Shown here: one piece after another, positions 1 through 64,000 of the stretch | How positions within the stretch are numbered: the stretch's first letter is position 1 | Layout of the letters: every line of letters begins with the position of its first letter | From: an uncultured delta proteobacterium | Lineage (GTDB): Bacteria > Myxococcota_A > Polyangia > Polyangiales > Polyangiaceae | Direction of reading: 5' to 3' | Length of the DNA stretch: 64,000 bases | Assembly (NCBI GenBank): GCA_963696385.1 | Contig: CAVOKF010000008.1 | Coordinates: 160,001-224,000, forward strand | Program-made: the position numbers and the translations under genes | The notes under the pieces: model-generated | What the model saw: the letters and a program-made list of their open reading frames with translations, nothing else | What the model was told of the DNA's origin: nothing | The model's database searches: none

Positions 1-148
1 CTACGTGCTCATTCGAACGCGCCCCGGCGCCGACCGGCCCGACGTCCCGCCGGTCCTGACTTTGGCGGTGCATCGCGGGGGCTGGTGGCTCTTTCGAAGA
101 GCCGTACCCGACCTTTGACCCGTTATTGAGATCGCGTACCCTAGGCGG

Positions 149-1516
149 ATGCGTTTGGTGGCATTCGGCGTGGGTTACGTGGGACTCGTCACGGGTACGG
201 GCCTCGCGGAGCTCGGACACGACGTGCTTTGCGTCGATATCGACCCGGATCGCATCGCTCAACTCCAAGACGGGGTGATTCCGATTTACGAGCCGGGCCT
301 CGCCGACCTCGTTCGACGAAACGAACGCGCCGGGCGCCTGAAGTTCGCGACCGACGTGATGGCCCCCTTCGACGAAGCCGACGCGTACTTCATCGCCGTC
401 GGCACCCCGCCTGGACCCGACGGCGCGGCCGACATCAGCGCCGTGCTCACGGTCGGCGACCGAATCGCGCAGATCGCCAAGAGGCCGGCTCTCGTGGTGA
501 ACAAGAGCACCGTGCCTGTCGGCACGTGCGACACGGTGCAAGCCCGAGTCGACAAGGCCAAAGTGACTCTCGAGGTCGTCTCGAATCCCGAGTTTTTGAA
601 GGAGGGGACCGCGGTCGACGACTTTTTCAAGCCGGACCGCATCGTGCTCGGCGCTCGGAGCGAACATGCCCGAGAGACGCTCCGGGCGCTCTACGCACCC
701 TTGCAGCTGTCCGGCGAGCGCGTCGTCGTGACGGATCCGCGATCGAGTGAATTGACCAAATATGCGGCCAACACCATGTTGGCCATCCGCGTTTCGTTCA
801 TGAACGAACTCGCACGCCTGTGTCACGCGACCGGCGCCGACATTCATGCGGTGCGCATGGGCGTCGGCAGCGATACGCGAATCGGCAAACGATTCCTGTA
901 CGCGGGCCCCGGCTACGGAGGGTCGTGTTTCCCGAAGGACGTGCAAGCGCTCTTTCACCTCGGACGCGCCCACGGCGTGGCCATGCGATTGGCGGAGGCG
1001 GCGCACCTCGCCAACGAGGAGCAGGCGCATTTCTTGGCCCACCTCGTGGAAGCCAGCGTGGGCGCCCTATCGGGAAAGACGGTCGCGCTCTGGGGGCTGG
1101 CGTTCAAGCCGGAGACGGACGACATCCGAGAAGCGCCTTCCGTCAAGCTCACCCACGCGCTGCTCGCACGCGGAGCGCGCGTCGTGGCGCACGATCCCGA
1201 GGCCGGGAAGAATTTCGCCAAGGCGATGGCGTCCTATGCCGGACGCGTCAAGGTCGTCGATCGCGACTACGACGCGCTCGACGGTGCGCATGCGCTGGTG
1301 CTTCTGACGGAGTGGCGGAGCTACCGCGCGCCGAACTTCGGGGAGATCCGCAAGCGTCTGCTCTTGGCCGACGACGGCGGCCCCCCGGTGGTCATCGACG
1401 GCCGCAACGTGTGGCGTCCTTCGGAGGTGACCCGAGCGGGCCTACGCTACCAGGGGATCGGGGTTCCCTCCAACCAGCCGTCGCCGGACCGCGCATCGAC
1501 GACCGCTTTGCGCTGA
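149..1516 (+). CDS. ugd: UDP-glucose 6-dehydrogenase (UDP-glucose/GDP-mannose dehydrogenase family)
   Basis: N-terminal GVGYVG Rossmann motif, KSTVPVGT, SNPEFLKEG, catalytic GYGGSCFPKD, GLAFKPETDDIREAPS. Confidence 0.95.
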   Translation: MRLVAFGVGYVGLVTGTGLAELGHDVLCVDIDPDRIAQLQDGVIPIYEPGLADLVRRNERAGRLKFATDVMAPFDEADAYFIAVGTPPGPDGAADISAVLTVGDRIAQIAKRPALVVNKSTVPVGTCDTVQARVDKAKVTLEVVSNPEFLKEGTAVDDFFKPDRIVLGARSEHARETLRALYAPLQLSGERVVVTDPRSSELTKYAANTMLAIRVSFMNELARLCHATGADIHAVRMGVGSDTRIGKRFLYAGPGYGGSCFPKDVQALFHLGRAHGVAMRLAEAAHLANEEQAHFLAHLVEASVGALSGKTVALWGLAFKPETDDIREAPSVKLTHALLARGARVVAHDPEAGKNFAKAMASYAGRVKVVDRDYDALDGAHALVLLTEWRSYRAPNFGEIRKRLLLADDGGPPVVIDGRNVWRPSEVTRAGLRYQGIGVPSNQPSPDRASTTALR

Positions 1517-1525
1517 CGAGAGCCC

Positions 1526-2482
1526 GTGGCCCGCTTCGCGGTCACCGGGGGCGTGGGCTTCATCGGCTACCACGTGACTCGTGCGCTTCTCGCGCGCGGC
1601 GACGAAGTCGTCGTCGCCGACGACTTTTCGGACGCGCCCTATCCGCGCGCGTACAAGAGGCGCAACGAAGCGGACTTGCAGGCGGAGTTCGATCCGGTAC
1701 GCGTCGTGGAGGGTTGCGTGACGGACCGCCGCGCGATGGCCACGGTCGTCGACGGGGCCGATTGCCTGATCCATTTGGCGGGGCTGGCGGGGGTGAGACC
1801 GTCGTTCGCCCAACCGGCCCGCTACGCGCGCGTCAACGTCGAGGGCACCGCCGTGATGCAGGAACTCGCTCGCGAGTTCGGGGTCGGACGTTTCGTCTTT
1901 GCCTCGAGCTCGTCGGTCTACGGCAACGCCACGCCGCTGCCCGCCCGCGAAGACGCTCCCGCGGTAACGCCCGAATCGCCCTATGCCGCGAGCAAGCGGA
2001 GCGCGGAGCTCGTGGCGAGCGCGCTGTCGAACCTCACCCCGTCGATGCGATGCGTCGCGCTGCGGTTCTTCACCGTATACGGGCCTCGGCAGCGTCCCGA
2101 AATGGCCATCGCCACATTTACTCGCGCTGCCCTCGCGCGGCAAACGGTGACGATGTACGGCGACGGATCGATGCGCCGCGACTTCACCCACGTCGACGAC
2201 ATCGTCCGCGGCGTGGTCGCGGCGGCGGATCGCGCTCGACCCGGGTTTCGCGTCTACAATCTGGGGTCCGGCGCGCCGGTCGCCTTGAGCACACTCGTCG
2301 AATGGATCGGCCACGCGGCGGGGGCCGCGATCCGGGTCGAACGGTCGCCGGTGCCCCTCGGCGACGTGGACGCCACGTTCGCCGACACCACGCGGGCGGC
2401 TAGCGAGCTCGACTGGAAGCCTCGCATCCCTCTGCGTCAGGGTCTAACGAGCGTCGTCGAGTGGATCCGAGCCAACGGCTAG
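1526..2482 (+). CDS. NAD-dependent epimerase/dehydratase, UDP-glucuronate 4-epimerase-like
   Basis: TGGVGFIG, HLAGLAGVRPS, ASSSSVYG, YAASK, LRFFTVYGPRQRPEMA, RDFTHVDD; directly downstream of ugd; GTG start. Confidence 0.88.
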   Translation: MARFAVTGGVGFIGYHVTRALLARGDEVVVADDFSDAPYPRAYKRRNEADLQAEFDPVRVVEGCVTDRRAMATVVDGADCLIHLAGLAGVRPSFAQPARYARVNVEGTAVMQELAREFGVGRFVFASSSSVYGNATPLPAREDAPAVTPESPYAASKRSAELVASALSNLTPSMRCVALRFFTVYGPRQRPEMAIATFTRAALARQTVTMYGDGSMRRDFTHVDDIVRGVVAAADRARPGFRVYNLGSGAPVALSTLVEWIGHAAGAAIRVERSPVPLGDVDATFADTTRAASELDWKPRIPLRQGLTSVVEWIRANG

Positions 2483-2507
2483 GCCCATTCGCAACCGCGA
2501 ACTGCGT

Positions 2508-2949
2508 GCTTCCTGCTGGGGTGCTCGAGGGGAGCGGCATTCGCTCCCCTCGACGTGTCGTGGATACCTGTACGGCGAGAGTGGAGCCGAGCGAGCGAAG
2601 CGAGTCGAGGCGGAGCGAAGCGCTCAGGGCGACCCTGGTTCCGAAAAACTAAGAGCGAAGCGCTCAGGGTCACCCTGGTTCCGAAAAACTAGAACTAGCT
2701 TCCTGCTGGGGTGCTCGAGGGGAGCGGCATTCGCTCCCCTCGACGTGTCGTGGATGCCTGTACGGCGAGAGTGGAGCCGAGCGAGCGAAGCGAGTCGAGG
2801 CGGAGCGAAGCGCTCAGGGCGACCCTGGTTCCGAAAAACTAGAAAGCCGAGCGAGCGAAGCGAGTCGAGGCGGAGCGAAGCGATCAGGTTCACCCTGGTT
2901 CTGCAACTAAGAGCGAGCGCTCAGGGTGACCCTGGTTCCGCAAAACTAA
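2508..2949. repeat. Mosaic hairpin-rich intergenic repeat (family A): two ~144-bp copies plus extra ~39-bp end modules; REP/BIME- or MITE-like
   Basis: 2508-2651 and 2698-2841 are near identical. Module GAGCGAAGCGCTC-AGGGNNACCCTGGTTCCGAAAAACTA occurs at about 2613, 2653, 2803, 2873 and 2911 (last two degenerate). 12-bp stem TCGAGGGGAGCG/CGCTCCCCTCGA. Confidence 0.9.
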
Positions 2950-4384
2950 ACGCGGGGTGCATGCGTTCGCGCTTCGTGCTCGGCGCGGGCCGCAGATGCC
3001 CCCCGAGATAGATGAGACCGTTGAATGCCGTCCAGGGGCGGGCGTGGCGAAACGTCGTGAGCCACTGCATCATTTTCGGACGGTTGACGCTGGGTCGCAA
3101 GCCGCAGGCAACGGCGTGGTCCTGCGCTTGCCGGAAGGCCTCCGCAGTTCGCTCCTGGACGGCGGGGGGCGAGCACCGTTCGCGCGCCCGCCGCGCGGCC
3201 GCCTTGCCCAGTTTGGCCCGTGCGGCCGGGTCCCGGATCAGCTCGACGGCGGCCCGGCCGAACGCCCGATCCGCGGACGCCTCGGCGTCGTCGCCTTTTC
3301 CCGGCGCGAACAGAATGCCGTTCGTGCCGTCGTGAATCTGAGCGGTGACCCCCATTCCATCGGCGAATGCGATCGTCGGCGTACCGCACCAAAGGGCCTC
3401 GCCCAGAACGTTACCGTACGTCTCGCTCAACGAAGCGTGCACGAACAGGTCCGCGAACCGGTAGTAATCCGGCATCGTCGTCCATGGGACCTCGCCCGTG
3501 AAGAAGACCCGATGCCCGGCACCCAAGTCGTAGGCCACCCGGCGAAAGTGCGCCGCGTCGGGCCCGTCGCCCACGAGCGTCAGTGTGGCCTCGGGCTCCG
3601 CCGGCAAGATGTGCTTGGCGAATATTCGGATGATGCGATCCTGCGACTTCTCGCGCGTGTGCCGGCCCGCGCAGAGCAGCCGCGGACCGCCCTGGGGCGC
3701 CCCACCCTGCTCGATAAGATGGGTATAGGGATCGGCTCCGAGGTCCCTGTCGAATACGTCGGGCTGAACGGCGCGCGGGATCACGTGAATGGGCGCCGTG
3801 ACGCCTCGTTCGCGCCAGTACGTGCGCAGCCCCTCGCTCAGAACCACTAGCCCGTCACTCTGGTTGTAGATGCTCGAGAACAGCCGTTCGAACGGGCGCT
3901 TCAGCGCGAAATGGAGGCCGGCCTGCACGAGGTCACTTTTGGACAGTCGCTCCGGCAATAAGACGTCGTAAGCCGCGACCAAATGCGTCGTATTCACGCA
4001 GAGTAACGGCACGCCCTTCATCTCGCGCAGCCAAATTCCAAACTGGAGCAGCAGCGTCGTGGTCTGCGCGAAGCAGATGTCGAAATTCCAGCGATCGGGA
4101 TCGAAAATCCACGGCGCAAGCGGCATCGGCAGATGGACGCCGGGATACGCCTTCAGCGGGACGCTCGGCAGGGCTACCGTCCCCGGGGCCAGTTCGTCCG
4201 GGGACGCGTCCGGATCATGAGGCCCGATGACTGTGACCTCATGACCACAGCGTCGCAATTCTTGATACAGGAACCGTGTCTGAAATACCGCACCGTTGGC
4301 GTAGGGGATCCGGATGAAGTCGCTCAAGATGGCAACGCGCAGCGGCCGCCCGTGCCGCGCGGCGAGGGCCGCAAACGGCGGCAC
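2921..4384 (-). CDS. GT4 (GT-B fold) glycosyltransferase, resembling glycolipid/diacylglycerol glycosyltransferases
   Basis: LRVAILSD...NGAV, GHEVTVIGP, GRHTREKSQD, ADLFVHASLSETYGNVLGEA. Start uncertain (GTG 4384 or 4465); the upstream ORF extension overlaps the divergent gene. Confidence 0.85.
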   Translation of the reverse strand: MPPFAALAARHGRPLRVAILSDFIRIPYANGAVFQTRFLYQELRRCGHEVTVIGPHDPDASPDELAPGTVALPSVPLKAYPGVHLPMPLAPWIFDPDRWNFDICFAQTTTLLLQFGIWLREMKGVPLLCVNTTHLVAAYDVLLPERLSKSDLVQAGLHFALKRPFERLFSSIYNQSDGLVVLSEGLRTYWRERGVTAPIHVIPRAVQPDVFDRDLGADPYTHLIEQGGAPQGGPRLLCAGRHTREKSQDRIIRIFAKHILPAEPEATLTLVGDGPDAAHFRRVAYDLGAGHRVFFTGEVPWTTMPDYYRFADLFVHASLSETYGNVLGEALWCGTPTIAFADGMGVTAQIHDGTNGILFAPGKGDDAEASADRAFGRAAVELIRDPAARAKLGKAAARRARERCSPPAVQERTAEAFRQAQDHAVACGLRPSVNRPKMMQWLTTFRHARPWTAFNGLIYLGGHLRPAPSTKRERMHPAFSFAEPGSP

Positions 4385-4480
4385 GCCGGGACCGTGGACG
4401 GCGGCAAGCGTCGCGTTGGCCGGCCTTGCGCGCCTTGGCGCCGCCCTTGGGCCCTCGCCTTCCACAGGAGCCGGGATCGC

Positions 4481-5683
4481 TTGAAAATCGTCGACGTCAC
4501 GGAATTTTACTCGGAGCGGGGCGGTGGGATTCGAAGCCATCTGACGACTCGAGGTCACTTTCTGTGCCAGCGCAATCACGACCATCTGGTCATTGCGCCA
4601 GGCGGACGCGAAGAAGATGCCGTAACGGGCTCCAACGTCGCGCAAGGCGGTACGGGCAGGTCGCGGATCGTCCGTTTTGCCGGCCCTGCCCTGCCGTACG
4701 ACCGCACCTACCACTTGCTCGGGCGACTGGACAAGGTTCGGCAGCGGATCCGGAGCGAGCAACCCGACGTGGTCGAGGCTCATTCGCCGTACCTCGCGAC
4801 GGCGGCAATCCTAGGGTCCCGCAACCGTCTTAGACAAGTCACCACAGCGTTTTGGCACACCGACCACGTGGGGACGTATATCGAGCCGGCGCTGGCGGCG
4901 CGCCTCGGAAACGGGCTGACTCGCGTGATATCCCGTCCGCTCTGGTCGCTCACGGCAGCGGTTCTAGCGCCATTCGACGCGGTGTTCGTTGCGGGCCGGG
5001 CGCAAGCCGATCGTCTGCGCTCCGCGGGGGTTCGATCGGTCGTTTTCGCGCCCTTCGGCGTGGACACGACGATCTTCCATCCGGCGCATCGCGACGAAGC
5101 CTGGCGCCGCCGATGGCTTCCGGGGACGCGCGACGAGGTGCCCCTGCTGATCGGAGTCGGCCGATTCGCTTACGAGAAGCGGTGGGACGTCGTCATCCAA
5201 GCGTTCGCGCGGGTGCGCTCGCGCCGAGAGGCCGTTCTGGTGCTCTACGGAGATGGCCCCGAGCGGGAGCGGCTCGAGCGAATGGCCCCCGAAGGGGTCC
5301 ACTTTGCCGGGTTCGAGAAGGATCGACCGAGGCTCGCCGCTGCACTCGCCAGCGCAGACATCCTCGTGCATGCCAGTCCGTACGAGACGTTCGGCCTCGG
5401 TATTGCCGAGGCCGTCGCGTCCGGGCTGCCCGCCGTCGTGCCCGACGTCGGTGGCGCTCTTCAAAGCGTGGACCCGAGCTGCGGCGAAACGTATAGAAGC
5501 CTCGACCCGGCCGCCTGCGCGGCAGCCATCCACATGATCTTGGACCGGAATCCAGAGGAGCTGCGGGATCGAGCGGTCAAGGCCGCACAGCGAGTCCACA
5601 CGGCGGAGGCGCATTTTAACATAGTTTTATCCACTTATGACGAGTTATTGAAAGAAAAATATCATCACTCGCTTCGACGGTGA
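4481..5683 (+). CDS. GT4 glycosyltransferase (alpha-1,6-mannosyltransferase-like)
   Basis: TTG start giving MKIVDVTEFYSERGGGIRS; VGRFAYEKR; ADILVHASPYETFGLGIAEAVASGLP. Confidence 0.88.
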   Translation: MKIVDVTEFYSERGGGIRSHLTTRGHFLCQRNHDHLVIAPGGREEDAVTGSNVAQGGTGRSRIVRFAGPALPYDRTYHLLGRLDKVRQRIRSEQPDVVEAHSPYLATAAILGSRNRLRQVTTAFWHTDHVGTYIEPALAARLGNGLTRVISRPLWSLTAAVLAPFDAVFVAGRAQADRLRSAGVRSVVFAPFGVDTTIFHPAHRDEAWRRRWLPGTRDEVPLLIGVGRFAYEKRWDVVIQAFARVRSRREAVLVLYGDGPERERLERMAPEGVHFAGFEKDRPRLAAALASADILVHASPYETFGLGIAEAVASGLPAVVPDVGGALQSVDPSCGETYRSLDPAACAAAIHMILDRNPEELRDRAVKAAQRVHTAEAHFNIVLSTYDELLKEKYHHSLRR

Positions 5684-5687
5684 AACC

Positions 5688-6461
5688 GTGCCCGTCCACG
5701 TGTCGATTCACGATGCAGCTCCGTGTTGGGCATCCGAGGTCGAGGCGGCGTTGCGCCTCTGCCACGCCGAGCGAATCCGGCCTGCGCTTCTCGTGGTCCC
5801 CAATTTCCATGGCACTGCCCCGCTGCTCGAATCGCCGACGTTTTGTTCGCGGCTGCGCGATCTCCAAGCCGACGGCCACGAAGTGTTTTTGCACGGCTTT
5901 CTTCATCGAAGCTCGCCTCGGTACGACCCGAGCCGCGGGCATTCGCGCATCGGCTGGCTCTTTGCGCAGCGGCTCGCATCGGGCGGCGAGGCCGAAATGA
6001 GCGACGTGTCCGAGAGCGAAGGCCGCGATCGCATCGAGGCCGGAGAGGTCGTGCTCCACCGTGCGGGACTCACGATCGATGGGTTCGTTGCCCCGGCCTG
6101 GTCGATGCCCCGATGGCTATTGCCGTGGTTGTCCGAACGCGGGTATCGATTTAGCGAGGATCACTTTCGCGTTTATGACCCCAAGGAGCGACGCTCGCGG
6201 AGCAGCGTCGTGCTCAACTGGGCCACTCGGTCTCCCGAGCGCATCCTCTCGACCATCGGCTGGTGCCGGTTGGCACGCTACGGTCGGGCCTTCGTTCCGG
6301 CGCGCATCGCCATCCACCCGGCCGACATGCGTGTCTGGATCGTCCGCAGGGAAGTCGAGCGTCTGCTCCGATGGGCGCGCGGCGACGTCGTAGCGCGCGG
6401 AGCGGATCTCTTCGGGCCTCGCGAGGCCATGGCCTCCCCGGCGCCGGGTGGATCCGTGTGA
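5688..6461 (+). CDS. DUF2334 family predicted (polysaccharide) deacetylase
   Basis: VSIHDAAP, LLVVPNFH, EVFLHGFLH, GEAEM, GFVAPAW, RIAIHPAD motifs. Confidence 0.82.
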   Translation: MPVHVSIHDAAPCWASEVEAALRLCHAERIRPALLVVPNFHGTAPLLESPTFCSRLRDLQADGHEVFLHGFLHRSSPRYDPSRGHSRIGWLFAQRLASGGEAEMSDVSESEGRDRIEAGEVVLHRAGLTIDGFVAPAWSMPRWLLPWLSERGYRFSEDHFRVYDPKERRSRSSVVLNWATRSPERILSTIGWCRLARYGRAFVPARIAIHPADMRVWIVRREVERLLRWARGDVVARGADLFGPREAMASPAPGGSV

Positions 6462-8341
6462 GCGCGTGGCCCATCGAAGTCGCCGCGACCCCGGCCCTGC
6501 GGGACGCCTCGGCAATGACCCCCGCCGAGGTTCGGCGATACCTCCTGGCGAGTCTCGTGCTCGTGATGGTCACGTCGTACTTCAGCGTGACATTCTTTCA
6601 CCCCGACGAGCACTACCAAGTGGTCGAGCTCGTCGGGCTGAAGCTCGGAAGGACGACGGAAACGAACCTTCCCTGGGAGTTTCACGAGCGGATGCGCGCG
6701 TGGCTGCAACCGGCCGCCTATACCGCCATCGCACGCGCCGCCGAGACGATCGGCCTTCGCGACCCATTTGCTTTGGCCTGGCTATGGCGCATGGCCTCGG
6801 GGCTTCTCGCGTGGGGAGCGATCCGCAGCATGATACGAACGTCGTTGGGCTGGTGCGACGGCCGGACCAGCGCGATCGTGCAGATCCGAGCCATCGCGCT
6901 GCTCGGGTTCGTTCCTTATCTGGCCGTGCGCACGTCGTCGGAGAACGTCTCGTGTTCGCTCCTCACGATCGGCTTCTGCTTCTGGATGGGCAGGCTCCAT
7001 GCCGGCGATCGTGCAGCCGGCGGCGCCGACCGCGGGAGCCGTTCGACCCTTTCCGCGCCCGTCGCATTCGTCGGCGGAGGACTCTTCGGACTCGCCTTCG
7101 AATGCCGCTTCCAGACCGCGGTCCTCGCTGCCGGGCTGATCGCGTGGCTCTGCGTTTTTCGGCGACTCCGGCCGGGGGGAGCCCTTTCGCTCGCGGCCGG
7201 CGTCATCGCCGCCCTAGCGGTCGGCTTGCTGGTCGATCGGTGGGGGTATGGCGAATGGACCTTCCCGGCCGTCCACTATTTCTATCGGAACGTCGTCGAC
7301 CGAATCGCGTCTCGCGAGTTCGGGGTCACTCCGGTCTACGGCTATCTCTATCTTCTTCCGTCCAACATCTTCGGGCCGGTCGTCGTCGTTCTGATGGCCG
7401 GTTTGACCCTGACCTGGGTGCGCCACCCCAAGCATCCTCTGACCTGGGCAACCCTGCCCTACGCCTTCGTCCACTGCGCTTTGGACCACAAGGAAGAGCG
7501 GTTTTTCTTTCCCATCCTGCTTTTGGCGACGGCCGGCGTGACGCTCGGCTTTTCTCCCGCTCGTCGCATTTCCCCTCTGGGCCCGATCGGGTCGCGTGTC
7601 GCGCGGATCGGCGACCTGGTCGCCGGACGACTCTGGAACTTGCGATGCGGCTGGATCGCCCGAATCGTCGTGGCCGACAACCTGCTCGGCCTGCTGCTCT
7701 TGGCCGTCTACCCGCTCGGTTGGCGATCCAATCTCACGTTTTATGCCTACGTCGACCGTCACCTGCAGCCCGATTCGCGCATCCTGAAGCTCGGCGACTG
7801 GCATTTCCCCGAATACCCATTTTATCAAAACGGCCTGTGGCGCGTCGAAACGCTGGCTCGGACCGACAACGTGCACGCCTCGAGGATCGAGCCCCTGCGA
7901 CGAGAGCCCACCTATTTCGTGACGCCGCTGCCGTACGACGGCGTGCCCACCCGCGCCGGCGCGACGGCCGAGCTCGTCTACTCGGACTTCCCCGGCTGGC
8001 AATGGTCGACGATCCGGGACTGGGTCGGCCCGCTTCTTCGACACGCCCGTCGGATTCTCGACCCCATCGAAATCATCCCCCAGGCCAAATGGCTGACGCT
8101 CTATCGCCTCGAGTCCGGCAGCTCGCCGCCCATCGGTTTGCCCGAACGGCTCGGTAGCGACGGCGCCGTCGCGCTTTCGGTCTCGCGCGCGGGCGCGACG
8201 CCGTCCACGGCGAAGACCCCCGAGCCGCCGTGGCTCCGACGGCGCGCGGGCGAGATCAAGTGCAACATCGACGGGACCACGAACAAGGCGCTCGCCAGGC
8301 ACGCGACCTCGCCGCTCATCGCGACCCAGCCGAAGGACTGA
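6458..8341 (+). CDS. PIG-B/Alg9-like (GT22, GT-C fold) polytopic mannosyltransferase
   Basis: FFHPDEHYQVVE, LPWEF...MRAWLQP, VRTSSE, RFQT, VDRWGYGEWTFP...YF, FGVTPVYGY, HKEERFFFP; many TM segments. GTG start overlaps the upstream TGA (GTGA). The 3' end overlaps the convergent MMPL gene. Confidence 0.82.
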   Translation: MSAWPIEVAATPALRDASAMTPAEVRRYLLASLVLVMVTSYFSVTFFHPDEHYQVVELVGLKLGRTTETNLPWEFHERMRAWLQPAAYTAIARAAETIGLRDPFALAWLWRMASGLLAWGAIRSMIRTSLGWCDGRTSAIVQIRAIALLGFVPYLAVRTSSENVSCSLLTIGFCFWMGRLHAGDRAAGGADRGSRSTLSAPVAFVGGGLFGLAFECRFQTAVLAAGLIAWLCVFRRLRPGGALSLAAGVIAALAVGLLVDRWGYGEWTFPAVHYFYRNVVDRIASREFGVTPVYGYLYLLPSNIFGPVVVVLMAGLTLTWVRHPKHPLTWATLPYAFVHCALDHKEERFFFPILLLATAGVTLGFSPARRISPLGPIGSRVARIGDLVAGRLWNLRCGWIARIVVADNLLGLLLLAVYPLGWRSNLTFYAYVDRHLQPDSRILKLGDWHFPEYPFYQNGLWRVETLARTDNVHASRIEPLRREPTYFVTPLPYDGVPTRAGATAELVYSDFPGWQWSTIRDWVGPLLRHARRILDPIEIIPQAKWLTLYRLESGSSPPIGLPERLGSDGAVALSVSRAGATPSTAKTPEPPWLRRRAGEIKCNIDGTTNKALARHATSPLIATQPKD

Positions 8342-10815
8342 AGGGCTTGCATGTCCGCGAGCAGGAGCGAACTGTACCCGATGGTCGTCGTGTAGCTGCA
8401 CAGCGCTACGGCGCCGCCCACCCTGTGCAACGCGCTCGTCACGTTGCCGCCGAGCAGCCGAGTGCGATCGTAGATATTGAACGGGTATTCGCAGCCGACC
8501 CCGAAGGTGATGGGTAGCGCAATGAAGTTCAGAAAATTGAGCTTCACGTTCATGGCCGCGGCTCCGCCGAGCGTCCAGAGGACCCCCATGGCGAGCGACG
8601 TCAGCACGACGAGCGCCCCGACCAGATCGTGCGTCGCGATCAAGACCACGACGACGACCGCGCCGAACGAGGCCACGGTGGCGAGCGGGCCGTCTCGCTC
8701 CATCGAGCGGATCATCTCGGCGAAGATCGTCGCGCGGCTGGCCGTGAGCACCTTCGTTCCATCCGGCAAGACGACGTTGTCGGTGGCGCGCGCGATTCTG
8801 AGCAAATTGTGGCCATTCGACAGGACCACGTCGTTTCGATATTTGACGTAGAAGACGGTCCCGACCGTGCCGTTGTTTTCCTGAAACCGCCGCCGAAGCA
8901 AACTCGGCAAATCCTTCGCGCCGATGGGACGCAGAGTTCGCGGCGGCGTCAAATCGTCGACATCCGATCGCTCTTGGGCGGAAAGCCCGTGGAGCACGGC
9001 CGGCGTGAGGCGATCGCGAATGCGATCGAGGATCGCGATCTTGGCGCGCTGCTCCTCTTCCGTGCCCGGCAAGACGTCTGCCACGGTCAAGACTTCGTGA
9101 ATGAGCGGCCCTTGGGGATCGGCCGCGTCGTTCTTCAGAATCTGCGCCTTGAGCAACGGCACCTGATCGGGGGTATCGGCGAGCATCACGGCGCCCGAAA
9201 TGTTGTTCTTGCCGCCGAACACGTCGTCGGCCTTGATGGACCATTCGGCCGCGCCGCCGGCCTTGGATCCCTTGGACCCGAGTTTGTCGAAGTTGTACTC
9301 CCAGGGGTCGCGCAAATAGGTCGGCAGCCTCGACAGGGCGAGCGCGGAGAGCGCGATGGCACCCAGCACGAACGCCCACGGCGCGCGCGCCGTCACGCGC
9401 GCGACGAAGCGGATGACGGGCCCCGGCATTCCGTCGACGGAGTGTCGTTCGCGCTCGCGCCACGAGACCGGAAGATGCGCTTCGACGCGCTCCTGAAGCG
9501 CGATCATGGCAGGCACGCAGGGGATGATCGTCACCCACACGAGCAGCATGCCCACGAAGCCGATCAGGCCAAACTGGTTGAAACCGCGAAAGCGGGTGAT
9601 GGTCAGCGAACCGTACGCGATCGATCCGACGCACGCGCCGACCAGCTCGGCCCGGAATGCGTTGAGCACTGCATCGCGACGGGCCTGTTGCGGGGTGAGC
9701 CCACGGGCTCGAAATTCGCGGTAGCGCGACAAGAGAACGATCGGGTAGTTGATGCCGTTTCCCAGGATGATCGCGCCGAGGAACGCGCCTGACGTGTTCA
9801 CGTAGCCAAAGCGGGCCATGGCAAACGAGTAGGCGAACCCGACGCCGAGCAGCGCGGGCAACGCGATCGTCGGGATGGACCACAGCGAGCCGTAAAACAA
9901 AACGATGCCGGCGAGGATGACGACGAGCACGAGCACCGACGCCCAGGCGGCCGACGAGACGAGCGATTGTTTCTCGGCGACCGCGTTGGGAATGTCTCCG
10001 GCGAATCCGACGCGCATGGCGGGGTCGAAACGGGCGGGACGCAGCCGCTCTACCAACGCCCGCACATCCGCATAGAGTAGGTCGCCCAGCCGGTCGCCGG
10101 TGCCCGTGCTCTGGGAGACGATGCGAAGGCCGACGGTATGGCCGTCGGGCGTCGAAAAGTACCCCGACGGAAACTCGTCCAATGTGGCGTACTTCGACTT
10201 CATCTGGCCGCGAAGCTCGCCGAGGCCGAGCGCGGAGGACGGGTCCGATGCCGCGTTCGAGTCGCCGCCGGGCTTGTCCGCGACCTCTTCGTCGTCCAGG
10301 CTTTCGACCAACCCGCTCCGAATCGCGATCTGGCGATCGACGCGGTCGTAGGCTCTATCGAGATCCGCCGCACTGGCGTACAGCCACTTGGACGCCTCGA
10401 CGAACGCGTGAACGTCCTTCGTGCCTCGCTCGACGTACGCGATGAGCGGGGGCGCGCACGTTTGCGGGCATGAAGGAGTCGTGCACGCCGCGACGCACCG
10501 CGACCGCTCGCCCATCCGCCCCTCGATCGCGTCGGCCACCGCATCGATCAACCGTTCGTTGGCCTCGACGTCGGGGGAATCGGCGAGCACGAGCAACGAG
10601 CCCCGACCGCCCACGCGTCCGAGCTGGTGCTCGAAGGCCGCAAACCCGGGGCTGTCGCGAGGCAGGAGCTCGAGAAAATCGGAGCGCAGATCCAGGTGCG
10701 ATGCGTAACCCCACGACGCGATCAGGAACAGCAGCGAGACGACCAGAACGAGGATCGGCCGACGGGCGCTGAAATCGACGATCCGGACAATGAGCGTTTT
10801 CATGAGCGTGGCCAT
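8101..10815 (-). CDS. MMPL/RND superfamily lipid exporter (HpnN-like)
   Basis: Two 1+5 TM repeats with large periplasmic loops; GAIILGNGINYPI and LPITFGVGCEYPFNI (GxGxDY-like motifs); GAGG before ATG 10815. Confidence 0.88.
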   Translation of the reverse strand: MATLMKTLIVRIVDFSARRPILVLVVSLLFLIASWGYASHLDLRSDFLELLPRDSPGFAAFEHQLGRVGGRGSLLVLADSPDVEANERLIDAVADAIEGRMGERSRCVAACTTPSCPQTCAPPLIAYVERGTKDVHAFVEASKWLYASAADLDRAYDRVDRQIAIRSGLVESLDDEEVADKPGGDSNAASDPSSALGLGELRGQMKSKYATLDEFPSGYFSTPDGHTVGLRIVSQSTGTGDRLGDLLYADVRALVERLRPARFDPAMRVGFAGDIPNAVAEKQSLVSSAAWASVLVLVVILAGIVLFYGSLWSIPTIALPALLGVGFAYSFAMARFGYVNTSGAFLGAIILGNGINYPIVLLSRYREFRARGLTPQQARRDAVLNAFRAELVGACVGSIAYGSLTITRFRGFNQFGLIGFVGMLLVWVTIIPCVPAMIALQERVEAHLPVSWRERERHSVDGMPGPVIRFVARVTARAPWAFVLGAIALSALALSRLPTYLRDPWEYNFDKLGSKGSKAGGAAEWSIKADDVFGGKNNISGAVMLADTPDQVPLLKAQILKNDAADPQGPLIHEVLTVADVLPGTEEEQRAKIAILDRIRDRLTPAVLHGLSAQERSDVDDLTPPRTLRPIGAKDLPSLLRRRFQENNGTVGTVFYVKYRNDVVLSNGHNLLRIARATDNVVLPDGTKVLTASRATIFAEMIRSMERDGPLATVASFGAVVVVVLIATHDLVGALVVLTSLAMGVLWTLGGAAAMNVKLNFLNFIALPITFGVGCEYPFNIYDRTRLLGGNVTSALHRVGGAVALCSYTTTIGYSSLLLADMQALQSFGWVAMSGEVACLASALFVVPSMLHLISPARRRSHGGSGVFAVDGVAPARETESATAPSLPSRSGKPMGGELPDSRR

Positions 10816-10900
10816 CGCGACCTCGCCAGAGGCGTGTGCCACGCCGCGCCCCCGTCGGGGCGACCGGCGTTTCCGCAGATCGCCGGGATGCGCCGAGCCA

Positions 10901-12163
10901 TCACCGCGCTACACGCTCGATCTCGCGCTGGATGACGCGGGCGTGAGGACGCGCATCGAAGTCGCGTTCGACGAGAGCGCGCCCCGCTTGGCCGTGCGCC
11001 TTGCGCAGGTCCGCACGACGGAAATACTCGACGAAATGCCGCGCCATCCGACCCACGTCGGGTGGCTTGCCGGCGAGCAACCCGTTGACACCGGACTCGA
11101 CCATCTCGGGGATGCCGCCCATGGCGAAGGCGACGACAGGCTTGGCGAGCGCCATGGCTTCGAACGTCGCTCGTGGCAAAGGATCCTCGTAGACGCTCGG
11201 GATCACCGTCACGTCGAAGTCGCGCACGTACGCCTTGATGTCGGCCTGGAACCCGACGAAATGAAAATGGCGGTCGAGCGCCAGTTCGCCCACGAGCGCG
11301 CGGCACTCGGCGAGATGATCGACTTGGACGTCTTGCGGAGTATCGCCGATGACCACGAACCGCGCGCGCCTGCGCTCCTCTTCGGTCAGCGCATCCATGG
11401 CCAGGCGCGCCGCACGAATCATCTCGATATACCCCTTTCGCGGCAAGATGCGCCCTTGACTGCCAAAGACGACGGTGTCGGACGACAACCCCAATTGGGA
11501 GCGCAGCGCACGCGGCCCGTCCACGGAAAACTCCTGGGCGTCGATCGAGTCGTGCACGATCGTCACCTTGTGGCGCGCGCATGGATCGAAGAGCCTTGCG
11601 GTCGGCTGGGACACGCAGAGAATCGAGCGCACGGATCGGCTCGCCGCGAGGTGTCCGTGCAGCCGCGACAAGGCCGGCGCCACGGTCGAGTAGAAGACGT
11701 GCCAGATGACGGGTACCCCGGCCAGCCGGCCGAGCGCCGCGCCGGCGAAGTTCGCGGATGTGCCGTTGCAAAAAATCGCGTCGTAGCGGCCGCGTCGCAC
11801 CCGAGCCGCGAGCCGGGCCATGCCGACCGCCGCCCGGCCGACGTTGCCCGCGGCCCGCACGCCGCGGACCAGCCGTGGCGCTTCGAAATCGGCCCGATCC
11901 ATCGCGCGGTCCCACGGTTCGACGAGGTTCTCGATCCAGTTCGGCTCGAACCAGATCTCGTCGGTCGCCCCGTGGCGGCGCAATCGATCGGCCACGACAC
12001 CGTCGCGCGGAACGACCACCGACCGATAGACGACGCTCGGGTCGATGAACTTGAGGATGTACAGCAGGGTGCTGCCGGGTCCCCCGTTGCGAGACGTGTC
12101 GTTGATGAAGAGGACTCGCAAGCGTTCCCGTCCGATCGCCGCCCGAGACGCCTCTGGCGGCAC
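10901..12163 (-). CDS. GT4 glycosyltransferase
   Basis: LRVLFINDTSRNGGPG, GRILPRKG, VIPSVYEDPLPRATFEAMALAKPVVA; start uncertain (GTG 12163). Confidence 0.88.
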   Translation of the reverse strand: MPPEASRAAIGRERLRVLFINDTSRNGGPGSTLLYILKFIDPSVVYRSVVVPRDGVVADRLRRHGATDEIWFEPNWIENLVEPWDRAMDRADFEAPRLVRGVRAAGNVGRAAVGMARLAARVRRGRYDAIFCNGTSANFAGAALGRLAGVPVIWHVFYSTVAPALSRLHGHLAASRSVRSILCVSQPTARLFDPCARHKVTIVHDSIDAQEFSVDGPRALRSQLGLSSDTVVFGSQGRILPRKGYIEMIRAARLAMDALTEEERRRARFVVIGDTPQDVQVDHLAECRALVGELALDRHFHFVGFQADIKAYVRDFDVTVIPSVYEDPLPRATFEAMALAKPVVAFAMGGIPEMVESGVNGLLAGKPPDVGRMARHFVEYFRRADLRKAHGQAGRALVERDFDARPHARVIQREIERVAR

Positions 12164-12176
12164 CCGAGGCGCGCCG

Positions 12177-15100
12177 TCAGTCGTCGAACTTGAAGAGATC
12201 ATCGAGGTCGCTCTTGGTCAGCTTCTTCGCGCCACCCACGTCCTCGGAGAGAACCGCCCCGACGAGCTCGCGCTTTTTCTCCCCGAGCTCGATGATCTTC
12301 TCTTCGATGGTGCCCTTCGCGACCAGACGGTAGGTCGTGACGACCTTCGTTTGTCCGATCCGGTGCGCACGGTCGGTCGCCTGGTCCTCGACGGCGGGGT
12401 TCCACCACGGATCGAAGTGGATGACCGTGTCGGCCGCGGTGAGGTTCAAGCCGCTGCCGCCTGCTTTGAGGGAGATGAGAAATACCGGCGGGCCGTCGTC
12501 GCTCTGGAAATGCTCGACGACCGACTGCCGATCCTTGGTCGATCCGTCGAGGTACGCGAAGGTCACTCGATCTTCCTCCAGGGCTCGCCGAATGAGCTGC
12601 AGCATGGTCACGAACTGGCTGAACACGAGCACCTTGTGGCCCCCGGCAATGCTCGTCTGAATGAGCTCCCGGAGTGCCACGAGTTTGCCGGAGTCCTCGT
12701 CGCCGAACTCGCGCGGAAGGCCGAGCAGCCGCGGGTCGCACGCCGCCTGACGCAGTCGCGTCAAGCCCGCGAGAATCTGGATGTGGCTGCGGGCCACGCC
12801 AATCCGCTCGACCTCGCCCATGACCTGCGCGCGCACCTCCTTGAGCACCGCCGCATAGAGCGCTCCTTGCTCGCCGATGAGTTCGCAGAATTGGTCCTGC
12901 TCGATTTTCTCCGGCAGGTCGCGGGCCACCTCGGACTTCGTGCGGCGAAGAATGAAAGGATGGATGGTGACCCGGAGCCGCTCGGCGGCCGTCTTGTCTC
13001 CCGCGTCGATCGGGCGAGAGTAGCGCTCTTCGAATTTGTCGAGCGGGCCCAGAAGACCGGGGCTCACGAAGTCGAATATCGACCATATCTCGCTAAGTCG
13101 ATTCTCGATCGGCGTCCCGGTCAAAGCGAGTCGCCGATCGGTCTTCAGGCGCTTGGCGGCGCGTGCCGTCGCACTGAAGGGGTTTTTGATCTGCTGCGCT
13201 TCGTCGACGATGACGTAGCGCCACGGGATCTCCTTGAGGAGCTCCTCGTCACGCCGCAGGAGCGCATAACTGGTCACGACGACGTCGGCGTCTTCGAGTT
13301 CGTCCTGTCGCTCCTTGCGTTCGGCGCCGTGCCAGAGCGCGTGCCGGAGAGAAGGCGCAAATTTGTCCATCTCGCGGAGCCAATTCGTCACGACACTCGT
13401 CGGCGCGACGATGAGTGCCTTGAAAGGCTTGCGCCGCCCCTCGATCTTCGCGTCCTCGTTCTTGACCGCCAAAAGCAACGCCAGCGTTTGCACCGTCTTG
13501 CCGAGACCCATGTCGTCGGCCAGCACGCCGCCGGTCCCAATCTCGTGCAAAAACCAGAGCCACTGAAACCCTTGCTCCTGGTAGGGCCGCAGCTGCGCCT
13601 TCAGGTTTCTTGGTTTGCGCGCCCCCTTGATCTCGTCGATTTCTTTGAGCTTCTTGAATATTTCTCGGGTCTCGCCGGATATCCCGGACCGCCCCACCTG
13701 GGCCAGGAGATCTTCGATGCGGCCGGCCTGCGAAAGCGGCAGCCGACCTCCGTTGCCACCGCCGGTCGCGAGGATTTCCGCTTGGCGCTGAAGAACCTCG
13801 CGAACCTTCTGCGGGTCCAGTCGAGCGAACGTGCCGTCGGCGAGTCGGACGTAGCGTCGTCCTTCCGACAGGCAGCGCGCGAGCTCCTCTTGCGTGACGG
13901 CGACGCCCTCGCTCTCGAAGTTGAGCCGGAGCGATAGCCAATCGACCCCACTCGATACGCGGGCGTTGGCCGTCAGCGCCTCGTCGCGAACCTGCACGTC
14001 GACGAGGTCGTCGGGTACGAAGATGTCCCAGTCGTCGGGCAGCAGGCCGATTCCCTCGGTCCAGAAGCGCAGCGCGTCGTCGCCTCGCGCGACGAACTTG
14101 TTGCCGTCTTCCGCCGGTACCAGGCCCAGATCCCGCAGCTTGGCCGCGGCGGACTGCTGCGCGGCGATGTCGCACCGAATGCAGCGCGCGCGCTTCGCGC
14201 TGCCCGGCCCCGGCGACTTGACGATCACCGGAAGGGTCATCCCATCGGCTCGGACGTCGACTTCGGTGTCTTCGTACGCCGCGCGCAGGCTCACCTGGGC
14301 TTCGATCAGATTGCCACCGGCTGCGACGCGGAACGTCGGAACGAGGTCGACGACGTCGGCCACCTGCGACAGCTCGGGCAGCTCGGCCCCGACCTCGACC
14401 GCGACCTTCGGGAGTCCGTGCATGACGAGCTCGGCAAGACGCTCGACCGGTTCGCCAATCGCCGACAGCCGGAGCAGCCGCCGAATCGCCGCCGGAGATA
14501 CACGCCGGTCGATGGGACGCGCCCAGCCCTCTTGCGCGTCGACGTACCACCCGGGGCTACCCTCGAACCAGGCACCGCTCGTCGTGGTGAATCGCCGCGG
14601 GTCTCCTTGCCGCTGAAAGGAGGCGCGCACCATGATCTGTGCGCCGTCGGGCGACAGTTCGAGATCAAAGCGCGGCCGCAATGGCTCGTCGCCGAAGCGC
14701 AGCTCCATCATTTGGGGCTCGACGATGACGCGTCGCCCCTTCAGCAGCGGCAAGAGGTCGCTCGCGTCTTCGCCGCGAACGTCGATGCCCACCCGCCGCG
14801 GACCCTGATTCTCGAAACGAGCCAGCAGCCGCACGGCATCCCGATCGGCGGTGGGGTGTTGGTCTTGCGCGAGCAGCAGAGCGCTCGGCAAGAGCGGAAC
14901 GCGGGCGTCCGGATCGAGCAGCGTAATGGTGAGCGCACCGCTCGTCGCGTTGGGGGAATGGCCCGGTTGCTTGATCTGAAGCCGGTACTCGATGTGCTTG
15001 GGGGCGGGCGGCATCGGCTCGGGAAGCCACGCGTCGACGCCCGTCCCGCTCGGAACGAGCGCGCGCGGCGGGGGCGCGCCTGGATGCCCGGCATGCGCCG

Positions 15101-15551
15101 CCTTCATCGCGCGCGCCCGCGCTCTCTTGCTGCGACGGCCCTCTCCGTCGACGCCGGCCACGTGCACGGTGCCGCCGTGCACCGTGTAATGGACCCCGTT
15201 CGGCGGCGCTTGCGGCGCCGCAGCCGGACGTGGCTGGGCGCCGCGCGCCTGATCGCGTAGCGCAATGAGCAACGCTGCGACATGCTTGCAATGCCCCCCA
15301 TTGCTCGATGCGTAGGCCGGACACGTGCAGTTCGAAGTAAAGCCACTGGGCGATAGCTTCAGCGTCACCTTGTAAGGCTCTGCTTCGGTGCCGCGTACGT
15401 GTCCGCGCGCCCCTGCGTCTTCGATGACGATGTTCTCGACGGCGTGCCGTCGCACGTAATCGTAGCCGCGCAGGTAGGCGCGCGCCCCCAGAAGGCGTCG
15501 GAGGGCGCGATCGTTGAGTGTCGATAGGGCTTCGGTGAACGGTGAGGCCAA
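12177..15551 (-). CDS. SWIM zinc finger-SNF2 family helicase/ATPase
   Basis: SWIM CTC...CKH; LRPYQ, LADDMGLGKT, DEAQQIKN, ALTGTPIENR, SLKAGGSGLNL, QATDRAHRIGQ; start uncertain (TTG 15551; ORF open to 15773). Confidence 0.95.
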   Translation of the reverse strand: MASPFTEALSTLNDRALRRLLGARAYLRGYDYVRRHAVENIVIEDAGARGHVRGTEAEPYKVTLKLSPSGFTSNCTCPAYASSNGGHCKHVAALLIALRDQARGAQPRPAAAPQAPPNGVHYTVHGGTVHVAGVDGEGRRSKRARARAMKAAHAGHPGAPPPRALVPSGTGVDAWLPEPMPPAPKHIEYRLQIKQPGHSPNATSGALTITLLDPDARVPLLPSALLLAQDQHPTADRDAVRLLARFENQGPRRVGIDVRGEDASDLLPLLKGRRVIVEPQMMELRFGDEPLRPRFDLELSPDGAQIMVRASFQRQGDPRRFTTTSGAWFEGSPGWYVDAQEGWARPIDRRVSPAAIRRLLRLSAIGEPVERLAELVMHGLPKVAVEVGAELPELSQVADVVDLVPTFRVAAGGNLIEAQVSLRAAYEDTEVDVRADGMTLPVIVKSPGPGSAKRARCIRCDIAAQQSAAAKLRDLGLVPAEDGNKFVARGDDALRFWTEGIGLLPDDWDIFVPDDLVDVQVRDEALTANARVSSGVDWLSLRLNFESEGVAVTQEELARCLSEGRRYVRLADGTFARLDPQKVREVLQRQAEILATGGGNGGRLPLSQAGRIEDLLAQVGRSGISGETREIFKKLKEIDEIKGARKPRNLKAQLRPYQEQGFQWLWFLHEIGTGGVLADDMGLGKTVQTLALLLAVKNEDAKIEGRRKPFKALIVAPTSVVTNWLREMDKFAPSLRHALWHGAERKERQDELEDADVVVTSYALLRRDEELLKEIPWRYVIVDEAQQIKNPFSATARAAKRLKTDRRLALTGTPIENRLSEIWSIFDFVSPGLLGPLDKFEERYSRPIDAGDKTAAERLRVTIHPFILRRTKSEVARDLPEKIEQDQFCELIGEQGALYAAVLKEVRAQVMGEVERIGVARSHIQILAGLTRLRQAACDPRLLGLPREFGDEDSGKLVALRELIQTSIAGGHKVLVFSQFVTMLQLIRRALEEDRVTFAYLDGSTKDRQSVVEHFQSDDGPPVFLISLKAGGSGLNLTAADTVIHFDPWWNPAVEDQATDRAHRIGQTKVVTTYRLVAKGTIEEKIIELGEKKRELVGAVLSEDVGGAKKLTKSDLDDLFKFDD

Positions 15552-15973
15552 AGACGCTACGCACGCGCGAGGGCGTGCCCTTTCGTTACTTCGGTACTCG
15601 GTTTGACGTATCGGCCATGGTCCTCGGGCGGTGACAGGGAACCTGGCCTGCGAGCCTCGCGGTGAAGACCGTCGCAAGCGACGGGTCGGCCCGCGGTGCG
15701 AGGTTCGGTCACGGCGCGTTTTTGCAGCAACGACGCCGAGAGCGCGCGAACTCTCTGTAGTAGTCCGTAGCATCGCTCATACCCATCCGCAAACCGTTTT
15801 GCATTCGCACGAGTCCGATCGGGCCCGCGCAAGGCCCCCGGTCGCTCGTGTCCGGGCCTTCCCGCTCGTCGCCATGGCAAGCGCGAAGCGTTTCGGTCTC
15901 GAGGCCTGAACCTCACGACCCCAGGCAGCGATCGCCCCCGCATGCTTGAGCGGCTGCCGCTTCGGCGATACGG

Positions 15974-16825
15974 ATGCGGGCGAGCCCGATGCGTTTCGCC
16001 CGACTCCCCGAACGAGCGCGGCCGTCCCCGGCGGCCGACCCCGCACGACGCCGCGCCCTCGGCGCCGTAGCGGCGGCGTGGCTCGTCGCTTGCTCGGTGC
16101 CCGTGGCGGGCGATTTGGACGATCCCGAAGCGAACCGCGTCTTCGTCGCACTCGACCGCGAAGGTCTCGCGCCCACCAAGGAAAGCGACCCCAACTTCGA
16201 TGGCAAATGGCGGATTGAAGTGCCGCCGGACGACGCCGCGCGGGCGTTCTCCGTCATGCGCGACGAGCAGCTTCCTCGCCGCAATCCCCCCGGTGTGCTC
16301 GATGCGGTGGGCAAAGGGTCGCTCGTGCCGAGCGAGGCCCTCGAGCAAGCCCAGCTGATGACGGGTATCGCCGGCGACCTCGAGCGGACGCTCGAAGCCA
16401 TCGACGGGGTGGTCTCCGCGCACGTTCACTTGAGCCTTTCGCACCCGGGCGGATGGCGAGATCCGGAACCGTCGCGCGCAACGGCCAGTGCGCTCGTCGA
16501 GTATCGAGGCACGACGCCGCCTTTCAGTGAGGACGCCGTCCAGCGCCTCGTCGCCGGCGGCGCGGGGGGGCTGCTTCCGACCGATGTCTTGGTCGTGATG
16601 GTCGCGCGGCCTGCGCCGGCGGCGTATGCCCCCTCCGGCGAGGTCGTGCACGTCGGACCCATCGCCGTGACTCGCGCTTCGAAGAGGCGGTTGCAAGCCA
16701 CGTTCGCGGGCCTCTTGGGCCTCATCGCGATATTGGCCACGACGACCTTCGTCTTGTACGCACGGCAGTCGCGCGCTCGCGCGGCGCGGCCGCGCGAAGC
16801 CCCCCTCATCCCCCCCTCGACGTGA
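15974..16825 (+). CDS. SctJ/YscJ/FliF-family ring-forming lipoprotein (orphan)
   Basis: Lipobox LVAC; LDDPEANRVFVAL; W.IEV; LVPSEALEQ; LERTLEAIDGVVSAHVHL; ATASALVEY; C-terminal TM helix. Confidence 0.85.
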   Translation: MRASPMRFARLPERARPSPAADPARRRALGAVAAAWLVACSVPVAGDLDDPEANRVFVALDREGLAPTKESDPNFDGKWRIEVPPDDAARAFSVMRDEQLPRRNPPGVLDAVGKGSLVPSEALEQAQLMTGIAGDLERTLEAIDGVVSAHVHLSLSHPGGWRDPEPSRATASALVEYRGTTPPFSEDAVQRLVAGGAGGLLPTDVLVVMVARPAPAAYAPSGEVVHVGPIAVTRASKRRLQATFAGLLGLIAILATTTFVLYARQSRARAARPREAPLIPPST

Positions 16826-16835
16826 GACCCTCCAC

Positions 16836-17846
16836 GTGAGATCCTTATCGGCTCTCATCGCCGCGATCGCGATGGGTCTGTCGTGCTCGAAGCCGTCGGC
16901 TGCGCCGGACGCCGGCGCTCCTCCGGCTCTCGACCGGCAGAGGGCCACCGAAGAGGCCCAGAGCGGACCCATCGCCGCGATGGACGCGTCTCAGGCCGAC
17001 GGGCCCTCGGCCACGGTGTCGGTTCTCGACGACGGTCGCAAGCCCAGGCGCCGACTCCGGTACGCATGGCGGATTGACCAGCACGAAGAGCTCACGATGA
17101 ATCTGCAGACGGTCGCCTCGACGGAAAGTCCCGATGCCGACACGACCGGAGTCGCTCTGCCGCCGGTACGAATCGTGCTCGCCATCGACCCGTCCGGTGT
17201 CTCGCCGGAGGGCGACATGCACTTCGCCTGGCGGGTCGCGTCGAGCCGCGTGAAGGCCGACCCGGGCATTCCGAGCCAGCTCGCCGACGGAATGCGGACC
17301 GAAGTCGCCGCCATCGAACACCTTGCCGGGACCGGAGTGGTCTCGTCACGCGGGATCGCGCAGTCGATCGTCATCGATCCGAAGTCGGTGTCGCTGGGCG
17401 AATCGTCGGGGCAGATGGTCGAACAGGTCCGTCAGACGTTGCGAGCCGTGGCGGTCCCATTTCCGGAAGAGGAGGTCGGGCTGGGTGCGCGCTGGCAGAA
17501 ACTCTCGGAGCTCTCTTCGAAGGACGCCCTCATCACGCAGAGCGACACCTTCACGCTGCGATCGCTCGGCGCAACCCACGGATCCGTCGACGATATCCTG
17601 GCGCAGACCGCGCCCCCGCAAGCGCTCAGGACGCCCGGTACGCCGGAAGAAGGCCAGGCCCGGATGGAGTCCATGCTCGCGTCCGGCACGGCCCGGATGA
17701 GCTTCGATCTCGAACGACTGGTCGCTCAAGCGAAGATCGAGAGCACCACCACGATGGTCGTGTCGCGGCCTTCTCGAGGCGACGGATCTCGACGGATGAC
17801 GATGATTCTACGGGTCGAAGTCAGCTTGACCGGGTCGGCGCATTGA
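16836..17846 (+). CDS. Hypothetical lipoprotein
   Basis: Signal peptide with GLSC lipobox; beta-rich body (VPFPEEEVGLGARW); 10 bp after the sctJ-like gene. Confidence 0.65.
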   Translation: MRSLSALIAAIAMGLSCSKPSAAPDAGAPPALDRQRATEEAQSGPIAAMDASQADGPSATVSVLDDGRKPRRRLRYAWRIDQHEELTMNLQTVASTESPDADTTGVALPPVRIVLAIDPSGVSPEGDMHFAWRVASSRVKADPGIPSQLADGMRTEVAAIEHLAGTGVVSSRGIAQSIVIDPKSVSLGESSGQMVEQVRQTLRAVAVPFPEEEVGLGARWQKLSELSSKDALITQSDTFTLRSLGATHGSVDDILAQTAPPQALRTPGTPEEGQARMESMLASGTARMSFDLERLVAQAKIESTTTMVVSRPSRGDGSRRMTMILRVEVSLTGSAH

Positions 17847-18181
17847 CGTCGGGCAACCTCGAGTTCGTCCAGATCCTCGCTTCGTGGGCGGCGACCGCTC
17901 CGGTCCTCGTGGCCGTGGTGCGCCTCGACGAACGCCGCCTGAGCCCTTCCGCGCTCGCGCGCGCGTGGCCGACGGTGTCCCGGGATGCCGCCATCTTTGC
18001 CCTCTGGATGTTCGGGTTCCACCCCGCGTTCGTACTGGCTTTCTTTCTGACGTACTTCATGCGTACGCGCGCCAAGTTGCGCGGCGCCCTGCTGGGTACG
18101 GCGTGGACGTTGGCCGTCGTCGCGATCGACGTCGGGGCTCAATGGACGGCCGCAACGGCGGTCGAATGGCTCGGGGTGTAA
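17843..18181 (+). CDS. Small hypothetical membrane protein
   Basis: Three hydrophobic segments; TTG start overlaps the upstream stop. Confidence 0.6.
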   Translation: MTSGNLEFVQILASWAATAPVLVAVVRLDERRLSPSALARAWPTVSRDAAIFALWMFGFHPAFVLAFFLTYFMRTRAKLRGALLGTAWTLAVVAIDVGAQWTAATAVEWLGV

Positions 18182-18235
18182 GGGCGGACGGCTCTTCTGG
18201 CGCGCGCCCCGCAAGCGGTGATATTCAGCCGCGGC

Positions 18236-18982
18236 ATGAAGGCATCGGTCGTCATCGTCCTTGCAACGCTGTCGTGGGTCGATTGTTCGAAGTCCGCCGC
18301 GGAACCGGGGGCGACGGGCGAATCGCCTGCGGCCTCGAACTCTCCGCCCGCGGCCCCCTCAGCGAGCGCCTTCTCGGCGAAATCCGCCGCCGCGCCGCCT
18401 TCGGGACCCCTTGCCTTGCAGCTGCATCCGGCCCTCTCGGACCCGTCGAAGGCGAACGAGAAGGCCCCGAACCTATTCAAGGCGAAGTTCGAGACCAGCA
18501 AAGGCAATTTCGTGGTGGAAGTCCACCGCGACTGGGCGCCGAACGGCGCCGATCGCTTCTACAACCTCGTCAAGCTCGGCTTCTACGACGACACCCGGTT
18601 CTTCCGCGCAATCGAAGGGTTCATGGTCCAGTTTGGAATCAGCGGCGACCCGGCCGTGAGCGCCAAGTGGCAGGAGCAGAACGTGAGCGACGACCCGGTC
18701 ACGCAGTCGAACAAGCGAGGATTCGTGACGTTCGCCCAACGCAACACACCCAACACGCGAAGCACGCAAGTGTTCGTCAATTTCGGTGACAACTCCCGAC
18801 TCGACGCGTCGCGATTCGCACCGTTCGCACAAGTCGTCCAGGGCATGGAGGTCGTCGACTCCCTTTACAAGGGTTACGGGGAAGCTCCGAATCAAGCGCG
18901 CATTCAGGCCCAGGGAAATGCGTATCTCGATGCCCAATTTCCTCGACTGGATTCGATTCGCCACGCGGAGATCGTCCGCTAA
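18236..18982 (+). CDS. Cyclophilin-type peptidyl-prolyl cis-trans isomerase, secreted/lipoprotein
   Basis: FETSKGNF, WAPNGADRFYNLV, FFRAIEGFMVQFG, RSTQVFVN, FAQVVQGMEVVD. Confidence 0.93.
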   Translation: MKASVVIVLATLSWVDCSKSAAEPGATGESPAASNSPPAAPSASAFSAKSAAAPPSGPLALQLHPALSDPSKANEKAPNLFKAKFETSKGNFVVEVHRDWAPNGADRFYNLVKLGFYDDTRFFRAIEGFMVQFGISGDPAVSAKWQEQNVSDDPVTQSNKRGFVTFAQRNTPNTRSTQVFVNFGDNSRLDASRFAPFAQVVQGMEVVDSLYKGYGEAPNQARIQAQGNAYLDAQFPRLDSIRHAEIVR

Positions 18983-19176
18983 GTACACCCCCAGAACAGA
19001 GGGATCCGATGGGCGGTGTACTTCAATCGCCGGGAGGCGATTGGGGGTTTGGGGCGAAGCCCCAAGGAAACCATCTTAGTACAGCGCCGGCCTGCAACGC
19101 AGGCGTACCCAGAGCAGCTGGGTACCGCTTGGCGGGGCGCTGTACTACGTACACCCCCAGAACAGAGGGATCCGCC
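18981..19176. repeat. Cluster of palindromic elements (family B) at a convergent gene junction
   Basis: GTACACCCCCAGAACAGAGGGATCCG occurs twice (18983, 19149). Inverted repeats AAGTACACC/GGTGTACTT, CAATCGCC/GGCGATTG, TTGGGGC-GAA-GCCCCAA and TAGTACAGCGCC/GGCGCTGTACTA. Confidence 0.8.
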
Positions 19177-19196
19177 TCACCGGAACAAGTTAGGGA

Positions 19197-19899
19197 TCAC
19201 TCCGCGGCGGCGTCGGACGAGGACATCCCCGTCGCATCGGCCGGCGAATCGGCCGAGCCATCTTGCGACGGACCCGACGACGCGTCGGGCGCCGGACCGG
19301 ACGACGCGTCCGGTGGCGGGCCGGACGACGCATCGGCGGGCGGGCCGCCCGATGCATCGGGTGGCGAATCGGCTGAGCCATCTTGCGACGGACCCGACGA
19401 CGCGTCGGGCGCCGGACCGGACGACGCGTCCGGTGGCGGGCCGGATGACGCATCGGCGGGCGGCAGCCCCACCGCTCGATCGGCGGGTGACGCATCGCTG
19501 GGCGGATTTTGCCCATGCGCTGCCGCATCCGACTCCGACGCATCCCCGATCCCCGACGGTCCAGCGTCGGGCGCGATCGAACTCGACGACGAGGCGCCAT
19601 CGGAAACCGTGGAGCTGGGCATCGACCCATCGCCGGCCGGGGCCGCATCGGTGCCGGAAGCGGCGGGGACCGTCCCATCGGCGGAATCCGACTGCCTCGA
19701 CGTGCTGAATCGCGCCGAGATCGGACGAGTTCGCGCACGAACCGGAGTCGGGATCGCAGAAGAGCCCTTCTTGGCAATCGGTGACCAGCTCGCAGGCACC
19801 CCCAGTGCCTGCCAGCGGCTCGGCCGAGCTGCAGCCGAACAGACAGGCCAAAAGGACCGATGCGGCCCGAGCCAGCGCGCGTCCCCAACGGCGTCCCAC
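19197..19899 (-). CDS. Lipoprotein with a small Cys-rich domain and a D/A/S/G/P-rich repetitive tail; apparent frameshift near 19695
   Basis: The LFGC lipobox and C-x5-C-x5-C-x6-C are in the 19899 frame; the DASSGPPP repeats are in the frame ending at 19197. Confidence 0.65.
19234..19463. repeat. 120-bp (40-codon) tandem duplication inside the lipoprotein gene
   Basis: Segment starting GCATCGG..GGCGAATCGG at 19234 recurs at 19354. Confidence 0.9.
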
Positions 19900-19955
19900 C
19901 TCTTCACCTTACCGTCGAAAAGGGTCGATTCGCGAGCCCGCGGAAAAAGGATCCC

Positions 19956-20171
19956 TCAGGCCAGGGCGACGAGCGGATCGCCCTCGCTCACGGACTGACC
20001 TTCAACCACGTACACCTTTTCGACCTTGCCGGCGCGAGGTGCCTCAACCGGCATTTCCATTTTCATCGACTCGAGGATGACGCAAACCTGCCCCTCATCG
20101 ACTTCATCCCCCACGCCGACCTCGATCTTCCATACCGTTCCGGTGATGTGCGCACTCACGATCGCCAGCAT
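19956..20171 (-). CDS. Stand-alone biotin/lipoyl carrier protein
   Basis: GTVWKIEV..GDEV, ILESMKMEMPVEAP biotinylation motif. Confidence 0.92.
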   Translation of the reverse strand: MLAIVSAHITGTVWKIEVGVGDEVDEGQVCVILESMKMEMPVEAPRAGKVEKVYVVEGQSVSEGDPLVALA

Positions 20172-20310
20172 GATTTATTAATGTTAGCGTAACTGTCCGC
20201 GCCTCGCGGCCACGTTTGCGAACAACGTCACAAATCAGTAGATTAATCGGTACGTACGCGGCTCGGCCCGCGTGCAGCGGCCATCGTCGCCGCGCAGAGG
20301 AAAAGGCAAC

Positions 20311-21072
20311 ATGGCGGAACGGCAAGAAACCTCGGTGATGGTCTCCATCCAAGAGATTTTGCGCGACGCGCAGCACCGCGAGGAGCAAGAGAAGATCGAG
20401 ACGCAGCAGCGGGCGCGCGAAGACGAACAGAGGCGTCTCGAAGAGCTCCGCCGAAAGCAAGAGGCCGAGCAAGAGCGTCTGAGGGCGGAAGAATCCGACC
20501 GCCAGCGGCGCGCATTCGAGGAACAGAAGCGCCAGGCGGAGATCCAAGCGCTTCAGGAAGCTGCCATCCAGCGCGCGAAAATGGAGGCCGAGGCCCAAGC
20601 GCGTCTAGCGGAGATGGCTTCGAGGCAAGAGCACGAACGCCAACTGCACGCGCTGACGCACGACAAGTCGAAAAGGCGTCTGCAATTGTTTCTCGCCGGA
20701 CTCGGTGTGCTCGTGTTCGCGCTGGCCATCGGCGGCGGCTACGTGATCAAACAGTCGAACGACAAGGCCAACGCCGCGGAGGCGCATGCCCGCGCGCTCG
20801 AGGCCGAAAAGCAGGACGTCGAGGCCCAACAGCGCCGGCTTCAGTTCGAGCTCGAGAGCACCAAAGATCCCGAAAAAATCGCCGAGCTCCAGGCCAAGCT
20901 GACCGAGCAGACCCAAAAGCTCGAGACCATCTCCACCCAGATCACGCAAACGAAAAAGCCCGGCCCTGCCGTCGGCGGCGGTGGCGGTGGCGGTGGAGCA
21001 AACAAGGCGACGAGCGGCAACAAGCCGCCGTGCAACTGCACCCCCGGCGATCCTCTCTGCTCGTGTCTCTGA
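20311..21072 (+). CDS. Coiled-coil membrane protein with C-terminal CNC-TPGDPL-CSC motif
   Basis: Purine-rich RBS (GAGGAAAAGG); E/Q/R-rich coil, one TM helix, second coil, poly-Gly linker, terminal CNCTPGDPLCSCL. Confidence 0.8.
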   Translation: MAERQETSVMVSIQEILRDAQHREEQEKIETQQRAREDEQRRLEELRRKQEAEQERLRAEESDRQRRAFEEQKRQAEIQALQEAAIQRAKMEAEAQARLAEMASRQEHERQLHALTHDKSKRRLQLFLAGLGVLVFALAIGGGYVIKQSNDKANAAEAHARALEAEKQDVEAQQRRLQFELESTKDPEKIAELQAKLTEQTQKLETISTQITQTKKPGPAVGGGGGGGGANKATSGNKPPCNCTPGDPLCSCL

Positions 21073-21098
21073 GATCCGGTTAGAGCGGCGTGCTGCCG

Positions 21099-21836
21099 AT
21101 GAACGGGCAAGCCCCCGTCGATTCAAGGATCATCGTCGCGCTGGACGTACCGAGTCTCGACGACGCGCGGGCCCTCGGTCGCTCGGTGGCGCACGCCGTC
21201 GGGATGTTCAAGGTCGGGCTCGAGTTGTTCGTCCACGCGGGCCCGACTTCGCTGGAAGTCGGCGTGGAGTGCGGTCGCCCGACATTTCTTGACCTCAAAC
21301 TGCACGACATCCCCGAGACGGTCGAACGCGCGGTGGGGCGCGCCTCGGCAATCGGCGCGCGATTCTTGACCGTTCACGCGGCGGGAGGCACGGCCATGCT
21401 GCGTAACGCCGTCGAACGCGCCCGCAAGGAAGGAGCCGGTCTCGAGATCCTCGCCGTGACGGTGCTCACGTCCTTGGACCGGCGCGACCTCGCCTCGCTC
21501 GGTGTGTCCGAAAGCGTCGCGACGCACGTCGAGCGGCTCGCTCGAAACGCATGGGACGCGGGGGTCCGATCGTTCGTGTGCTCGCCTCACGAGGCCGCGC
21601 GACTGCGCGACGTTCTCGGACCCGATGCGACGCTCGTGACACCCGGCGTGCGCGCCTCGGCCGACGCGGGAAAGGACGATCAAAAAAGGACGATGACCGC
21701 CGCCGACGCGGTGGCCGCGGGTGCCGACTGGGTCGTGGTCGGCCGGCCCATTCGCGACGCGCCCGACCCGGCGGCCGCGGCGCAGGCGCTTTCAAAGGAA
21801 GTGAGCGAGGCGCGGGCTGCGCGAGACGGCGGTTGA
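21099..21836 (+). CDS. pyrF: Orotidine-5'-phosphate decarboxylase
   Basis: IIVALD, FKVGLELF, FLDLKLHDIPETV, VTPGVR, DDQKR, VVGRPI. Confidence 0.96.
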   Translation: MNGQAPVDSRIIVALDVPSLDDARALGRSVAHAVGMFKVGLELFVHAGPTSLEVGVECGRPTFLDLKLHDIPETVERAVGRASAIGARFLTVHAAGGTAMLRNAVERARKEGAGLEILAVTVLTSLDRRDLASLGVSESVATHVERLARNAWDAGVRSFVCSPHEAARLRDVLGPDATLVTPGVRASADAGKDDQKRTMTAADAVAAGADWVVVGRPIRDAPDPAAAAQALSKEVSEARAARDGG

Positions 21837-22576
21837 ACCGGTCGGCCGCGACGCGCATGATCTGCGGCTTGCAACCCGTGCGCGAGGCGATCCGCGCGCA
21901 GGGCGAGCGACTCGAGCGTGTCTTGGTCGAATCCGAGCCGCGCGACGGACCCCAGCTCGAAGCGTTGGCGCGCTTCGCTCGCGATCACGGCGCGCCCGTC
22001 GAACGTCTTTCGCGCGCGGAACTCGACCGGTTGGCACGAGGGGTTCGACACCAAGGCACGATCGCTTTCGCGCCGGAGCTCTCGATTGCCCGCCTCGACG
22101 ATCTCGCTGTCGGTCCCGAGACACTCATCGTGGCACTCGACGAAGTCGTCGACCCCCAGAATTTCGGCGCCGTGGTCCGATCGGCGGTCGCGATGGACGC
22201 GACGGCCGTTCTGTGGCCCGAGCATCGATCGGCGCCGCTTTCGCCCGCGGCGTTTCGCGCCTCGGCGGGGGCCGTCGAGTATGCCACGCTCTGCCGCGTC
22301 AGCTCCCTGCCGCCCGCGCTCGAAGCTCTGCGCGCCCGCGGCGTCACCGTCGTAGGTCTCGACATGGCGGGCGATGCGCTCATCGACCGGGTCGATCTCG
22401 TTCGACCGGTCGCGCTCGTGGTCGGGGCCGAGGGCAAAGGGTTGCGAAAGACGGTGCGGCGCACGTGCGATACGCTGACTCGCCTCCCCATGGGTCGCTC
22501 GATCGCTTCGCTCAATGCCTCGGTCGCCGTGGCGATCGCGATCTACGAGGCGGTCCGGCAGCGAGCCCGTCGTTGA
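21833..22576 (+). CDS. rlmB: 23S rRNA 2'-O-ribose methyltransferase (TrmH/SpoU family, RlmB-like)
   Basis: HQG, LDEVVDPQNFGAVVRSA, SAGA, GAEGKGL, SLNASVA; TTG start coupled to the pyrF stop (alternative ATG 21857). Confidence 0.88.
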   Translation: MNRSAATRMICGLQPVREAIRAQGERLERVLVESEPRDGPQLEALARFARDHGAPVERLSRAELDRLARGVRHQGTIAFAPELSIARLDDLAVGPETLIVALDEVVDPQNFGAVVRSAVAMDATAVLWPEHRSAPLSPAAFRASAGAVEYATLCRVSSLPPALEALRARGVTVVGLDMAGDALIDRVDLVRPVALVVGAEGKGLRKTVRRTCDTLTRLPMGRSIASLNASVAVAIAIYEAVRQRARR

Positions 22577-23781
22577 CCGACCCAGTCGCCGGCAGCCCGG
22601 TTCGTATCGGGCGCGTGTATCTGTTTGCGCTGCTCGGGTGGACGTTCGACTTCTACGATCTGGTCCTGCTCGGCTTCATCAAAGACCCGGTCGCGCGAGA
22701 TCTGCACCTGTCACGACTCGAGGAAGCTTGGCTGCTCGGAGTGGCGCTCGGAGCCTCCGGCATCGGTGGAATCCTCGCCGGGGCGCTGGCCGACCGCATC
22801 GGCAAGCGAACGATGCTCGCGTGGACGGTGATGATCTCTTCGATCGGATCCTTACTCTGCGGGGTCGCCGGGGGCGCGCGCGCGTTCGTCGTCGGCCGAG
22901 CGGTCGTCGGGCTGGGCGTCGGGGGAGAGTGGGCCATCGGACACGGCATGCTCGCCGAAGCCGCCCGGCCCGCCCGGCGCGGTCGTTGGGCTGCGGCGCT
23001 GCAGGCGGGCGAACCGATCGGGGTGGCGCTGGCTACGCTCGTCGGGTACGTCGTCCTGCCGCGAGTCGGATGGCGGGCCGTGCTGGTGGGATCGAGCGCG
23101 ACGGCCTTGATCGCACTGGCTGTGCGGCGATCCGTTTACCTGCCGGACGTGCCCGCGCCGCGCGCCAACGCGCTGCATCGGCTGATCCAGGCCCACATCG
23201 GCCGCCGCTTCGTCGCCGCATGGGTCTTGGGCGTCTGCAAACTCGGGACGTACTGGACCTGTTACACCTGGCTGCCGAGCTTTCTGCGCGACATGCACCA
23301 GGCCGTGTCGCGCTCGCTCGCCTGGATGTTGACCGCGCAGGTCGGCCAGCTCATCGGGATGCTCACGTTTGGTCTGATTTCGGACCGCCTCGGCCGGCGC
23401 CCCGCGTTCGCGATGTACTCGCTCGTTACGGCGAGCGCCCTGGCTCCCCTCGCCTTCGCGTGGCAGACGCTCTCGGCCCATCCCTTTCTCTTCTGGGCGA
23501 CGATGCTCGTGCTTGGCGTCGGGTCCGGCTGCACCGCCGGCTTCGGCGCACTCCTCGCCGAGCTCTTTCCATCCGAAGTCCGAGGCGTCGCCATGGGAGC
23601 GACGTACAACCTCGCGCGCACCGCGCAGCTCATCGCCCCGGTCGTCGTTCAAGCGGCCGTCGCACGCGCGGGCCTTGCCGGAGGCCTGAGTGTTCCTCTG
23701 CTTCTGGCGATCGCCACGGCGGCCTGGGTGTGGGTGCTGCCCGAGACCCGCGGCATCGCGCTGCCCACCCTGCGCCGCTGA
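22573..23781 (+). CDS. MFS transporter
   Basis: GWTFDFYD, GALADRIGKR, GLGVGGEW, SDRLGRR, ELFPSEVRG, LPETRG; ~12 TM segments; TTG coupled to the upstream stop. Confidence 0.92.
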   Translation: MTDPVAGSPVRIGRVYLFALLGWTFDFYDLVLLGFIKDPVARDLHLSRLEEAWLLGVALGASGIGGILAGALADRIGKRTMLAWTVMISSIGSLLCGVAGGARAFVVGRAVVGLGVGGEWAIGHGMLAEAARPARRGRWAAALQAGEPIGVALATLVGYVVLPRVGWRAVLVGSSATALIALAVRRSVYLPDVPAPRANALHRLIQAHIGRRFVAAWVLGVCKLGTYWTCYTWLPSFLRDMHQAVSRSLAWMLTAQVGQLIGMLTFGLISDRLGRRPAFAMYSLVTASALAPLAFAWQTLSAHPFLFWATMLVLGVGSGCTAGFGALLAELFPSEVRGVAMGATYNLARTAQLIAPVVVQAAVARAGLAGGLSVPLLLAIATAAWVWVLPETRGIALPTLRR

Positions 23782-23868
23782 CCTTAGCCGGTTGGCGTGT
23801 CCTGCCCGGATGGCGTAGTGGTCGAAGCATCTGGGATGCGAGGACCGCCCGTGAGACCCGTTGACCCC

Positions 23869-24795
23869 ATGTCGAGAACGGCGGACATCGCCGAGCAACT
23901 CGCCGGCGTCGGCTACTTGGCATCCGAGGACCTCGCTGTCGTCTGCTGGCTGGCGGTGGCGCTCGAGCGTCCCCTGCTGGTCGAGGGGCCCGCGGGCGTC
24001 GGCAAGACCGACCTCGGACGGGCGCTGGCGCAGGCACTCGGGCGACGGCTCGTGCGGCTGCAGTGCTACGAGGGACTCGACGAGTCCAAGGCGCTCTACG
24101 AGTGGGACTACGCAAAGCAGATGCTGTACTCCCAGCTGTTGCGCGACGTCGTATCCACCGAGGCGGAGGGGGCGGGGTCGTTGGCCGAAGCGGCCAATCG
24201 CATCGCCGGCGCGGACGCAGCCTTCTTCAGCCGCCGCTTCCTGGTCGAGCGCCCCGTCTTGCGTGCTCTGACGAGCGAGTCGCCGACGGTCCTGCTCGTG
24301 GACGAGGTCGACCGGGCCGATCCGGAGTTCGAAGCCTTGCTCCTGGAGGTCCTGGCCGAAGGACAGGTGACCATCCCCGAGATCGGAACGATTCGAGCGA
24401 AGCACCCACCGCTGTTTCTGCTGACGAGCAACGGCACTCGAGACATGAGCGACGCGCTGCGCCGCCGCTGCCTGCACGCTACCCTCGACTACCCCTCGCC
24501 GTCGCGCGAGCAAGCGATTCTCGAGCTGCACGTTCCCGGACTCGGCCAGACTCTGGCCGAGCAACTGACCGGCTTCGCGGAAAAGCTTCGCCGAATGGAC
24601 CTGCGCAAAGCGCCGTCGATCGCAGAGACCATCGATTGGGGGCGCGCGATCGTCCTGCTCGGGGCGAGCGCCCTCGACCCCGAACTCGTCCGGTCGACTT
24701 TGGGAGTACTGATCAAGCACGCCGAGGACCATGCGAAAGTCCTTACGAACATCGACACCCTGACGACCTCGCGCGCTCGGCCGAAGGCCCCCTGA
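23869..24795 (+). CDS. MoxR-family AAA+ ATPase (CoxD-like)
   Basis: LVEGPAGVGKT, RLQCYEGLD, LYEWDY, LLVDEVDRAD, SDALRRRC, KAPSIAETIDW. Confidence 0.92.
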   Translation: MSRTADIAEQLAGVGYLASEDLAVVCWLAVALERPLLVEGPAGVGKTDLGRALAQALGRRLVRLQCYEGLDESKALYEWDYAKQMLYSQLLRDVVSTEAEGAGSLAEAANRIAGADAAFFSRRFLVERPVLRALTSESPTVLLVDEVDRADPEFEALLLEVLAEGQVTIPEIGTIRAKHPPLFLLTSNGTRDMSDALRRRCLHATLDYPSPSREQAILELHVPGLGQTLAEQLTGFAEKLRRMDLRKAPSIAETIDWGRAIVLLGASALDPELVRSTLGVLIKHAEDHAKVLTNIDTLTTSRARPKAP

Positions 24796-24796
24796 G

Positions 24797-24858
24797 GACA
24801 CCGCCCCAGAACAAATGGATCGGCCGGGCGATGGACTTCGAGCGGGGGGGCCGATCCC
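24797..24858. repeat. Diverged family-B element with hairpin between the moxR and dnaE stops
   Basis: ACACCGCCCCAGAACAAATGGATCGGCCGGGCGATGGACTT resembles ACACCCCCAGAACAGAGGGATCCGATGGGCGGTGTACTT at 18985; GGATCGGCC/GGCCGATCC inverted repeat. Confidence 0.55.
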
Positions 24859-27800
24859 TCAGCGAAGCTCAGCCACCTGTTCGCCGAAAACCCGCTCCAG
24901 CCCGGACAGAAGCGGATCGCCGACATCCACCCGCCACGCGTCGCCCAACATGAGCAACGCTTCGGCCCCATCGGAAAAACTGACGATCAGAGCCACCGGG
25001 CATTGTCCCTTGGTCAGAGACAAGACGCGCGCGAGGCTTGCGAGATCCGAGTTTCGCGTCCGCTCGGCACGAACCCGAATCGAAATCGATCGCGTATCGG
25101 CCCGCACGGCCTCGGTGAGCGGCTGGACCTCGTTCAACAGAATCGTCGGGTCGCGCGGCGCGTCGGCGTCGTCATCGCCGTCCTCGCTGCGCTGAGGAAA
25201 GCTCACTTTGCCCGTCACGAGCACCGGCTCGCCCGCCGTCAGCACCGGCGCGTAGCGTTCGATTTCGCGAGCGCGCAGTTTGACGCTCACGCGACCGGTC
25301 AAATCCTCGAGATCGAAGAACGCGACCTTGCCGCCTCCGTCCTTGAACATGCGCTCGCGGTACGCCTCGACCATTCCGACCAGCTTGATGGGAGCCCAGT
25401 CTTCCGACCCGGCGCAGTCTGCGACACGCCCGGCCCCGAGCTTGCCGAGCCCGGCGTCGCCCTTGATGTACCGTTCGAGGGGATGGCCCGATACGTAGAA
25501 CCCGAGCGCCTGCCGCTCGCGGACCAAGAGCTCGCGCCGGTCCCACGGTTCGCACTCGGCGTAGTCGCCGGCCGTCGAGGCGGCCGACGTCGGGTGCGGC
25601 GAAGCGTCGAACAGGCCGAACAGCGTCGTCTGGCCGGCGGCCCGGTCGCGACTCGCCGCACGCGAACGCTCCAACGCGACGTCGATCGACGCGAACGCTC
25701 GGGCACGCGACATTCCGCGCACCTGCAAGCTCGAATCGAAGGCGCCGCATTGCACCAGAGCCTCGAAGACGGCTTTGTTCACGCGTTTGGCATCGATGCG
25801 AGCGGCCAGATCGAAGAGATCTCGGAAAGGACCGGCGCCGCGCGCCTCGAACACCGCCTCCAGTGCGGAGCCCCCCAAGCCACGCACGGCCCCGAGCCCG
25901 AACCGGATCTGGGGGCCGAGCGGGTCTGCGATCTTGTCGCCCCGACGCGCGGGCGGCCCGTCGCCGAGCGGACGCGTGTACGCGACCTTGAAATCCGTGT
26001 CGCTCTCGTTCACATCCGGAGGAAGGACCCTGACACCCATGGCTCGCGCGTCCGCGATCGTGCGCACGACCTTGTCGATGCGATCCTTGTCGCTCGTCAG
26101 AATCGCACAGAGCAACTCGACGGGGTAATGCGCCTTGAGCCACGCGGTCTGGTAGGTGATGAGCGCATACGCAGCCGAATGGCTTTTGTTGAACCCGTAG
26201 CCGGCGAAGTATTCGAGTAGGCCGAAGATGTGCTCCGCGTCCTTGACGTCGACACCGTTGTCGCTGGCTCCGGCAAGAAACACACTCTTCTGCTTGGCCA
26301 TTTCTTCCGGCTTCTTCTTGCCCATCGCACGCCGCAACAAGTCCGCGCCGCCGAGCGTGTAGCCCGCGAGCTTCTGGGCGATCTGCATCACCTGCTCCTG
26401 ATAGACGATGACCCCGTAGGTCGGAGCGAGGATGTCGTCGACACGAGGGTGCAAGCTCGCGATGGCGGCGCGTCCGTGTTTTCGGTTGACGAAGTCCTCC
26501 ACCATGCCGCTGCCCAGCGGACCGGGGCGATAGAGCGCAACGGCCGCGACGATGTCCTCGAATCCGTCGGGACGCAAATCCTTGAAGAGCTGCTGCATGC
26601 CGCTCGATTCGAGTTGAAAGACTCCTTTGGTTTCGCCGGACGCGAGCAGCTTGTACGTCGCCGCGTCGTCCAGAGGGATCTTGGAAAGGTCGATCGTCTG
26701 ATTCGCGCGCCGCAGATCGGGCCGAGCGTTGACCAGCCGCACCGCGACGTCGAGCACGGTGAGCGTCTTGAGTCCCAAAAAGTCGAATTTGACGAGCCCC
26801 GCCTGTTCGACGTCGTCCTTGTAATACTGCGTGACGAGCGCCCCGGTCTTGTCGTCGCGGAAGACCGGCACGTGGTCCCAGAGAGGGCCCTCGCTGATCA
26901 CGATACCGGCCGCGTGTTTGCCGGCGTGCCGGGTCAAACCCTCGAGTTTGCGCGCCTGATCGAGGAGCCCCTTGATCCTCGGGTCGCTCTCGTAAAGCGT
27001 CCGCAGCTTCGGCTCGACCTCGAGCGCCTCTCCGATCGTGTACGTTTCGGCCGGTGTCTTGCGCGGAATCAAGTTGGCGATCTGCTGCGCCTCGTTGGGG
27101 GTTATCCCCAGGCATCGCGCAACGTCTTTGACGACGCTCTTGCTCTTGAGCTCGGCAAACGTCGCGATTTGGCCGACGCTCGAAGCACCGTACTTGCGCT
27201 GGACGTAGGCAATCACCTCATCCCGCCGGTCCATGCAAAAGTCGATGTCGAAGTCCGGCATGCTCACGCGCTCCGGATTCATGAAGCGCTCGAAGAGCAA
27301 GTGGTACGGAATCGGATCGAGGTCGGTGATGCGCATCGCGTAGGCCACGATCGATCCCGCGCCGGATCCCCGCCCGGGGCCGACGGGAATGCCGCTTTCC
27401 TTGGCGTATCGAATGAAGTCCCAGACGATGAGGAAGTACCCGGCAAAGTTCATCTTCGCGATGACGTCGAGTTCGATCTCGAGTCGCTTCGTGTACGCAT
27501 CGCGGTCGACGTGCTTGCCCTGCGCTTCGAACTCGTCGAAGCGGACACGGATGCCTTCCCGAGCGATATGGCGGAAGTAGCCGACGGCGTCGTAGCCCTC
27601 CGGTACCTGAAAGCTCGGCAGCATCGGTTCGCCGAGCTTGAGAGCCAACGTACATTTTTCGGCAATTTCGAGCGTCGCGCGCACCGCGTTCGGGTAGGCC
27701 GCAAAAAGCTGCGCCATCTCGTCGGGTGTCTTCAGGTACATCTCGCTCGAATCCGTGGTGGCGCTCCTTCGCCTCCTCGAGCGAACGACCGGTCTTGATG

Positions 27801-28432
27801 CAGGACAGGTACAGATGCGCCTCGGCGTCTTGCCGCTCGGCGTAGTGCACGTCGTTGGTGGCGACGAGCGGCAGGTCGAGATCGCCCGCGAGCTTGACGA
27901 GAATCCCGTTGAGCACCGGCTGCTCCGGCAGCCCGTGATCCTGCAGCTCGACGTACAACGACCCCGGCTCGAAGACGTCGCGCATGCGCGCGAGGACCTC
28001 TCGACCCCGGGTCTCACCTTCTTCGAGGATGGCCTGGGCCACGACTCCGCCCATGCAGCCGGTCAATGCGACGATCCCCTTGGACCGGGTCGAAAGCTCC
28101 TCCATGGGCATGGGCACTCCCTGAATCTGACACCGGGACACGATGCCGATCAGGTTGCGGTAGCCCTCGGACGTCGCCGCCAGGAGCGGCAGGTGGTGGC
28201 CGTGCCCGCCGCGCCCCGCGGCATCAATCTCGCATCCGAGGATGGCGTGGACCTTCGCCTCTTTCGCCGCCTTGTAGAGGGCAATCGCGCCAAACATGTT
28301 GCCGTGATCGGTGACGGCGACGGCGGGCATTCCCCCGGCCGCGACACGCTGGACGAGGTCCTTCACCTTCACCGCTCCGTCGAGAAGCGAATATTGCGTG
28401 TGAACGTGCAGGTGGACGAACTCGGCGGACAT
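24859..28432 (-). CDS. dnaE: DNA polymerase III alpha subunit; +1 frameshift near 27750 (probably an artefact)
   Basis: FVHLHVHTQYSLLDGA, TDHGNMFG and ATNDVHY in one frame; GPGRGSGAGS, RVSMPDFDIDF, KFDFLGLKTL and YGFNKSHS in the other. Removing one base at GGATTCGAGC joins them. Confidence 0.97.
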
Positions 28433-28449
28433 CGCTTTGAGAGCTCCGA

Positions 28450-28612
28450 CTAGAGCACCGAACAGGTCGGCGGACCGAGGATTTCAAGCTTTTTGGGCTC
28501 TCGCAAGGCGCGACGACGAGGCGTGCTGCAGCATGGTGAAGGAGAGCAACGCCGCGAGAGGCGGGGAAGCCGCAGAAAGCCGACGGGACGGGCACGCCCT
28601 GTTCGCAGCGCC
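28450..28612. repeat. Possible MITE-like intergenic element
   Basis: Starts at CTAG; subterminal inverted repeat CGAACAGG (28459) / CCTGTTCG (28598); internal TGCTGCAGCA palindrome. Single copy in the window. Confidence 0.35.
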
Positions 28613-28616
28613 GACA

Positions 28617-30168
28617 TCATGATGCACCCATCTGTCGAGCTCGGGCGATCACGTGCGGCGCCAGATGAAGCGCAAATGCGAAAATACTGATCTGCGGCGG
28701 TCCGCCAAGGCTCGTCGGAAAGAGCGATCCGTCGGCGACGAACAGACCCCGCAGCTGATGGTGCTCGCCCGTCGAACGCACGACGCTCCTCTTCGGATCC
28801 TCCCCCATCGCCATCGTACCCATGGGATGCACGGCGGTGAGCGGCACGGAGTGCGGTCGCAAGCACGACACGTCCACGCGGTCGATCTCGGCGGGGCTCG
28901 ATATCCGGATCGACGGAACGGCCGGAATCGTGACCTCGCGCGCGCCTGCGGCGAGCAACAACCGCGCACACGCCACGAGGCCGAGCGCGAGTTGACGGCG
29001 ATCGCGATCGATCATTTCGTAGCGAATTACCGGACGCCCGTCGGCCCGGACCCGAACTTCGCCGCTCGTCTCGTCGTGGACCATCGCGGTCAGGACGGCG
29101 AGGTTCGGGTACGTGCGCATCGCGGCCATGTGCGCCGCACCGAAGCCCCGCAGCGTCGCCGCGGCGCCGATGGGATGCGCGAAGGCCGTGACGATCCACA
29201 CGCGCCGATCGCTGCCCTCTTCGTGCGACAAATGCTCGGTGCATTCGTAGCTTTGGGGAATTCCGCGCCAGCCCGCGACCGGTTCATCGAACCGCCCAGC
29301 CGCGATCGCCCCGGGGTGCAGCCGAAGACCGCTTCCCAGCCTTGCGTGCGGATCGGGCACGCCGCTGCGGCGCGCCAGAGCCGCGCTGCCGACGGCGCTC
29401 GCCGCCAGAACCACGACCCGCGCGCGCACCTCGACGTCGGCTCTCGGACGACCCTCGGCCGATCGCGCGACCGCTCGGACGCCGGCGATGCTGCGGCCGT
29501 CGTGCATGACGCGAACGGCTTCGACGTCGGCGTACACTCGGGCTCCAGCAGCCAACGCCTGGGGCAGCAGGACCTTCAGGGCGTTCTGCTTGGCGTCGTA
29601 AGCGCACCCGAGCTCGCAGAAGCCGCTCTGGGTGCACCCGACGCGGTTGTGACGAAGCGGACCGCCGCGCCAGCCGAGCGCCGCGCACCCCTTCCGGAGC
29701 CGCTCGTTGTTCTCGTTGCGCATCGGCGCCCCGATCTCGGACACGCTCAGGTCGCGCTCAATCGATTCGAAGGCGGGCCGGAGATCGCCCGGGCCCGCGC
29801 CGACGACCCCGTGTTTGCGGGACCACCGGTCGAGGATTTCGTCGGGGGCTCGTTTGCACAAGTTCGTATTGTGCACCGTGCTGCCGCCGATGCCCTTGCC
29901 CTGGAGGACTCGAATCGCAAAGTCGTCGGTCGTTCGGCCTCCGCCGTCCTGATAGATTTGGTGGAGCATCCGATCCTCGCGCTGGTCGAAGTCGTCCGAC
30001 TTCAGAAAGGCGCCCTCTTCGAGACCCACCACCGAGAGGCCGGCGCGCGCCAGCTCGCGCAACATCGACGGACCCGCCCGCCCCCGTCCCGACCACGACG
30101 GCGTCCGCGTCCAGGATCACCGTGCGCGCTGCCAGATCGCGGCCTCGCACAATCCCGAGATCGTTCAC
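28617..30168 (-). CDS. GMC family FAD oxidoreductase; +1 frameshift near 30066
   Basis: DAVVVGTGAGGS in the upstream frame, then LRELARAG..LEEG, GKGIGGSTVHN, AVHPMGT, LFVADGSLFPTSLGGPPQ. Confidence 0.9.
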
Positions 30169-30728
30169 CACCACCCCCCTGGGGGGCGCGCGACGAACGG
30201 GCCATCGTAGCCCACGATGCGCCAGGTGCGCGGATCGCGGTAGTACCCCATGAACACGAGCGCCTTCAGCCCCTCGAACCCGGCGCGAATCAGATCACTG
30301 GAGGACACCTCGGCCGACGCCAACACTCGGTCCTGATCGAGCGGAGCGAGCCGGGTGAAACGCGATCCCAATCCCACGCCAATCGGTGCCAGATGCTCGA
30401 CATACGCCAGAAAGCGGCCGAGATCGCGGCGAACGCGATCGTCCATACCCGCCACCCACGTGTCCACGAACTCCGCGACCCCGAGGTCGTCGGCGGTCGG
30501 AATGGGCGGTCCGGACGCGCCGTCGCTCGCGGTGATGCGGCGAGCGGCGTGCTCGACCACCACGAACTGCCACGCGCAGAGCGATGCGAGGACCTGTCCG
30601 CGCCGAAGCGTGTATCCGCGGGTGCGCACGACGGCGGCCACCGAGCCGCCGACGAATGCCGAGGCCGCAGCAAACTCGAGGATTCGCCTGCGAGAGAAGG
30701 ACAACGAGCGATCGCGGGACTCTCGCAT
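30165..30728 (-). CDS. Gluconate 2-dehydrogenase subunit 3-like partner protein with Tat-like signal
   Basis: SRRRILEF twin-arginine motif; LGVAEFVD; FTRLAPLDQDRVL; GYY.DPRTWRIVGYDGP; coupled to the GMC gene. Confidence 0.8.
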   Translation of the reverse strand: MRESRDRSLSFSRRRILEFAAASAFVGGSVAAVVRTRGYTLRRGQVLASLCAWQFVVVEHAARRITASDGASGPPIPTADDLGVAEFVDTWVAGMDDRVRRDLGRFLAYVEHLAPIGVGLGSRFTRLAPLDQDRVLASAEVSSSDLIRAGFEGLKALVFMGYYRDPRTWRIVGYDGPFVARPPGGWW

Positions 30729-30763
30729 CGCGCTGCCATCGCATGTATAGCCGAAAGGGCGGC

Positions 30764-31396
30764 GTGCATCTCTTTGGTCTGACCGGCGGCATCGCTTCGG
30801 GTAAGAGCACGGTGGCCGCTCGCTTCCGAGGACACGGCGTGCCGATCATCGACGCCGACGTGCTCGCGCGCGAGGTGGTGGCTCCGGGCACGGCTGGGCT
30901 TCGTGCGGTGGTCGATGCGTTCGGTCCGCAGATGCTTGGATCCGACGGCGCACTCGACCGCAAGAAGCTCGCGAGCGTCGTCTTTTCGGACGAGGCTGCT
31001 CGACAACGCCTCAACGGCATCACCCACCCGCGCATCCTTCTGCGCGCCATGGAGATCGCCACCCAGCTCGACCGCGCGGGCGAACCGCTCGCTTGCTACG
31101 AGGCGGCGCTCATCGTCGAAAACGGCGCAGCCGATCGGTTCCGGCCCCTCGTCGTCGTGTCGTGCGCGAACGACGTCCAGCTAGCGCGCGTGTGCGCTCG
31201 AAGCGGCGGTTCGCGCGACGATGCGCTTGCTCGGATTCGCGCGCAGATGCCCCTTGCCGAGAAGGTCGGTGCGGCGGACTTCGTCATCGATACGAACGGC
31301 TCGATCGACGAATGCGCCCACCAGGCCGATCGGGTGCTTTCCGCGCTATGCCAACGCGTGAAGGTCGACCCCGACCGCTACGGCCTCGCGCCGTGA
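30764..31396 (+). CDS. coaE: Dephospho-CoA kinase
   Basis: GLTGGIASGKST, IDADVLAREVV, LDRKKLA, ITHPRI, RIRAQMP, ADFVIDTNGS. Confidence 0.95.
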   Translation: MHLFGLTGGIASGKSTVAARFRGHGVPIIDADVLAREVVAPGTAGLRAVVDAFGPQMLGSDGALDRKKLASVVFSDEAARQRLNGITHPRILLRAMEIATQLDRAGEPLACYEAALIVENGAADRFRPLVVVSCANDVQLARVCARSGGSRDDALARIRAQMPLAEKVGAADFVIDTNGSIDECAHQADRVLSALCQRVKVDPDRYGLAP

Positions 31397-32091
31397 AAGC
31401 GCACCTCCGAGCCTTCGATCTCGCCGTATCCCGCGATGAGCAGATCGCCGCCGTCGCGGCGGACCCACAGGACGGTCACGTCGCCAAAGAACCGCTCGCC
31501 AGCGGCCTGCGTCACCTCGACGGGCACCCGAACGACCATGTCTCCGGGGCGCATTCCGACCGGGCGACGCGGCGCATCGGGCGCCGACAGGTCGTCCCAG
31601 CTCCAGCGCTCGATTCGCTCAGGTCGGACGAGCTCGAGTCCCGCGAGCCGCGCGTAATCATGGGCCGCGAGCCGCTGCTGCCAGTTCTCGATGACGGAGC
31701 TCCGGCCATGAGCGCCCCCATAAAGGGGCTCGGCATCCGAAGCGAGAAAAACGGCGAGTCCCTCCAACAATCCGCGCTGCCAGGCCGCGAAAAATCGCTC
31801 GACGAACCGCTCGACCGCGGCCCGTGCGATCGGCTCGCGCAGCGAGACGATTCCGCGAGCCCCGCTGCGATCGACCGGATCGGGGCGTGCGGGCGGCGGT
31901 TCGATCACCACCGCGCCAACGCGGCGCACCCTCGGGCGCTGCTCGTCGAGGTCTACGGCAGTGGGCGGGGCCATGGGCCGGCTGCAGCCGGCAGCGCCCG
32001 AGGCAGCGGCGGCGCCGAGAAGGGCGGCAACGAGAACCGATGGGCGGCGGGCGAAGAAATCAAAGAGCTTCGATGCGCGGCTCTTCGTCAC
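31378..32091 (-). CDS. Hypothetical lipoprotein (possible NTF2-like fold)
   Basis: Hydrophobic signal ending AAGC; downstream of the Ntn-hydrolase gene; start uncertain. Confidence 0.55.
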   Translation of the reverse strand: MTKSRASKLFDFFARRPSVLVAALLGAAAASGAAGCSRPMAPPTAVDLDEQRPRVRRVGAVVIEPPPARPDPVDRSGARGIVSLREPIARAAVERFVERFFAAWQRGLLEGLAVFLASDAEPLYGGAHGRSSVIENWQQRLAAHDYARLAGLELVRPERIERWSWDDLSAPDAPRRPVGMRPGDMVVRVPVEVTQAAGERFFGDVTVLWVRRDGGDLLIAGYGEIEGSEVRFHGARP

Positions 32092-32896
32092 GCGACATCG
32101 TGACGATGGCACACTCGGGCACAACCTTCCAGCGTCCGTTCGGCACGGCATCGTCGAAGTCGCTGGCGGCGATCGAGAAGTGAACGCGCGACAGCTCCGG
32201 CACTTTGCGCCGCAGCTGGGAATCGTCGGCGATGACCAGCTCGGCATCGGCCTTTCCGCTGAACGTGCGCAGGCGCATTTCGGCGTCGCTGCGGTGCACG
32301 GCGACAAGGGTGTCCCCGTTGGACACCATCATGTTGAGCTTGCACGCAAGTGCCCCCCCCTCGGCGGTCATCCCATCGACCACGGCGAGGCTCGATCGAA
32401 TCGCATCGAGAATCAGGGGAGCCTCGACAAGGCCGTCATTGAGACGACCCGCATCGTGCAGGAACGAGAGAAAGACGTTGAAGACGACCTCGGCGTCCGT
32501 TTCGCCGCGAATCCCACCGCGCAAGAAGTCCGGGATGCTGGCGACGAGACGCTCGCGAATCTGTTGGAAGTCGAGAACCGTGCCGGTTTGAGCGAAGAGC
32601 CACTGCCGATACCGGAAAGGATGGGTGTTTTCCGTGCGCAGGGCGCCGACGGTGGCGTGCCGCACGTGGCCGATCACCAGATCCGCGCGCACGTCGGCCG
32701 CGAGCCGCGCCACGTCGAGCTCCTGGCGTTCGTCGATGGGCCTTCGGCGCATGAGGACTTCGCCGCCCTGATAGAAGCCCAGCCCCCAGCCAAACGGAGG
32801 ACCGCTCGATCGAGCCCGAAGCGCGTCCGCTTCGAACGCCAGAATTCGAGCCGCAAGGTCTGGACGATTGCCAATGATCCCGAAGAGACGCGCCAT
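32060..32896 (-). CDS. Class II glutamine amidotransferase/EgtC-YafJ-like Ntn hydrolase with Ala in place of the N-terminal Cys
   Basis: MARLFG, GWGLGFY, IGHVRHATVG, ENTHPF, WLFAQTG, GETDAE. Confidence 0.85.
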   Translation of the reverse strand: MARLFGIIGNRPDLAARILAFEADALRARSSGPPFGWGLGFYQGGEVLMRRRPIDERQELDVARLAADVRADLVIGHVRHATVGALRTENTHPFRYRQWLFAQTGTVLDFQQIRERLVASIPDFLRGGIRGETDAEVVFNVFLSFLHDAGRLNDGLVEAPLILDAIRSSLAVVDGMTAEGGALACKLNMMVSNGDTLVAVHRSDAEMRLRTFSGKADAELVIADDSQLRRKVPELSRVHFSIAASDFDDAVPNGRWKVVPECAIVTMSRDEEPRIEAL

Positions 32897-33143
32897 CGTT
32901 GTTCACCCCGACCGCTAGGTCCGTCGATTGGGTCCGGACGGTGACGAAGCGGCCAACATGGCCCAAGAGCCGGCAGGATACCTTCGAAGTACGCGACGAA
33001 ACGGCTGTCGCGCAGTCGCCAGGACGGGCCACAGCCGCAAGCGGTTTGCGCGGCAGCCCGACACACGACGCATACTCATAGGAGTAAGGCCTGGCGCGTC
33101 GATATCAAGGACCACCCTGTCGGGCCGACCCCCGGCAGGCGCC

Positions 33144-33947
33144 TCAGTGCGCTTTGTCCATCGTGTCGGGAATCACGATGAACGGCACGACGTGCTCCTT
33201 CGACTCGAAGCCGGCGCGGTACTGTGCCGCCGCACGCTGGGTGGCGAAAGGACCCACGCGCACACGAAACCATGTCCCCCGGCCGGCTACATGCGCCTCG
33301 ACGACGTACGCTTTGTGGCCACGGGCGCGCAGTTGGCCCGCAAAACTCTCCGCTTCGGTCTGCGACCGAAAACTCGAGACTTGGAGCTGGTAGCCCCCCT
33401 CGTGCCCCGACGGAGCGGCCTCGGTCGAAGCGGGGACCGACGTGATCTGACCGGCCTCGCTGGCGACTTGGGTCAGGGCGTCACGCGGACGCGTCACGAC
33501 GGGCGTCGCCTCGAGAAGCGCCTGGGCCGGAAGCGGAACAACGGGAAGTCGATCGGTCGGCGGAGGCGGACGCGTCGGCCCCAGCGGAGCGGCCGGGAGT
33601 TGACCGCTCGCGGCAGCCGACGGCGTCGCTCCGCTCGCGCGAACCGCGGCCAGCGCGGTGGTCGGGCGACTGTCGTCACTCAGCCTCTGGGGAAATGTCA
33701 CGTCGGCCGGACGAAGGTCGAAGGACCGGGCGTTGGGTCCCTCGTTTCCGGTGCGGTGTGCGACGAGGTCGCCGAGTGGATCGGCCTTTGCGGCGAGCGG
33801 ATGACTGGTGCGTCCACCCAGCGCCAGCCCCCCGAACACCACGCACGCACCCCCCAAGATCAGGAACGTGAGCGTTACGCTTCGCGGCGTCCGCTCGTCT
33901 TCCTCTTGGATTTGGTCGAGGTTGCGAAGTGCGGGCTCGGTGACCAT
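33144..33947 (-). CDS. SPOR-domain cell division/envelope protein (FtsN/DamX-like architecture)
   Basis: N-terminal TM helix, Pro/Ala linker, C-terminal YQLQVSSFRS...WFRVRVGPF; follows argS. Confidence 0.88.
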   Translation of the reverse strand: MVTEPALRNLDQIQEEDERTPRSVTLTFLILGGACVVFGGLALGGRTSHPLAAKADPLGDLVAHRTGNEGPNARSFDLRPADVTFPQRLSDDSRPTTALAAVRASGATPSAAASGQLPAAPLGPTRPPPPTDRLPVVPLPAQALLEATPVVTRPRDALTQVASEAGQITSVPASTEAAPSGHEGGYQLQVSSFRSQTEAESFAGQLRARGHKAYVVEAHVAGRGTWFRVRVGPFATQRAAAQYRAGFESKEHVVPFIVIPDTMDKAH

Positions 33948-33999
33948 CGAACCATGTACGTACCGCGAACGTCCAGCTGAGGCCAAGTTGTGCGTCACA

Positions 34000-34090
34000 A
34001 GGCACGTGGATCACCCTGGTGACAGGCACGTGGATCACACTGGTGACAGGCACGTGGATCACACTGGTGACAGGCACCTGGATCACCCTG
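34000..34090. repeat. 24-bp tandem repeat (3.8 copies) abutting the family-A element
   Basis: AGGCACGTGGATCAC(A/C)CTGGTGAC at 34000, 34024, 34048, partial at 34072. Confidence 0.95.
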
Positions 34091-34206
34091 AGCGCTTCGC
34101 TCCGCCTCGACTCGCTGCGCTCGCTCGGCTCTGCTCTCGCCGAACCGGCACTCGCGACACGTAGAGGGGAGCGCGTGCCGCTCCCCTCTAGCTCCCCAGC
34201 AGGAGC
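34083..34206 (-). repeat. Third, diverged, inverted copy of the family-A element
   Basis: Reverse complement GCTCCTGCTGGGGAGCTAGAGGGGAGCGGCACGCGCTCCCCTCTACGTGTCG...GAGCCGAGCGAGCGCAGCGAGTCGAGGCGGAGCGAAGCGCTCAGGGTGA aligns with 2508-2632. Confidence 0.92.
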
Positions 34207-34268
34207 CGAGAGAGCAGGAGCCGAGAGAGCAGGAGCCGAGAGAGATGCTGTGGCTCCCCAGCAGGAGC
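34198..34268. repeat. 15-bp tandem repeat (x3) plus a duplicated element end
   Basis: AGCAGGAGCCGAGAG x3 from 34198; GCTCCCCAGCAGGAGC repeated at 34253. Confidence 0.9.
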
Positions 34269-34311
34269 TCGCGGAGCCCGACCGCTCTCCTTTCGTCATT
34301 CGGTCCGTACG

Positions 34312-36120
34312 CTAAGCTTCCATGGCGTCGGAGGCTTCGGTCGGGGGACGATCCATGCGTTCGGGGGCGCTTACACCCAGGAGATCGAGCGCGGCAGCGA
34401 ACGTCACGCGAATCGCTTCAATCCAGGCCAGGCGTGCGCGTGTCTTTGTGGCGTCCCACGACGCCTCCCAGCCGTCGCGCAGGCGGGTGCTTTCGCGAGG
34501 CAAGATGGGATCGTCTTCCCCCTTTAGTCGCGTGAAATAACTTTGAAAATGCTGCGCAAGCTCTTGAACATAATACGTAATACGATGGGGCTCACGCAAG
34601 CGCGCGGCTTCGTTCACGACCCCCGGAAAGTCCGCGAGACGATGGCACATCGCGAGCTCGTCGGGATGCCGCAGATCCCTCGTGTCCGCGGTCGACCAGC
34701 CATCGCCGAAGCCGAGCGCCACGGCCTTGCGTTGAATCGAACGGATGCGGGCGTAGCCGTACTGCACATAAAATACGGGGTTGTCGACCGTGTCTTTTTT
34801 GGCGAGTTCGATGTCGAAATCGATGTTCGAATTGGCGCTCCGCGACAGAAAGAAGAAGCGCAAGGCGTCGGCGCCGGCACCCTTTCGGCCCGTGGCCTCG
34901 TCGATTTCATCCATGATCTCGTCGATCGTGACGACATTGCCGGCGCGCTTGCTGCTCTTGACGGCTACGCCGCCTTTCGTGATGAAAACCAGCTGATACA
35001 GGAGCGCTTCGAAACGGTCTTGAGGCAGACCGAGTGCGGTCAACGCATTGCGCACGCGCGCCACGTATCCGTGGTGATCGGCACCGAGGACGTCGATCAA
35101 TCGGTCGTATCCGCGTTCAATTTTGTCCGCGAAGTAGGCGACATCCGACGCGAAATAGGCCCACTCGCCGCTGCTCTTTCGGACGACGCGGTCCTTGTCC
35201 TCGAGCGACCCCTCCGGCGCTTGGAAGAAGACGGCCCCATCCTTGTGCACCAGATGTCCGCCCTCCTCGAGCTTTCGCATGACCGAGGCGATGGCACCCC
35301 AGCGGTACAAGGACTCCTCACTGAACCACACATCGAAGTGCACCCGGATGTCGGCGAGGCTCGGCCGGATGCCCGGCAGCGACCGCGAGCCCGGAACTCC
35401 CCGCAGCATCCAAGAAACGCACGCGCGGCCGAGCGCTTCGGAATCGTCGCCACGAAGGACCGATGGCTCGACCTGGCTCAACCAGGACGCAAGCTCGGCG
35501 ACATAAGCGCCCTTGTAACCGTCGTCAGGAATCGCGCGACCCTCGGCGGCGGCGCGAACGCTTTCGGCGAACGCCCGGACCTGATTGCCACGATCGTTGA
35601 CATAGTATTCGCGCGTGACGCGGTGCCCCGTCGCCTCCAGCAAGCGCGCCACCGAGTCACCGAGAATGGCGTTGCGCCCGCTCGCCACCGTGACGGGTCC
35701 GGTCGGATTTGCGCTGACGAACTCGATGTCGATGCGCTCGCCCGAGGCGGCCGGGGATCGGCCCCAAGCGCGGCCCGCGCGAAGAATCTCCGAGACGACG
35801 TCCTGGAACACGCTGGCGCGAAGACGCATGTTGATGAACCCGGGCCCGGCGACCTCCGCAGATTGAACCACCGCGTCCTCGGCGTCGGCGCGCGCGTTGA
35901 GTGCCGTCGCGATCGCCTCGGCCAGCAGCCGCGGCGGCTTGCCCATGCGCTTGGCCGCGCTCATCGCGACGTTCGTTGTCAGATCCCCATGCTCTGGACG
36001 CTTCGGACGCTCAATGATCACGGCCGCGAGATCGATCACCGGGGACGGCTCGCCGGCGACGAGCACCGATTCGTAGAATGCGGCGACCACGGCGTCGCGA
36101 ACGCGATCGACGAAGCTCAT
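34312..36120 (-). CDS. argS: Arginine--tRNA ligase
   Basis: HGDLTTN, AGPGFIN, EFVSANPTGP, EYYVNDRGNQ, GADHHGY, SKRAG, NPVFYVQY, LGVSAPERM. Confidence 0.97.
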   Translation of the reverse strand: MSFVDRVRDAVVAAFYESVLVAGEPSPVIDLAAVIIERPKRPEHGDLTTNVAMSAAKRMGKPPRLLAEAIATALNARADAEDAVVQSAEVAGPGFINMRLRASVFQDVVSEILRAGRAWGRSPAASGERIDIEFVSANPTGPVTVASGRNAILGDSVARLLEATGHRVTREYYVNDRGNQVRAFAESVRAAAEGRAIPDDGYKGAYVAELASWLSQVEPSVLRGDDSEALGRACVSWMLRGVPGSRSLPGIRPSLADIRVHFDVWFSEESLYRWGAIASVMRKLEEGGHLVHKDGAVFFQAPEGSLEDKDRVVRKSSGEWAYFASDVAYFADKIERGYDRLIDVLGADHHGYVARVRNALTALGLPQDRFEALLYQLVFITKGGVAVKSSKRAGNVVTIDEIMDEIDEATGRKGAGADALRFFFLSRSANSNIDFDIELAKKDTVDNPVFYVQYGYARIRSIQRKAVALGFGDGWSTADTRDLRHPDELAMCHRLADFPGVVNEAARLREPHRITYYVQELAQHFQSYFTRLKGEDDPILPRESTRLRDGWEASWDATKTRARLAWIEAIRVTFAAALDLLGVSAPERMDRPPTEASDAMEA

Positions 36121-36406
36121 TGTCCTCGCTCCTTAGCACCTCGACGCCGGGTGAACACCGCGGCAACCGTTGCCTTTTCGTCGATCGATCGCGGCGGTGG
36201 ACACGCGCGAGCGGTGTCCTGCCGACGGACCGATCGCCGAGGGCGCGGTCTTGGTCGCCGTCCGCCGACGAGTTCGCCTTAGGGCTGAACCCGTCGAGGG
36301 CGGATGGATCGGCCCCCTGGGATCCGCGGTCCGGCAGGCGGGAGCAAAATTGGTCGATCGGCCCCGCTCGTAGTACGAACGCCAGGGTCATGGCGAGACC
36401 GTTCGC

Positions 36407-36814
36407 ATGCGCTTGACCGCCGTCCCGACGGCGGCCGTGGCGATGTGGCTTGCCGGCAGTGCTTGCGGCACCGGCGCCGTGGGCGTCGGCGAGTGCCGCC
36501 AGATTGAGGCCGCGCGCTGTCGGCAGGCGGTGGCCTGCGGCATCTCGATCGAGCCGCCGTATTACAGCTCGGGCACCGACGTTGGAGCCTGCATTCGATT
36601 CTACGACACCGCATGCTTGCACGGTCTCACCGTCGCCGATCCAGGAGCGAGCGCCGTCAACGCCTGCGTGGCCGCCATCGAGAGCGGCGACTGCACGCTG
36701 GTCATCACGCCGGAAACCGGAGCGTGTGCGTGGCTCGCCCCACCGGCTCCCGTGGTCATCCCCGTGCCGGACGCCGCGGAAGATGCCACCGAAGAACCAT
36801 CGGACTCCGACTGA
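36407..36814 (+). CDS. Small Cys-rich putative lipoprotein
   Basis: Hydrophobic signal ending GSAC, eight further Cys, acidic tail. Confidence 0.6.
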   Translation: MRLTAVPTAAVAMWLAGSACGTGAVGVGECRQIEAARCRQAVACGISIEPPYYSSGTDVGACIRFYDTACLHGLTVADPGASAVNACVAAIESGDCTLVITPETGACAWLAPPAPVVIPVPDAAEDATEEPSDSD

Positions 36815-36887
36815 CTCCACATGCCCGGCACGCCGCGCGCTCGAAACAATGGTGATCCGGCGCCTGTCGCTTACATTGGCGGGTCAG

Positions 36888-37778
36888 ATGCTTTCTGCCG
36901 CGATGGTCCTCGCCGCCGGGCTCGGGACGCGGCTTCGTCCATTGACCGAGTGGTGCGCCAAGCCGCTCGTGCCCGTGGGCGATCAACCCGCTTTGGGTCA
37001 CGTCCTCGCGCAGCTGCGCGCGGCGGGCATCGCGCGCCTCGTCGTCAACGCCCATCACCGAATGGCCGACATGCGCGCCTTCGCGAAATCTTCGCCGGAC
37101 ATTTCCGTGTCGGAGGAACCAGACCTGCTCGGAACCGCCGGCGGCGTCGCGCAGGCCGTCGGCCGGTTCGGGGGTGGCGACGTGCTGGTCTACAACGCCG
37201 ACACGTTCGCCCAGATCGATTTGCGCGCTCTCGCCGATGCCCACGCGGGAGAGGGGGAGCGGGCTACGCTCGTCGTCCGAGCCCGCGCCCCCGGGCAGGG
37301 CAGCGTCGGCATGGACGAGAACCTGCGGCTGGTGCGCCTGCGCAACGAGCGCATCCGATCGGAGGCGTACGGGGGCGACTTTCTCGGGGTGCAGGTGATC
37401 GGCGCCTCGCTTCTGCGTCTGCTTCCCACGCGGGGCTGCCTCGTCGGGGACACGTACGTCCATGCCCTGCGTCGCGGGTTCGATCTGCGCGCCTTTTTGC
37501 ATGCCGGGCCCTCTTTCGACATCGGCACGCCGCGCGGTTACCTCGATGCGAACCTGGCTTGGCTGGCCGCGCGCGGCACCGGCCATTGGGCGGGCGCAGA
37601 CGCGAAGATCGATCCGCACGTCGCCATCGCCGAGACGATCGTGGGTGCGGGCGCGGCGGTGAGTGGCCGGGGCGCGATCTCTCGCTGCGTCGTATGGCCC
37701 GGCGCAACGGCGCGAGCACCGATGGCCGACGCCGTGGTCACGATCGACGACGTGGTGCTTGTCCGCGAGGACCGCTGA
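36888..37778 (+). CDS. Sugar-phosphate nucleotidyltransferase (mannose-1-P guanylyltransferase/MurU-like)
   Basis: AMVLAAGLGTRLRPLT...KPL, VVNAHH, LLGTAGGV, YNAD, DIGTP; short C-terminal beta-helix-like repeats. Confidence 0.88.
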   Translation: MLSAAMVLAAGLGTRLRPLTEWCAKPLVPVGDQPALGHVLAQLRAAGIARLVVNAHHRMADMRAFAKSSPDISVSEEPDLLGTAGGVAQAVGRFGGGDVLVYNADTFAQIDLRALADAHAGEGERATLVVRARAPGQGSVGMDENLRLVRLRNERIRSEAYGGDFLGVQVIGASLLRLLPTRGCLVGDTYVHALRRGFDLRAFLHAGPSFDIGTPRGYLDANLAWLAARGTGHWAGADAKIDPHVAIAETIVGAGAAVSGRGAISRCVVWPGATARAPMADAVVTIDDVVLVREDR

Positions 37779-37828
37779 GAGAGGCGAACGCGGCCGCGGT
37801 CGTGCTCCCGTCGAACCGCAGGTTCCCT

Positions 37829-39031
37829 TCAGAGGGCCCCGTCCATCATCGGAGGAGGATCGGTCCCCGGGTCGTTCTCCTGCTCAACGGCCTCGACCGG
37901 GATGCGCACGCGAGCGGCGTGGACGCGGCGGTCGAGCTCGACTCGCCAGAACGAAGGCGCGTCGCCGCTCTTGCATCCGAGCGTCATGGAAGGAGCCGCG
38001 AGAAGCTCGAAGTCGCGCCCTGCCGGGTGACGCCGCTCGCTGATGTGGCGATGCCCGTGCATGACGAGCGTGGCGCCCGCCTCGGCGAGCACCTCGGCGA
38101 AGGCGCTCGCGTCGTCGAGCCGCATCCCGATTTCGGTGGGTGCCCGCTTTCCGACGCCCAGAGCCAGCGGGATGACGTGGTGATGGAACAGCACGATGCG
38201 GTGCCGAGCGCCGAGCCATTCCTTGGTTTTCGCGAGGTCGCGCAACCAATCGAGCTGGGCCGGACCAATCGCTCCGTTTTGTCGGAAGAACGTCCGCTGA
38301 CGGCGCGCGCAGGAGTCGAGGCCGACCAGAATCGCATCGGCCTCTTCGAGCGATTGCTTCCAGGCGCCGCACGCATGGATGGCGAGCCCGGCGCGTTCGG
38401 CGACCTGGCGCCATCGCGCGCGCTTGATCTCATGGGTCGGCCGCGGCCGAGCGCTGCTCGCGATCGGAAACAAGTACAGGTCGTGATTGCCCGGAATGAG
38501 AAACAATCGGCCGCGATCCCGCCAGCGCGCGAACGCGCCTTCGACGAGCTCCCAGCCCTCCCCGTCGTCGGTGCAGTCGCCGGTGACCACCACGGCGTCG
38601 ACCTGGCTGTCGGCGACGGCGCGTGCACCCCTGAGGCACCTCAGATTGGCATTGTGCGGGGTCGTTTCGAGCATCGACGCCAGCGCCCCTTCCGTCGGCG
38701 GATCGCGCACGAGGGTCTGGGCTCGCCGTTGCTCCAAGCGGCAGGCCTTCGCCGCCGCGCGTTCGACAGGATCGAGGAGTCCGCCGCTGTCTTTGGCGCT
38801 CGGTACAGGGTGGGAGTAGCCTTCGGGGTCGACGAGCACGACGTCCGATCGCTTCTTGCTGCGCTCCCGCAGCACGCGCCAGCTGGCCTCCTCCCAACAC
38901 GGTTCGAAGTGCGCCTCGCTCGTGTCGACGATCCGAGCACTGCGCTTGACCAGTCGTGCACGGTCGTGAAGCGTGTCGCCGAACGTCGACACGTGCAGAT
39001 CGGAAACGTGGGCGAGGGTGAACGCAGGCAT
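37829..39031 (-). CDS. Calcineurin-like metallophosphoesterase with a large insertion
   Basis: SDLH, TGDCTD, PGNHD, FHHH, HGHRH motifs. Confidence 0.88.
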   Translation of the reverse strand: MPAFTLAHVSDLHVSTFGDTLHDRARLVKRSARIVDTSEAHFEPCWEEASWRVLRERSKKRSDVVLVDPEGYSHPVPSAKDSGGLLDPVERAAAKACRLEQRRAQTLVRDPPTEGALASMLETTPHNANLRCLRGARAVADSQVDAVVVTGDCTDDGEGWELVEGAFARWRDRGRLFLIPGNHDLYLFPIASSARPRPTHEIKRARWRQVAERAGLAIHACGAWKQSLEEADAILVGLDSCARRQRTFFRQNGAIGPAQLDWLRDLAKTKEWLGARHRIVLFHHHVIPLALGVGKRAPTEIGMRLDDASAFAEVLAEAGATLVMHGHRHISERRHPAGRDFELLAAPSMTLGCKSGDAPSFWRVELDRRVHAARVRIPVEAVEQENDPGTDPPPMMDGAL

Positions 39032-39068
39032 CCCGGGATTGGGGGCACACTGGACGCGGACTGCGTCG

Positions 39069-39551
39069 TCACATTCCGCTGATGATCTTGAAGGACTCTC
39101 CGTCGCGAACGAGATCGAGCCGATTGTCCGCCACCTGGTGGTGCCACTCGTCGCCTTTGGATCCCGGCAACTTCCAAGCGGCTGCGTAGGTGTAATCCAC
39201 GAAAATGTGATTCGTCTCGGTTAGGGTGACGCGACGGTAGCGTATCTCGTAGCGAATGCCGGTCGTTTTCAGGAAGGGGCCGGTCAGAAACTCGCGGATG
39301 CGATCGTAGTCCGCGTCGTCTTCGGACTTCGTGTTGCCGCCGTCCTCGAAATAGGCGGGGCTCATCAGCTTGAGCAGCTCGCCGACATTTCGGTCCTCGA
39401 GCGCGTGTCGATACTTCTCGCAGAACAGGATGATGCCCCGGTTTTCTCCGTTGTCCTCGACGTCGGTGTTCGGAATGAACGGCTTCGAACAGCCGACGCT
39501 CGCGATCGCGAGGACCCATACGAGGGCAAAGCGTGAGCAAATCCGCGGCAT
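39069..39551 (-). CDS. Hypothetical lipoprotein (possible NTF2/SnoaL-like fold)
   Basis: SVGC lipobox; YRHALEDRNV..L..LMSPAYFE; C-terminal FKIISGM; start uncertain. Confidence 0.7.
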   Translation of the reverse strand: MPRICSRFALVWVLAIASVGCSKPFIPNTDVEDNGENRGIILFCEKYRHALEDRNVGELLKLMSPAYFEDGGNTKSEDDADYDRIREFLTGPFLKTTGIRYEIRYRRVTLTETNHIFVDYTYAAAWKLPGSKGDEWHHQVADNRLDLVRDGESFKIISGM

Positions 39552-39717
39552 GGGACCGAACCAGGCCGAGGAGAGCAACTTACGGGCCGAGGCCGTCCGA
39601 GTTCGCTCGTGGCTCATTTTTGTCGGCATCCGAGGCAATCCTGGCCGCGCTGACCGAGGGGGAACGTTGTCATGTTGTCAGGCGGCACCGCGACGTGTAG
39701 GCGGCGCTGTCGAACTG

Positions 39718-41611
39718 TCAAATGGGCTCGATCACCACGCGCGCGCTCACATCGGGGGGAGCCCCGCAAACGAGCTCCCGAGGGGCAACGGCCCCCACGA
39801 GGGGTAGGAGGGCGGCGTGGCCGGGCGCGATTGGCCCGCGTGGTTCGACCCCGCGACCCAACGCCATCGCGCCGACACGGCCGCGCGGTCCCGTCGTGCG
39901 ATCGGCCGTGAGAAGGACCGCCACGGCACCCGAGCGCAGATCACCGGCCAGCTCCCGCGTGATGGGTCCGGCATCGTCGACGGCCAGGATGATCATCCGG
40001 TCGGCGTCACCTGCTTGGAGCAACACAGCCCCGCAAGCGAACGCCTCGATCGCGGCGTGGAGTCCGCCGCCGACCGCGAACGTCGGCCCGGTCAAACCGA
40101 ACGCGATGGAGCATTCGCCCGCAACGGCATTCGGGGACGTATACGGAAAGCGGCGGGGCTCCGCCGCGAGCGCCCCCCGGTCCCGCAGGCGCGCCGCAAA
40201 AAGGGCGTTCGTCTCAACCGTCGCAAGCGCCGTGCCCACGACGAGACCACATCCTTCGAGCGACCCGCACACGGCCGCGAGTCGGGCGATCGCCGCGAGC
40301 GCCAAACGCACGAGCGCGTCGCCTCGGGCAAGCCGCTCCGCTGGCCAGCGAATCTGCGTGGCCAGATCGTCCAGGGCCGGCTCTCGTTCGACATGAGCGG
40401 CCGCCCCCACGAAGGCGTCGCGACGGTCGGCGCCTCGGTCCGACATTCGGACTTCACCGCGGGTGACGACCAGCGCCGCGTTGGCTCCCCCGAATGCGGA
40501 CGAGACCTTGAGCGCGGCCTGGGGCGTCGCAGGCATGGTGCGATCGAGAAGGAGCGCGGGGGCATCGGGATCGACCTCGCCCTCCCCTGCGGATGCGGGC
40601 AGAACGCAGCGGTCGATCGCGTCGACGCACGCGAGGAGTTCGAGCGCGCCCGCGGCGCCGAGCGCGTGGCCGATCTGGGCCTTGAACGGATGGACGACGA
40701 CTTCGCGCGAGCGCTTCGAGCCGAGAGCCGCGGCGAGCCCTCGGAATTCGGAGACGTCGTTGAGAAGCGTGGCCGTGGCGTGTGCGCTCACCAGATCGAC
40801 GACCGGGTCCCCGGCTTCGCCCAGCGCCCGCTTGGCCGCGCGCGCGAGCGCCCGGCCGTCCCGATCGGGCGCTGTCAAGTGCACGGCATCGGATGCGGCC
40901 GCGAAGCCCGAAACGAAGGCCCGAGCCGGACCGCTGGACGCCCGCGCGAGCGCCACTATGGCGGCACCCTCCCCCAAGGCCATGCCATCGCGCGCAAGGC
41001 GGAACGGACGCGGGGGCGGCGACCCGGTCGTCGCGCGGAGCGCTTCGAAGCCCGCGGCGACGAATACGGTGACTTCATCGAAACCGCCGGCAAGGACGAC
41101 ATCGCATCCGCCCCGATTCGATCCATCGCTTCGCGAGACCCACGGCCAGCGACCCGGAGGCGCAGGCGCCAAGCACCAGGACGGAGGGATCGAGCGAAAC
41201 TCGCAGCCGTCGCGCGGCTCGCGCCATCGGCCCGAAGTACGTCGGAGCCTCGACGTCGGGGATGCGTTCGTGTCGCGCGATCGCGTCGAACGCACGCTGT
41301 GCGGCGCGCATGCCTCCGCTGGAGGTGCCGACAACGAGGCCGACGCGTTGGCGCCGCCAATTCGGACGGACGACATCGAGGTCGGCGGCACACGAGTCCA
41401 AGGCGTATGCGAGCAAATCGGTCGCCCGGTCTTCGCTCGCCGCCATCGCCGCCCGCGCGGCAAATGGCCGTCCGAGACCGGCTTGCGCGAGTTCGGCATC
41501 GAGCCCGATCGCCACCGCCGCAGTTTCACCCGCCTCGCCGGCTCGAAATGCGGCGCGTCCCGCACCGAGCGCCGAGATCGCCCCGAACGCGACGATCGCG
41601 ACCGAACTCAC
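39718..41611 (-). CDS. Beta-ketoacyl-ACP synthase fused to an inactive chain-length-factor-like domain; +1 frameshift near 41117
   Basis: GTSSGG and GACASG (catalytic Cys) in the upstream frame; LAGGFDE, RPF, LGEGA, SAHATAT, KAQIGHALGAAG, SAFGGAN; second domain FPYTSPNAVAG lacks the Cys. Confidence 0.88.
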
Positions 41612-42345
41612 GTGCCACCGCGATCGGGATCCTCGAACGCCTCGGGGGTCGGACCCGTGGCGCCGACGGACTCGACGTCGACATTCACCCGCAAGCCCGT
41701 CGTTTCGTCCGCGTACTGGACATGGTCGCCGGCTGCGGCGCCGGGCGAGGAGTTCGTCGCCTCGCATTCGTCCATCTCCTCGACCCGACCGTGCGCACGC
41801 CTCGTTGCCGTGATGCTGCGCTTGTGTCCTTCATCGCATCGCGCAAGACGCAGATCGACGATCGCGGCCCCGTCGCGCAAGAGAAAGCGGTCGCCGTCGG
41901 GGGCCGTCGCGGCTGCGAATGCGCTTCCGGCGAACGGGACGACGAACCGCCAGCGCAAGAATCCGACCGGCAGCCCCATCGGATCGTCGGCACCGCCACG
42001 CCGGACGATTTGCAGCGGGGGCACGGCGACGCGCCACTGCTCCCGAGTCACCCACGCGTCAAGCACCGTTGCTCCCGCCCCGCCGATCAGAATCATGCGC
42101 ACGGCCCGACCGGGGGCAACGGCCATGGCGCCGCGTCCGTCGACCCAACGGCCGCTCTTGGGATCGCGCAACATCGTCGCAATCGTGGCCACGTACGGGG
42201 TCGTGGGCACCGACGATCGGAGAAGATCGAGCCGCGCGACGGCACCCGGCCATTGGGCTGCCGTCGGGTGAATCCACGAGACGGGCGAGCGCGGCGCGCA
42301 CGACGCGATCAGGCCGAGCGTCAGGGAAAGACACGATCCGCGCAT
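41608..42345 (-). CDS. Hypothetical lipoprotein (possibly LolB/LolA-like beta fold) within the KS operon
   Basis: IASC lipobox; beta-strand-rich; stop overlaps the downstream KS start (GTGA). Confidence 0.6.
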   Translation of the reverse strand: MRGSCLSLTLGLIASCAPRSPVSWIHPTAAQWPGAVARLDLLRSSVPTTPYVATIATMLRDPKSGRWVDGRGAMAVAPGRAVRMILIGGAGATVLDAWVTREQWRVAVPPLQIVRRGGADDPMGLPVGFLRWRFVVPFAGSAFAAATAPDGDRFLLRDGAAIVDLRLARCDEGHKRSITATRRAHGRVEEMDECEATNSSPGAAAGDHVQYADETTGLRVNVDVESVGATGPTPEAFEDPDRGGT

Positions 42346-42364
42346 GGACAGCCGCGCCTGCCTC

Positions 42365-44650
42365 TCACGCCGCGGCGAGCACAATGGCGTAGCCACGGCC
42401 CCGCTCGAGCCCGAGGACGAGCGCCTCCGGCGCCCGCCCCGTTCCGACGCGCGCCGCAGCGATCGCGATGGCCACCGCCCCCAACGCGCCATTTTCACCC
42501 AACCGGTCCGCACACGAAACTCGGGGTTGATCCCCCCAACCGGTTCGCGCAAGGAAGGCGTCGACAGCCGGGCTCGATCGGGCCACGACAACCTCGGCAC
42601 GATCGGCCGTCGGGGGGCGAACCGCACCGGCGGAGCCGCTGCCGTCGCCGCGCCATTGGAGCCTCTGCGCCACGTGCGCGAGAATGGGGGCGCCCCGGCC
42701 GCGAGCGGCGGCGGCCGTCTCGATGGCGATCGCCGCGGCCAGATCGCTCCGGCTCGGCCCTGCCGCCTGCAACGCCGCGTCCGAGCAGAGGGGCGAGAGC
42801 ACTCGCCGGACGATATCGCCGCCCGGCTCGGAGGCCACCACCACGACTCGCGCCGACTCTGCGCCTTCGACGAGCTCGACCGCCTGGGCAAACGCACAGT
42901 CCGCGCTCGCCGCCAGATCGGCCACGGCAAACGCGGGACCGCGCATCCCCAGGTAAATGGACACGTGGCCGACGGCGGAACTCGGCACCAGGTTGGGGAA
43001 TTCCGAGGGGCTCGCGGCGCGCGGCCCTTTTTGAAAGACGCGGTAAAGAAACGCCGCCGATGCGTCCGCGGCGCCGAACGCGCTGCCGAGGACCACGCCG
43101 CTGCCCGCCGCGGTCGCGCGGGCATCCCGCAAGGCATGTTCGACCGCCAGAGTGGCGAGTTTGGACGTGCGATCGAGCCGACGAGCGCGAGCCGCATCGA
43201 GATGGGTGTCCGGGTCCACGGCGGCGGCGCCGATGCGGCGTCCCGAAAGCAGATCGGCGCAACCTTCGGCCCCCATCGAACCCGCCGAGCCCACGACCGA
43301 GACGCCCGTTACGACCGAAGCGCAGCCCGACGGTGCCGGCCGATCGCCCACGCGGGACACGGGTGCGGCCGGCGGGTCGCAGACGCCCGTGGCGATAGAA
43401 GCGCAGCCCAACGGTACCGGCCGATTGCCCACGCCGGACACGGGTGCGGGCGGGTCGCACGGGGTGAACACCAGGACCGTGGCCAGCCCGCCAAAGCCGA
43501 ATGCGTTGGACAGCGCTGCGCGGACGCGGGCCACCTCCCGCCCGACGTGCGGGACGTGAAGCAGGTCGATCGAGGGGTCCGGCTCATCGAGCCCAGCGGT
43601 CGGCACGAGAGTCTTCCGGGATACGACGAGCGCCGTGACGACCGCTTCGATGCCCCCCGCTGCACCCAGCGTATGCCCGATTTGACCTTTGCTGCTTGAG
43701 ACCGGAATGCGGGCCAGATCGCTGCCTAAGGCGCGTTTGAGCGCGGCGCACTCCATCGAGTCGTTCGCGGGTGTGCCCGTACCATGTGCGTTGACGTAGT
43801 CGATCTCCGAGGGGGAAATGCCCGCGCGCTCGATCGCCCGCTCGATGAGCTTCGCGACGACTTCGCCGTGCGGATCGGGGTCCGTGATGTGGTGGGCTTC
43901 GGAGCCCATGGCCCACCCGGCGAGCTCTGCAATGGGCGCAGCGCCGCGCGCCTTCGCGTCCTCGGCGCGCTCGAGCACGAGGAACCCGGCGCCCTCACCG
44001 AGGCTCGTCCCGCGCCGCCGCCGATCGAACGGCCTGCACGGCACCCGATCGAGGGCACCGAGCGAGTTGAACCCCGTGAACGTGAGCCGGCAGAGCCCAT
44101 CGCTGCCTCCCGCGACGACGGCGTCGACCTGTCCGGACAGCAGCCAAGCCGCCCCGACGGCAATGGCATTCGCTCCGCTCGAACACGCGCTTGCGAGCGT
44201 GCGGACGCGAGCAAAGGGCCCCCATCGCTCGTCGACCCGGTCGCCGGTGGCCGTCATCGGATGCGAGAGCATCGCCAAGGGCACGTCGCGCCCATCGAGA
44301 TGCGCGTGGAATTGGGCCAGCAGATGTTCGGTCTCGAACATTCCGCTCGTCGTTCCGCCCACCACCAGCCCCACGACCGCGTCGGTTGCCCTGAGCCTCG
44401 CCATCGTCATGGCTTCTGCAACCGCGGCGAGCGCCATCGCACTCGTACGAGACCACGCCCCGGGAGGATGGATCGGCGTGACAATCCCATCGACTTCGGC
44501 AGCCCAATCCGATCGCTGTCCGGAGACGTCGAAGAGTTGCACGGGGCGAATCGCGCGATCGCCTCGGACGAGTCGGGACCAGGTCTTTTCGAGACCGACG
44601 CCGAGCGGCGTTACGGTCCCGAGCCCGGTCACCCACAAGCGTGGCTTCAC
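42365..44650 (-). CDS. FabF-like beta-ketoacyl-ACP synthase fused to an inactive chain-length-factor-like domain
   Basis: VTGLG, SACSSG, CRPFD, LGEGAG, NAHGTGT, KGQIGHTLGAAG, NAFGFGG; second domain RRLDR...FPNLVPS...GPAFAVADLAAS with no catalytic Cys. Confidence 0.92.
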   Translation of the reverse strand: MKPRLWVTGLGTVTPLGVGLEKTWSRLVRGDRAIRPVQLFDVSGQRSDWAAEVDGIVTPIHPPGAWSRTSAMALAAVAEAMTMARLRATDAVVGLVVGGTTSGMFETEHLLAQFHAHLDGRDVPLAMLSHPMTATGDRVDERWGPFARVRTLASACSSGANAIAVGAAWLLSGQVDAVVAGGSDGLCRLTFTGFNSLGALDRVPCRPFDRRRRGTSLGEGAGFLVLERAEDAKARGAAPIAELAGWAMGSEAHHITDPDPHGEVVAKLIERAIERAGISPSEIDYVNAHGTGTPANDSMECAALKRALGSDLARIPVSSSKGQIGHTLGAAGGIEAVVTALVVSRKTLVPTAGLDEPDPSIDLLHVPHVGREVARVRAALSNAFGFGGLATVLVFTPCDPPAPVSGVGNRPVPLGCASIATGVCDPPAAPVSRVGDRPAPSGCASVVTGVSVVGSAGSMGAEGCADLLSGRRIGAAAVDPDTHLDAARARRLDRTSKLATLAVEHALRDARATAAGSGVVLGSAFGAADASAAFLYRVFQKGPRAASPSEFPNLVPSSAVGHVSIYLGMRGPAFAVADLAASADCAFAQAVELVEGAESARVVVVASEPGGDIVRRVLSPLCSDAALQAAGPSRSDLAAAIAIETAAAARGRGAPILAHVAQRLQWRGDGSGSAGAVRPPTADRAEVVVARSSPAVDAFLARTGWGDQPRVSCADRLGENGALGAVAIAIAAARVGTGRAPEALVLGLERGRGYAIVLAAA

Positions 44651-44910
44651 GCGGTGCGCACCTTGGCGACATGGTCGGCGATGGTTCGCACGCTGCGGAA
44701 GACTTCGCGCGCTTCCTCCCCTTCCGGCAGCCGCACCCCGAGCCTCTCCTCGATCGACATCGCGAGCTGCAACGCGTCGAGGGAGTCGAGCCCGAGACCG
44801 CCGCCAAAGAGCGGCGCCTCGTCTTCGATCGTGTCGGGGTCACGCCCTTTGAGGTTGAGCTCCGTCACGATGAGGCGCTTGATTTCAGCGCGCAGATGAG
44901 CCGAGTCCAT
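44647..44910 (-). CDS. Acyl carrier protein (aryl-polyene/type II PKS-like)
   Basis: PLFGGGLGLDSLDALQL phosphopantetheine site; stop overlaps the KS start. Confidence 0.93.
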   Translation of the reverse strand: MDSAHLRAEIKRLIVTELNLKGRDPDTIEDEAPLFGGGLGLDSLDALQLAMSIEERLGVRLPEGEEAREVFRSVRTIADHVAKVRTA

Positions 44911-45509
44911 TCGTAACCTGCGCTCATAGCATAGGCCCCGTAGGGTCGGAGGATCCCGAATGGCGCCGCCCCCCCCCGGGGCGTCGCGTCCGGTCGCGTC
45001 CCGCCCGCATCGCGTCGCGATCGGCGGGTCATGTCCTTCGACGGCGGGGTCGAAGAGCTCAGGACGTCCCACCGCTTGCCCCCCCGTCCGCGTCCCGCCG
45101 GGATCGTTCAGGACCTTGGGCCCCGGGCACGCGCCGGTTAGACGCTCACGAGCTCCCACGGAGCCATCAGAATCCTGCGGAATGCGCTTGAGCGGGCGCG
45201 GTTCGATGGGTCCGATCGGGGCCCCTTTGAGTTGGATCTCCAGTCGTTCCTCGAGGCGTCGTGCGGCGACTCCGATGCCGATGCCGGCGGTCGTCTGAAC
45301 CAAAAGCGCCGTGCAGGCCCAGAGCGCCACGGCCACTGCGACGCGCGCCGCATGTGAACCCGATTTGCGCCGCATCGTAAATAAGTCTAAGACGCCAACG
45401 TCGAGACGCCAGCGTGACAATGGGTCGCGGGGCCCGCTCCCGACAATTCAGCTCGGGTCTCCGGCGCTTGAGATGGGCGGTTCCGGGTCCGTGCGTTGGA
45501 GCCGGCGAG

Positions 45510-46304
45510 ATGGGGACGCTCGTGAATTACGCCACGGACAAGGGTGTCGCGCTGCTCACGCTGAGCGATCCTCCCGACAATGCGTACACGCACGAAAGCA
45601 TCAAGGAGCTCGATGCCTGCATCCTGGAAGCTCGGTTCGACGACGACATCCACGTCGTCGTCCTCACCGGTCAGGGGGACAAGTACTTTTCAGCAGGCGC
45701 CAGCGCGAACATGCTCAAAGAGGCCGACGAGAGCTTCCAGTATTACTTCTTCCTCCACGCCGGCGAAACCTTCCTCCGGTTCGAGAACACGCCCAAGCTC
45801 GTCATCGCGGCCATCAATGGCCACTGCCTGGGCGGGGGCCTCGAGCTCGCGTTGTCGTGCGATTTACGCGTAGCCCGTCAAGGAGCGTTCCAGATCGGTG
45901 TGCCCGACCTCGAACTCGGGTTGTCGCCGGGCGCGGGGGGAACCCAGCGGCTCGCGCGCCTGGTCGGAAAGGCCCGCGCCATCGAGCTCTTGGTCGAAGC
46001 GAAGAGGCTGTCGGTCGACGAAGCCCTCACGGCCGGCATCGTGCACAAAGTCTGGGAAAGCGAGACGAGCGATTCTTTCGTCCGGCGCGCGGTCGATTAC
46101 GCCCACGAGTTCTGCCCGCCCGGGCGTGCGGCGATCGCCGTGGGGCAGATCAAACGGGCCGTCCAGAGCGGCGCCGAGTCGAGCCTCGAACAGGGACTGG
46201 CGATCGAGCGAGAGCTGCAGCAGCGCGTCTTCGGAACCCACGACGTTCGCGAGGGCCTTGCGGCATTCATTCACAAACGAAAGCCGACGTTCCAGGCCCG
46301 GTGA
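45510..46304 (+). CDS. Enoyl-CoA hydratase/isomerase family protein
   Basis: [52 protein letters not shown]. Confidence 0.92.
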
Positions 46305-46308
46305 GATT

Positions 46309-46500
46309 GGGACGGGGTCGCGGGTTGGGGTCGAGGTCGAGGGTTAGGTCGGGGTCGAGGTAGTCGAGGTCGAGGTCGGGGTTAGGTCGGGGTCGAGGTT
46401 GTCGAGGTCGAGGGTTAGGTCGGGGTCGAGGTTGTCGAGGTCGGGGTCGGGGTCGAGGGTCGCGGTTGCGTTGGGGTTTTTGGGGTCGCGGGGTTGGGGC
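46309..46500. repeat. G-rich low-complexity array (GGGGTCGAGGT-based) at a convergent junction
   Basis: GGGTTAGGTCGGGGTCGAGGT(A/T)GTCGAGGTCG x3 plus degenerate units. Confidence 0.9.
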
Positions 46501-46503
46501 CGA

Positions 46504-47994
46504 TCAGCCGGCGCGCGCGAAGAGGCGCGCGTAGTGGTCGGCGATGGCGTCTCCACCGAGTTGGGAAAAGAACGTGGAGTACGCCATCCAGATGGCGAGC
46601 CCGTTGACGTCCCGGAACATCGCGGGCAGGTAGTAGGGCGGTCGGACTATGCCGTCGGCGATGTGACGGGCCAGTACGGGGATGTCCTCGTGCGCCACTT
46701 TGCCGACGAAGAGCAACGGAACGAGATCGACGCGGTCGTGCTGTATCGCGCTACGGATGAACGCGTAGTTGAGCACGATGCCTTTGCAGTAGCAGGCGTC
46801 CTTCGTAAAGGGAGCTCCTCCGTCGATGACTCCGCCGCGGAAGATTCGCCGGGTGTTGTTGAAGCATTCGGGCTCGTCGTAACCCTCGGTACGAAACCAC
46901 TCGAACACGTCGAGGAAGCTCGCGCCGTCCTCGGCCTTGTCCACGGCCAAAACGCGGTCGTTCAGTCGACGCGCGCGACGAGGATGGGTGCGAAACGTGA
47001 ACATCTCCATCAACGCCGCGAGACCCTCCTGCACGGCGGCGGTTCGCGGCGGGCCTTTGGCGAGCCACTTCGCGACCGGCTGAGCCTGGCCGTTGAGCGA
47101 CGTCGCGACGTGCACCCACCCCTCGTGGACCTCGAGGACGTCGATGTCGCGCGGGCTGAACTTCGCCCCCGTTCGAACCTTCACATAGTCGCTACCGGCC
47201 GCCGCGTCGGCCAGTATGCCGTCGTCGGCCTCCACCCGAACGTGCGCGTGCCCGAAGAAAGCGGCCAGCCGTTCACCGAGCTGCCGCGCCGCTTCGGTCG
47301 CATCGATCGTACGCGAATAGGCGAGGCGCCCTGCGCCTTCCCGTTCGTCGACGCTCGTCAGGATGCCGTACAGCAGCCGGCCCAGATCGCGAACGGTCGA
47401 TCGTCCGTCGGGAAATGTGTCCTTGGGCGAGCCGTACAGCTTTCGTGACGCAGCATAAAAGGCCGGCGTGCCGCGCGCCGTCAGCATGCGCACGACGTCG
47501 CGGTACTCGAGCGCCGTGGTGAGCATGATCGCACCGACCGCATCGCTGTCGCCGAGCTCCTTGTCGATGTCGCTCGCGATGGCTTCGAATTCTTCGATCT
47601 TGGCGCGCGGCTCGAACCCGAGGTCGACGTTCTCGTAGTAGGCGACGTCGACCTTGGGCGGCACCCGGGGCCGACTCTTGAAAAAATGGTCCTCAACCGA
47701 ATCGTCCCAGCGGAGCGCCTGAAGGACGCGAATGGGCTTCTGCGCGTCGACGATGCGATCGGCCAGACGAGCGATGATCTCCTTGTGACTGCGCCAGGGT
47801 CCGACCGTTGAGGGGGGGGCCGGCACCGCGACGCCGACCAATGACGGCAGATCGTCCTTGCCGCCGATCCCCGAGCCGACCGGACGCGGTCCGTTGCGTA
47901 GCGCGACGGCGCCGTCCGGAGTCCTCCGCTCTTCGATCCTTTCGAGAGCGGCCGGGTCCTCGGGCTCCTTCGCGCGGCGCTCGGCCATGGGCAA
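46504..47994 (-). CDS. DUF1704/QEGLA-motif zinc metallopeptidase-like protein (MATCAP-related)
   Basis: VHEGWVH, VQEGLAALME, RIFRGG, FTKD..Y..G, LFVGKV. Confidence 0.88.
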   Translation of the reverse strand: MPMAERRAKEPEDPAALERIEERRTPDGAVALRNGPRPVGSGIGGKDDLPSLVGVAVPAPPSTVGPWRSHKEIIARLADRIVDAQKPIRVLQALRWDDSVEDHFFKSRPRVPPKVDVAYYENVDLGFEPRAKIEEFEAIASDIDKELGDSDAVGAIMLTTALEYRDVVRMLTARGTPAFYAASRKLYGSPKDTFPDGRSTVRDLGRLLYGILTSVDEREGAGRLAYSRTIDATEAARQLGERLAAFFGHAHVRVEADDGILADAAAGSDYVKVRTGAKFSPRDIDVLEVHEGWVHVATSLNGQAQPVAKWLAKGPPRTAAVQEGLAALMEMFTFRTHPRRARRLNDRVLAVDKAEDGASFLDVFEWFRTEGYDEPECFNNTRRIFRGGVIDGGAPFTKDACYCKGIVLNYAFIRSAIQHDRVDLVPLLFVGKVAHEDIPVLARHIADGIVRPPYYLPAMFRDVNGLAIWMAYSTFFSQLGGDAIADHYARLFARAG

Positions 47995-48000
47995 TGCGTA

Positions 48001-49026
48001 CTATCCCACGGATCGGACCACCCGTTCGAGGACGTCGACATCGCGAACGGCGTCCACTTCGGCTCGATAGCTCAAAACGAGCCGATGGCGCAGCACGGGA
48101 ACCACGAGGGCACGGACGTCTTCGACGTCGGCGGCCGCTTCGCCGCGAAGCGCGGCTCGGGCCTTGGCCGCCAGCACGAGAGCCTGAGGCCCGCGCGGAC
48201 CGGCCCCGAACCGCACGAGATCCCGTACTTCACGCGGCGCCTTGGGGTCGTGCGGACGCGTCGCCCGGCCCAGCGCGACCGCGAGCTCGACCGCAGCCTC
48301 GGTCACGGGCAACCGCGGCACGAGGGCCTGAAGAGCGCGCACGTCATCGCCACCGAGCACCCGAGGCACCCTCATGGCTTGAACGCCCGTGGTCCGGCGC
48401 GCGATCTCGCGCTCCTCGTCGACGGTGGGATAATCGACGTGAACTTCGAGCAAGAAGCGGTCGAGCTGCGCCTCCGGCAGCGGGTAGGTGCCTTCTTGCT
48501 CGATGGGATTGCGCGTCGCGAATACGAGAAACGGGTCCGGCAGCGAATGGGTCTGCGTGCCGATCGTCACCCGGCGCTCTTGCATGGCCTGCAGCAGCGC
48601 GGCCTGGGTTTTCGGCGGCGTCCGGTTGATCTCGTCGGCGAGTACCAGGTTGTGGAAAATGGGGCCCGGCAGAAACCGCACGACCCGGCGGCTCGTTCCG
48701 GTGTCGACGTTGGCTTCTTCTTGGATCACGTCGGTGCCGGTGATGTCGGCCGGAAGCAGATCGGGAGTAAACTGAACGCGACCGAACGAGACGTCGAGCG
48801 CCTCGGCCAGGGAGGCGACGAGCAGCGTCTTGGCGAGCCCCGGCACCCCGACCAGAAGTGCATGACCGCGCGAGAGCAGCGCCACGAGCATGTGTTCGAT
48901 GACGTTGTCCTGACCCACGACGCGAACGGCAATGGCTTCACGCAGCCGGCGGCTCGCGTCGCGCGCCAGGGCGAGAAGGTCGACGTCGCCCAAGCCGTTC
49001 GTGATCGATCGCTCTGTCGTCGGCAT
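48001..49026 (-). CDS. MoxR-family AAA+ ATPase (MoxR proper)
   Basis: [61 protein letters not shown]. Confidence 0.95.
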
Positions 49027-49094
49027 TCGTGCGGACAAGCAGTCGCATGCCACCTTTCGCCTGTCAAAACGCGCGACTGTTGCCTCGGTAGGGG

Positions 49095-49406
49095 TTGCGA
49101 TATGGAACTACCCCTCGGGACGCCTTGCCGACGCCCAACCACTCCCCGGATGCCGTGGTGATCGACCCCGCCGGCTTTCCCGCATCGGCCTCGGTCTGGA
49201 GCGATTCCGGAGTCTCGGCGGCTGGATCGGTACAGAACGCGGAACGACCCGAGCCGGGCCTTGCGAGAGGCCTTTGGGAAGCACCCCCATGGTTTTTTTG
49301 GACGGTCGCCGCCCTCACGGTCCTCGCGGGTGTCGCCGCTCTGACGGTCTGGATCCGGAGTGCGCTTGCGCGCGGGGGCCGCCGGCGCGGAGGAATGAAC
49401 GGGTGA
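49095..49406 (+). CDS. Small hypothetical single-TM protein
   Basis: [15 protein letters not shown] plus TM helix; stop overlaps the next start; start uncertain. Confidence 0.45.
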
Positions 49407-50404
49407 ACGCTGAACCTCGAACCGCACGTGCACCCGCGGTCCGGCGCGTCCTGTTCGCCATGCTGCTCGCGGTGGTCGTCTACGGGGGGTTCGCCGTGTG
49501 GCGCGGCGTGGGGACGATGGGATCCGAGCTCCGTCGGTTCCACTGGTGGGCCTTCGGCGCGGCGTGCGGCCTGGCTTTCATGAACTACCTGTTGCGCTGG
49601 CTCAAGTGGGAGTTCTATCTCTCTCGGCTGAAGATTCGCGGAGTCGGCCGAATCGACAGTTTGCTCACGTTTCTCAGCGGCTTCGTGTTCACCGTGACGC
49701 CCGGAAAGGTCGGCGAAGTATTCAAGTCGCTCATCCTTTTCGATACGTACGAGGTGGCCGTGGCGCGCACGGCCCCGATCGTCGTCGCCGAGCGGATCAC
49801 CGACGTCATCGGCATCGCGGCCCTGATCGCCGTTGGATCGATCGGTCTGTCCGGCGGCCTGATGTGGGCGGCTGTCGGAATGACGGCGGTGATCCTGGTG
49901 GTCGTCGTCGTATCGCACCGATCCCTCTCGATGCGGCTCATCGGTCTCGTGCAACGACTCCCCGGGGCGTTTCGGCGCATCGGACCGAAGCTCCACGACG
50001 CCTACGACAGCCTCGCGACGCTGGTCCGCCCCGCCAACCTCGGCGTGCCCACGCTCCTGTCGATCGCCGCGTGGGCGCTCGAATGCGCGGCGCTCTGGGT
50101 CGTACTGCACGGCCTCGGGCAGCCGACCGGCTTCGGTCTCGCCACGTTCTTCTACGCCACGAGCACCCTCGCGGGAGCGATCGTCCCGGTACCGGGTGGG
50201 CTCGGCGTGACGGAGACGTCGCTGCAAAGCCAAATGCAGGATCTGGGGCATGTCGGCGCGACAGCCAGCACGGCCGCGATGATCCTGGTCCGCTTCGCCA
50301 CGCTGTGGTTCGCGGTGCTCGTGGGATTCGTGTCGTTGTCGATCCTGAAACGGCGCTATCCCCGGCTGCTTTCGGCCGACGCGTCACTCGACCGCGAGCC
50401 GTAG
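49403..50404 (+). CDS. UPF0104/lysylphosphatidylglycerol synthase TM-domain (flippase-like) protein
   Basis: LRWLKW, TPGKVGE, AERITD, PGGLGVTE, LVRFATLW. Confidence 0.88.
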   Translation: MNAEPRTARAPAVRRVLFAMLLAVVVYGGFAVWRGVGTMGSELRRFHWWAFGAACGLAFMNYLLRWLKWEFYLSRLKIRGVGRIDSLLTFLSGFVFTVTPGKVGEVFKSLILFDTYEVAVARTAPIVVAERITDVIGIAALIAVGSIGLSGGLMWAAVGMTAVILVVVVVSHRSLSMRLIGLVQRLPGAFRRIGPKLHDAYDSLATLVRPANLGVPTLLSIAAWALECAALWVVLHGLGQPTGFGLATFFYATSTLAGAIVPVPGGLGVTETSLQSQMQDLGHVGATASTAAMILVRFATLWFAVLVGFVSLSILKRRYPRLLSADASLDREP

Positions 50405-51337
50405 CGCTTCGAGCGCCTCGGCGAAGTCGGCCGGCGGCGGGGCCTCGAAGCGCAGTCGCGCCCCCGAACGCGGATGCACGAACCCGAGAACGCGGGCATG
50501 AAGCGCCTGTCGGCCCAGCCGTTCCGAAGCTCGACGGACGCGTGGATCGCTCGACGACCGTCCGTAGAGCGGATCGCCGATGACCGGGTGACCGCTCTCC
50601 GCGAGATGCACCCGAATCTGGTGGGTCCGGCCTGTTTCGAGGACGCACTCGACGTGGGTCGCGGCGTGGAGCCGGGCGAGAACCCGAACGTGGGTGACCG
50701 CCGCCTTGCCGCTCGCGACGCGCCCCGTGAAGCGCAGGCGATCGCGCGGATGCCGGCCATGGAGCGTCGCGATCGTGGCCGGCGCAACGTCGCCCAACGC
50801 GATCGCGACGTAGGACCGTTCGATCGAGTGCGCCTGAAACTGCGCCTTGAGAGCTTCTCGCGCGAGCGGCGTTCGGGCGACCACCATCACGCCGCTCGTC
50901 CCCTTGTCGAGCCGATGGACGATGCCCGGCCGATCGTGCGCCCCGCCGAGTTCGACCCAGTCTTCGTGTCGGAACAGTCCGCGCGCCAGAAGACCGTTGA
51001 CCAGGGTGCCGCCCGGGTGACCGCGAGCGGGGTGGACCACGAGTCCAGCCGGCTTGTCCAGGACGACGACGTCGTCGTCCTCGTACAAGATGTCGAAGAG
51101 GATGCCGCTCTCGGGCAGGGCCTGCGTCGCAGCGACAGGCTCGGGACGGACCACGACACGGTCTCCGACGCGCACCTTGGCGCTTGCCGCGCACACAACT
51201 CCCTCGACCGTCACACCTCCGTGCCCCATCCAGCGTTTCAGTTCGGTCCGAGACACCCCGAGGGCCTGCGCAACGAACCGATCCAACCGCGACCCCCGCG
51301 CCTCGGGTGGGACGAGCAGGGCGATGGTGTCTTTCAC
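50384..51337 (-). CDS. rluD: RluA-family 23S rRNA pseudouridine synthase with S4 domain
   Basis: RLDRF, KPAGLVVHP, GIVHRLDKGTSG, LETGRTHQIRVH, GDPLY, RQALHA. Confidence 0.93.
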   Translation of the reverse strand: MKDTIALLVPPEARGSRLDRFVAQALGVSRTELKRWMGHGGVTVEGVVCAASAKVRVGDRVVVRPEPVAATQALPESGILFDILYEDDDVVVLDKPAGLVVHPARGHPGGTLVNGLLARGLFRHEDWVELGGAHDRPGIVHRLDKGTSGVMVVARTPLAREALKAQFQAHSIERSYVAIALGDVAPATIATLHGRHPRDRLRFTGRVASGKAAVTHVRVLARLHAATHVECVLETGRTHQIRVHLAESGHPVIGDPLYGRSSSDPRVRRASERLGRQALHARVLGFVHPRSGARLRFEAPPPADFAEALEALRLAVE

Positions 51338-51597
51338 CAGAGCTTCGACTTGATGTGCCCCTTCGCCTTGATCAAGATGTCGACGAGCGCCCGATCGTAG
51401 AAGTTGCGAGGATACAGATCGGGCGCCACCCGTCTCTTGTAGAGGGCGCGACCCTCTTCGATCTCCTCGGCGAGCGAGTCGAAAAGGTTGTCGTTCTGAA
51501 TGCCGCTGACGATCTTGTCCTCGTTGTAAAGCGACAGATCGCTCGCAATGGCGCGCGCGAGCCGGCGTGCCGCTTCCTCGGTCTCGATGAGGGGCAT
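51334..51597 (-). CDS. romX: RomX-like small polarity protein (partner of RomR/MglA in myxobacteria)
   Basis: 87 aa; ARRLARAIASDLSLYNEDKI..GI..DNLF...EEIEEGR.LYK.RV...NFYDRA..DI....K.H.KSKLW matches my recollection of M. xanthus RomX; not checked by search. Confidence 0.72.
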   Translation of the reverse strand: MPLIETEEAARRLARAIASDLSLYNEDKIVSGIQNDNLFDSLAEEIEEGRALYKRRVAPDLYPRNFYDRALVDILIKAKGHIKSKLW

Positions 51598-51688
51598 AAG
51601 GTCGATGATGCCGCTCGAGCGCACGGGAGTCAAAGCCTTCACCTTGGTTCGGCCACTGAGCTCTGGTAAGAGCCGCTTAGAGCTGTGC

Positions 51689-53581
51689 ATGACGCTTCGC
51701 ACGATCCTCCAGGCCATCGAAGACGCCGCGAAGGCTGAGCCGACGCGCGGCTTGCGTTTCGTGCCCGAATCCGGAGTGCCGGGGTTCCCGGGCCCCAGCC
51801 GTCCCAAGGAACCGGGCGGCGGCCTGGCCGACGGGGCGCTTGTTGCCGGCAGCGAGATCAGCGAGGCGTCGTTTTCGTACACCGCCGTAGAGCGCATCAG
51901 CGCTCGGTTTGGCGGGGCTCTTCAGGCTCTCGGTCTCCGCAAGGGCGATCGGGTAGCCCTGATCTTGCCGGACAACGGCGACTTCGTATTGTGCTTTCTC
52001 GGCGCGATCCGGGCCGGCGTCATTCCGGTGCCCATCTATCCGCCGATGTCGGTCGGTCAGCTTCAGGCTTACCTCGACAACACTCGCCATATCGTCGCGA
52101 AGAGCGGCGCGCGCGTGCTCATCACGACGACGCGGATCAAGCGCCTGCTCGGCACCGTGCAGGCCGCGTGTCCGGCGCTCGAGCAAGTCGTCGCGATCGA
52201 GGGGATCCGCGAGTCGAGCGAGCCGCTGAAGGCCCAGAAGATCGGAATCGACGACGTCGCCTTCCTTCAATTCACGAGCGGGTCCACTTCGCGACCCAAG
52301 GGCGTGGCGCTCAGCCATGCCAATCTTGCCGCGAACATCGCGTGCATCATGCAAGAGGGGCTGCGCATTCGCGACGACGACGTCGGCATCTCGTGGCTGC
52401 CGCTCTATCACGACATGGGGTTGATCGGCTTCGTGTTGGCGCCGCTCTATCACCGCACGCCCATCGTCTATCTGCCGTCGCTTCTCTTTCTGAAGCGCCC
52501 GGTCACTTGGTTTCAGGCGTTCAGTCGCCACGGCGGGTCCATCGCGTTCGCTCCGAACTTCGCCTACGCGTTGTGCATCAAGCGGATTCGCCGTGCCGAT
52601 CTCGAAGGAATCGACCTTTCGAGATGGCGGGTCGCCGGGTGCGGGGCCGAACCAATCCGCCCCGAGACGCTCGAAAGCTTCGCCGGCGCGTTCGCCCCCG
52701 TCGGCTTCCGAAAGGAGGCCATCTGTGCATCGTACGGACTGGCCGAATCGTCGCTCGCCGTGGCTTTCTCGGAGCTCGACGAAGGCTTGAAGACGATGAG
52801 CGTGGACGGCCCGCGGCTCTGGGATCACGGGCAAGCGACACCCGTTTCGGAGTCGGACGAGGCGGCCGTGCGTTTGGTCTCGTGCGGGCGCCCGTTCGCT
52901 CGCCACACGATCGCGATCTTCTCGGAAGACGACGCTTCGGACGAGCGGCCGCTGCCGGATGGCACGGTCGGCGAGGTGCGCATCACGGGCCCGAGCGTCA
53001 TGCGGGGCTATTGGGAGGACGTCGAAGCCACGCGCCTTGCCTTTGCCGGAGGCGCGCTGCGAACGGGGGACCTGGGATTCTTATGCGACGGACACCTGTA
53101 CATCTGCGGACGCAGCAAAGAGATCGTGATTGTCAACGGGCGCAACTACTACCCGCAGGACATGGAATGGGAGGCGGGTAAAGTCGTCGGTGTCCGCAAA
53201 GGCAACGTGGTGGCCTTCGGCGCGCGCGATCCGAGCGGCGTCGAGCGCGACCGCGAACGGGTGGTCGTTGCGTTCGAGGTGCAGGAGACCGAGCGGTTGG
53301 GGCAATCGGCGAGCCTCATCGCCGAGGTGCGGCGCGTCGTGCAGGAGGGCATGGGCCTCACGCTCGACGACGTCGTCGCCCTACCCCCCGGTGCCCTTCC
53401 GAAAACGTCGAGCGGGAAACTGCAGCGTGCCAAGTCCCGCGAGCTCTACGAGACAGGCGTGCTCATGGGGCGTCCGAGCTCGCGCGATCCCAGCAAGCTC
53501 GACACGGCGAAGCACGCCGCGATCAGCCAGCTGAACTATCTGAAGCTTGCCGTTCTCGGCAGCCGCAAGCGCAAGGACTGA
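51689..53581 (+). CDS. Fatty acyl-AMP ligase (FAAL)
   Basis: AFLQFTSGSTSRPKGV, SWLPLYHDMGLIG, PNFAY, GAEPI, YGLAE, RTGDLGF, GRNYYPQD, PKTSSGKLQR. Confidence 0.93.
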   Translation: MTLRTILQAIEDAAKAEPTRGLRFVPESGVPGFPGPSRPKEPGGGLADGALVAGSEISEASFSYTAVERISARFGGALQALGLRKGDRVALILPDNGDFVLCFLGAIRAGVIPVPIYPPMSVGQLQAYLDNTRHIVAKSGARVLITTTRIKRLLGTVQAACPALEQVVAIEGIRESSEPLKAQKIGIDDVAFLQFTSGSTSRPKGVALSHANLAANIACIMQEGLRIRDDDVGISWLPLYHDMGLIGFVLAPLYHRTPIVYLPSLLFLKRPVTWFQAFSRHGGSIAFAPNFAYALCIKRIRRADLEGIDLSRWRVAGCGAEPIRPETLESFAGAFAPVGFRKEAICASYGLAESSLAVAFSELDEGLKTMSVDGPRLWDHGQATPVSESDEAAVRLVSCGRPFARHTIAIFSEDDASDERPLPDGTVGEVRITGPSVMRGYWEDVEATRLAFAGGALRTGDLGFLCDGHLYICGRSKEIVIVNGRNYYPQDMEWEAGKVVGVRKGNVVAFGARDPSGVERDRERVVVAFEVQETERLGQSASLIAEVRRVVQEGMGLTLDDVVALPPGALPKTSSGKLQRAKSRELYETGVLMGRPSSRDPSKLDTAKHAAISQLNYLKLAVLGSRKRKD

Positions 53582-53662
53582 GCGTTTTCTCGCGGGCCGG
53601 TCTCGGGCACGACGTCGTCGGGGAGCGGCCGAAGTGCTCGCTCACCCGTCCGTGATGTTCGC

Positions 53663-53706
53663 GCAATCTAGAATAGGTTGCAGATCAGAATCGTTCTTAC
53701 TATGCT
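53663..53706 (+). promoter_or_regulatory. Candidate sigma70 promoter with overlapping Fur/PerR-type operators
   Basis: TTGCAG (53678)-17 bp-TATGCT (53701); near-palindromes GCAATCTAGAATAGGTTGC and AGAATCGTTCT in an AT-rich patch just upstream of the Fur-family gene. Confidence 0.5.
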
Positions 53707-53715
53707 CCGCGCTCG

Positions 53716-54267
53716 ATGGTCGCGACCGAGCGGGCGAACGCGATGCTGCGCGACCTTCGTCGGTCCGGGTTGAAACTGACCCCGCAGCGGATCGCGATCG
53801 TGCGCCTGTTCGCAAGCGACCTGTCTCATCCGACCGCACAGGATCTGTTCGAACGGCTTCGCCGGGACTTTGCCTCGATGAGCTTCGCGACCGTCTACAA
53901 CACGATTGATACCCTCGCGCGCGCCGGACTCGCCGGCATCCTGCGACTGTCCGGCAAACGGGGCGAAGCGGCGCGCTTCGACCCGAATACCGCTCCGCAT
54001 CATCACGCGGTATGCGACCGATGCGGCACGGTGGTCGACATCGCCGCCGGAACTCTGTCGCCGACGCTCGCCTCGGCCAAGAAGCTCCGGCGTTCGGCGC
54101 CTGGTTTTTCGGTTCGGGCGGTGGAACGGATTTACCGCGGGCTCTGTGCGGACTGCGCACAGCCGAGTTCGCAGTCACGAAAAAGGAGAAAGCATGGCCA
54201 AGTCACTTCAGGGAACCAAAACCCACCAGAATCTCAAAGAAGCATTCGCCGGCGAATCGCAAGCTAA
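53716..54267 (+). CDS. perR: Fur-family regulator, PerR-like
   Basis: LTPQR, HPTA, SFATVYNT, RFD....HHHAVCDRCG.VVD, CADC; upstream of rubrerythrin. Confidence 0.85.
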   Translation: MVATERANAMLRDLRRSGLKLTPQRIAIVRLFASDLSHPTAQDLFERLRRDFASMSFATVYNTIDTLARAGLAGILRLSGKRGEAARFDPNTAPHHHAVCDRCGTVVDIAAGTLSPTLASAKKLRRSAPGFSVRAVERIYRGLCADCAQPSSQSRKRRKHGQVTSGNQNPPESQRSIRRRIAS

Positions 54268-54619
54268 CCGCCGGTATCTTTATTTCGCAAAAGTCGCCGA
54301 CGTCGAGGGCTTCCCCGAGATTGCCGGAAATTTCAAAGAGACGGCGGACGGAGAAACCGGTCACGCGCACGGACATCTCGACTATCTCAAGCAAGTCGGC
54401 GATCCGGCGACGGGCCTGCCCATCGGAAACACCGAGAAGAACCTCAAGGCCTCGGTGGCCGGAGAGACCTACGAATACGAAACCATGTACCCGGGCATGG
54501 CGAAGACAGCGCGAGACGAGGGTTTCGACGACGTCGCCGAATGGTTCGAGACCCTCGCCAAGGCCGAGAAGAGCCACGCGGGTCGCTTCCAGAAGATGCT
54601 CGAGGTTCTCAAGAACTGA
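54194..54619 (+). CDS. rbr: Rubrerythrin (short type without rubredoxin domain)
   Basis: [46 protein letters not shown]. Confidence 0.95.
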
Positions 54620-54842
54620 GCGCCCTCGGCTCTTGCCGTCGAGCGCACCTCGAAGTCGAACGCTCGCCAGCGAGGGAGCGGCTCGAGAGTGCGCGCACGA
54701 ATCGAGCGCCCTCGGCACCCGGGGTGCTTGACACGAGTCGAACGCCGAACGGATCGGATTCATCGGGACAATGCGAGCCCGGCTCGCCTTGTCCCGGCAT
54801 TCCCGCCGCGGCCAAACCTGGCTTCGTCCCTCCCCTTGGCCC

Positions 54843-56168
54843 ATGCCGAAAATCGACATCGTTCCGAAGAAGCCGCCGGCGTTGGACCCGAGCGACGATC
54901 GCTATTGGGACGCGCGCGATCTCGAGGGGGAGATGCGGCGGGTGCTCGAAATTTGTCACGGCTGCCGCATGTGCGTCGGCTACTGCGGAACTTTCCCGGA
55001 CGTCTTCGCGCGGGTCGACCGCGACATCGAACAACGGGGAGCGACCGGCGCGGAGTTGCTCGACGAAGAGGCGTTCGCCCAAGCATCCAATCTGTGTTGG
55101 CAATGCAAACTGTGCTTCGTCAAGTGCCCGTACACGGCCGACGAAGGCCACGCTTGGCGGGTCGACGTGCCCCGTTTGCTGTTGCGCGAGAAGGCGCAAC
55201 GCGCGCGGCGCACCGGGATCTCTTTGCAGGATCGCGTTCTGGGCGAGCCCCAGATCTTGGGGCGCCTGACGGCCGGACCCCTCGCGCGCGTCGCGAACTT
55301 CGTCAACGCCAACCGGCTGGTGCGAAAGACGCTCGAGGCCACGGCGGGCATCGCGGCCGATTTCGCGCTGCCCCCGTTCGGCGATACGAGCTTTGCCCAC
55401 TGGCTGGCGCGCCACGAGCCGCTCGCCGGAGCGGGATCGCGCGGCTCGGTCGCGCTCTTTGCCACGTGCCTTGGCGACTACAACTTCCCCCGCATCGCGG
55501 CGAGCGCGGTGCGGGTGCTCGAAAAGAACGGCTGGTCGGTCGTTCGCCCGCAGCAAACGTGCTGCGGGATGCCCAATCTCGACGGCGGCGACATCGACGC
55601 CGCTCGCGCCAAGGCGAGCGCGAACGTCGCGGCGCTCGCGCGCGAGGTCGAACAGGGGCGAAAGGTGGTTTCGCTTCAGCCAACCTGCGGCTACATGATC
55701 CGCAAGGAATGGCCCGAGCTCCTGCGAACGCCGGAGGCTCAGGCGGTCGCCGGGGCCACCGTGGACGTGATGGAGCTGCTCGAGCAGCAGCGGCGCGACA
55801 AGACGCTCGCGCGCGACTTCTCGAGAGGGCTCGGACGCGTGACCTACCATGCGGCTTGCCATCTTCGTGCACAGAAGATCGGCTACCCGGCCGTCCGCTT
55901 GCTGCATGCGTTGCCCGAGACCGAGGTGGAAGTGATCGAGCAATGCTCGGCCGTCGACGGGACGTGGGGGATGAAAGCGCAGTACTACGAAATGGGACGG
56001 CGCTATGCCGGCAAGCTCGTGCAGAGCATCGACGCGAGCCCCGCAGACGTCGTTCTCACCGACTGTGCGCTGGCCGCGCGCCGCGTCCTGAAGGAGACTG
56101 GCCGCGTGGCCATTCACCCCGTGGAGGCTCTCGCGCAGGCTTACGGGATCGCGCCGGACGTGCATTGA
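54843..56168 (+). CDS. Rubrerythrin-associated Fe-S oxidoreductase (GlpC/CCG-domain)
   Basis: CHGCRMCVGYC, CWQCKLCFVKCPY, CCGMP, YHAACHL, CSAVDGTWG. Confidence 0.9.
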   Translation: MPKIDIVPKKPPALDPSDDRYWDARDLEGEMRRVLEICHGCRMCVGYCGTFPDVFARVDRDIEQRGATGAELLDEEAFAQASNLCWQCKLCFVKCPYTADEGHAWRVDVPRLLLREKAQRARRTGISLQDRVLGEPQILGRLTAGPLARVANFVNANRLVRKTLEATAGIAADFALPPFGDTSFAHWLARHEPLAGAGSRGSVALFATCLGDYNFPRIAASAVRVLEKNGWSVVRPQQTCCGMPNLDGGDIDAARAKASANVAALAREVEQGRKVVSLQPTCGYMIRKEWPELLRTPEAQAVAGATVDVMELLEQQRRDKTLARDFSRGLGRVTYHAACHLRAQKIGYPAVRLLHALPETEVEVIEQCSAVDGTWGMKAQYYEMGRRYAGKLVQSIDASPADVVLTDCALAARRVLKETGRVAIHPVEALAQAYGIAPDVH

Positions 56169-56205
56169 GCGTCCGGGTGTGCCCTCCCGCATCAACGGAG
56201 GTCCG

Positions 56206-56805
56206 ATGAAACCCATCGATCGAAACGAGGTTCTCGGTTTGGCCGACTACGAGACCATCCGCGAGCGGTTCAGGTCTCGCGTCGTCGCCGAGAAGAAGCG
56301 CCGGCGCGTTCAGCTCGGCCCGAACGTCAGTGTGCTGTTCGAAAATCGGGACACGGTGCTCCTTCAGATTCAGGAGATGCTGCGCGCCGAACGGATCACG
56401 CGTCCAGGCGCCATCCAGCACGAGATCGACACCTACAACGAGAACCTTCCGGGCGACGACGAGCTGTCCTGCACGTTGATGATCGAGATCGCCGAGACGG
56501 CCGAGCGCGATGCCTTCCTGCGCGGCGCGCTGGGCTTCGAAAAAACGGTGTCGCTCGTCGTGCGAGGCGGGCGGCTCCCGGCCCACGAGGTGGCTCGAGA
56601 CGCTGGCGTGGTCGACCGGACGACCGCCGTGCACTACTTGAAGTTCAAGTTGCCGGGAGCGCTCGCCGAGGAGCTGCGGACGCTGCAGCGGGCGTCGTCG
56701 GTGCGACCGCAAGTCGAACTTCGGGTCGACCACCCGATTTACGTGGCCGCGGCGGTATTGCCACCCGAGACCGTGCTCGAATTGGCGGAGGATCTGCGAA
56801 CGTAG
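56206..56805 (+). CDS. DUF3501 family protein
   Basis: KKRRRVQLG, FENRDTVLLQIQEMLRAE, YN..LP, TLMIE, TTAVHYLKF, VDHP.Y. Confidence 0.9.
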   Translation: MKPIDRNEVLGLADYETIRERFRSRVVAEKKRRRVQLGPNVSVLFENRDTVLLQIQEMLRAERITRPGAIQHEIDTYNENLPGDDELSCTLMIEIAETAERDAFLRGALGFEKTVSLVVRGGRLPAHEVARDAGVVDRTTAVHYLKFKLPGALAEELRTLQRASSVRPQVELRVDHPIYVAAAVLPPETVLELAEDLRT

Positions 56806-56811
56806 GTCGGG

Positions 56812-56905
56812 CGCGACCCTCGACCGCGACATCGACCCCGACACTCGGCCGCGACCTCGACCGCGACGACCTCGACCGCGACACTCGACCCCGACCGGGC
56901 GACCT
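56812..56905. repeat. C-rich TCGACC-based low-complexity array at a convergent junction
   Basis: Repeated CTCGACCGCGAC / TCGACCCCGAC units. Confidence 0.75.
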
Positions 56906-56921
56906 TGGATTTCGCACCCCT

Positions 56922-57839
56922 CTAGGCGATGGCTTGGGCGTCTGGTTTTGCGGATGCAGCTCGTACGGCATCGGCGGGATCGATGCCGCTTGCGCGCAGC
57001 TTGTGGACGTACGGGATCATGGCGATGCCGAACACGAATAGGGCGATGCATCCATACTGTGCGGGTGTCAGTCCGGCGTAGCGCGTGTCTCCCCCTTCGC
57101 TTTCGGGTATGCGAAGAAAGTCCATGGCAAACCGCACGGGCGCATAGGCGATGGCCGTCACGACGACGTACGAGCCCATCGGGACGCGACGTCGCCAGGT
57201 GAGCGCAAAGCACGCGGCCAGGACGATCGTGAAGAGAAGTTCGAGAAAGCCGAGATCGAACCGGGGATCGTGGCCGTGGATGAATTCGATGAAGCCGATT
57301 CGCGTCACGGATCCGTCGCCGGCGCGAAGCGGATGCTCCACGGCCAAGAGGCTGTCGGGCGACGCGCGTCCGCCGAGATGATCGTGGACCGTAGAACAAC
57401 CGGCGCGACCGAACATCCAGCCGATCGGAAGCACGGAGAGAACGAGGTCGGCGAACGGCAAGATCGGCATCGGTCGCGGCCGAACGTGCGGACGCCCGTC
57501 GTCGATCACGTAGTACCGCCAGAGCAAGATTCCGACGACGGCCCCGACGAACCCCCCGAACGAGCTCAGTCCCATCCACGGCATGAAAAGAAACCAGGGA
57601 CGCGCGACGACCTCGTCCCAGTGGTAAAAAATCGAGTCGAGGAAGTGCGACAGCAGGAACGCGGCGATCAACATCCAGGTGACGAACGAATTGAACTGAA
57701 CCACGTCGTAACCGAGCTTCTGTGCCCGGCGCGTGGCGATGGATGTGCCCGTGAGCACGCCGGTCGCGACGAGCAGCCCAAAGGGATGGATCGGTATGGG
57801 ACCGATGTGCAGATCGGGAACGTGGATGTAAGGGACCAT
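56922..57839 (-). CDS. lgt: Prolipoprotein diacylglyceryl transferase
   Basis: GPIPIHPFG, GLSSFGGF, GWMFGRAGC...D, RFAMDFLR, LTPAQ. Confidence 0.88.
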   Translation of the reverse strand: MVPYIHVPDLHIGPIPIHPFGLLVATGVLTGTSIATRRAQKLGYDVVQFNSFVTWMLIAAFLLSHFLDSIFYHWDEVVARPWFLFMPWMGLSSFGGFVGAVVGILLWRYYVIDDGRPHVRPRPMPILPFADLVLSVLPIGWMFGRAGCSTVHDHLGGRASPDSLLAVEHPLRAGDGSVTRIGFIEFIHGHDPRFDLGFLELLFTIVLAACFALTWRRRVPMGSYVVVTAIAYAPVRFAMDFLRIPESEGGDTRYAGLTPAQYGCIALFVFGIAMIPYVHKLRASGIDPADAVRAASAKPDAQAIA

Positions 57840-57862
57840 GAATGGGCGCTTCGACGTCTATC

Positions 57863-59095
57863 TCATTCCGATGGACTGCGCACCGTCGGCAGAGCTTTCG
57901 TGCCGTCTCTCGCACGGTCCGGACGAACCTTCGGCTTCGCACCGAGCAGAGCGAGTTGACCGCACGCGGCACTCACGTCGTCGCCGCGACGGCGACGAAT
58001 GAAGCAGGAATACCCGGCCTCGCAGAGAATGCGCTGAAACAGGAGCACGCGCGACAGATCGGGCGGACCGAGCGAGCTCGGTCCGATGGGGTTCATCGGA
58101 ATGAGGTTTACTTTGACGGGGATTCCACGCAGGAGCCTGCCGAGCTTCTTCGCCTCGGCTGGATCGTCGTTTCGGCCGGCCACCAGGGTGTACTCGATGG
58201 TGATGCGACGGCGGCGCGGCAAGGGGTACGATCGCAAGGCCTCCATGAGAACCGGCAGTGGGTACTTCCGGTTGATCGGCATCAGCCGCGATCGCGTTTC
58301 GTCGTCGGCCGCGTGAAGCGACACGGCGAGGCCGATATTTCCGGCGAAGTCGGCACCCAGCCGCGCGATTTCCGGGACCAGGCCGCTCGTGGAGACCGTG
58401 ATGCGCCGTGGCGAAAGCGCGACGCCATCCGCATGGGTCATCAGCCGCAGCGCGCGCGCTGTGGCGTCGTAGTTGTGAAGGGGCTCGCCCATTCCCATGA
58501 ACACGACATTGCTGAGACGCTCGCCGTCCTCCAGGTGAGAGCGACCGGCCACGACCTGAGCGACAATCTCGTCCGCCCCGAGATGGCGCTTGAGCCCGGC
58601 CACCCCGCTCGCGCAGAAGACACAGCCCATGGCACAGCCGACTTGGGTGGACACGCACTGCGTGACGCGGACCGCGCGGTCGTCGCCATCTTCCTCGCTG
58701 CTCTCGACGTCGTCGTCGCCTGCGGCGGCATCGGCATCGACGGGTTCGAGATCCGGCCGAAGCGGCGACGGCAGGCTGCTGCGGGTCCCCGTCACCCCCG
58801 GGATGAGCACGGTCTCGATGGTGGCGCCGTCTTTGAGGCGCAGCAGAAGCTTGCGCGTGCGGTCGGTCGAGCGAAGGACGGCGGCCGTTGCAAACGTCTC
58901 CGGCAAATGGAGGTCCGTAAGCCACGCGCGCAAAGAGCGCGGCACGTCCGTCATCCGATCCGGATCGAGAACGCTGCGCGCGTGCAGCCATCGAAAGATC
59001 TGCCGCGCGTGAAAGGCCCGTCCGCCGCCGTCGCGAAGAGCGACGACCCACTCCTCGGGCGTTCGCGCGAGCGGCGGGACGTGGCCAGACTGCAC
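57863..59095 (-). CDS. rlmN: Dual-specificity RNA methyltransferase RlmN (radical SAM)
   Basis: IETVLIP, CVSTQVGCAMGCVFC, VFMGMGEP, SLHA, IEY, VNLIPMN, RGDDVSAACGQL. Confidence 0.96.
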   Translation of the reverse strand: MQSGHVPPLARTPEEWVVALRDGGGRAFHARQIFRWLHARSVLDPDRMTDVPRSLRAWLTDLHLPETFATAAVLRSTDRTRKLLLRLKDGATIETVLIPGVTGTRSSLPSPLRPDLEPVDADAAAGDDDVESSEEDGDDRAVRVTQCVSTQVGCAMGCVFCASGVAGLKRHLGADEIVAQVVAGRSHLEDGERLSNVVFMGMGEPLHNYDATARALRLMTHADGVALSPRRITVSTSGLVPEIARLGADFAGNIGLAVSLHAADDETRSRLMPINRKYPLPVLMEALRSYPLPRRRRITIEYTLVAGRNDDPAEAKKLGRLLRGIPVKVNLIPMNPIGPSSLGPPDLSRVLLFQRILCEAGYSCFIRRRRGDDVSAACGQLALLGAKPKVRPDRARDGTKALPTVRSPSE

Positions 59096-59112
59096 GCCGC
59101 GTAACGTAGCTT

Positions 59113-59268
59113 AGGCGCGCTCGGTCGCCATGAACTTCGGTGGTCCCGCAGGCGGAGCGGCAGCGGATCGCGGCGGACGCCCTCGGGTCGCCTCGGACTT
59201 CGGCAGCCGATCCGGGCGAGGCGCGCTCGGTCGCCATGAACTTCGGGTGGTCCCGCAGGCGGAGCGGC
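59113..59268. repeat. ~49-bp direct repeat (family C), 106-bp period, between mazG and rlmN
   Basis: AGGCGCGCTCGGTCGCCATGAACTTCGG(G)TGGTCCCGCAGGCGGAGCGGC at 59113 and 59219. Confidence 0.9.
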
Positions 59269-59279
59269 GACCAATCGCG

Positions 59280-60182
59280 TCAGGCGCTGTCGGTCGCCGC
59301 GGGCTTGGGCGGCCGACCCGACTCTGTGCCCTTGGCCTCGTCCCAGTAGGCGTCGAGAACGGCAAGCGGCAGGGCATCCTTTCCGCCCGACTCGCCCCAC
59401 CCTCCGTGATCCTCGCGCACGCGTCGCTCGACGTACGCGAACCGGGTCGAAAACTTGTCGATCGTGCGCCGAAGCGCGCCCTCGGCGTCGACGCCCAGAT
59501 GGCGAGCGAAGTTCACCAAGGCGAACAGAACGTCGCCCATCTCGGCTTCGATCGCGTCCGAATCGCCGCGCTCGACGGCCTCGTCGAGCTCGCCCATCTC
59601 TTCGCTTACCTTGGCGCGCGACCCTCGCGGGTCCTCCCAATCGAAGCCGACCCGGGCGACCTTCTCGCCGATTCTCTGGGCGCGGGTGAGCGCCGGCATG
59701 CTGCGCGGTACCCCCGACAGGATGCCCTTGTCGCCCTTTTCCTTGGCCTTGATTTTCTCCCAATTGCGGAGCACTTCGTCGGCGTCCTTCGCCTCGGTCT
59801 GTCCGAAGACGTGAGGGTGACGGTGGACCAGCTTGTCGACGATTCCGGCGATGACGTCGTCGATGGCAAAGGAGCCTTCCCGCCGCGCGAGCTCGCCCTG
59901 GAACACGACCTGGAGCAATAGATCGCCGAGCTCTTCGCGCATGGCGGCGCGGCTGCCCGAGTCGATCGCGTCGATGACTTCGCACGCCTCTTCCAGCACG
60001 TACTTGCGAAGCGTCTCGAAGGATTGATCGCGGTCCCACGGGCAGCCGTCGGGCTCCAACAGCCGGCGCATCACGCCCACGAGGCGGACCAACGTGGACC
60101 CGTCTTGCAGGTCCGTCGGGGGCACCGGACGAGGCTCGTCGGCGTCGAAGCGACGCAGCCGCTGGGACTCCGCTTCAGGCAT
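59280..60182 (-). CDS. mazG: Nucleoside triphosphate pyrophosphohydrolase MazG
   Basis: GCPWDRDQ, EEACEV, EELGDLLLQV, RHPHVFG, WEKIK, GFDW, EMGDVLF. Confidence 0.96.
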   Translation of the reverse strand: MPEAESQRLRRFDADEPRPVPPTDLQDGSTLVRLVGVMRRLLEPDGCPWDRDQSFETLRKYVLEEACEVIDAIDSGSRAAMREELGDLLLQVVFQGELARREGSFAIDDVIAGIVDKLVHRHPHVFGQTEAKDADEVLRNWEKIKAKEKGDKGILSGVPRSMPALTRAQRIGEKVARVGFDWEDPRGSRAKVSEEMGELDEAVERGDSDAIEAEMGDVLFALVNFARHLGVDAEGALRRTIDKFSTRFAYVERRVREDHGGWGESGGKDALPLAVLDAYWDEAKGTESGRPPKPAATDSA

Positions 60183-60213
60183 GGGGCCAGCCAGGCTACA
60201 TTGACTCCGGCGA

Positions 60214-61353
60214 ATGTCGACCCTGTCTGCGCCGCCATCGTCGACGCCACCGCTCGTCCATCGGCCGTACCGACGGGTGGTCCCGATCGCCACGGCCATC
60301 GCGGTATTGGCGCTGGCGTACGTCTTGAGAGGCGTGCTTATTCCGCTTCTCTTCGCATTCTTGCTTGCCTACGTCCTCGACCCGTTCGTCGACTGGTTCG
60401 AAGCGCGCAAGGTTCCCCGCTCGATCGCCGCCCCGACCGTCATGTTGGGCATCGCCGGGTTGCTCGCGCTGATGGTGATCTTCGCGATCCCGATGTTCGT
60501 CGACGAACTGCGATCGGTCGCAACCGACTTGCCGGCGCAAGCGCGGGGCCTCGAAGTTCGCATCGAACCGTGGCTTTGGCGCAACCTGCATTTCCGGCCC
60601 CCGCACACGATGGACGAGCTCGGGACGGATTTGCAGGCCAAGCTCCACGAACAATTCCCGAACATCCTCACGGCGGCGACCGTCGCGCTTTTTGGAACGC
60701 TCAGCTACCTCGCCGTCGTTCTGAGCGCGCTCATCGTTCCGGTGTTCGCGCTTTACCTCTTGATCGACTTCGACCGAATCGTACGACGCACCGCTCAGCT
60801 CATCCCCCGTCGCTGGTACCCGCCGGTCGCGAGCGTCGCGAGGCAGATTCACCGCACCCTCGGCGGCTACGTGCGGGGCCAACTGACAGCGAACATCGTG
60901 CTCGGAGCGCTTTACGCCACAGGGCTACGCTTCGTCGACGTGCGGCTTGCGGTCCCCATCGGAGTGCTCACCGGCATGCTCGCGTTCGTGCCGTACATCG
61001 GCTTCGGCTGCGGTCTGTTCCTCGCCCTCTCGATGGCGACGCTCGATTGGCAGGGGCCTGGACGCTTGGCCGGCGTCCTGGCCGTGATGCTCGGAGTGCA
61101 GGTCCTCGACGGCCTCGTCGTTACGCCTCGCATCGTGGGCCGATCGGTGGGACTGGCCCCGCTCGAGGTGCTGCTCACGATGATGGCGGCCGGAACGCTG
61201 TTCGGTTTTGTCGGAGTCCTCTTGGCCGTACCGCTCGGCGCCGTCGTGAAGATTCTCGTGCAGCGCGTCGTGAAGGCCTACCTCGCTTCCGACTTCTACG
61301 GTCAGAACGTCGCGCCGCAACCGGCGGTGCGGTCAGCGACCCAACGTGAGTGA
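60214..61353 (+). CDS. AI-2E (PerM) family transporter
   Basis: PLLFAFLLAYVLDPFV, YLLID, GYVRGQL, FVPYIG, PRIVG..VGL.P, LAVP. Confidence 0.92.
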   Translation: MSTLSAPPSSTPPLVHRPYRRVVPIATAIAVLALAYVLRGVLIPLLFAFLLAYVLDPFVDWFEARKVPRSIAAPTVMLGIAGLLALMVIFAIPMFVDELRSVATDLPAQARGLEVRIEPWLWRNLHFRPPHTMDELGTDLQAKLHEQFPNILTAATVALFGTLSYLAVVLSALIVPVFALYLLIDFDRIVRRTAQLIPRRWYPPVASVARQIHRTLGGYVRGQLTANIVLGALYATGLRFVDVRLAVPIGVLTGMLAFVPYIGFGCGLFLALSMATLDWQGPGRLAGVLAVMLGVQVLDGLVVTPRIVGRSVGLAPLEVLLTMMAAGTLFGFVGVLLAVPLGAVVKILVQRVVKAYLASDFYGQNVAPQPAVRSATQRE

Positions 61354-62126
61354 CGACATCCTGGTCGAGACCGTCGGTGCGACCCGAGTCGTGACCATCC
61401 ACCGCCCGCAGGCCAGGAATGCGCTGACCCCGGGGGTCCTGGCGGGGCTCCGGGATGCGTTCCGCCAAGCCTCGACCGACCGCGCCGTGCGATGCGTGGT
61501 CCTCACCGGCTCCGGCGAGCATTTCTGCGCCGGGGCGGACCTGAACCTCATCCTGGCCGATCCCGAAATCGACCGTCACCTGGAAGGGTATCTGGACGCG
61601 TTTCACGATCTGGTCCAAAGCGTGGTCCGCTGCGACAAGCCCACGATCGCGATGGTGGATGGAGCGGCGGTGGGCTTCGGCGCCGACCTCGCCTTTGCCT
61701 GCGATCTCCGGGTGCTCACGACTCGGGCGTATACCCAGGAGAAGTTCGTCCAGATCGGATTGATTCCGGACGGTGGGGGTAGCTTTTGGCTGCCGCGCCT
61801 GGTCGGTACCGCCAAAGCGATGCACATGATCCTGCTCGCGGAGCGGGTGGACGCGTCGGTGTTGCACGACCTCGGCGTCGCAAGTGCCGTGGTCGACGCG
61901 GACCGGCTGCGCGAAGCCACCCTCGCGATCGCTCGACAGATTCGAGTCCGGCCCTCCCCTCGCCTTTGCCGCCGTCAAGCGCACCGTCTACGCCAACTGG
62001 GGATCGCTCGACGACGCGCTGCGACGAGAGCGCGAAGAGCAATTGAAACTCCTGCGAAGCGCCGACTTCGCAGAAGGGGTCGCCGCCTGGAGGGAGCGCC
62101 GCAAAGCGCGGTTCGAAGGCCGATAA
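61346..62126 (+). CDS. Enoyl-CoA hydratase/isomerase (PaaG-like); +1 frameshift near 61941
   Basis: RNAL, FCAGADL, GAAVGFG..LAFACDLR, GLIPDGG; C-terminus ESGPPLA...DFAEGVAAWRERRKARFEGR lies in the next frame. Confidence 0.9.
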
Positions 62127-62134
62127 GGCGAAGG

Positions 62135-62281
62135 GCGACCTCGACCCCGACCCCGACAACCTCGACCCCGACCCCGACCTCGACCCCCGACCTCGACCCC
62201 CGACCTCGACCCCCGACCTCGACCCCCGACCTCGATCCCCGACCTCGACCCCCGACCTCGACCCCCAACCTCGACCCCGAA
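62135..62281. repeat. 13-bp tandem repeat CCTCGACCCCCGA (~8 copies) at a convergent junction
   Basis: Units at 62178, 62191, 62204, 62217, 62230, 62243, 62256 and 62269, preceded by degenerate units. Confidence 0.93.
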
Positions 62282-62304
62282 ACCGCGTGACTCGCTCGGG
62301 GGGA

Positions 62305-63258
62305 TCAGAAGAGATATCGCTCCCCCGTATCGCATAGGACGGTCAGGACGATGCCCTGTCGCTCGCGGCCCGATGCGAGGTCGGCGCCGGCGACTCCCCC
62401 CGTTCGAGCCGCGACCTCGCATGCCGCATGGACGTTCGCGCCCGACGAGGGGCCGACCAGCAGGCCTTCTTCTCTCGCCAGGCGCGTGGCCATGCGCTCC
62501 GCGGCGACGTCGGACACGGTCATCACCCGGTCGATCACGCTGCGATCGAGAGTCTCCGGAACGAAGCCGGCGCCGATTCCCTGAATGCCGTGCAGGCCGG
62601 CGGGACCGCCGCTGAGCACGGCGCTCGCCGAAGGTTCGACGGCCACGACCTGGACGCCTGGTCGCTCCCGCTTGATCACCCGGCCCACCCCCGACAGAGT
62701 TCCCCCGGTTCCGACGCCCGCGACGAAGGCCACCAGATCGTCGCCCACGGCGTCGAGGATCTCGCGGGCCGTCGTTCGCTCATGCGCCTCCGGATTCGCC
62801 GGATTTTCGAACTGGCAGGGCATGAACGCACGATCGGTCTGCCGCGCGATCGCCCTGGCGCGATCGACCGCCCCGGCCATTCCGCCGTCCGCGGGGGTCA
62901 GCTCGATCTTCGCGCCGTAGGCCCGCAGCACGTGCCGCCGTTCCAGGCTCATGTCTTCGGGCATCACGAGAATGCAGCGATAACCGCGGACCGCCGCGAT
63001 CATGGCCAGTGAGATCCCCGTATTGCCGCTCGTGGCTTCGACGATGACCGCGCCCGGACCCAGATGGCCGGCCCTCTCGGCGGCTTCGATCATCGCGAGC
63101 GCGGGGCGATCTTTCACACTGGCGCCCGGATTTTTCACTTCGAGCTTGCCGACGACGGACGCGCCCCGACTCGGCCCTATTCTCGAGAGTCGCACGAGCG
63201 GAGTGTGCCCGATGAGATCGAGAACGCTGCCCGCGATGGCATCGTGCGGACGAGACAT
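62305..63258 (-). CDS. cysK: Cysteine synthase A (O-acetylserine sulfhydrylase)
   Basis: IGHTPLV, NPGASVKDR, EATSGNTG, QFENPAN, GVGTGGT, HGIQGIGAG, GPSSG, DTGERY. Confidence 0.94.
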   Translation of the reverse strand: MSRPHDAIAGSVLDLIGHTPLVRLSRIGPSRGASVVGKLEVKNPGASVKDRPALAMIEAAERAGHLGPGAVIVEATSGNTGISLAMIAAVRGYRCILVMPEDMSLERRHVLRAYGAKIELTPADGGMAGAVDRARAIARQTDRAFMPCQFENPANPEAHERTTAREILDAVGDDLVAFVAGVGTGGTLSGVGRVIKRERPGVQVVAVEPSASAVLSGGPAGLHGIQGIGAGFVPETLDRSVIDRVMTVSDVAAERMATRLAREEGLLVGPSSGANVHAACEVAARTGGVAGADLASGRERQGIVLTVLCDTGERYLF

Positions 63259-63271
63259 CCGTCGCACGGTA

Positions 63272-63880
63272 TCAGAAGATGCGCTGACCGATCTTGATGG
63301 TGTCGCCCGCCTGCAGGGGAACATCGGCCAGCTTGCCCTCGGTGATGTCGTCGACGTTGATCGTCGCCGTCACCGTTCGCTTCGGCCCGACGATGCGCGT
63401 AAGCCGCACGTGATCGCCGTCGGCCAAAGGGGTCAGGCCGCCTGAAATCCAGATGGCGTCGATGAGCTTCATGCCCTCAGACCACGAAATGACTCCGGGC
63501 TTGGCCACGGCGCCGATGATGCTCACTTTTTTGGAGTTGTACTGTTTGACGATGAGCGTCACCTGAGGATTGACCAGGATCTTCCGCTCGATGAGCTGTC
63601 TCTTGATGAGCTCTTCGATTTCCTGGGGCTCCAGGCCAGCCACCGTGACGCGGTCGAGATAAGGAAAATCCACCGTGCCGTCGGGTTGGATGCGAAACTC
63701 GGGAGGCAAATCCTTCTCGCCAAGGATCGAGACGGAGAACGTGTCGCCAGGCCCGACGGTGGTGCTCTGCGTCGGGGGCGGCAAGTTCACCGCCGAGGCA
63801 CGCCCCGACCGTGCGCATCCGACCGCCAGCGCCAACACGACGACCAGCCACACCCAGCGCCCCAACACGAAGTCATCCAT
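63272..63880 (-). CDS. Short polysaccharide export (OPX/Wza-like) lipoprotein
   Basis: LAVGC lipobox; GPGD, IQPDGTVDFPYL..V.VAGL (PES motif), one SLBB domain, LQAGDTI. Confidence 0.9.
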   Translation of the reverse strand: MDDFVLGRWVWLVVVLALAVGCARSGRASAVNLPPPTQSTTVGPGDTFSVSILGEKDLPPEFRIQPDGTVDFPYLDRVTVAGLEPQEIEELIKRQLIERKILVNPQVTLIVKQYNSKKVSIIGAVAKPGVISWSEGMKLIDAIWISGGLTPLADGDHVRLTRIVGPKRTVTATINVDDITEGKLADVPLQAGDTIKIGQRIF

Positions 63881-64000
63881 CTGCGTTTACGCCGCCGCCA
63901 GCATGCCAAAACCGGGGCGCCGGCGCCACGCGTCGGCGCGAGCCACCAACCGGTCGGACATCAGAGAAACAGGCGCAAGCCGAGGTACGCCTCGACGCGC

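Follow-up and report, generated by a model that had tools for sequence, protein, structure and literature searches.

What does a soil myxobacterium make with a cluster in which sugar-nucleotide enzymes, three GT4 glycosyltransferases, a deacetylase, a GT22 enzyme and an RND-type transporter lie together? This candidate aminoglycolipid cluster opens the window, the whole stretch of 64,000 nucleotides that was analysed, and all genes of the initial annotation (ugd, a UDP-uronate epimerase, three GT4, DUF2334, GT22 and MMPL) were found again with Pfam and NCBIfam. Judging from sequence, we lean towards the reading that the locus would make and export a membrane glycolipid containing glucosamine and probably a uronic acid. 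The whole arrangement is collinear in a Polyangiaceae MAG (88-97% amino-acid identity) and parts of it recur together in more distant genomes, and it is therefore unlikely to have come about by chance.

Central to this reading are two adjacent plus-strand genes, GT4b (4481-5683; 400 aa from a likely TTG start at 4481, with GGAG 10 nt upstream), a candidate GpgS-like lipid N-acetylglucosaminyltransferase, and a GpgD-like DUF2334 deacetylase (5688-6461; 257 aa; PF10096, 86 bits). GT4b matches the NCBIfam model of GpgS, NF053787, with 187 bits (E 5e-55; cut-off 480), the alignment covering positions 1-360 of the 361 in the profile, and the runner-up in the genome reaches 75 bits; the DUF2334 protein matches the GpgD model NF053788 with 107 bits (E 8e-31; cut-off 280) and is the sole GpgD-family match in the genome. 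On these full-length profile matches the pair is homologous to GpgS-GpgD, but the scores lie so far under the equivalog cut-offs that the proteins are to be seen as homologues, not orthologues, and their acceptor, and even the sugar, may differ. According to the accessible part of the report on gpgSDF, mutants and heterologous expression demonstrated for Pseudomonas aeruginosa that GpgS and GpgD make GlcNAc-PG and GlcN-PG (Khan, Palmer & Guan 2025, PMC12713373). This system is the closest characterised one, a published parallel that the initial annotation had missed. As far as described there, it shares with our locus an operon in which a COG3233/DUF2334-type deacetylase comes straight after a GT4 enzyme, and a logic of cytoplasmic GlcNAc transfer to a lipid, de-N-acetylation and subsequent translocation (PMC12713373). 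In our locus the TGA of GT4b (5681-5683) is separated from the GTG at 5688 by the 4-bp gap noticed earlier, and the DUF2334 translation shows no hydrophobic leader at its N-terminus, which suggests a cytoplasmic protein. Unlike gpgSDF, the locus has no GpgF (UPF0104/LPG_synthase_TM), the best such gene in the genome being unlinked and 38 kb away, and it adds an RND/MMPL transporter, two more GT4 enzymes, a supply of UDP-GlcA/GalA and, in some lineages, a GT22 enzyme, so that the expected product would be larger than GlcN-PG. The same logic in three steps, with synthase, deacetylase and flippase, for a cationic aminoglycolipid, aminohexosyl-hexosyl-diradylglycerol, is that of hexSDF of Clostridioides difficile, which the consulted portion of the gpgSDF paper cites as analogous (PMC12713373). 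Compared by description, hexSDF differs from our locus in belonging to a Gram-positive organism, in using a flippase instead of an RND transporter and in having no GT-C step.

The activated uronic acids would come from the first two genes, both on the plus strand. The ugd gene (UDP-glucose 6-dehydrogenase, 149-1516; 455 aa) encodes all three UDPG_MGDP_dh domains and scores 413 bits against TIGR03026 (cut-off 190); it is kept beside the cluster in six related loci (L003, L039, L043, L046, L047, L078). Next to it lies an SDR sugar-nucleotide epimerase resembling UDP-GlcA 4-epimerases (1526-2482; 318 aa; PF01370, 192 bits), whose gene, in relatives, invariably comes as a pair with ugd. Its top PDB match, 5u4q (E 1.4e-49), bears the label dTDP-glucose 4,6-dehydratase, the second is MoeE5 (6kv9, E 2.9e-49), followed two places below by the Bacillus cereus entries 6zl6/6zla (E 3.5e-39); GalE entries score below MoeE5 and 6zl6. 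We take MoeE5 and the B. cereus entries to be UDP-GlcA 4-epimerases, and the second match thus speaks for the earlier label of a UDP-uronate epimerase, with UDP-GlcA as the presumed substrate.

Two further GT4 genes flank the pair. GT4a (minus strand, 2921-4384; about 487 aa from the likely GTG start at 4384 in an open reading frame spanning 2921-4783) is divergent from GT4b and carries Glycos_transf_1 and Glyco_transf_4 domains, its best NCBIfam matches being weak ones to the GlcNAc transferases BshA and MshA. In the locus family f18 (L024, L052, L053) it is a GT4a-like gene, and not a GT4b-like one, that comes after DUF2334, and the deacetylase may thus be fed by either GT4. GT4c (minus strand, 10901-12202, with an alternative start about 12163; 433 aa; Glycos_transf_1 domain) lies upstream of the MMPL gene; its best NCBIfam matches, stp2 and EpsE-type enzymes, remain under cut-off. 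In L043 and L046 it shares the locus with MMPL, and in L038 it adjoins DUF2334.

The sphingomonad tetrasaccharide lipid, composed of GlcA, GlcN, Gal and Man, would need the kinds of enzymes found in our locus. In sphingomonads and Caulobacter, Sgt1/Sgt2 and ceramide glucuronosyltransferase are described, in the section of the source at hand, as GT4-type enzymes that use UDP-GlcA for uronic-acid glycolipids (PMC13318209), a pairing that, compared by description, our locus shares. Unlike these glycosphingolipid makers, the present genome has no serine palmitoyltransferase that passes the model cut-off (best 299 bits vs 640), and set against them it keeps lipid A genes (LpxC and LpxB).

The transporter gene (minus strand, 8101-10842; 913 aa; PF03176, 99 bits) is, together with GT4c, convergent with GT4b-DUF2334-GT22, and its reading frame shares 241 bp with that of GT22, the overlap corresponding to the non-conserved C-terminal tails of both proteins. 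Its best NCBIfam matches are HAE3 (TIGR00921, 124 bits), HpnN (TIGR03480, 123 bits vs a cut-off of 752) and BstA, all of them far under their equivalog cut-offs, and its best PDB matches are the HpnN structures 5khn and 6wu0. HpnN is a hopanoid transporter of Burkholderia and BstA a sterol transporter. Sharing the MMPL domain with such HpnN/HAE3-family RND lipid exporters, the protein would be expected to carry bulky lipid cargo from the inner membrane to the outer one; unlike in the HpnN and BstA settings, it is linked to glycosyltransferases and no hopanoid or sterol genes are found nearby. A squalene/oxidosqualene cyclase is present in the genome, so hopanoid or sterol cargo is possible. 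A paralogue with 36% identity sits in an inositol-lipid operon elsewhere in the genome, which fits a transporter family serving polar-lipid export.

In related genomes, the conserved core consists of GT4a, GT4b and DUF2334, often accompanied by ugd-epimerase and by MMPL-GT4c. GT4b lies beside DUF2334 in 11 of the 16 DUF2334 loci fetched, with GT4a present as well, next to GT4b, in 10; ugd and the epimerase are also found in 4 of the 16, and in 3 the MMPL gene follows DUF2334 immediately, without GT22 (it adjoins DUF2334 in L039, L043 and L046). An MMPL orthologue (at least 49% identity) exists in all 11 same-family genomes that have a DUF2334 orthologue (at least 49%) and in only one of the 12 that lack it, these counts coming from related genomes and not from independent events. 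The core is not universal: DUF2334 orthologues in G110 and G075 have no GT4 neighbour within the stretch fetched. Of the synteny of GT4, DUF2334, GT22 and MMPL proposed earlier, GT4-DUF2334-GT22 does not stand as a conserved unit, as most relatives with the GT4/DUF2334 core lack GT22. The same-genus genome G225, for instance, has the core with neither an adjacent MMPL gene nor any GT22.

The GT22 gene (plus strand, 6458-8341; 627 aa), which overlaps DUF2334 by the GTGA noted previously (6458-6461), encodes a protein that, by sequence and predicted structure, is a genuine enzyme of the ALG9/ALG12/PIG-B family. It passes the Pfam gathering threshold of PF03901 (98 bits vs 23.8), matches human ALG9 directly across the HKEERF region, and has ALG12 and ALG9 as top structural matches of its model, which is of moderate quality (pLDDT 63). 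Conservation covers about residues 20-570, excluding the tail that overlaps MMPL, and 8 orthologues keep F47, H48, D50, E51 and H344-F349 (HKEERF) without variation, so that both the FHPDEH-type loop motif near the N-terminus and the HKEERF of eukaryotic GT22 enzymes (ALG9, ALG12, PIG-B, PIG-Z) are kept. The latter are Dol-P-Man-dependent mannosyltransferases of N-glycan and GPI assembly. Unlike the solved eukaryotic enzymes, ours is bacterial, with 13-14% identity to them, carries at its C-terminus an additional alpha/beta domain (about 130 residues) whose conservation is limited to Myxococcota-type orthologues, and is encoded beside an RND transporter wherever a clear orthologue was inspected. 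The known GT22 enzymes all use lipid-linked acceptors, according to the part of the literature source drawn on here (PMC6801728). A literature search for bacterial GT22 or PF03901 returned no report of a characterised bacterial enzyme. In the cluster, the ALG9/PIG-B mannosyltransferases of eukaryotes have a bacterial relative with a function predicted from the family. GT22 is rare, occurring in 7 of the 300 genomes sampled from the phylum. As an accessory gene it accompanies the MMPL gene, the two being neighbours in all six genomes that have a clear GT22 orthologue and in 10 of 79 metagenome loci; the single MMPL orthologue of G110 and that of G215 sit with GT22, those of G140, G195 and G010 with DUF2334.

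In the pathway that we propose, all steps of which are deduced from homology and gene linkage, the GpgS-like GT4b, or possibly GT4a in its place, would transfer GlcNAc from UDP-GlcNAc to a membrane lipid at the cytoplasmic face, by homology phosphatidylglycerol or another glycerolipid, and the GpgD-like enzyme would take off the acetyl group to give a GlcN-lipid. GT4a and GT4c may then add further sugars including GlcA or GalA, supplied by Ugd and the epimerase-like SDR. The HpnN-like transporter would replace the GpgF flippase of Pseudomonas and carry the lipid away from the inner membrane, in the direction of the periplasm or outer membrane, where, only in a minority of lineages, GT22 might put a hexose (mannose, by family) from a polyprenyl-phosphate donor onto the exported lipid at the periplasmic face. 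The genome-wide look for a polyprenol-phosphate-mannose synthase returned six GT2 genes resembling polyprenyl-phosphate-sugar synthases, which lie elsewhere in the genome. The earlier view of glycolipid synthesis and export, and not of a Wzx/Wzy polysaccharide, gains from GT4b and DUF2334 being the only strong GpgS/GpgD-family matches of the genome, from the MMPL orthologue that co-occurs with and often adjoins them, and from the genuine GT22 family membership.

That the cluster instead builds or decorates a surface polymer (an exopolysaccharide, a modified LPS core or O-chain, or a protein glycan) seems quite improbable to us. The GT4 enzymes would then work on a polyprenyl-linked intermediate and DUF2334, presumably of the polysaccharide-deacetylase-like superfamily, would be a polysaccharide deacetylase; GT4 enzymes, ugd and uronate epimerases are indeed typical of polysaccharide loci, the best weak matches of GT4c are EPS and PEP-CTERM glycosyltransferases, and the genome makes lipid A. 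Yet no priming phosphoglycosyltransferase, Wzx, Wzy or ABC exporter is encoded in the cluster, within 14 kb on its upstream side or between it and the window end, nor a Wzz in the cluster or those 14 kb (a Wza-like gene at 63.3 kb is the one exception to the absence of polysaccharide-export genes in the window), the loci scanned in relatives gave the same result, the transporter linked to these genes is a member of an RND family that exports lipids, and the only experimentally characterised relatives of GT4b-DUF2334 act on phospholipid, as stated in the accessible part of that work (PMC12713373). An inositol-based GPI or GIPC, in which GlcNAc transfer to an inositol phospholipid or inositol phosphoceramide, de-N-acetylation and translocation precede mannosylation by the PIG-B-family GT22, is disfavoured and to our mind very unlikely, even though the order GT4, deacetylase, GT22 mirrors PIG-A, PIG-L and PIG-B and ceramide phosphoinositol is reported in Myxococcus xanthus in the part of the study consulted (PMC9246714). 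Inositol lipids are probably made by our organism, since one of its two inositol-phosphate synthase genes lies in an operon with PAP2_3 (AUR1/BT_1522-like), PgpA (BT_1525-like) and the paralogous MMPL gene. But this operon is on another contig, and of 12 relatives with DUF2334 and MMPL orthologues, four that are 96-99% complete (G080, G095, G110 and G215) yielded no synthase, G110 and G215 having GT22 as well. Among characterised proteins, the one most closely related to GT4b uses phosphatidylglycerol, the MshA score being just 43 bits, and Pfam reported neither a PIG-A-specific domain nor a PIG-L-family deacetylase; DUF2334 is no homologue of PIG-L, in keeping with the earlier caveat on its fold. 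"GPI/GIPC-like" holds only as pathway logic, not for the inositol lipid, and the search for inositol-lipid and ceramide genes gave the two synthases on one side and no serine palmitoyltransferase above cut-off on the other.

It is unlikely, though less so than these two readings, that GT22 and MMPL form a self-contained two-gene module acting on another lipid-linked substrate, e.g., a hopanoid or sterol, a precursor of LPS or lipid A, or some other polyprenyl-linked glycan, with no product in common with GT4/DUF2334 and placed beside them by local rearrangement. GT22 is unlinked to GT4/DUF2334 genes in 5 of 6 other genomes inspected, and in L021, L022, L023, L025 and L026 the GT22-MMPL pair has unrelated neighbours (chemotaxis, DAHP synthase, kinase, SurE), the flanks containing neither GT4 nor DUF2334; the absence of GT22 from G225, the hopanoid exporters as nearest solved relatives of MMPL and the cyclase gene point the same way. 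More distant bacterial GT22 homologues (26-36% identity) are found in unrelated contexts. However, the MMPL orthologue group (54-60% identity) stands beside DUF2334 without GT22 in three genomes and tracks DUF2334 in 11 of 11, no hopanoid or sterol genes adjoin GT22 or MMPL in the loci scanned, and GT22 is tied to GT4b, DUF2334 or ugd in several independent arrangements, comprising at least five gene orders that are hard to explain by chance: the window type (L003, L074, L076), MMPL-GT22 convergent with GT4b-DUF2334 (L097), a GT4b-like gene directly followed by GT22 (L092, L094), GT22-ugd-epimerase (L078), and DUF2334 with a GT4a-like gene no more than 6 kb from GT22/MMPL (L024).

The intergenic block at 2490-2950 (no strand; read from the sequence, with TRF and blastn) consists of direct repeats with units of about 190 and 40 bp (TRF period 40 bp). 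The 190-bp unit has 36 blastn matches in the genome, its own copies in the block counted, and the copy number of the block differs among related strains; it is probably a dispersed repeat family with no role in the pathway.

Pfam and NCBIfam scans recovered every gene that the initial annotation had named at this locus, which it had read as directing the synthesis and export of a GPI/GIPC-like glycolipid. The window (C8:160001-224000) belongs to a 6.94-Mb genome in 8 contigs (G000) and has a Polyangiaceae MAG as its closest public relative. On the plus strand, ugd (149-1516) and an SDR epimerase gene (1526-2482) are followed by a glycosyltransferase gene on the minus strand, GT4a (2921-4384, GTG being the likely start codon), which is divergent relative to a second one, GT4b (4481-5683, with TTG as the likely start codon and GGAG upstream). 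GT4b, the deacetylase gene DUF2334 (5688-6461) and GT22 (6458-8341) form a single plus-strand operon, in which the described 4-bp gap between GT4b and DUF2334 and the GTGA overlap are both exact. Convergent to this operon are two minus-strand genes, encoding an MMPL transporter (8101-10842) and a third glycosyltransferase, GT4c (10901-12202), after which a SNF2 helicase gene (12177-15773) flanks the cluster. The best PDB match of the epimerase is 5u4q, labeled as a dTDP-glucose 4,6-dehydratase, followed by MoeE5 and, two places below it, by the Bacillus cereus 6zl6 entries, with GalE entries scoring lower. As MoeE5 and 6zl6 are UDP-GlcA 4-epimerases, the label "uronate epimerase" is reasonable. 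The reported lack of Wzx, Wzy and a priming phosphoglycosyltransferase holds for the ORFs of the locus, for the 14 kb upstream and for the rest of the window, and extends to ABC exporters; housekeeping genes fill these flanks, and a Wza-like gene at 63.3 kb is the only exception of polysaccharide-export type in the window. Between the epimerase gene and GT4a lies an intergenic block (2490-2950) whose repeat units, about 190 and 40 bp long, contain a short palindrome and vary in copy number among related strains; the 190-bp unit has 36 blastn matches in the genome including the copies of the block itself (23 on C8, 10 on C5, 3 on C1), partly in tandem arrays, with another site at window positions 34086-34204.

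The model best supported by these gene contents and by the comparisons with relatives is a pathway for an aminoglycolipid resembling that of GpgS and GpgD, with three additions. Further GT4 steps and uronic acids would extend the aminoglycolipid, an HpnN-like RND transporter would export it in place of the GpgF flippase, and in some lineages GT22 would decorate it in the periplasm from a polyprenyl-phosphate hexose; which lipid accepts the sugars, in which order the GT4 enzymes act, what GT22 uses as donor and where the lipid ends up are all inferred. In Pseudomonas aeruginosa, GpgS makes GlcNAc-phosphatidylglycerol and GpgD deacetylates it, as shown with transposon mutants, by complementation and by expressing the genes in E. 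coli, and gpgF, the third gene, encodes a predicted flippase (Khan, Palmer & Guan 2025, PMC12713373). The synthase model, NF053787, aligns with GT4b along profile positions 1-360 of 361 (187 bits, E 5e-55) and has no other strong match in the genome, where the runner-up scores 75 bits; the deacetylase model, NF053788, hits DUF2334 (107 bits, E 8e-31) and no other protein of the genome. As in gpgSDF, the synthase gene is directly followed by the deacetylase gene. The alignments are full-length but the scores fall short of the equivalog cut-offs (187 vs 480 bits and 107 vs 280 bits), and GT4b and DUF2334 are thus homologs of GpgS and GpgD, not equivalogs, and may differ in acceptor or sugar. A search of the PDB by sequence with DUF2334 gave no match, and the literature on this family that we searched held no reports bearing on function. 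In contrast to gpgSDF, the third gene of the operon is GT22 and not gpgF (UPF0104/LPG_synthase_TM). We considered a GpgF-like flippase as a hidden partner and rejected it: none of the five LPG_synthase_TM matches of the genome is at the locus, the best GpgF-like gene (window 48932-50404) is 38 kb off and unlinked to it, and no such gene was found beside DUF2334 in the relatives scanned.

A homolog of DUF2334 is present in 35 of 300 other genomes sampled from the phylum, including 12 of 23 in the family of the studied genome (f1) and 16 of 23 in another family (f18). Sixteen loci were fetched, comprising 10 of the 11 strong f1 matches, both genomes of a third family (f6) and four others; genome G080 was omitted, its locus being split across two contigs. 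According to tblastn, DUF2334 is adjoined by GT4b in 11 of the 16 loci, with the order of the two genes kept, and GT4b by GT4a in 10. The pair of ugd and the epimerase gene occurs in four (L039, L043, L046, L047), and in three (L039, L043, L046) the MMPL gene comes directly after DUF2334, without GT22; in L043 and L046 GT4c comes after MMPL. The locus of a genome of the same genus (L038) reads epimerase-GT4a-GT4b-DUF2334-GT4c-SNF2, with neither MMPL nor GT22, while DUF2334 has no GT4 neighbor in L041 (genome G110) and L045 (G075), and in f18 (L052, L053, L024) it is followed by a GT4a-like and not a GT4b-like gene. No other flippase was found beside DUF2334 in relatives lacking an adjacent MMPL gene. 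The f1 genome G095, a single contig of 1.8 Mb that is 96% complete, keeps ugd-epimerase-GT4a-GT4b-DUF2334 together with an MMPL ortholog, and the fact that such a small genome has kept the cluster suggests that it matters.

Orthologs of the transporter (at least 49% identity) are found in 12 of 23 f1 genomes, namely in all 11 that have a DUF2334 ortholog and in one (G070) of the 12 that do not; both f6 genomes carry DUF2334 and MMPL as well (43-44%). These co-occurrence counts overstate independence, because the genomes are related. The single MMPL ortholog of G110 and of G215 sits with GT22, and that of G140, G195 and G010 with DUF2334. One and the same transporter thus partners with both gene sets, including where these are not linked to each other, making MMPL the hub of the system. 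It scores far below the equivalog cut-offs of the HpnN models (123 vs 752 bits for TIGR03480, 71 vs 1100 bits for NF052374), and unlike at the locus of the hopanoid transporter HpnN its neighbors are glycosyltransferases; a squalene/oxidosqualene cyclase gene is located 250 kb away.

GT22 is much rarer than the deacetylase gene. At E<=1e-10 it was found in seven of the 300 genomes (3 of 23 in f1, 4 of 23 in f18) and not in the same-genus genome G225. All seven loci were fetched and six contain a clear ortholog, the seventh genome (G070) giving a weak match that had no tblastn hit. In 6/6 genomes with a clear ortholog an MMPL gene directly adjoins GT22: in f1 it precedes GT22 in the same direction and shares 54-58% identity with the window protein, while in f18 it is convergent with GT22 and shares just 23-28%. 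DUF2334 and a GT4 gene flank GT22 in only one of the six (L024). Among 79 metagenome loci obtained in a scan with the GT22 alignment, MMPL adjoins GT22 in 10 (L074, L075, L077, L080, L086, L089, L093, L097, L098, L103) and GT4b, DUF2334 or ugd in six (L074, L076, L078, L092, L094, L097); the 65 without locus genes mostly share 26-36% identity and many lie on short contigs. Seven of the more distant among these loci, scanned with Pfam, have unrelated neighbors (e.g., GH95, Dus, esterases), and 17 distant loci from genomes likewise lack locus-gene context. A SNF2-family helicase gene (36-43% identity to that of the window) occurs within a few kb of a distant GT22 homolog in six Bacteriovoracaceae/Halobacteriovorax loci of the Bdellovibrionota (L007, L009, L010, L011, L012, L013), which may reflect chance or a lineage-level synteny. 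The studied genome has a second GT22 paralog (C3:126360-127316; loci L001/L028) that scores above the window gene against PF03901 (139.5 bits), is 27% identical to it and has none of the locus genes within 10 kb.

The label of a PIG-B/Alg9-like GT-C enzyme proved well founded. GT22 matches PF03901 with 98 bits (cut-off 23.8), as do six orthologs with 83-104 bits, and F47, H48, D50, E51 and HKEERF (344-349) are invariant across eight aligned orthologs. These residues correspond to the two motifs described for GPI mannosyltransferases, an N-terminal "long" motif with acidic residues along with a "short" HKEXRF motif on the C-terminal side (PMC3906172). An alignment profile searched against the PDB matched human ALG9 across the HKEERF region (E 2.5e-5). 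With a medium-quality AlphaFold model (pLDDT 63, pTM 0.66), the top three Foldseek matches in the PDB were ALG12 (9s6t, E 1.7e-8, TM 0.61) and two ALG9 entries (9s6u, 9s6s), with OST, ArnT and PMT ranking below; at this pLDDT, the predicted GT-C membrane fold most resembles the GT22 structures that have been solved. The model shows residues 555-627 as disordered, and from about residue 570 on the protein is conserved in its nearest relatives only; the C-terminal tail of MMPL is equally non-conserved, and the 241-bp overlap of the two genes arises where these tails meet. GT22 enzymes are summarized as using lipid-linked acceptors in a review (PMC6801728). For the polyprenol-phosphate-mannose synthase envisaged in the initial annotation the genome offers six candidates, GT2 genes resembling polyprenyl-phosphate-sugar synthases of the AglJ, ArnC/PgfS and PpgS types, but none exceeds its equivalog cut-off or is linked to the locus.

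The likeness to GPI synthesis holds for the pathway logic and for two enzyme families (GT4 and GT22), but not for the deacetylase family and probably not for the inositol anchor. Unlike in the eukaryotic pathway, the deacetylase is not of the LmbE-like PIG-L family, Pfam assigning it to DUF2334 as had been cautioned, and GT4b matches generic GT4 domains only, without the domain specific to PIG-A. First and second mannosyltransferases (GT50/GT76), ethanolamine-phosphate transferases and a transamidase were not seen at the locus. A more far-reaching reading, which we put forward tentatively and regard as rather unlikely, is that the full assembly logic of the GPI core operates here on a non-inositol lipid, with cytoplasmic transfer of GlcNAc by a GT4 enzyme, de-N-acetylation, transfer by the RND protein instead of a scramblase, and mannosylation on the outer face by GT22 from polyprenyl-phosphate mannose, GT22 and the transporter acting as a unit. 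If true, this would assign a function to a bacterial GT22 for the first time and provide the first example in which an RND lipid exporter is coupled with a GT-C enzyme, and GT22 genes of the Myxococcota type would bear on the origin of eukaryotic ALG9, ALG12 and PIG-B.

An inositol-lipid acceptor would draw on genes that the organism does possess, the genome encoding two inositol-phosphate synthases, yet it is disfavored by their distribution in relatives: the synthase was not found in four of 12 tested relatives with DUF2334 and MMPL orthologs (G080, 97% complete; G095, 96%; G110, 99%; G215, 96%), two of which (G110 and G215) also carry GT22, and is present in the other eight. Relatives lacking it may take up external inositol. 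One of the synthases belongs to an operon (C4:353600-359100; locus L163, 6605-12113, minus strand) with a PAP2_3 gene (AUR1/BT_1522-like), a PgpA gene (BT_1525-like) and an MMPL paralog 36% identical to that of the window. It resembles the inositol-lipid cluster described for Bacteroides (PMC9246714), and is likely a cluster for inositol-lipid synthesis and export; inositol lipids are therefore probably among the products of the organism. G225, G002, G010, G140, G120 and G070 likewise have an inositol-phosphate synthase gene a few kb or less from an MMPL paralog. The second synthase gene (C5:58400-63700, L164) is accompanied by genes for a DegT-type aminotransferase, a weak LPG_synthase_TM match and a GH3-family ligase, and may belong to an aminocyclitol or modified-inositol lipid cluster. 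As for the ceramide genes considered initially, neither of two alpha-oxoamine synthases in the genome exceeds a serine-palmitoyltransferase cut-off (best 299 vs 640 bits); a ceramide acceptor may nonetheless exist. A sphingolipid-type glycolipid replacing LPS, as in Sorangium, was rejected: in addition to these low synthase scores, LpxC and LpxB are present, so the lipid of the locus does not replace LPS. The literature on Sorangium glycolipids that we searched contained no reports bearing on function.

Several studies that sequenced metagenomes from soil, peat or wetland yielded near-identical DNA contigs, which bridge GT4b-DUF2334-GT22 and GT22-MMPL; the run that matches best may be the source sample itself. 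In two metatranscriptome libraries from peat, ugd, GT4a, the 5' part of GT4b, DUF2334, MMPL and GT4c are covered by contigs of a relative (about 93-95% identity), a weak hint of expression only, since DNA carry-over is possible in such libraries; the GT22 body is covered thinly, which is not a sign of silence. Glucosaminyl-phospholipids alter the charge of the membrane as well as resistance to cationic antimicrobials, and to our knowledge their genes were identified only in 2025, in one organism. The locus suggests that in soil and peat Polyangiaceae produce a more complex kind of such lipid, one that carries uronic acids, has its own RND exporter and is sometimes decorated by a GT-C enzyme; if surface-exposed, such a product would bear on the outer-membrane biology of predatory and social myxobacteria. 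A GT-C glycosyltransferase paired with an RND lipid transporter, as proposed here, would be new, and the locus provides a testable handle on bacterial GT22 enzymes, which are numerous in metagenomes (323 homologs at E<=1e-10 among 8000 candidates scored, carrying the automatic name "phosphatidylinositol glycan class B") and of which no characterized representative appeared in the literature that we searched on bacterial GT22/GT-C or PF03901.

Elsewhere in the window, two ketoacyl-synthase genes, a carrier protein gene and an enoyl-CoA hydratase gene (39718-46304) are grouped in a small cluster of lipid or polyketide type. Adjoining a MoxR-type AAA ATPase gene, positions 46504-49053 encode a full-length MATCAP domain protein (415 bits) of the microtubule-associated tyrosine carboxypeptidase family, which is unusual for a bacterium.
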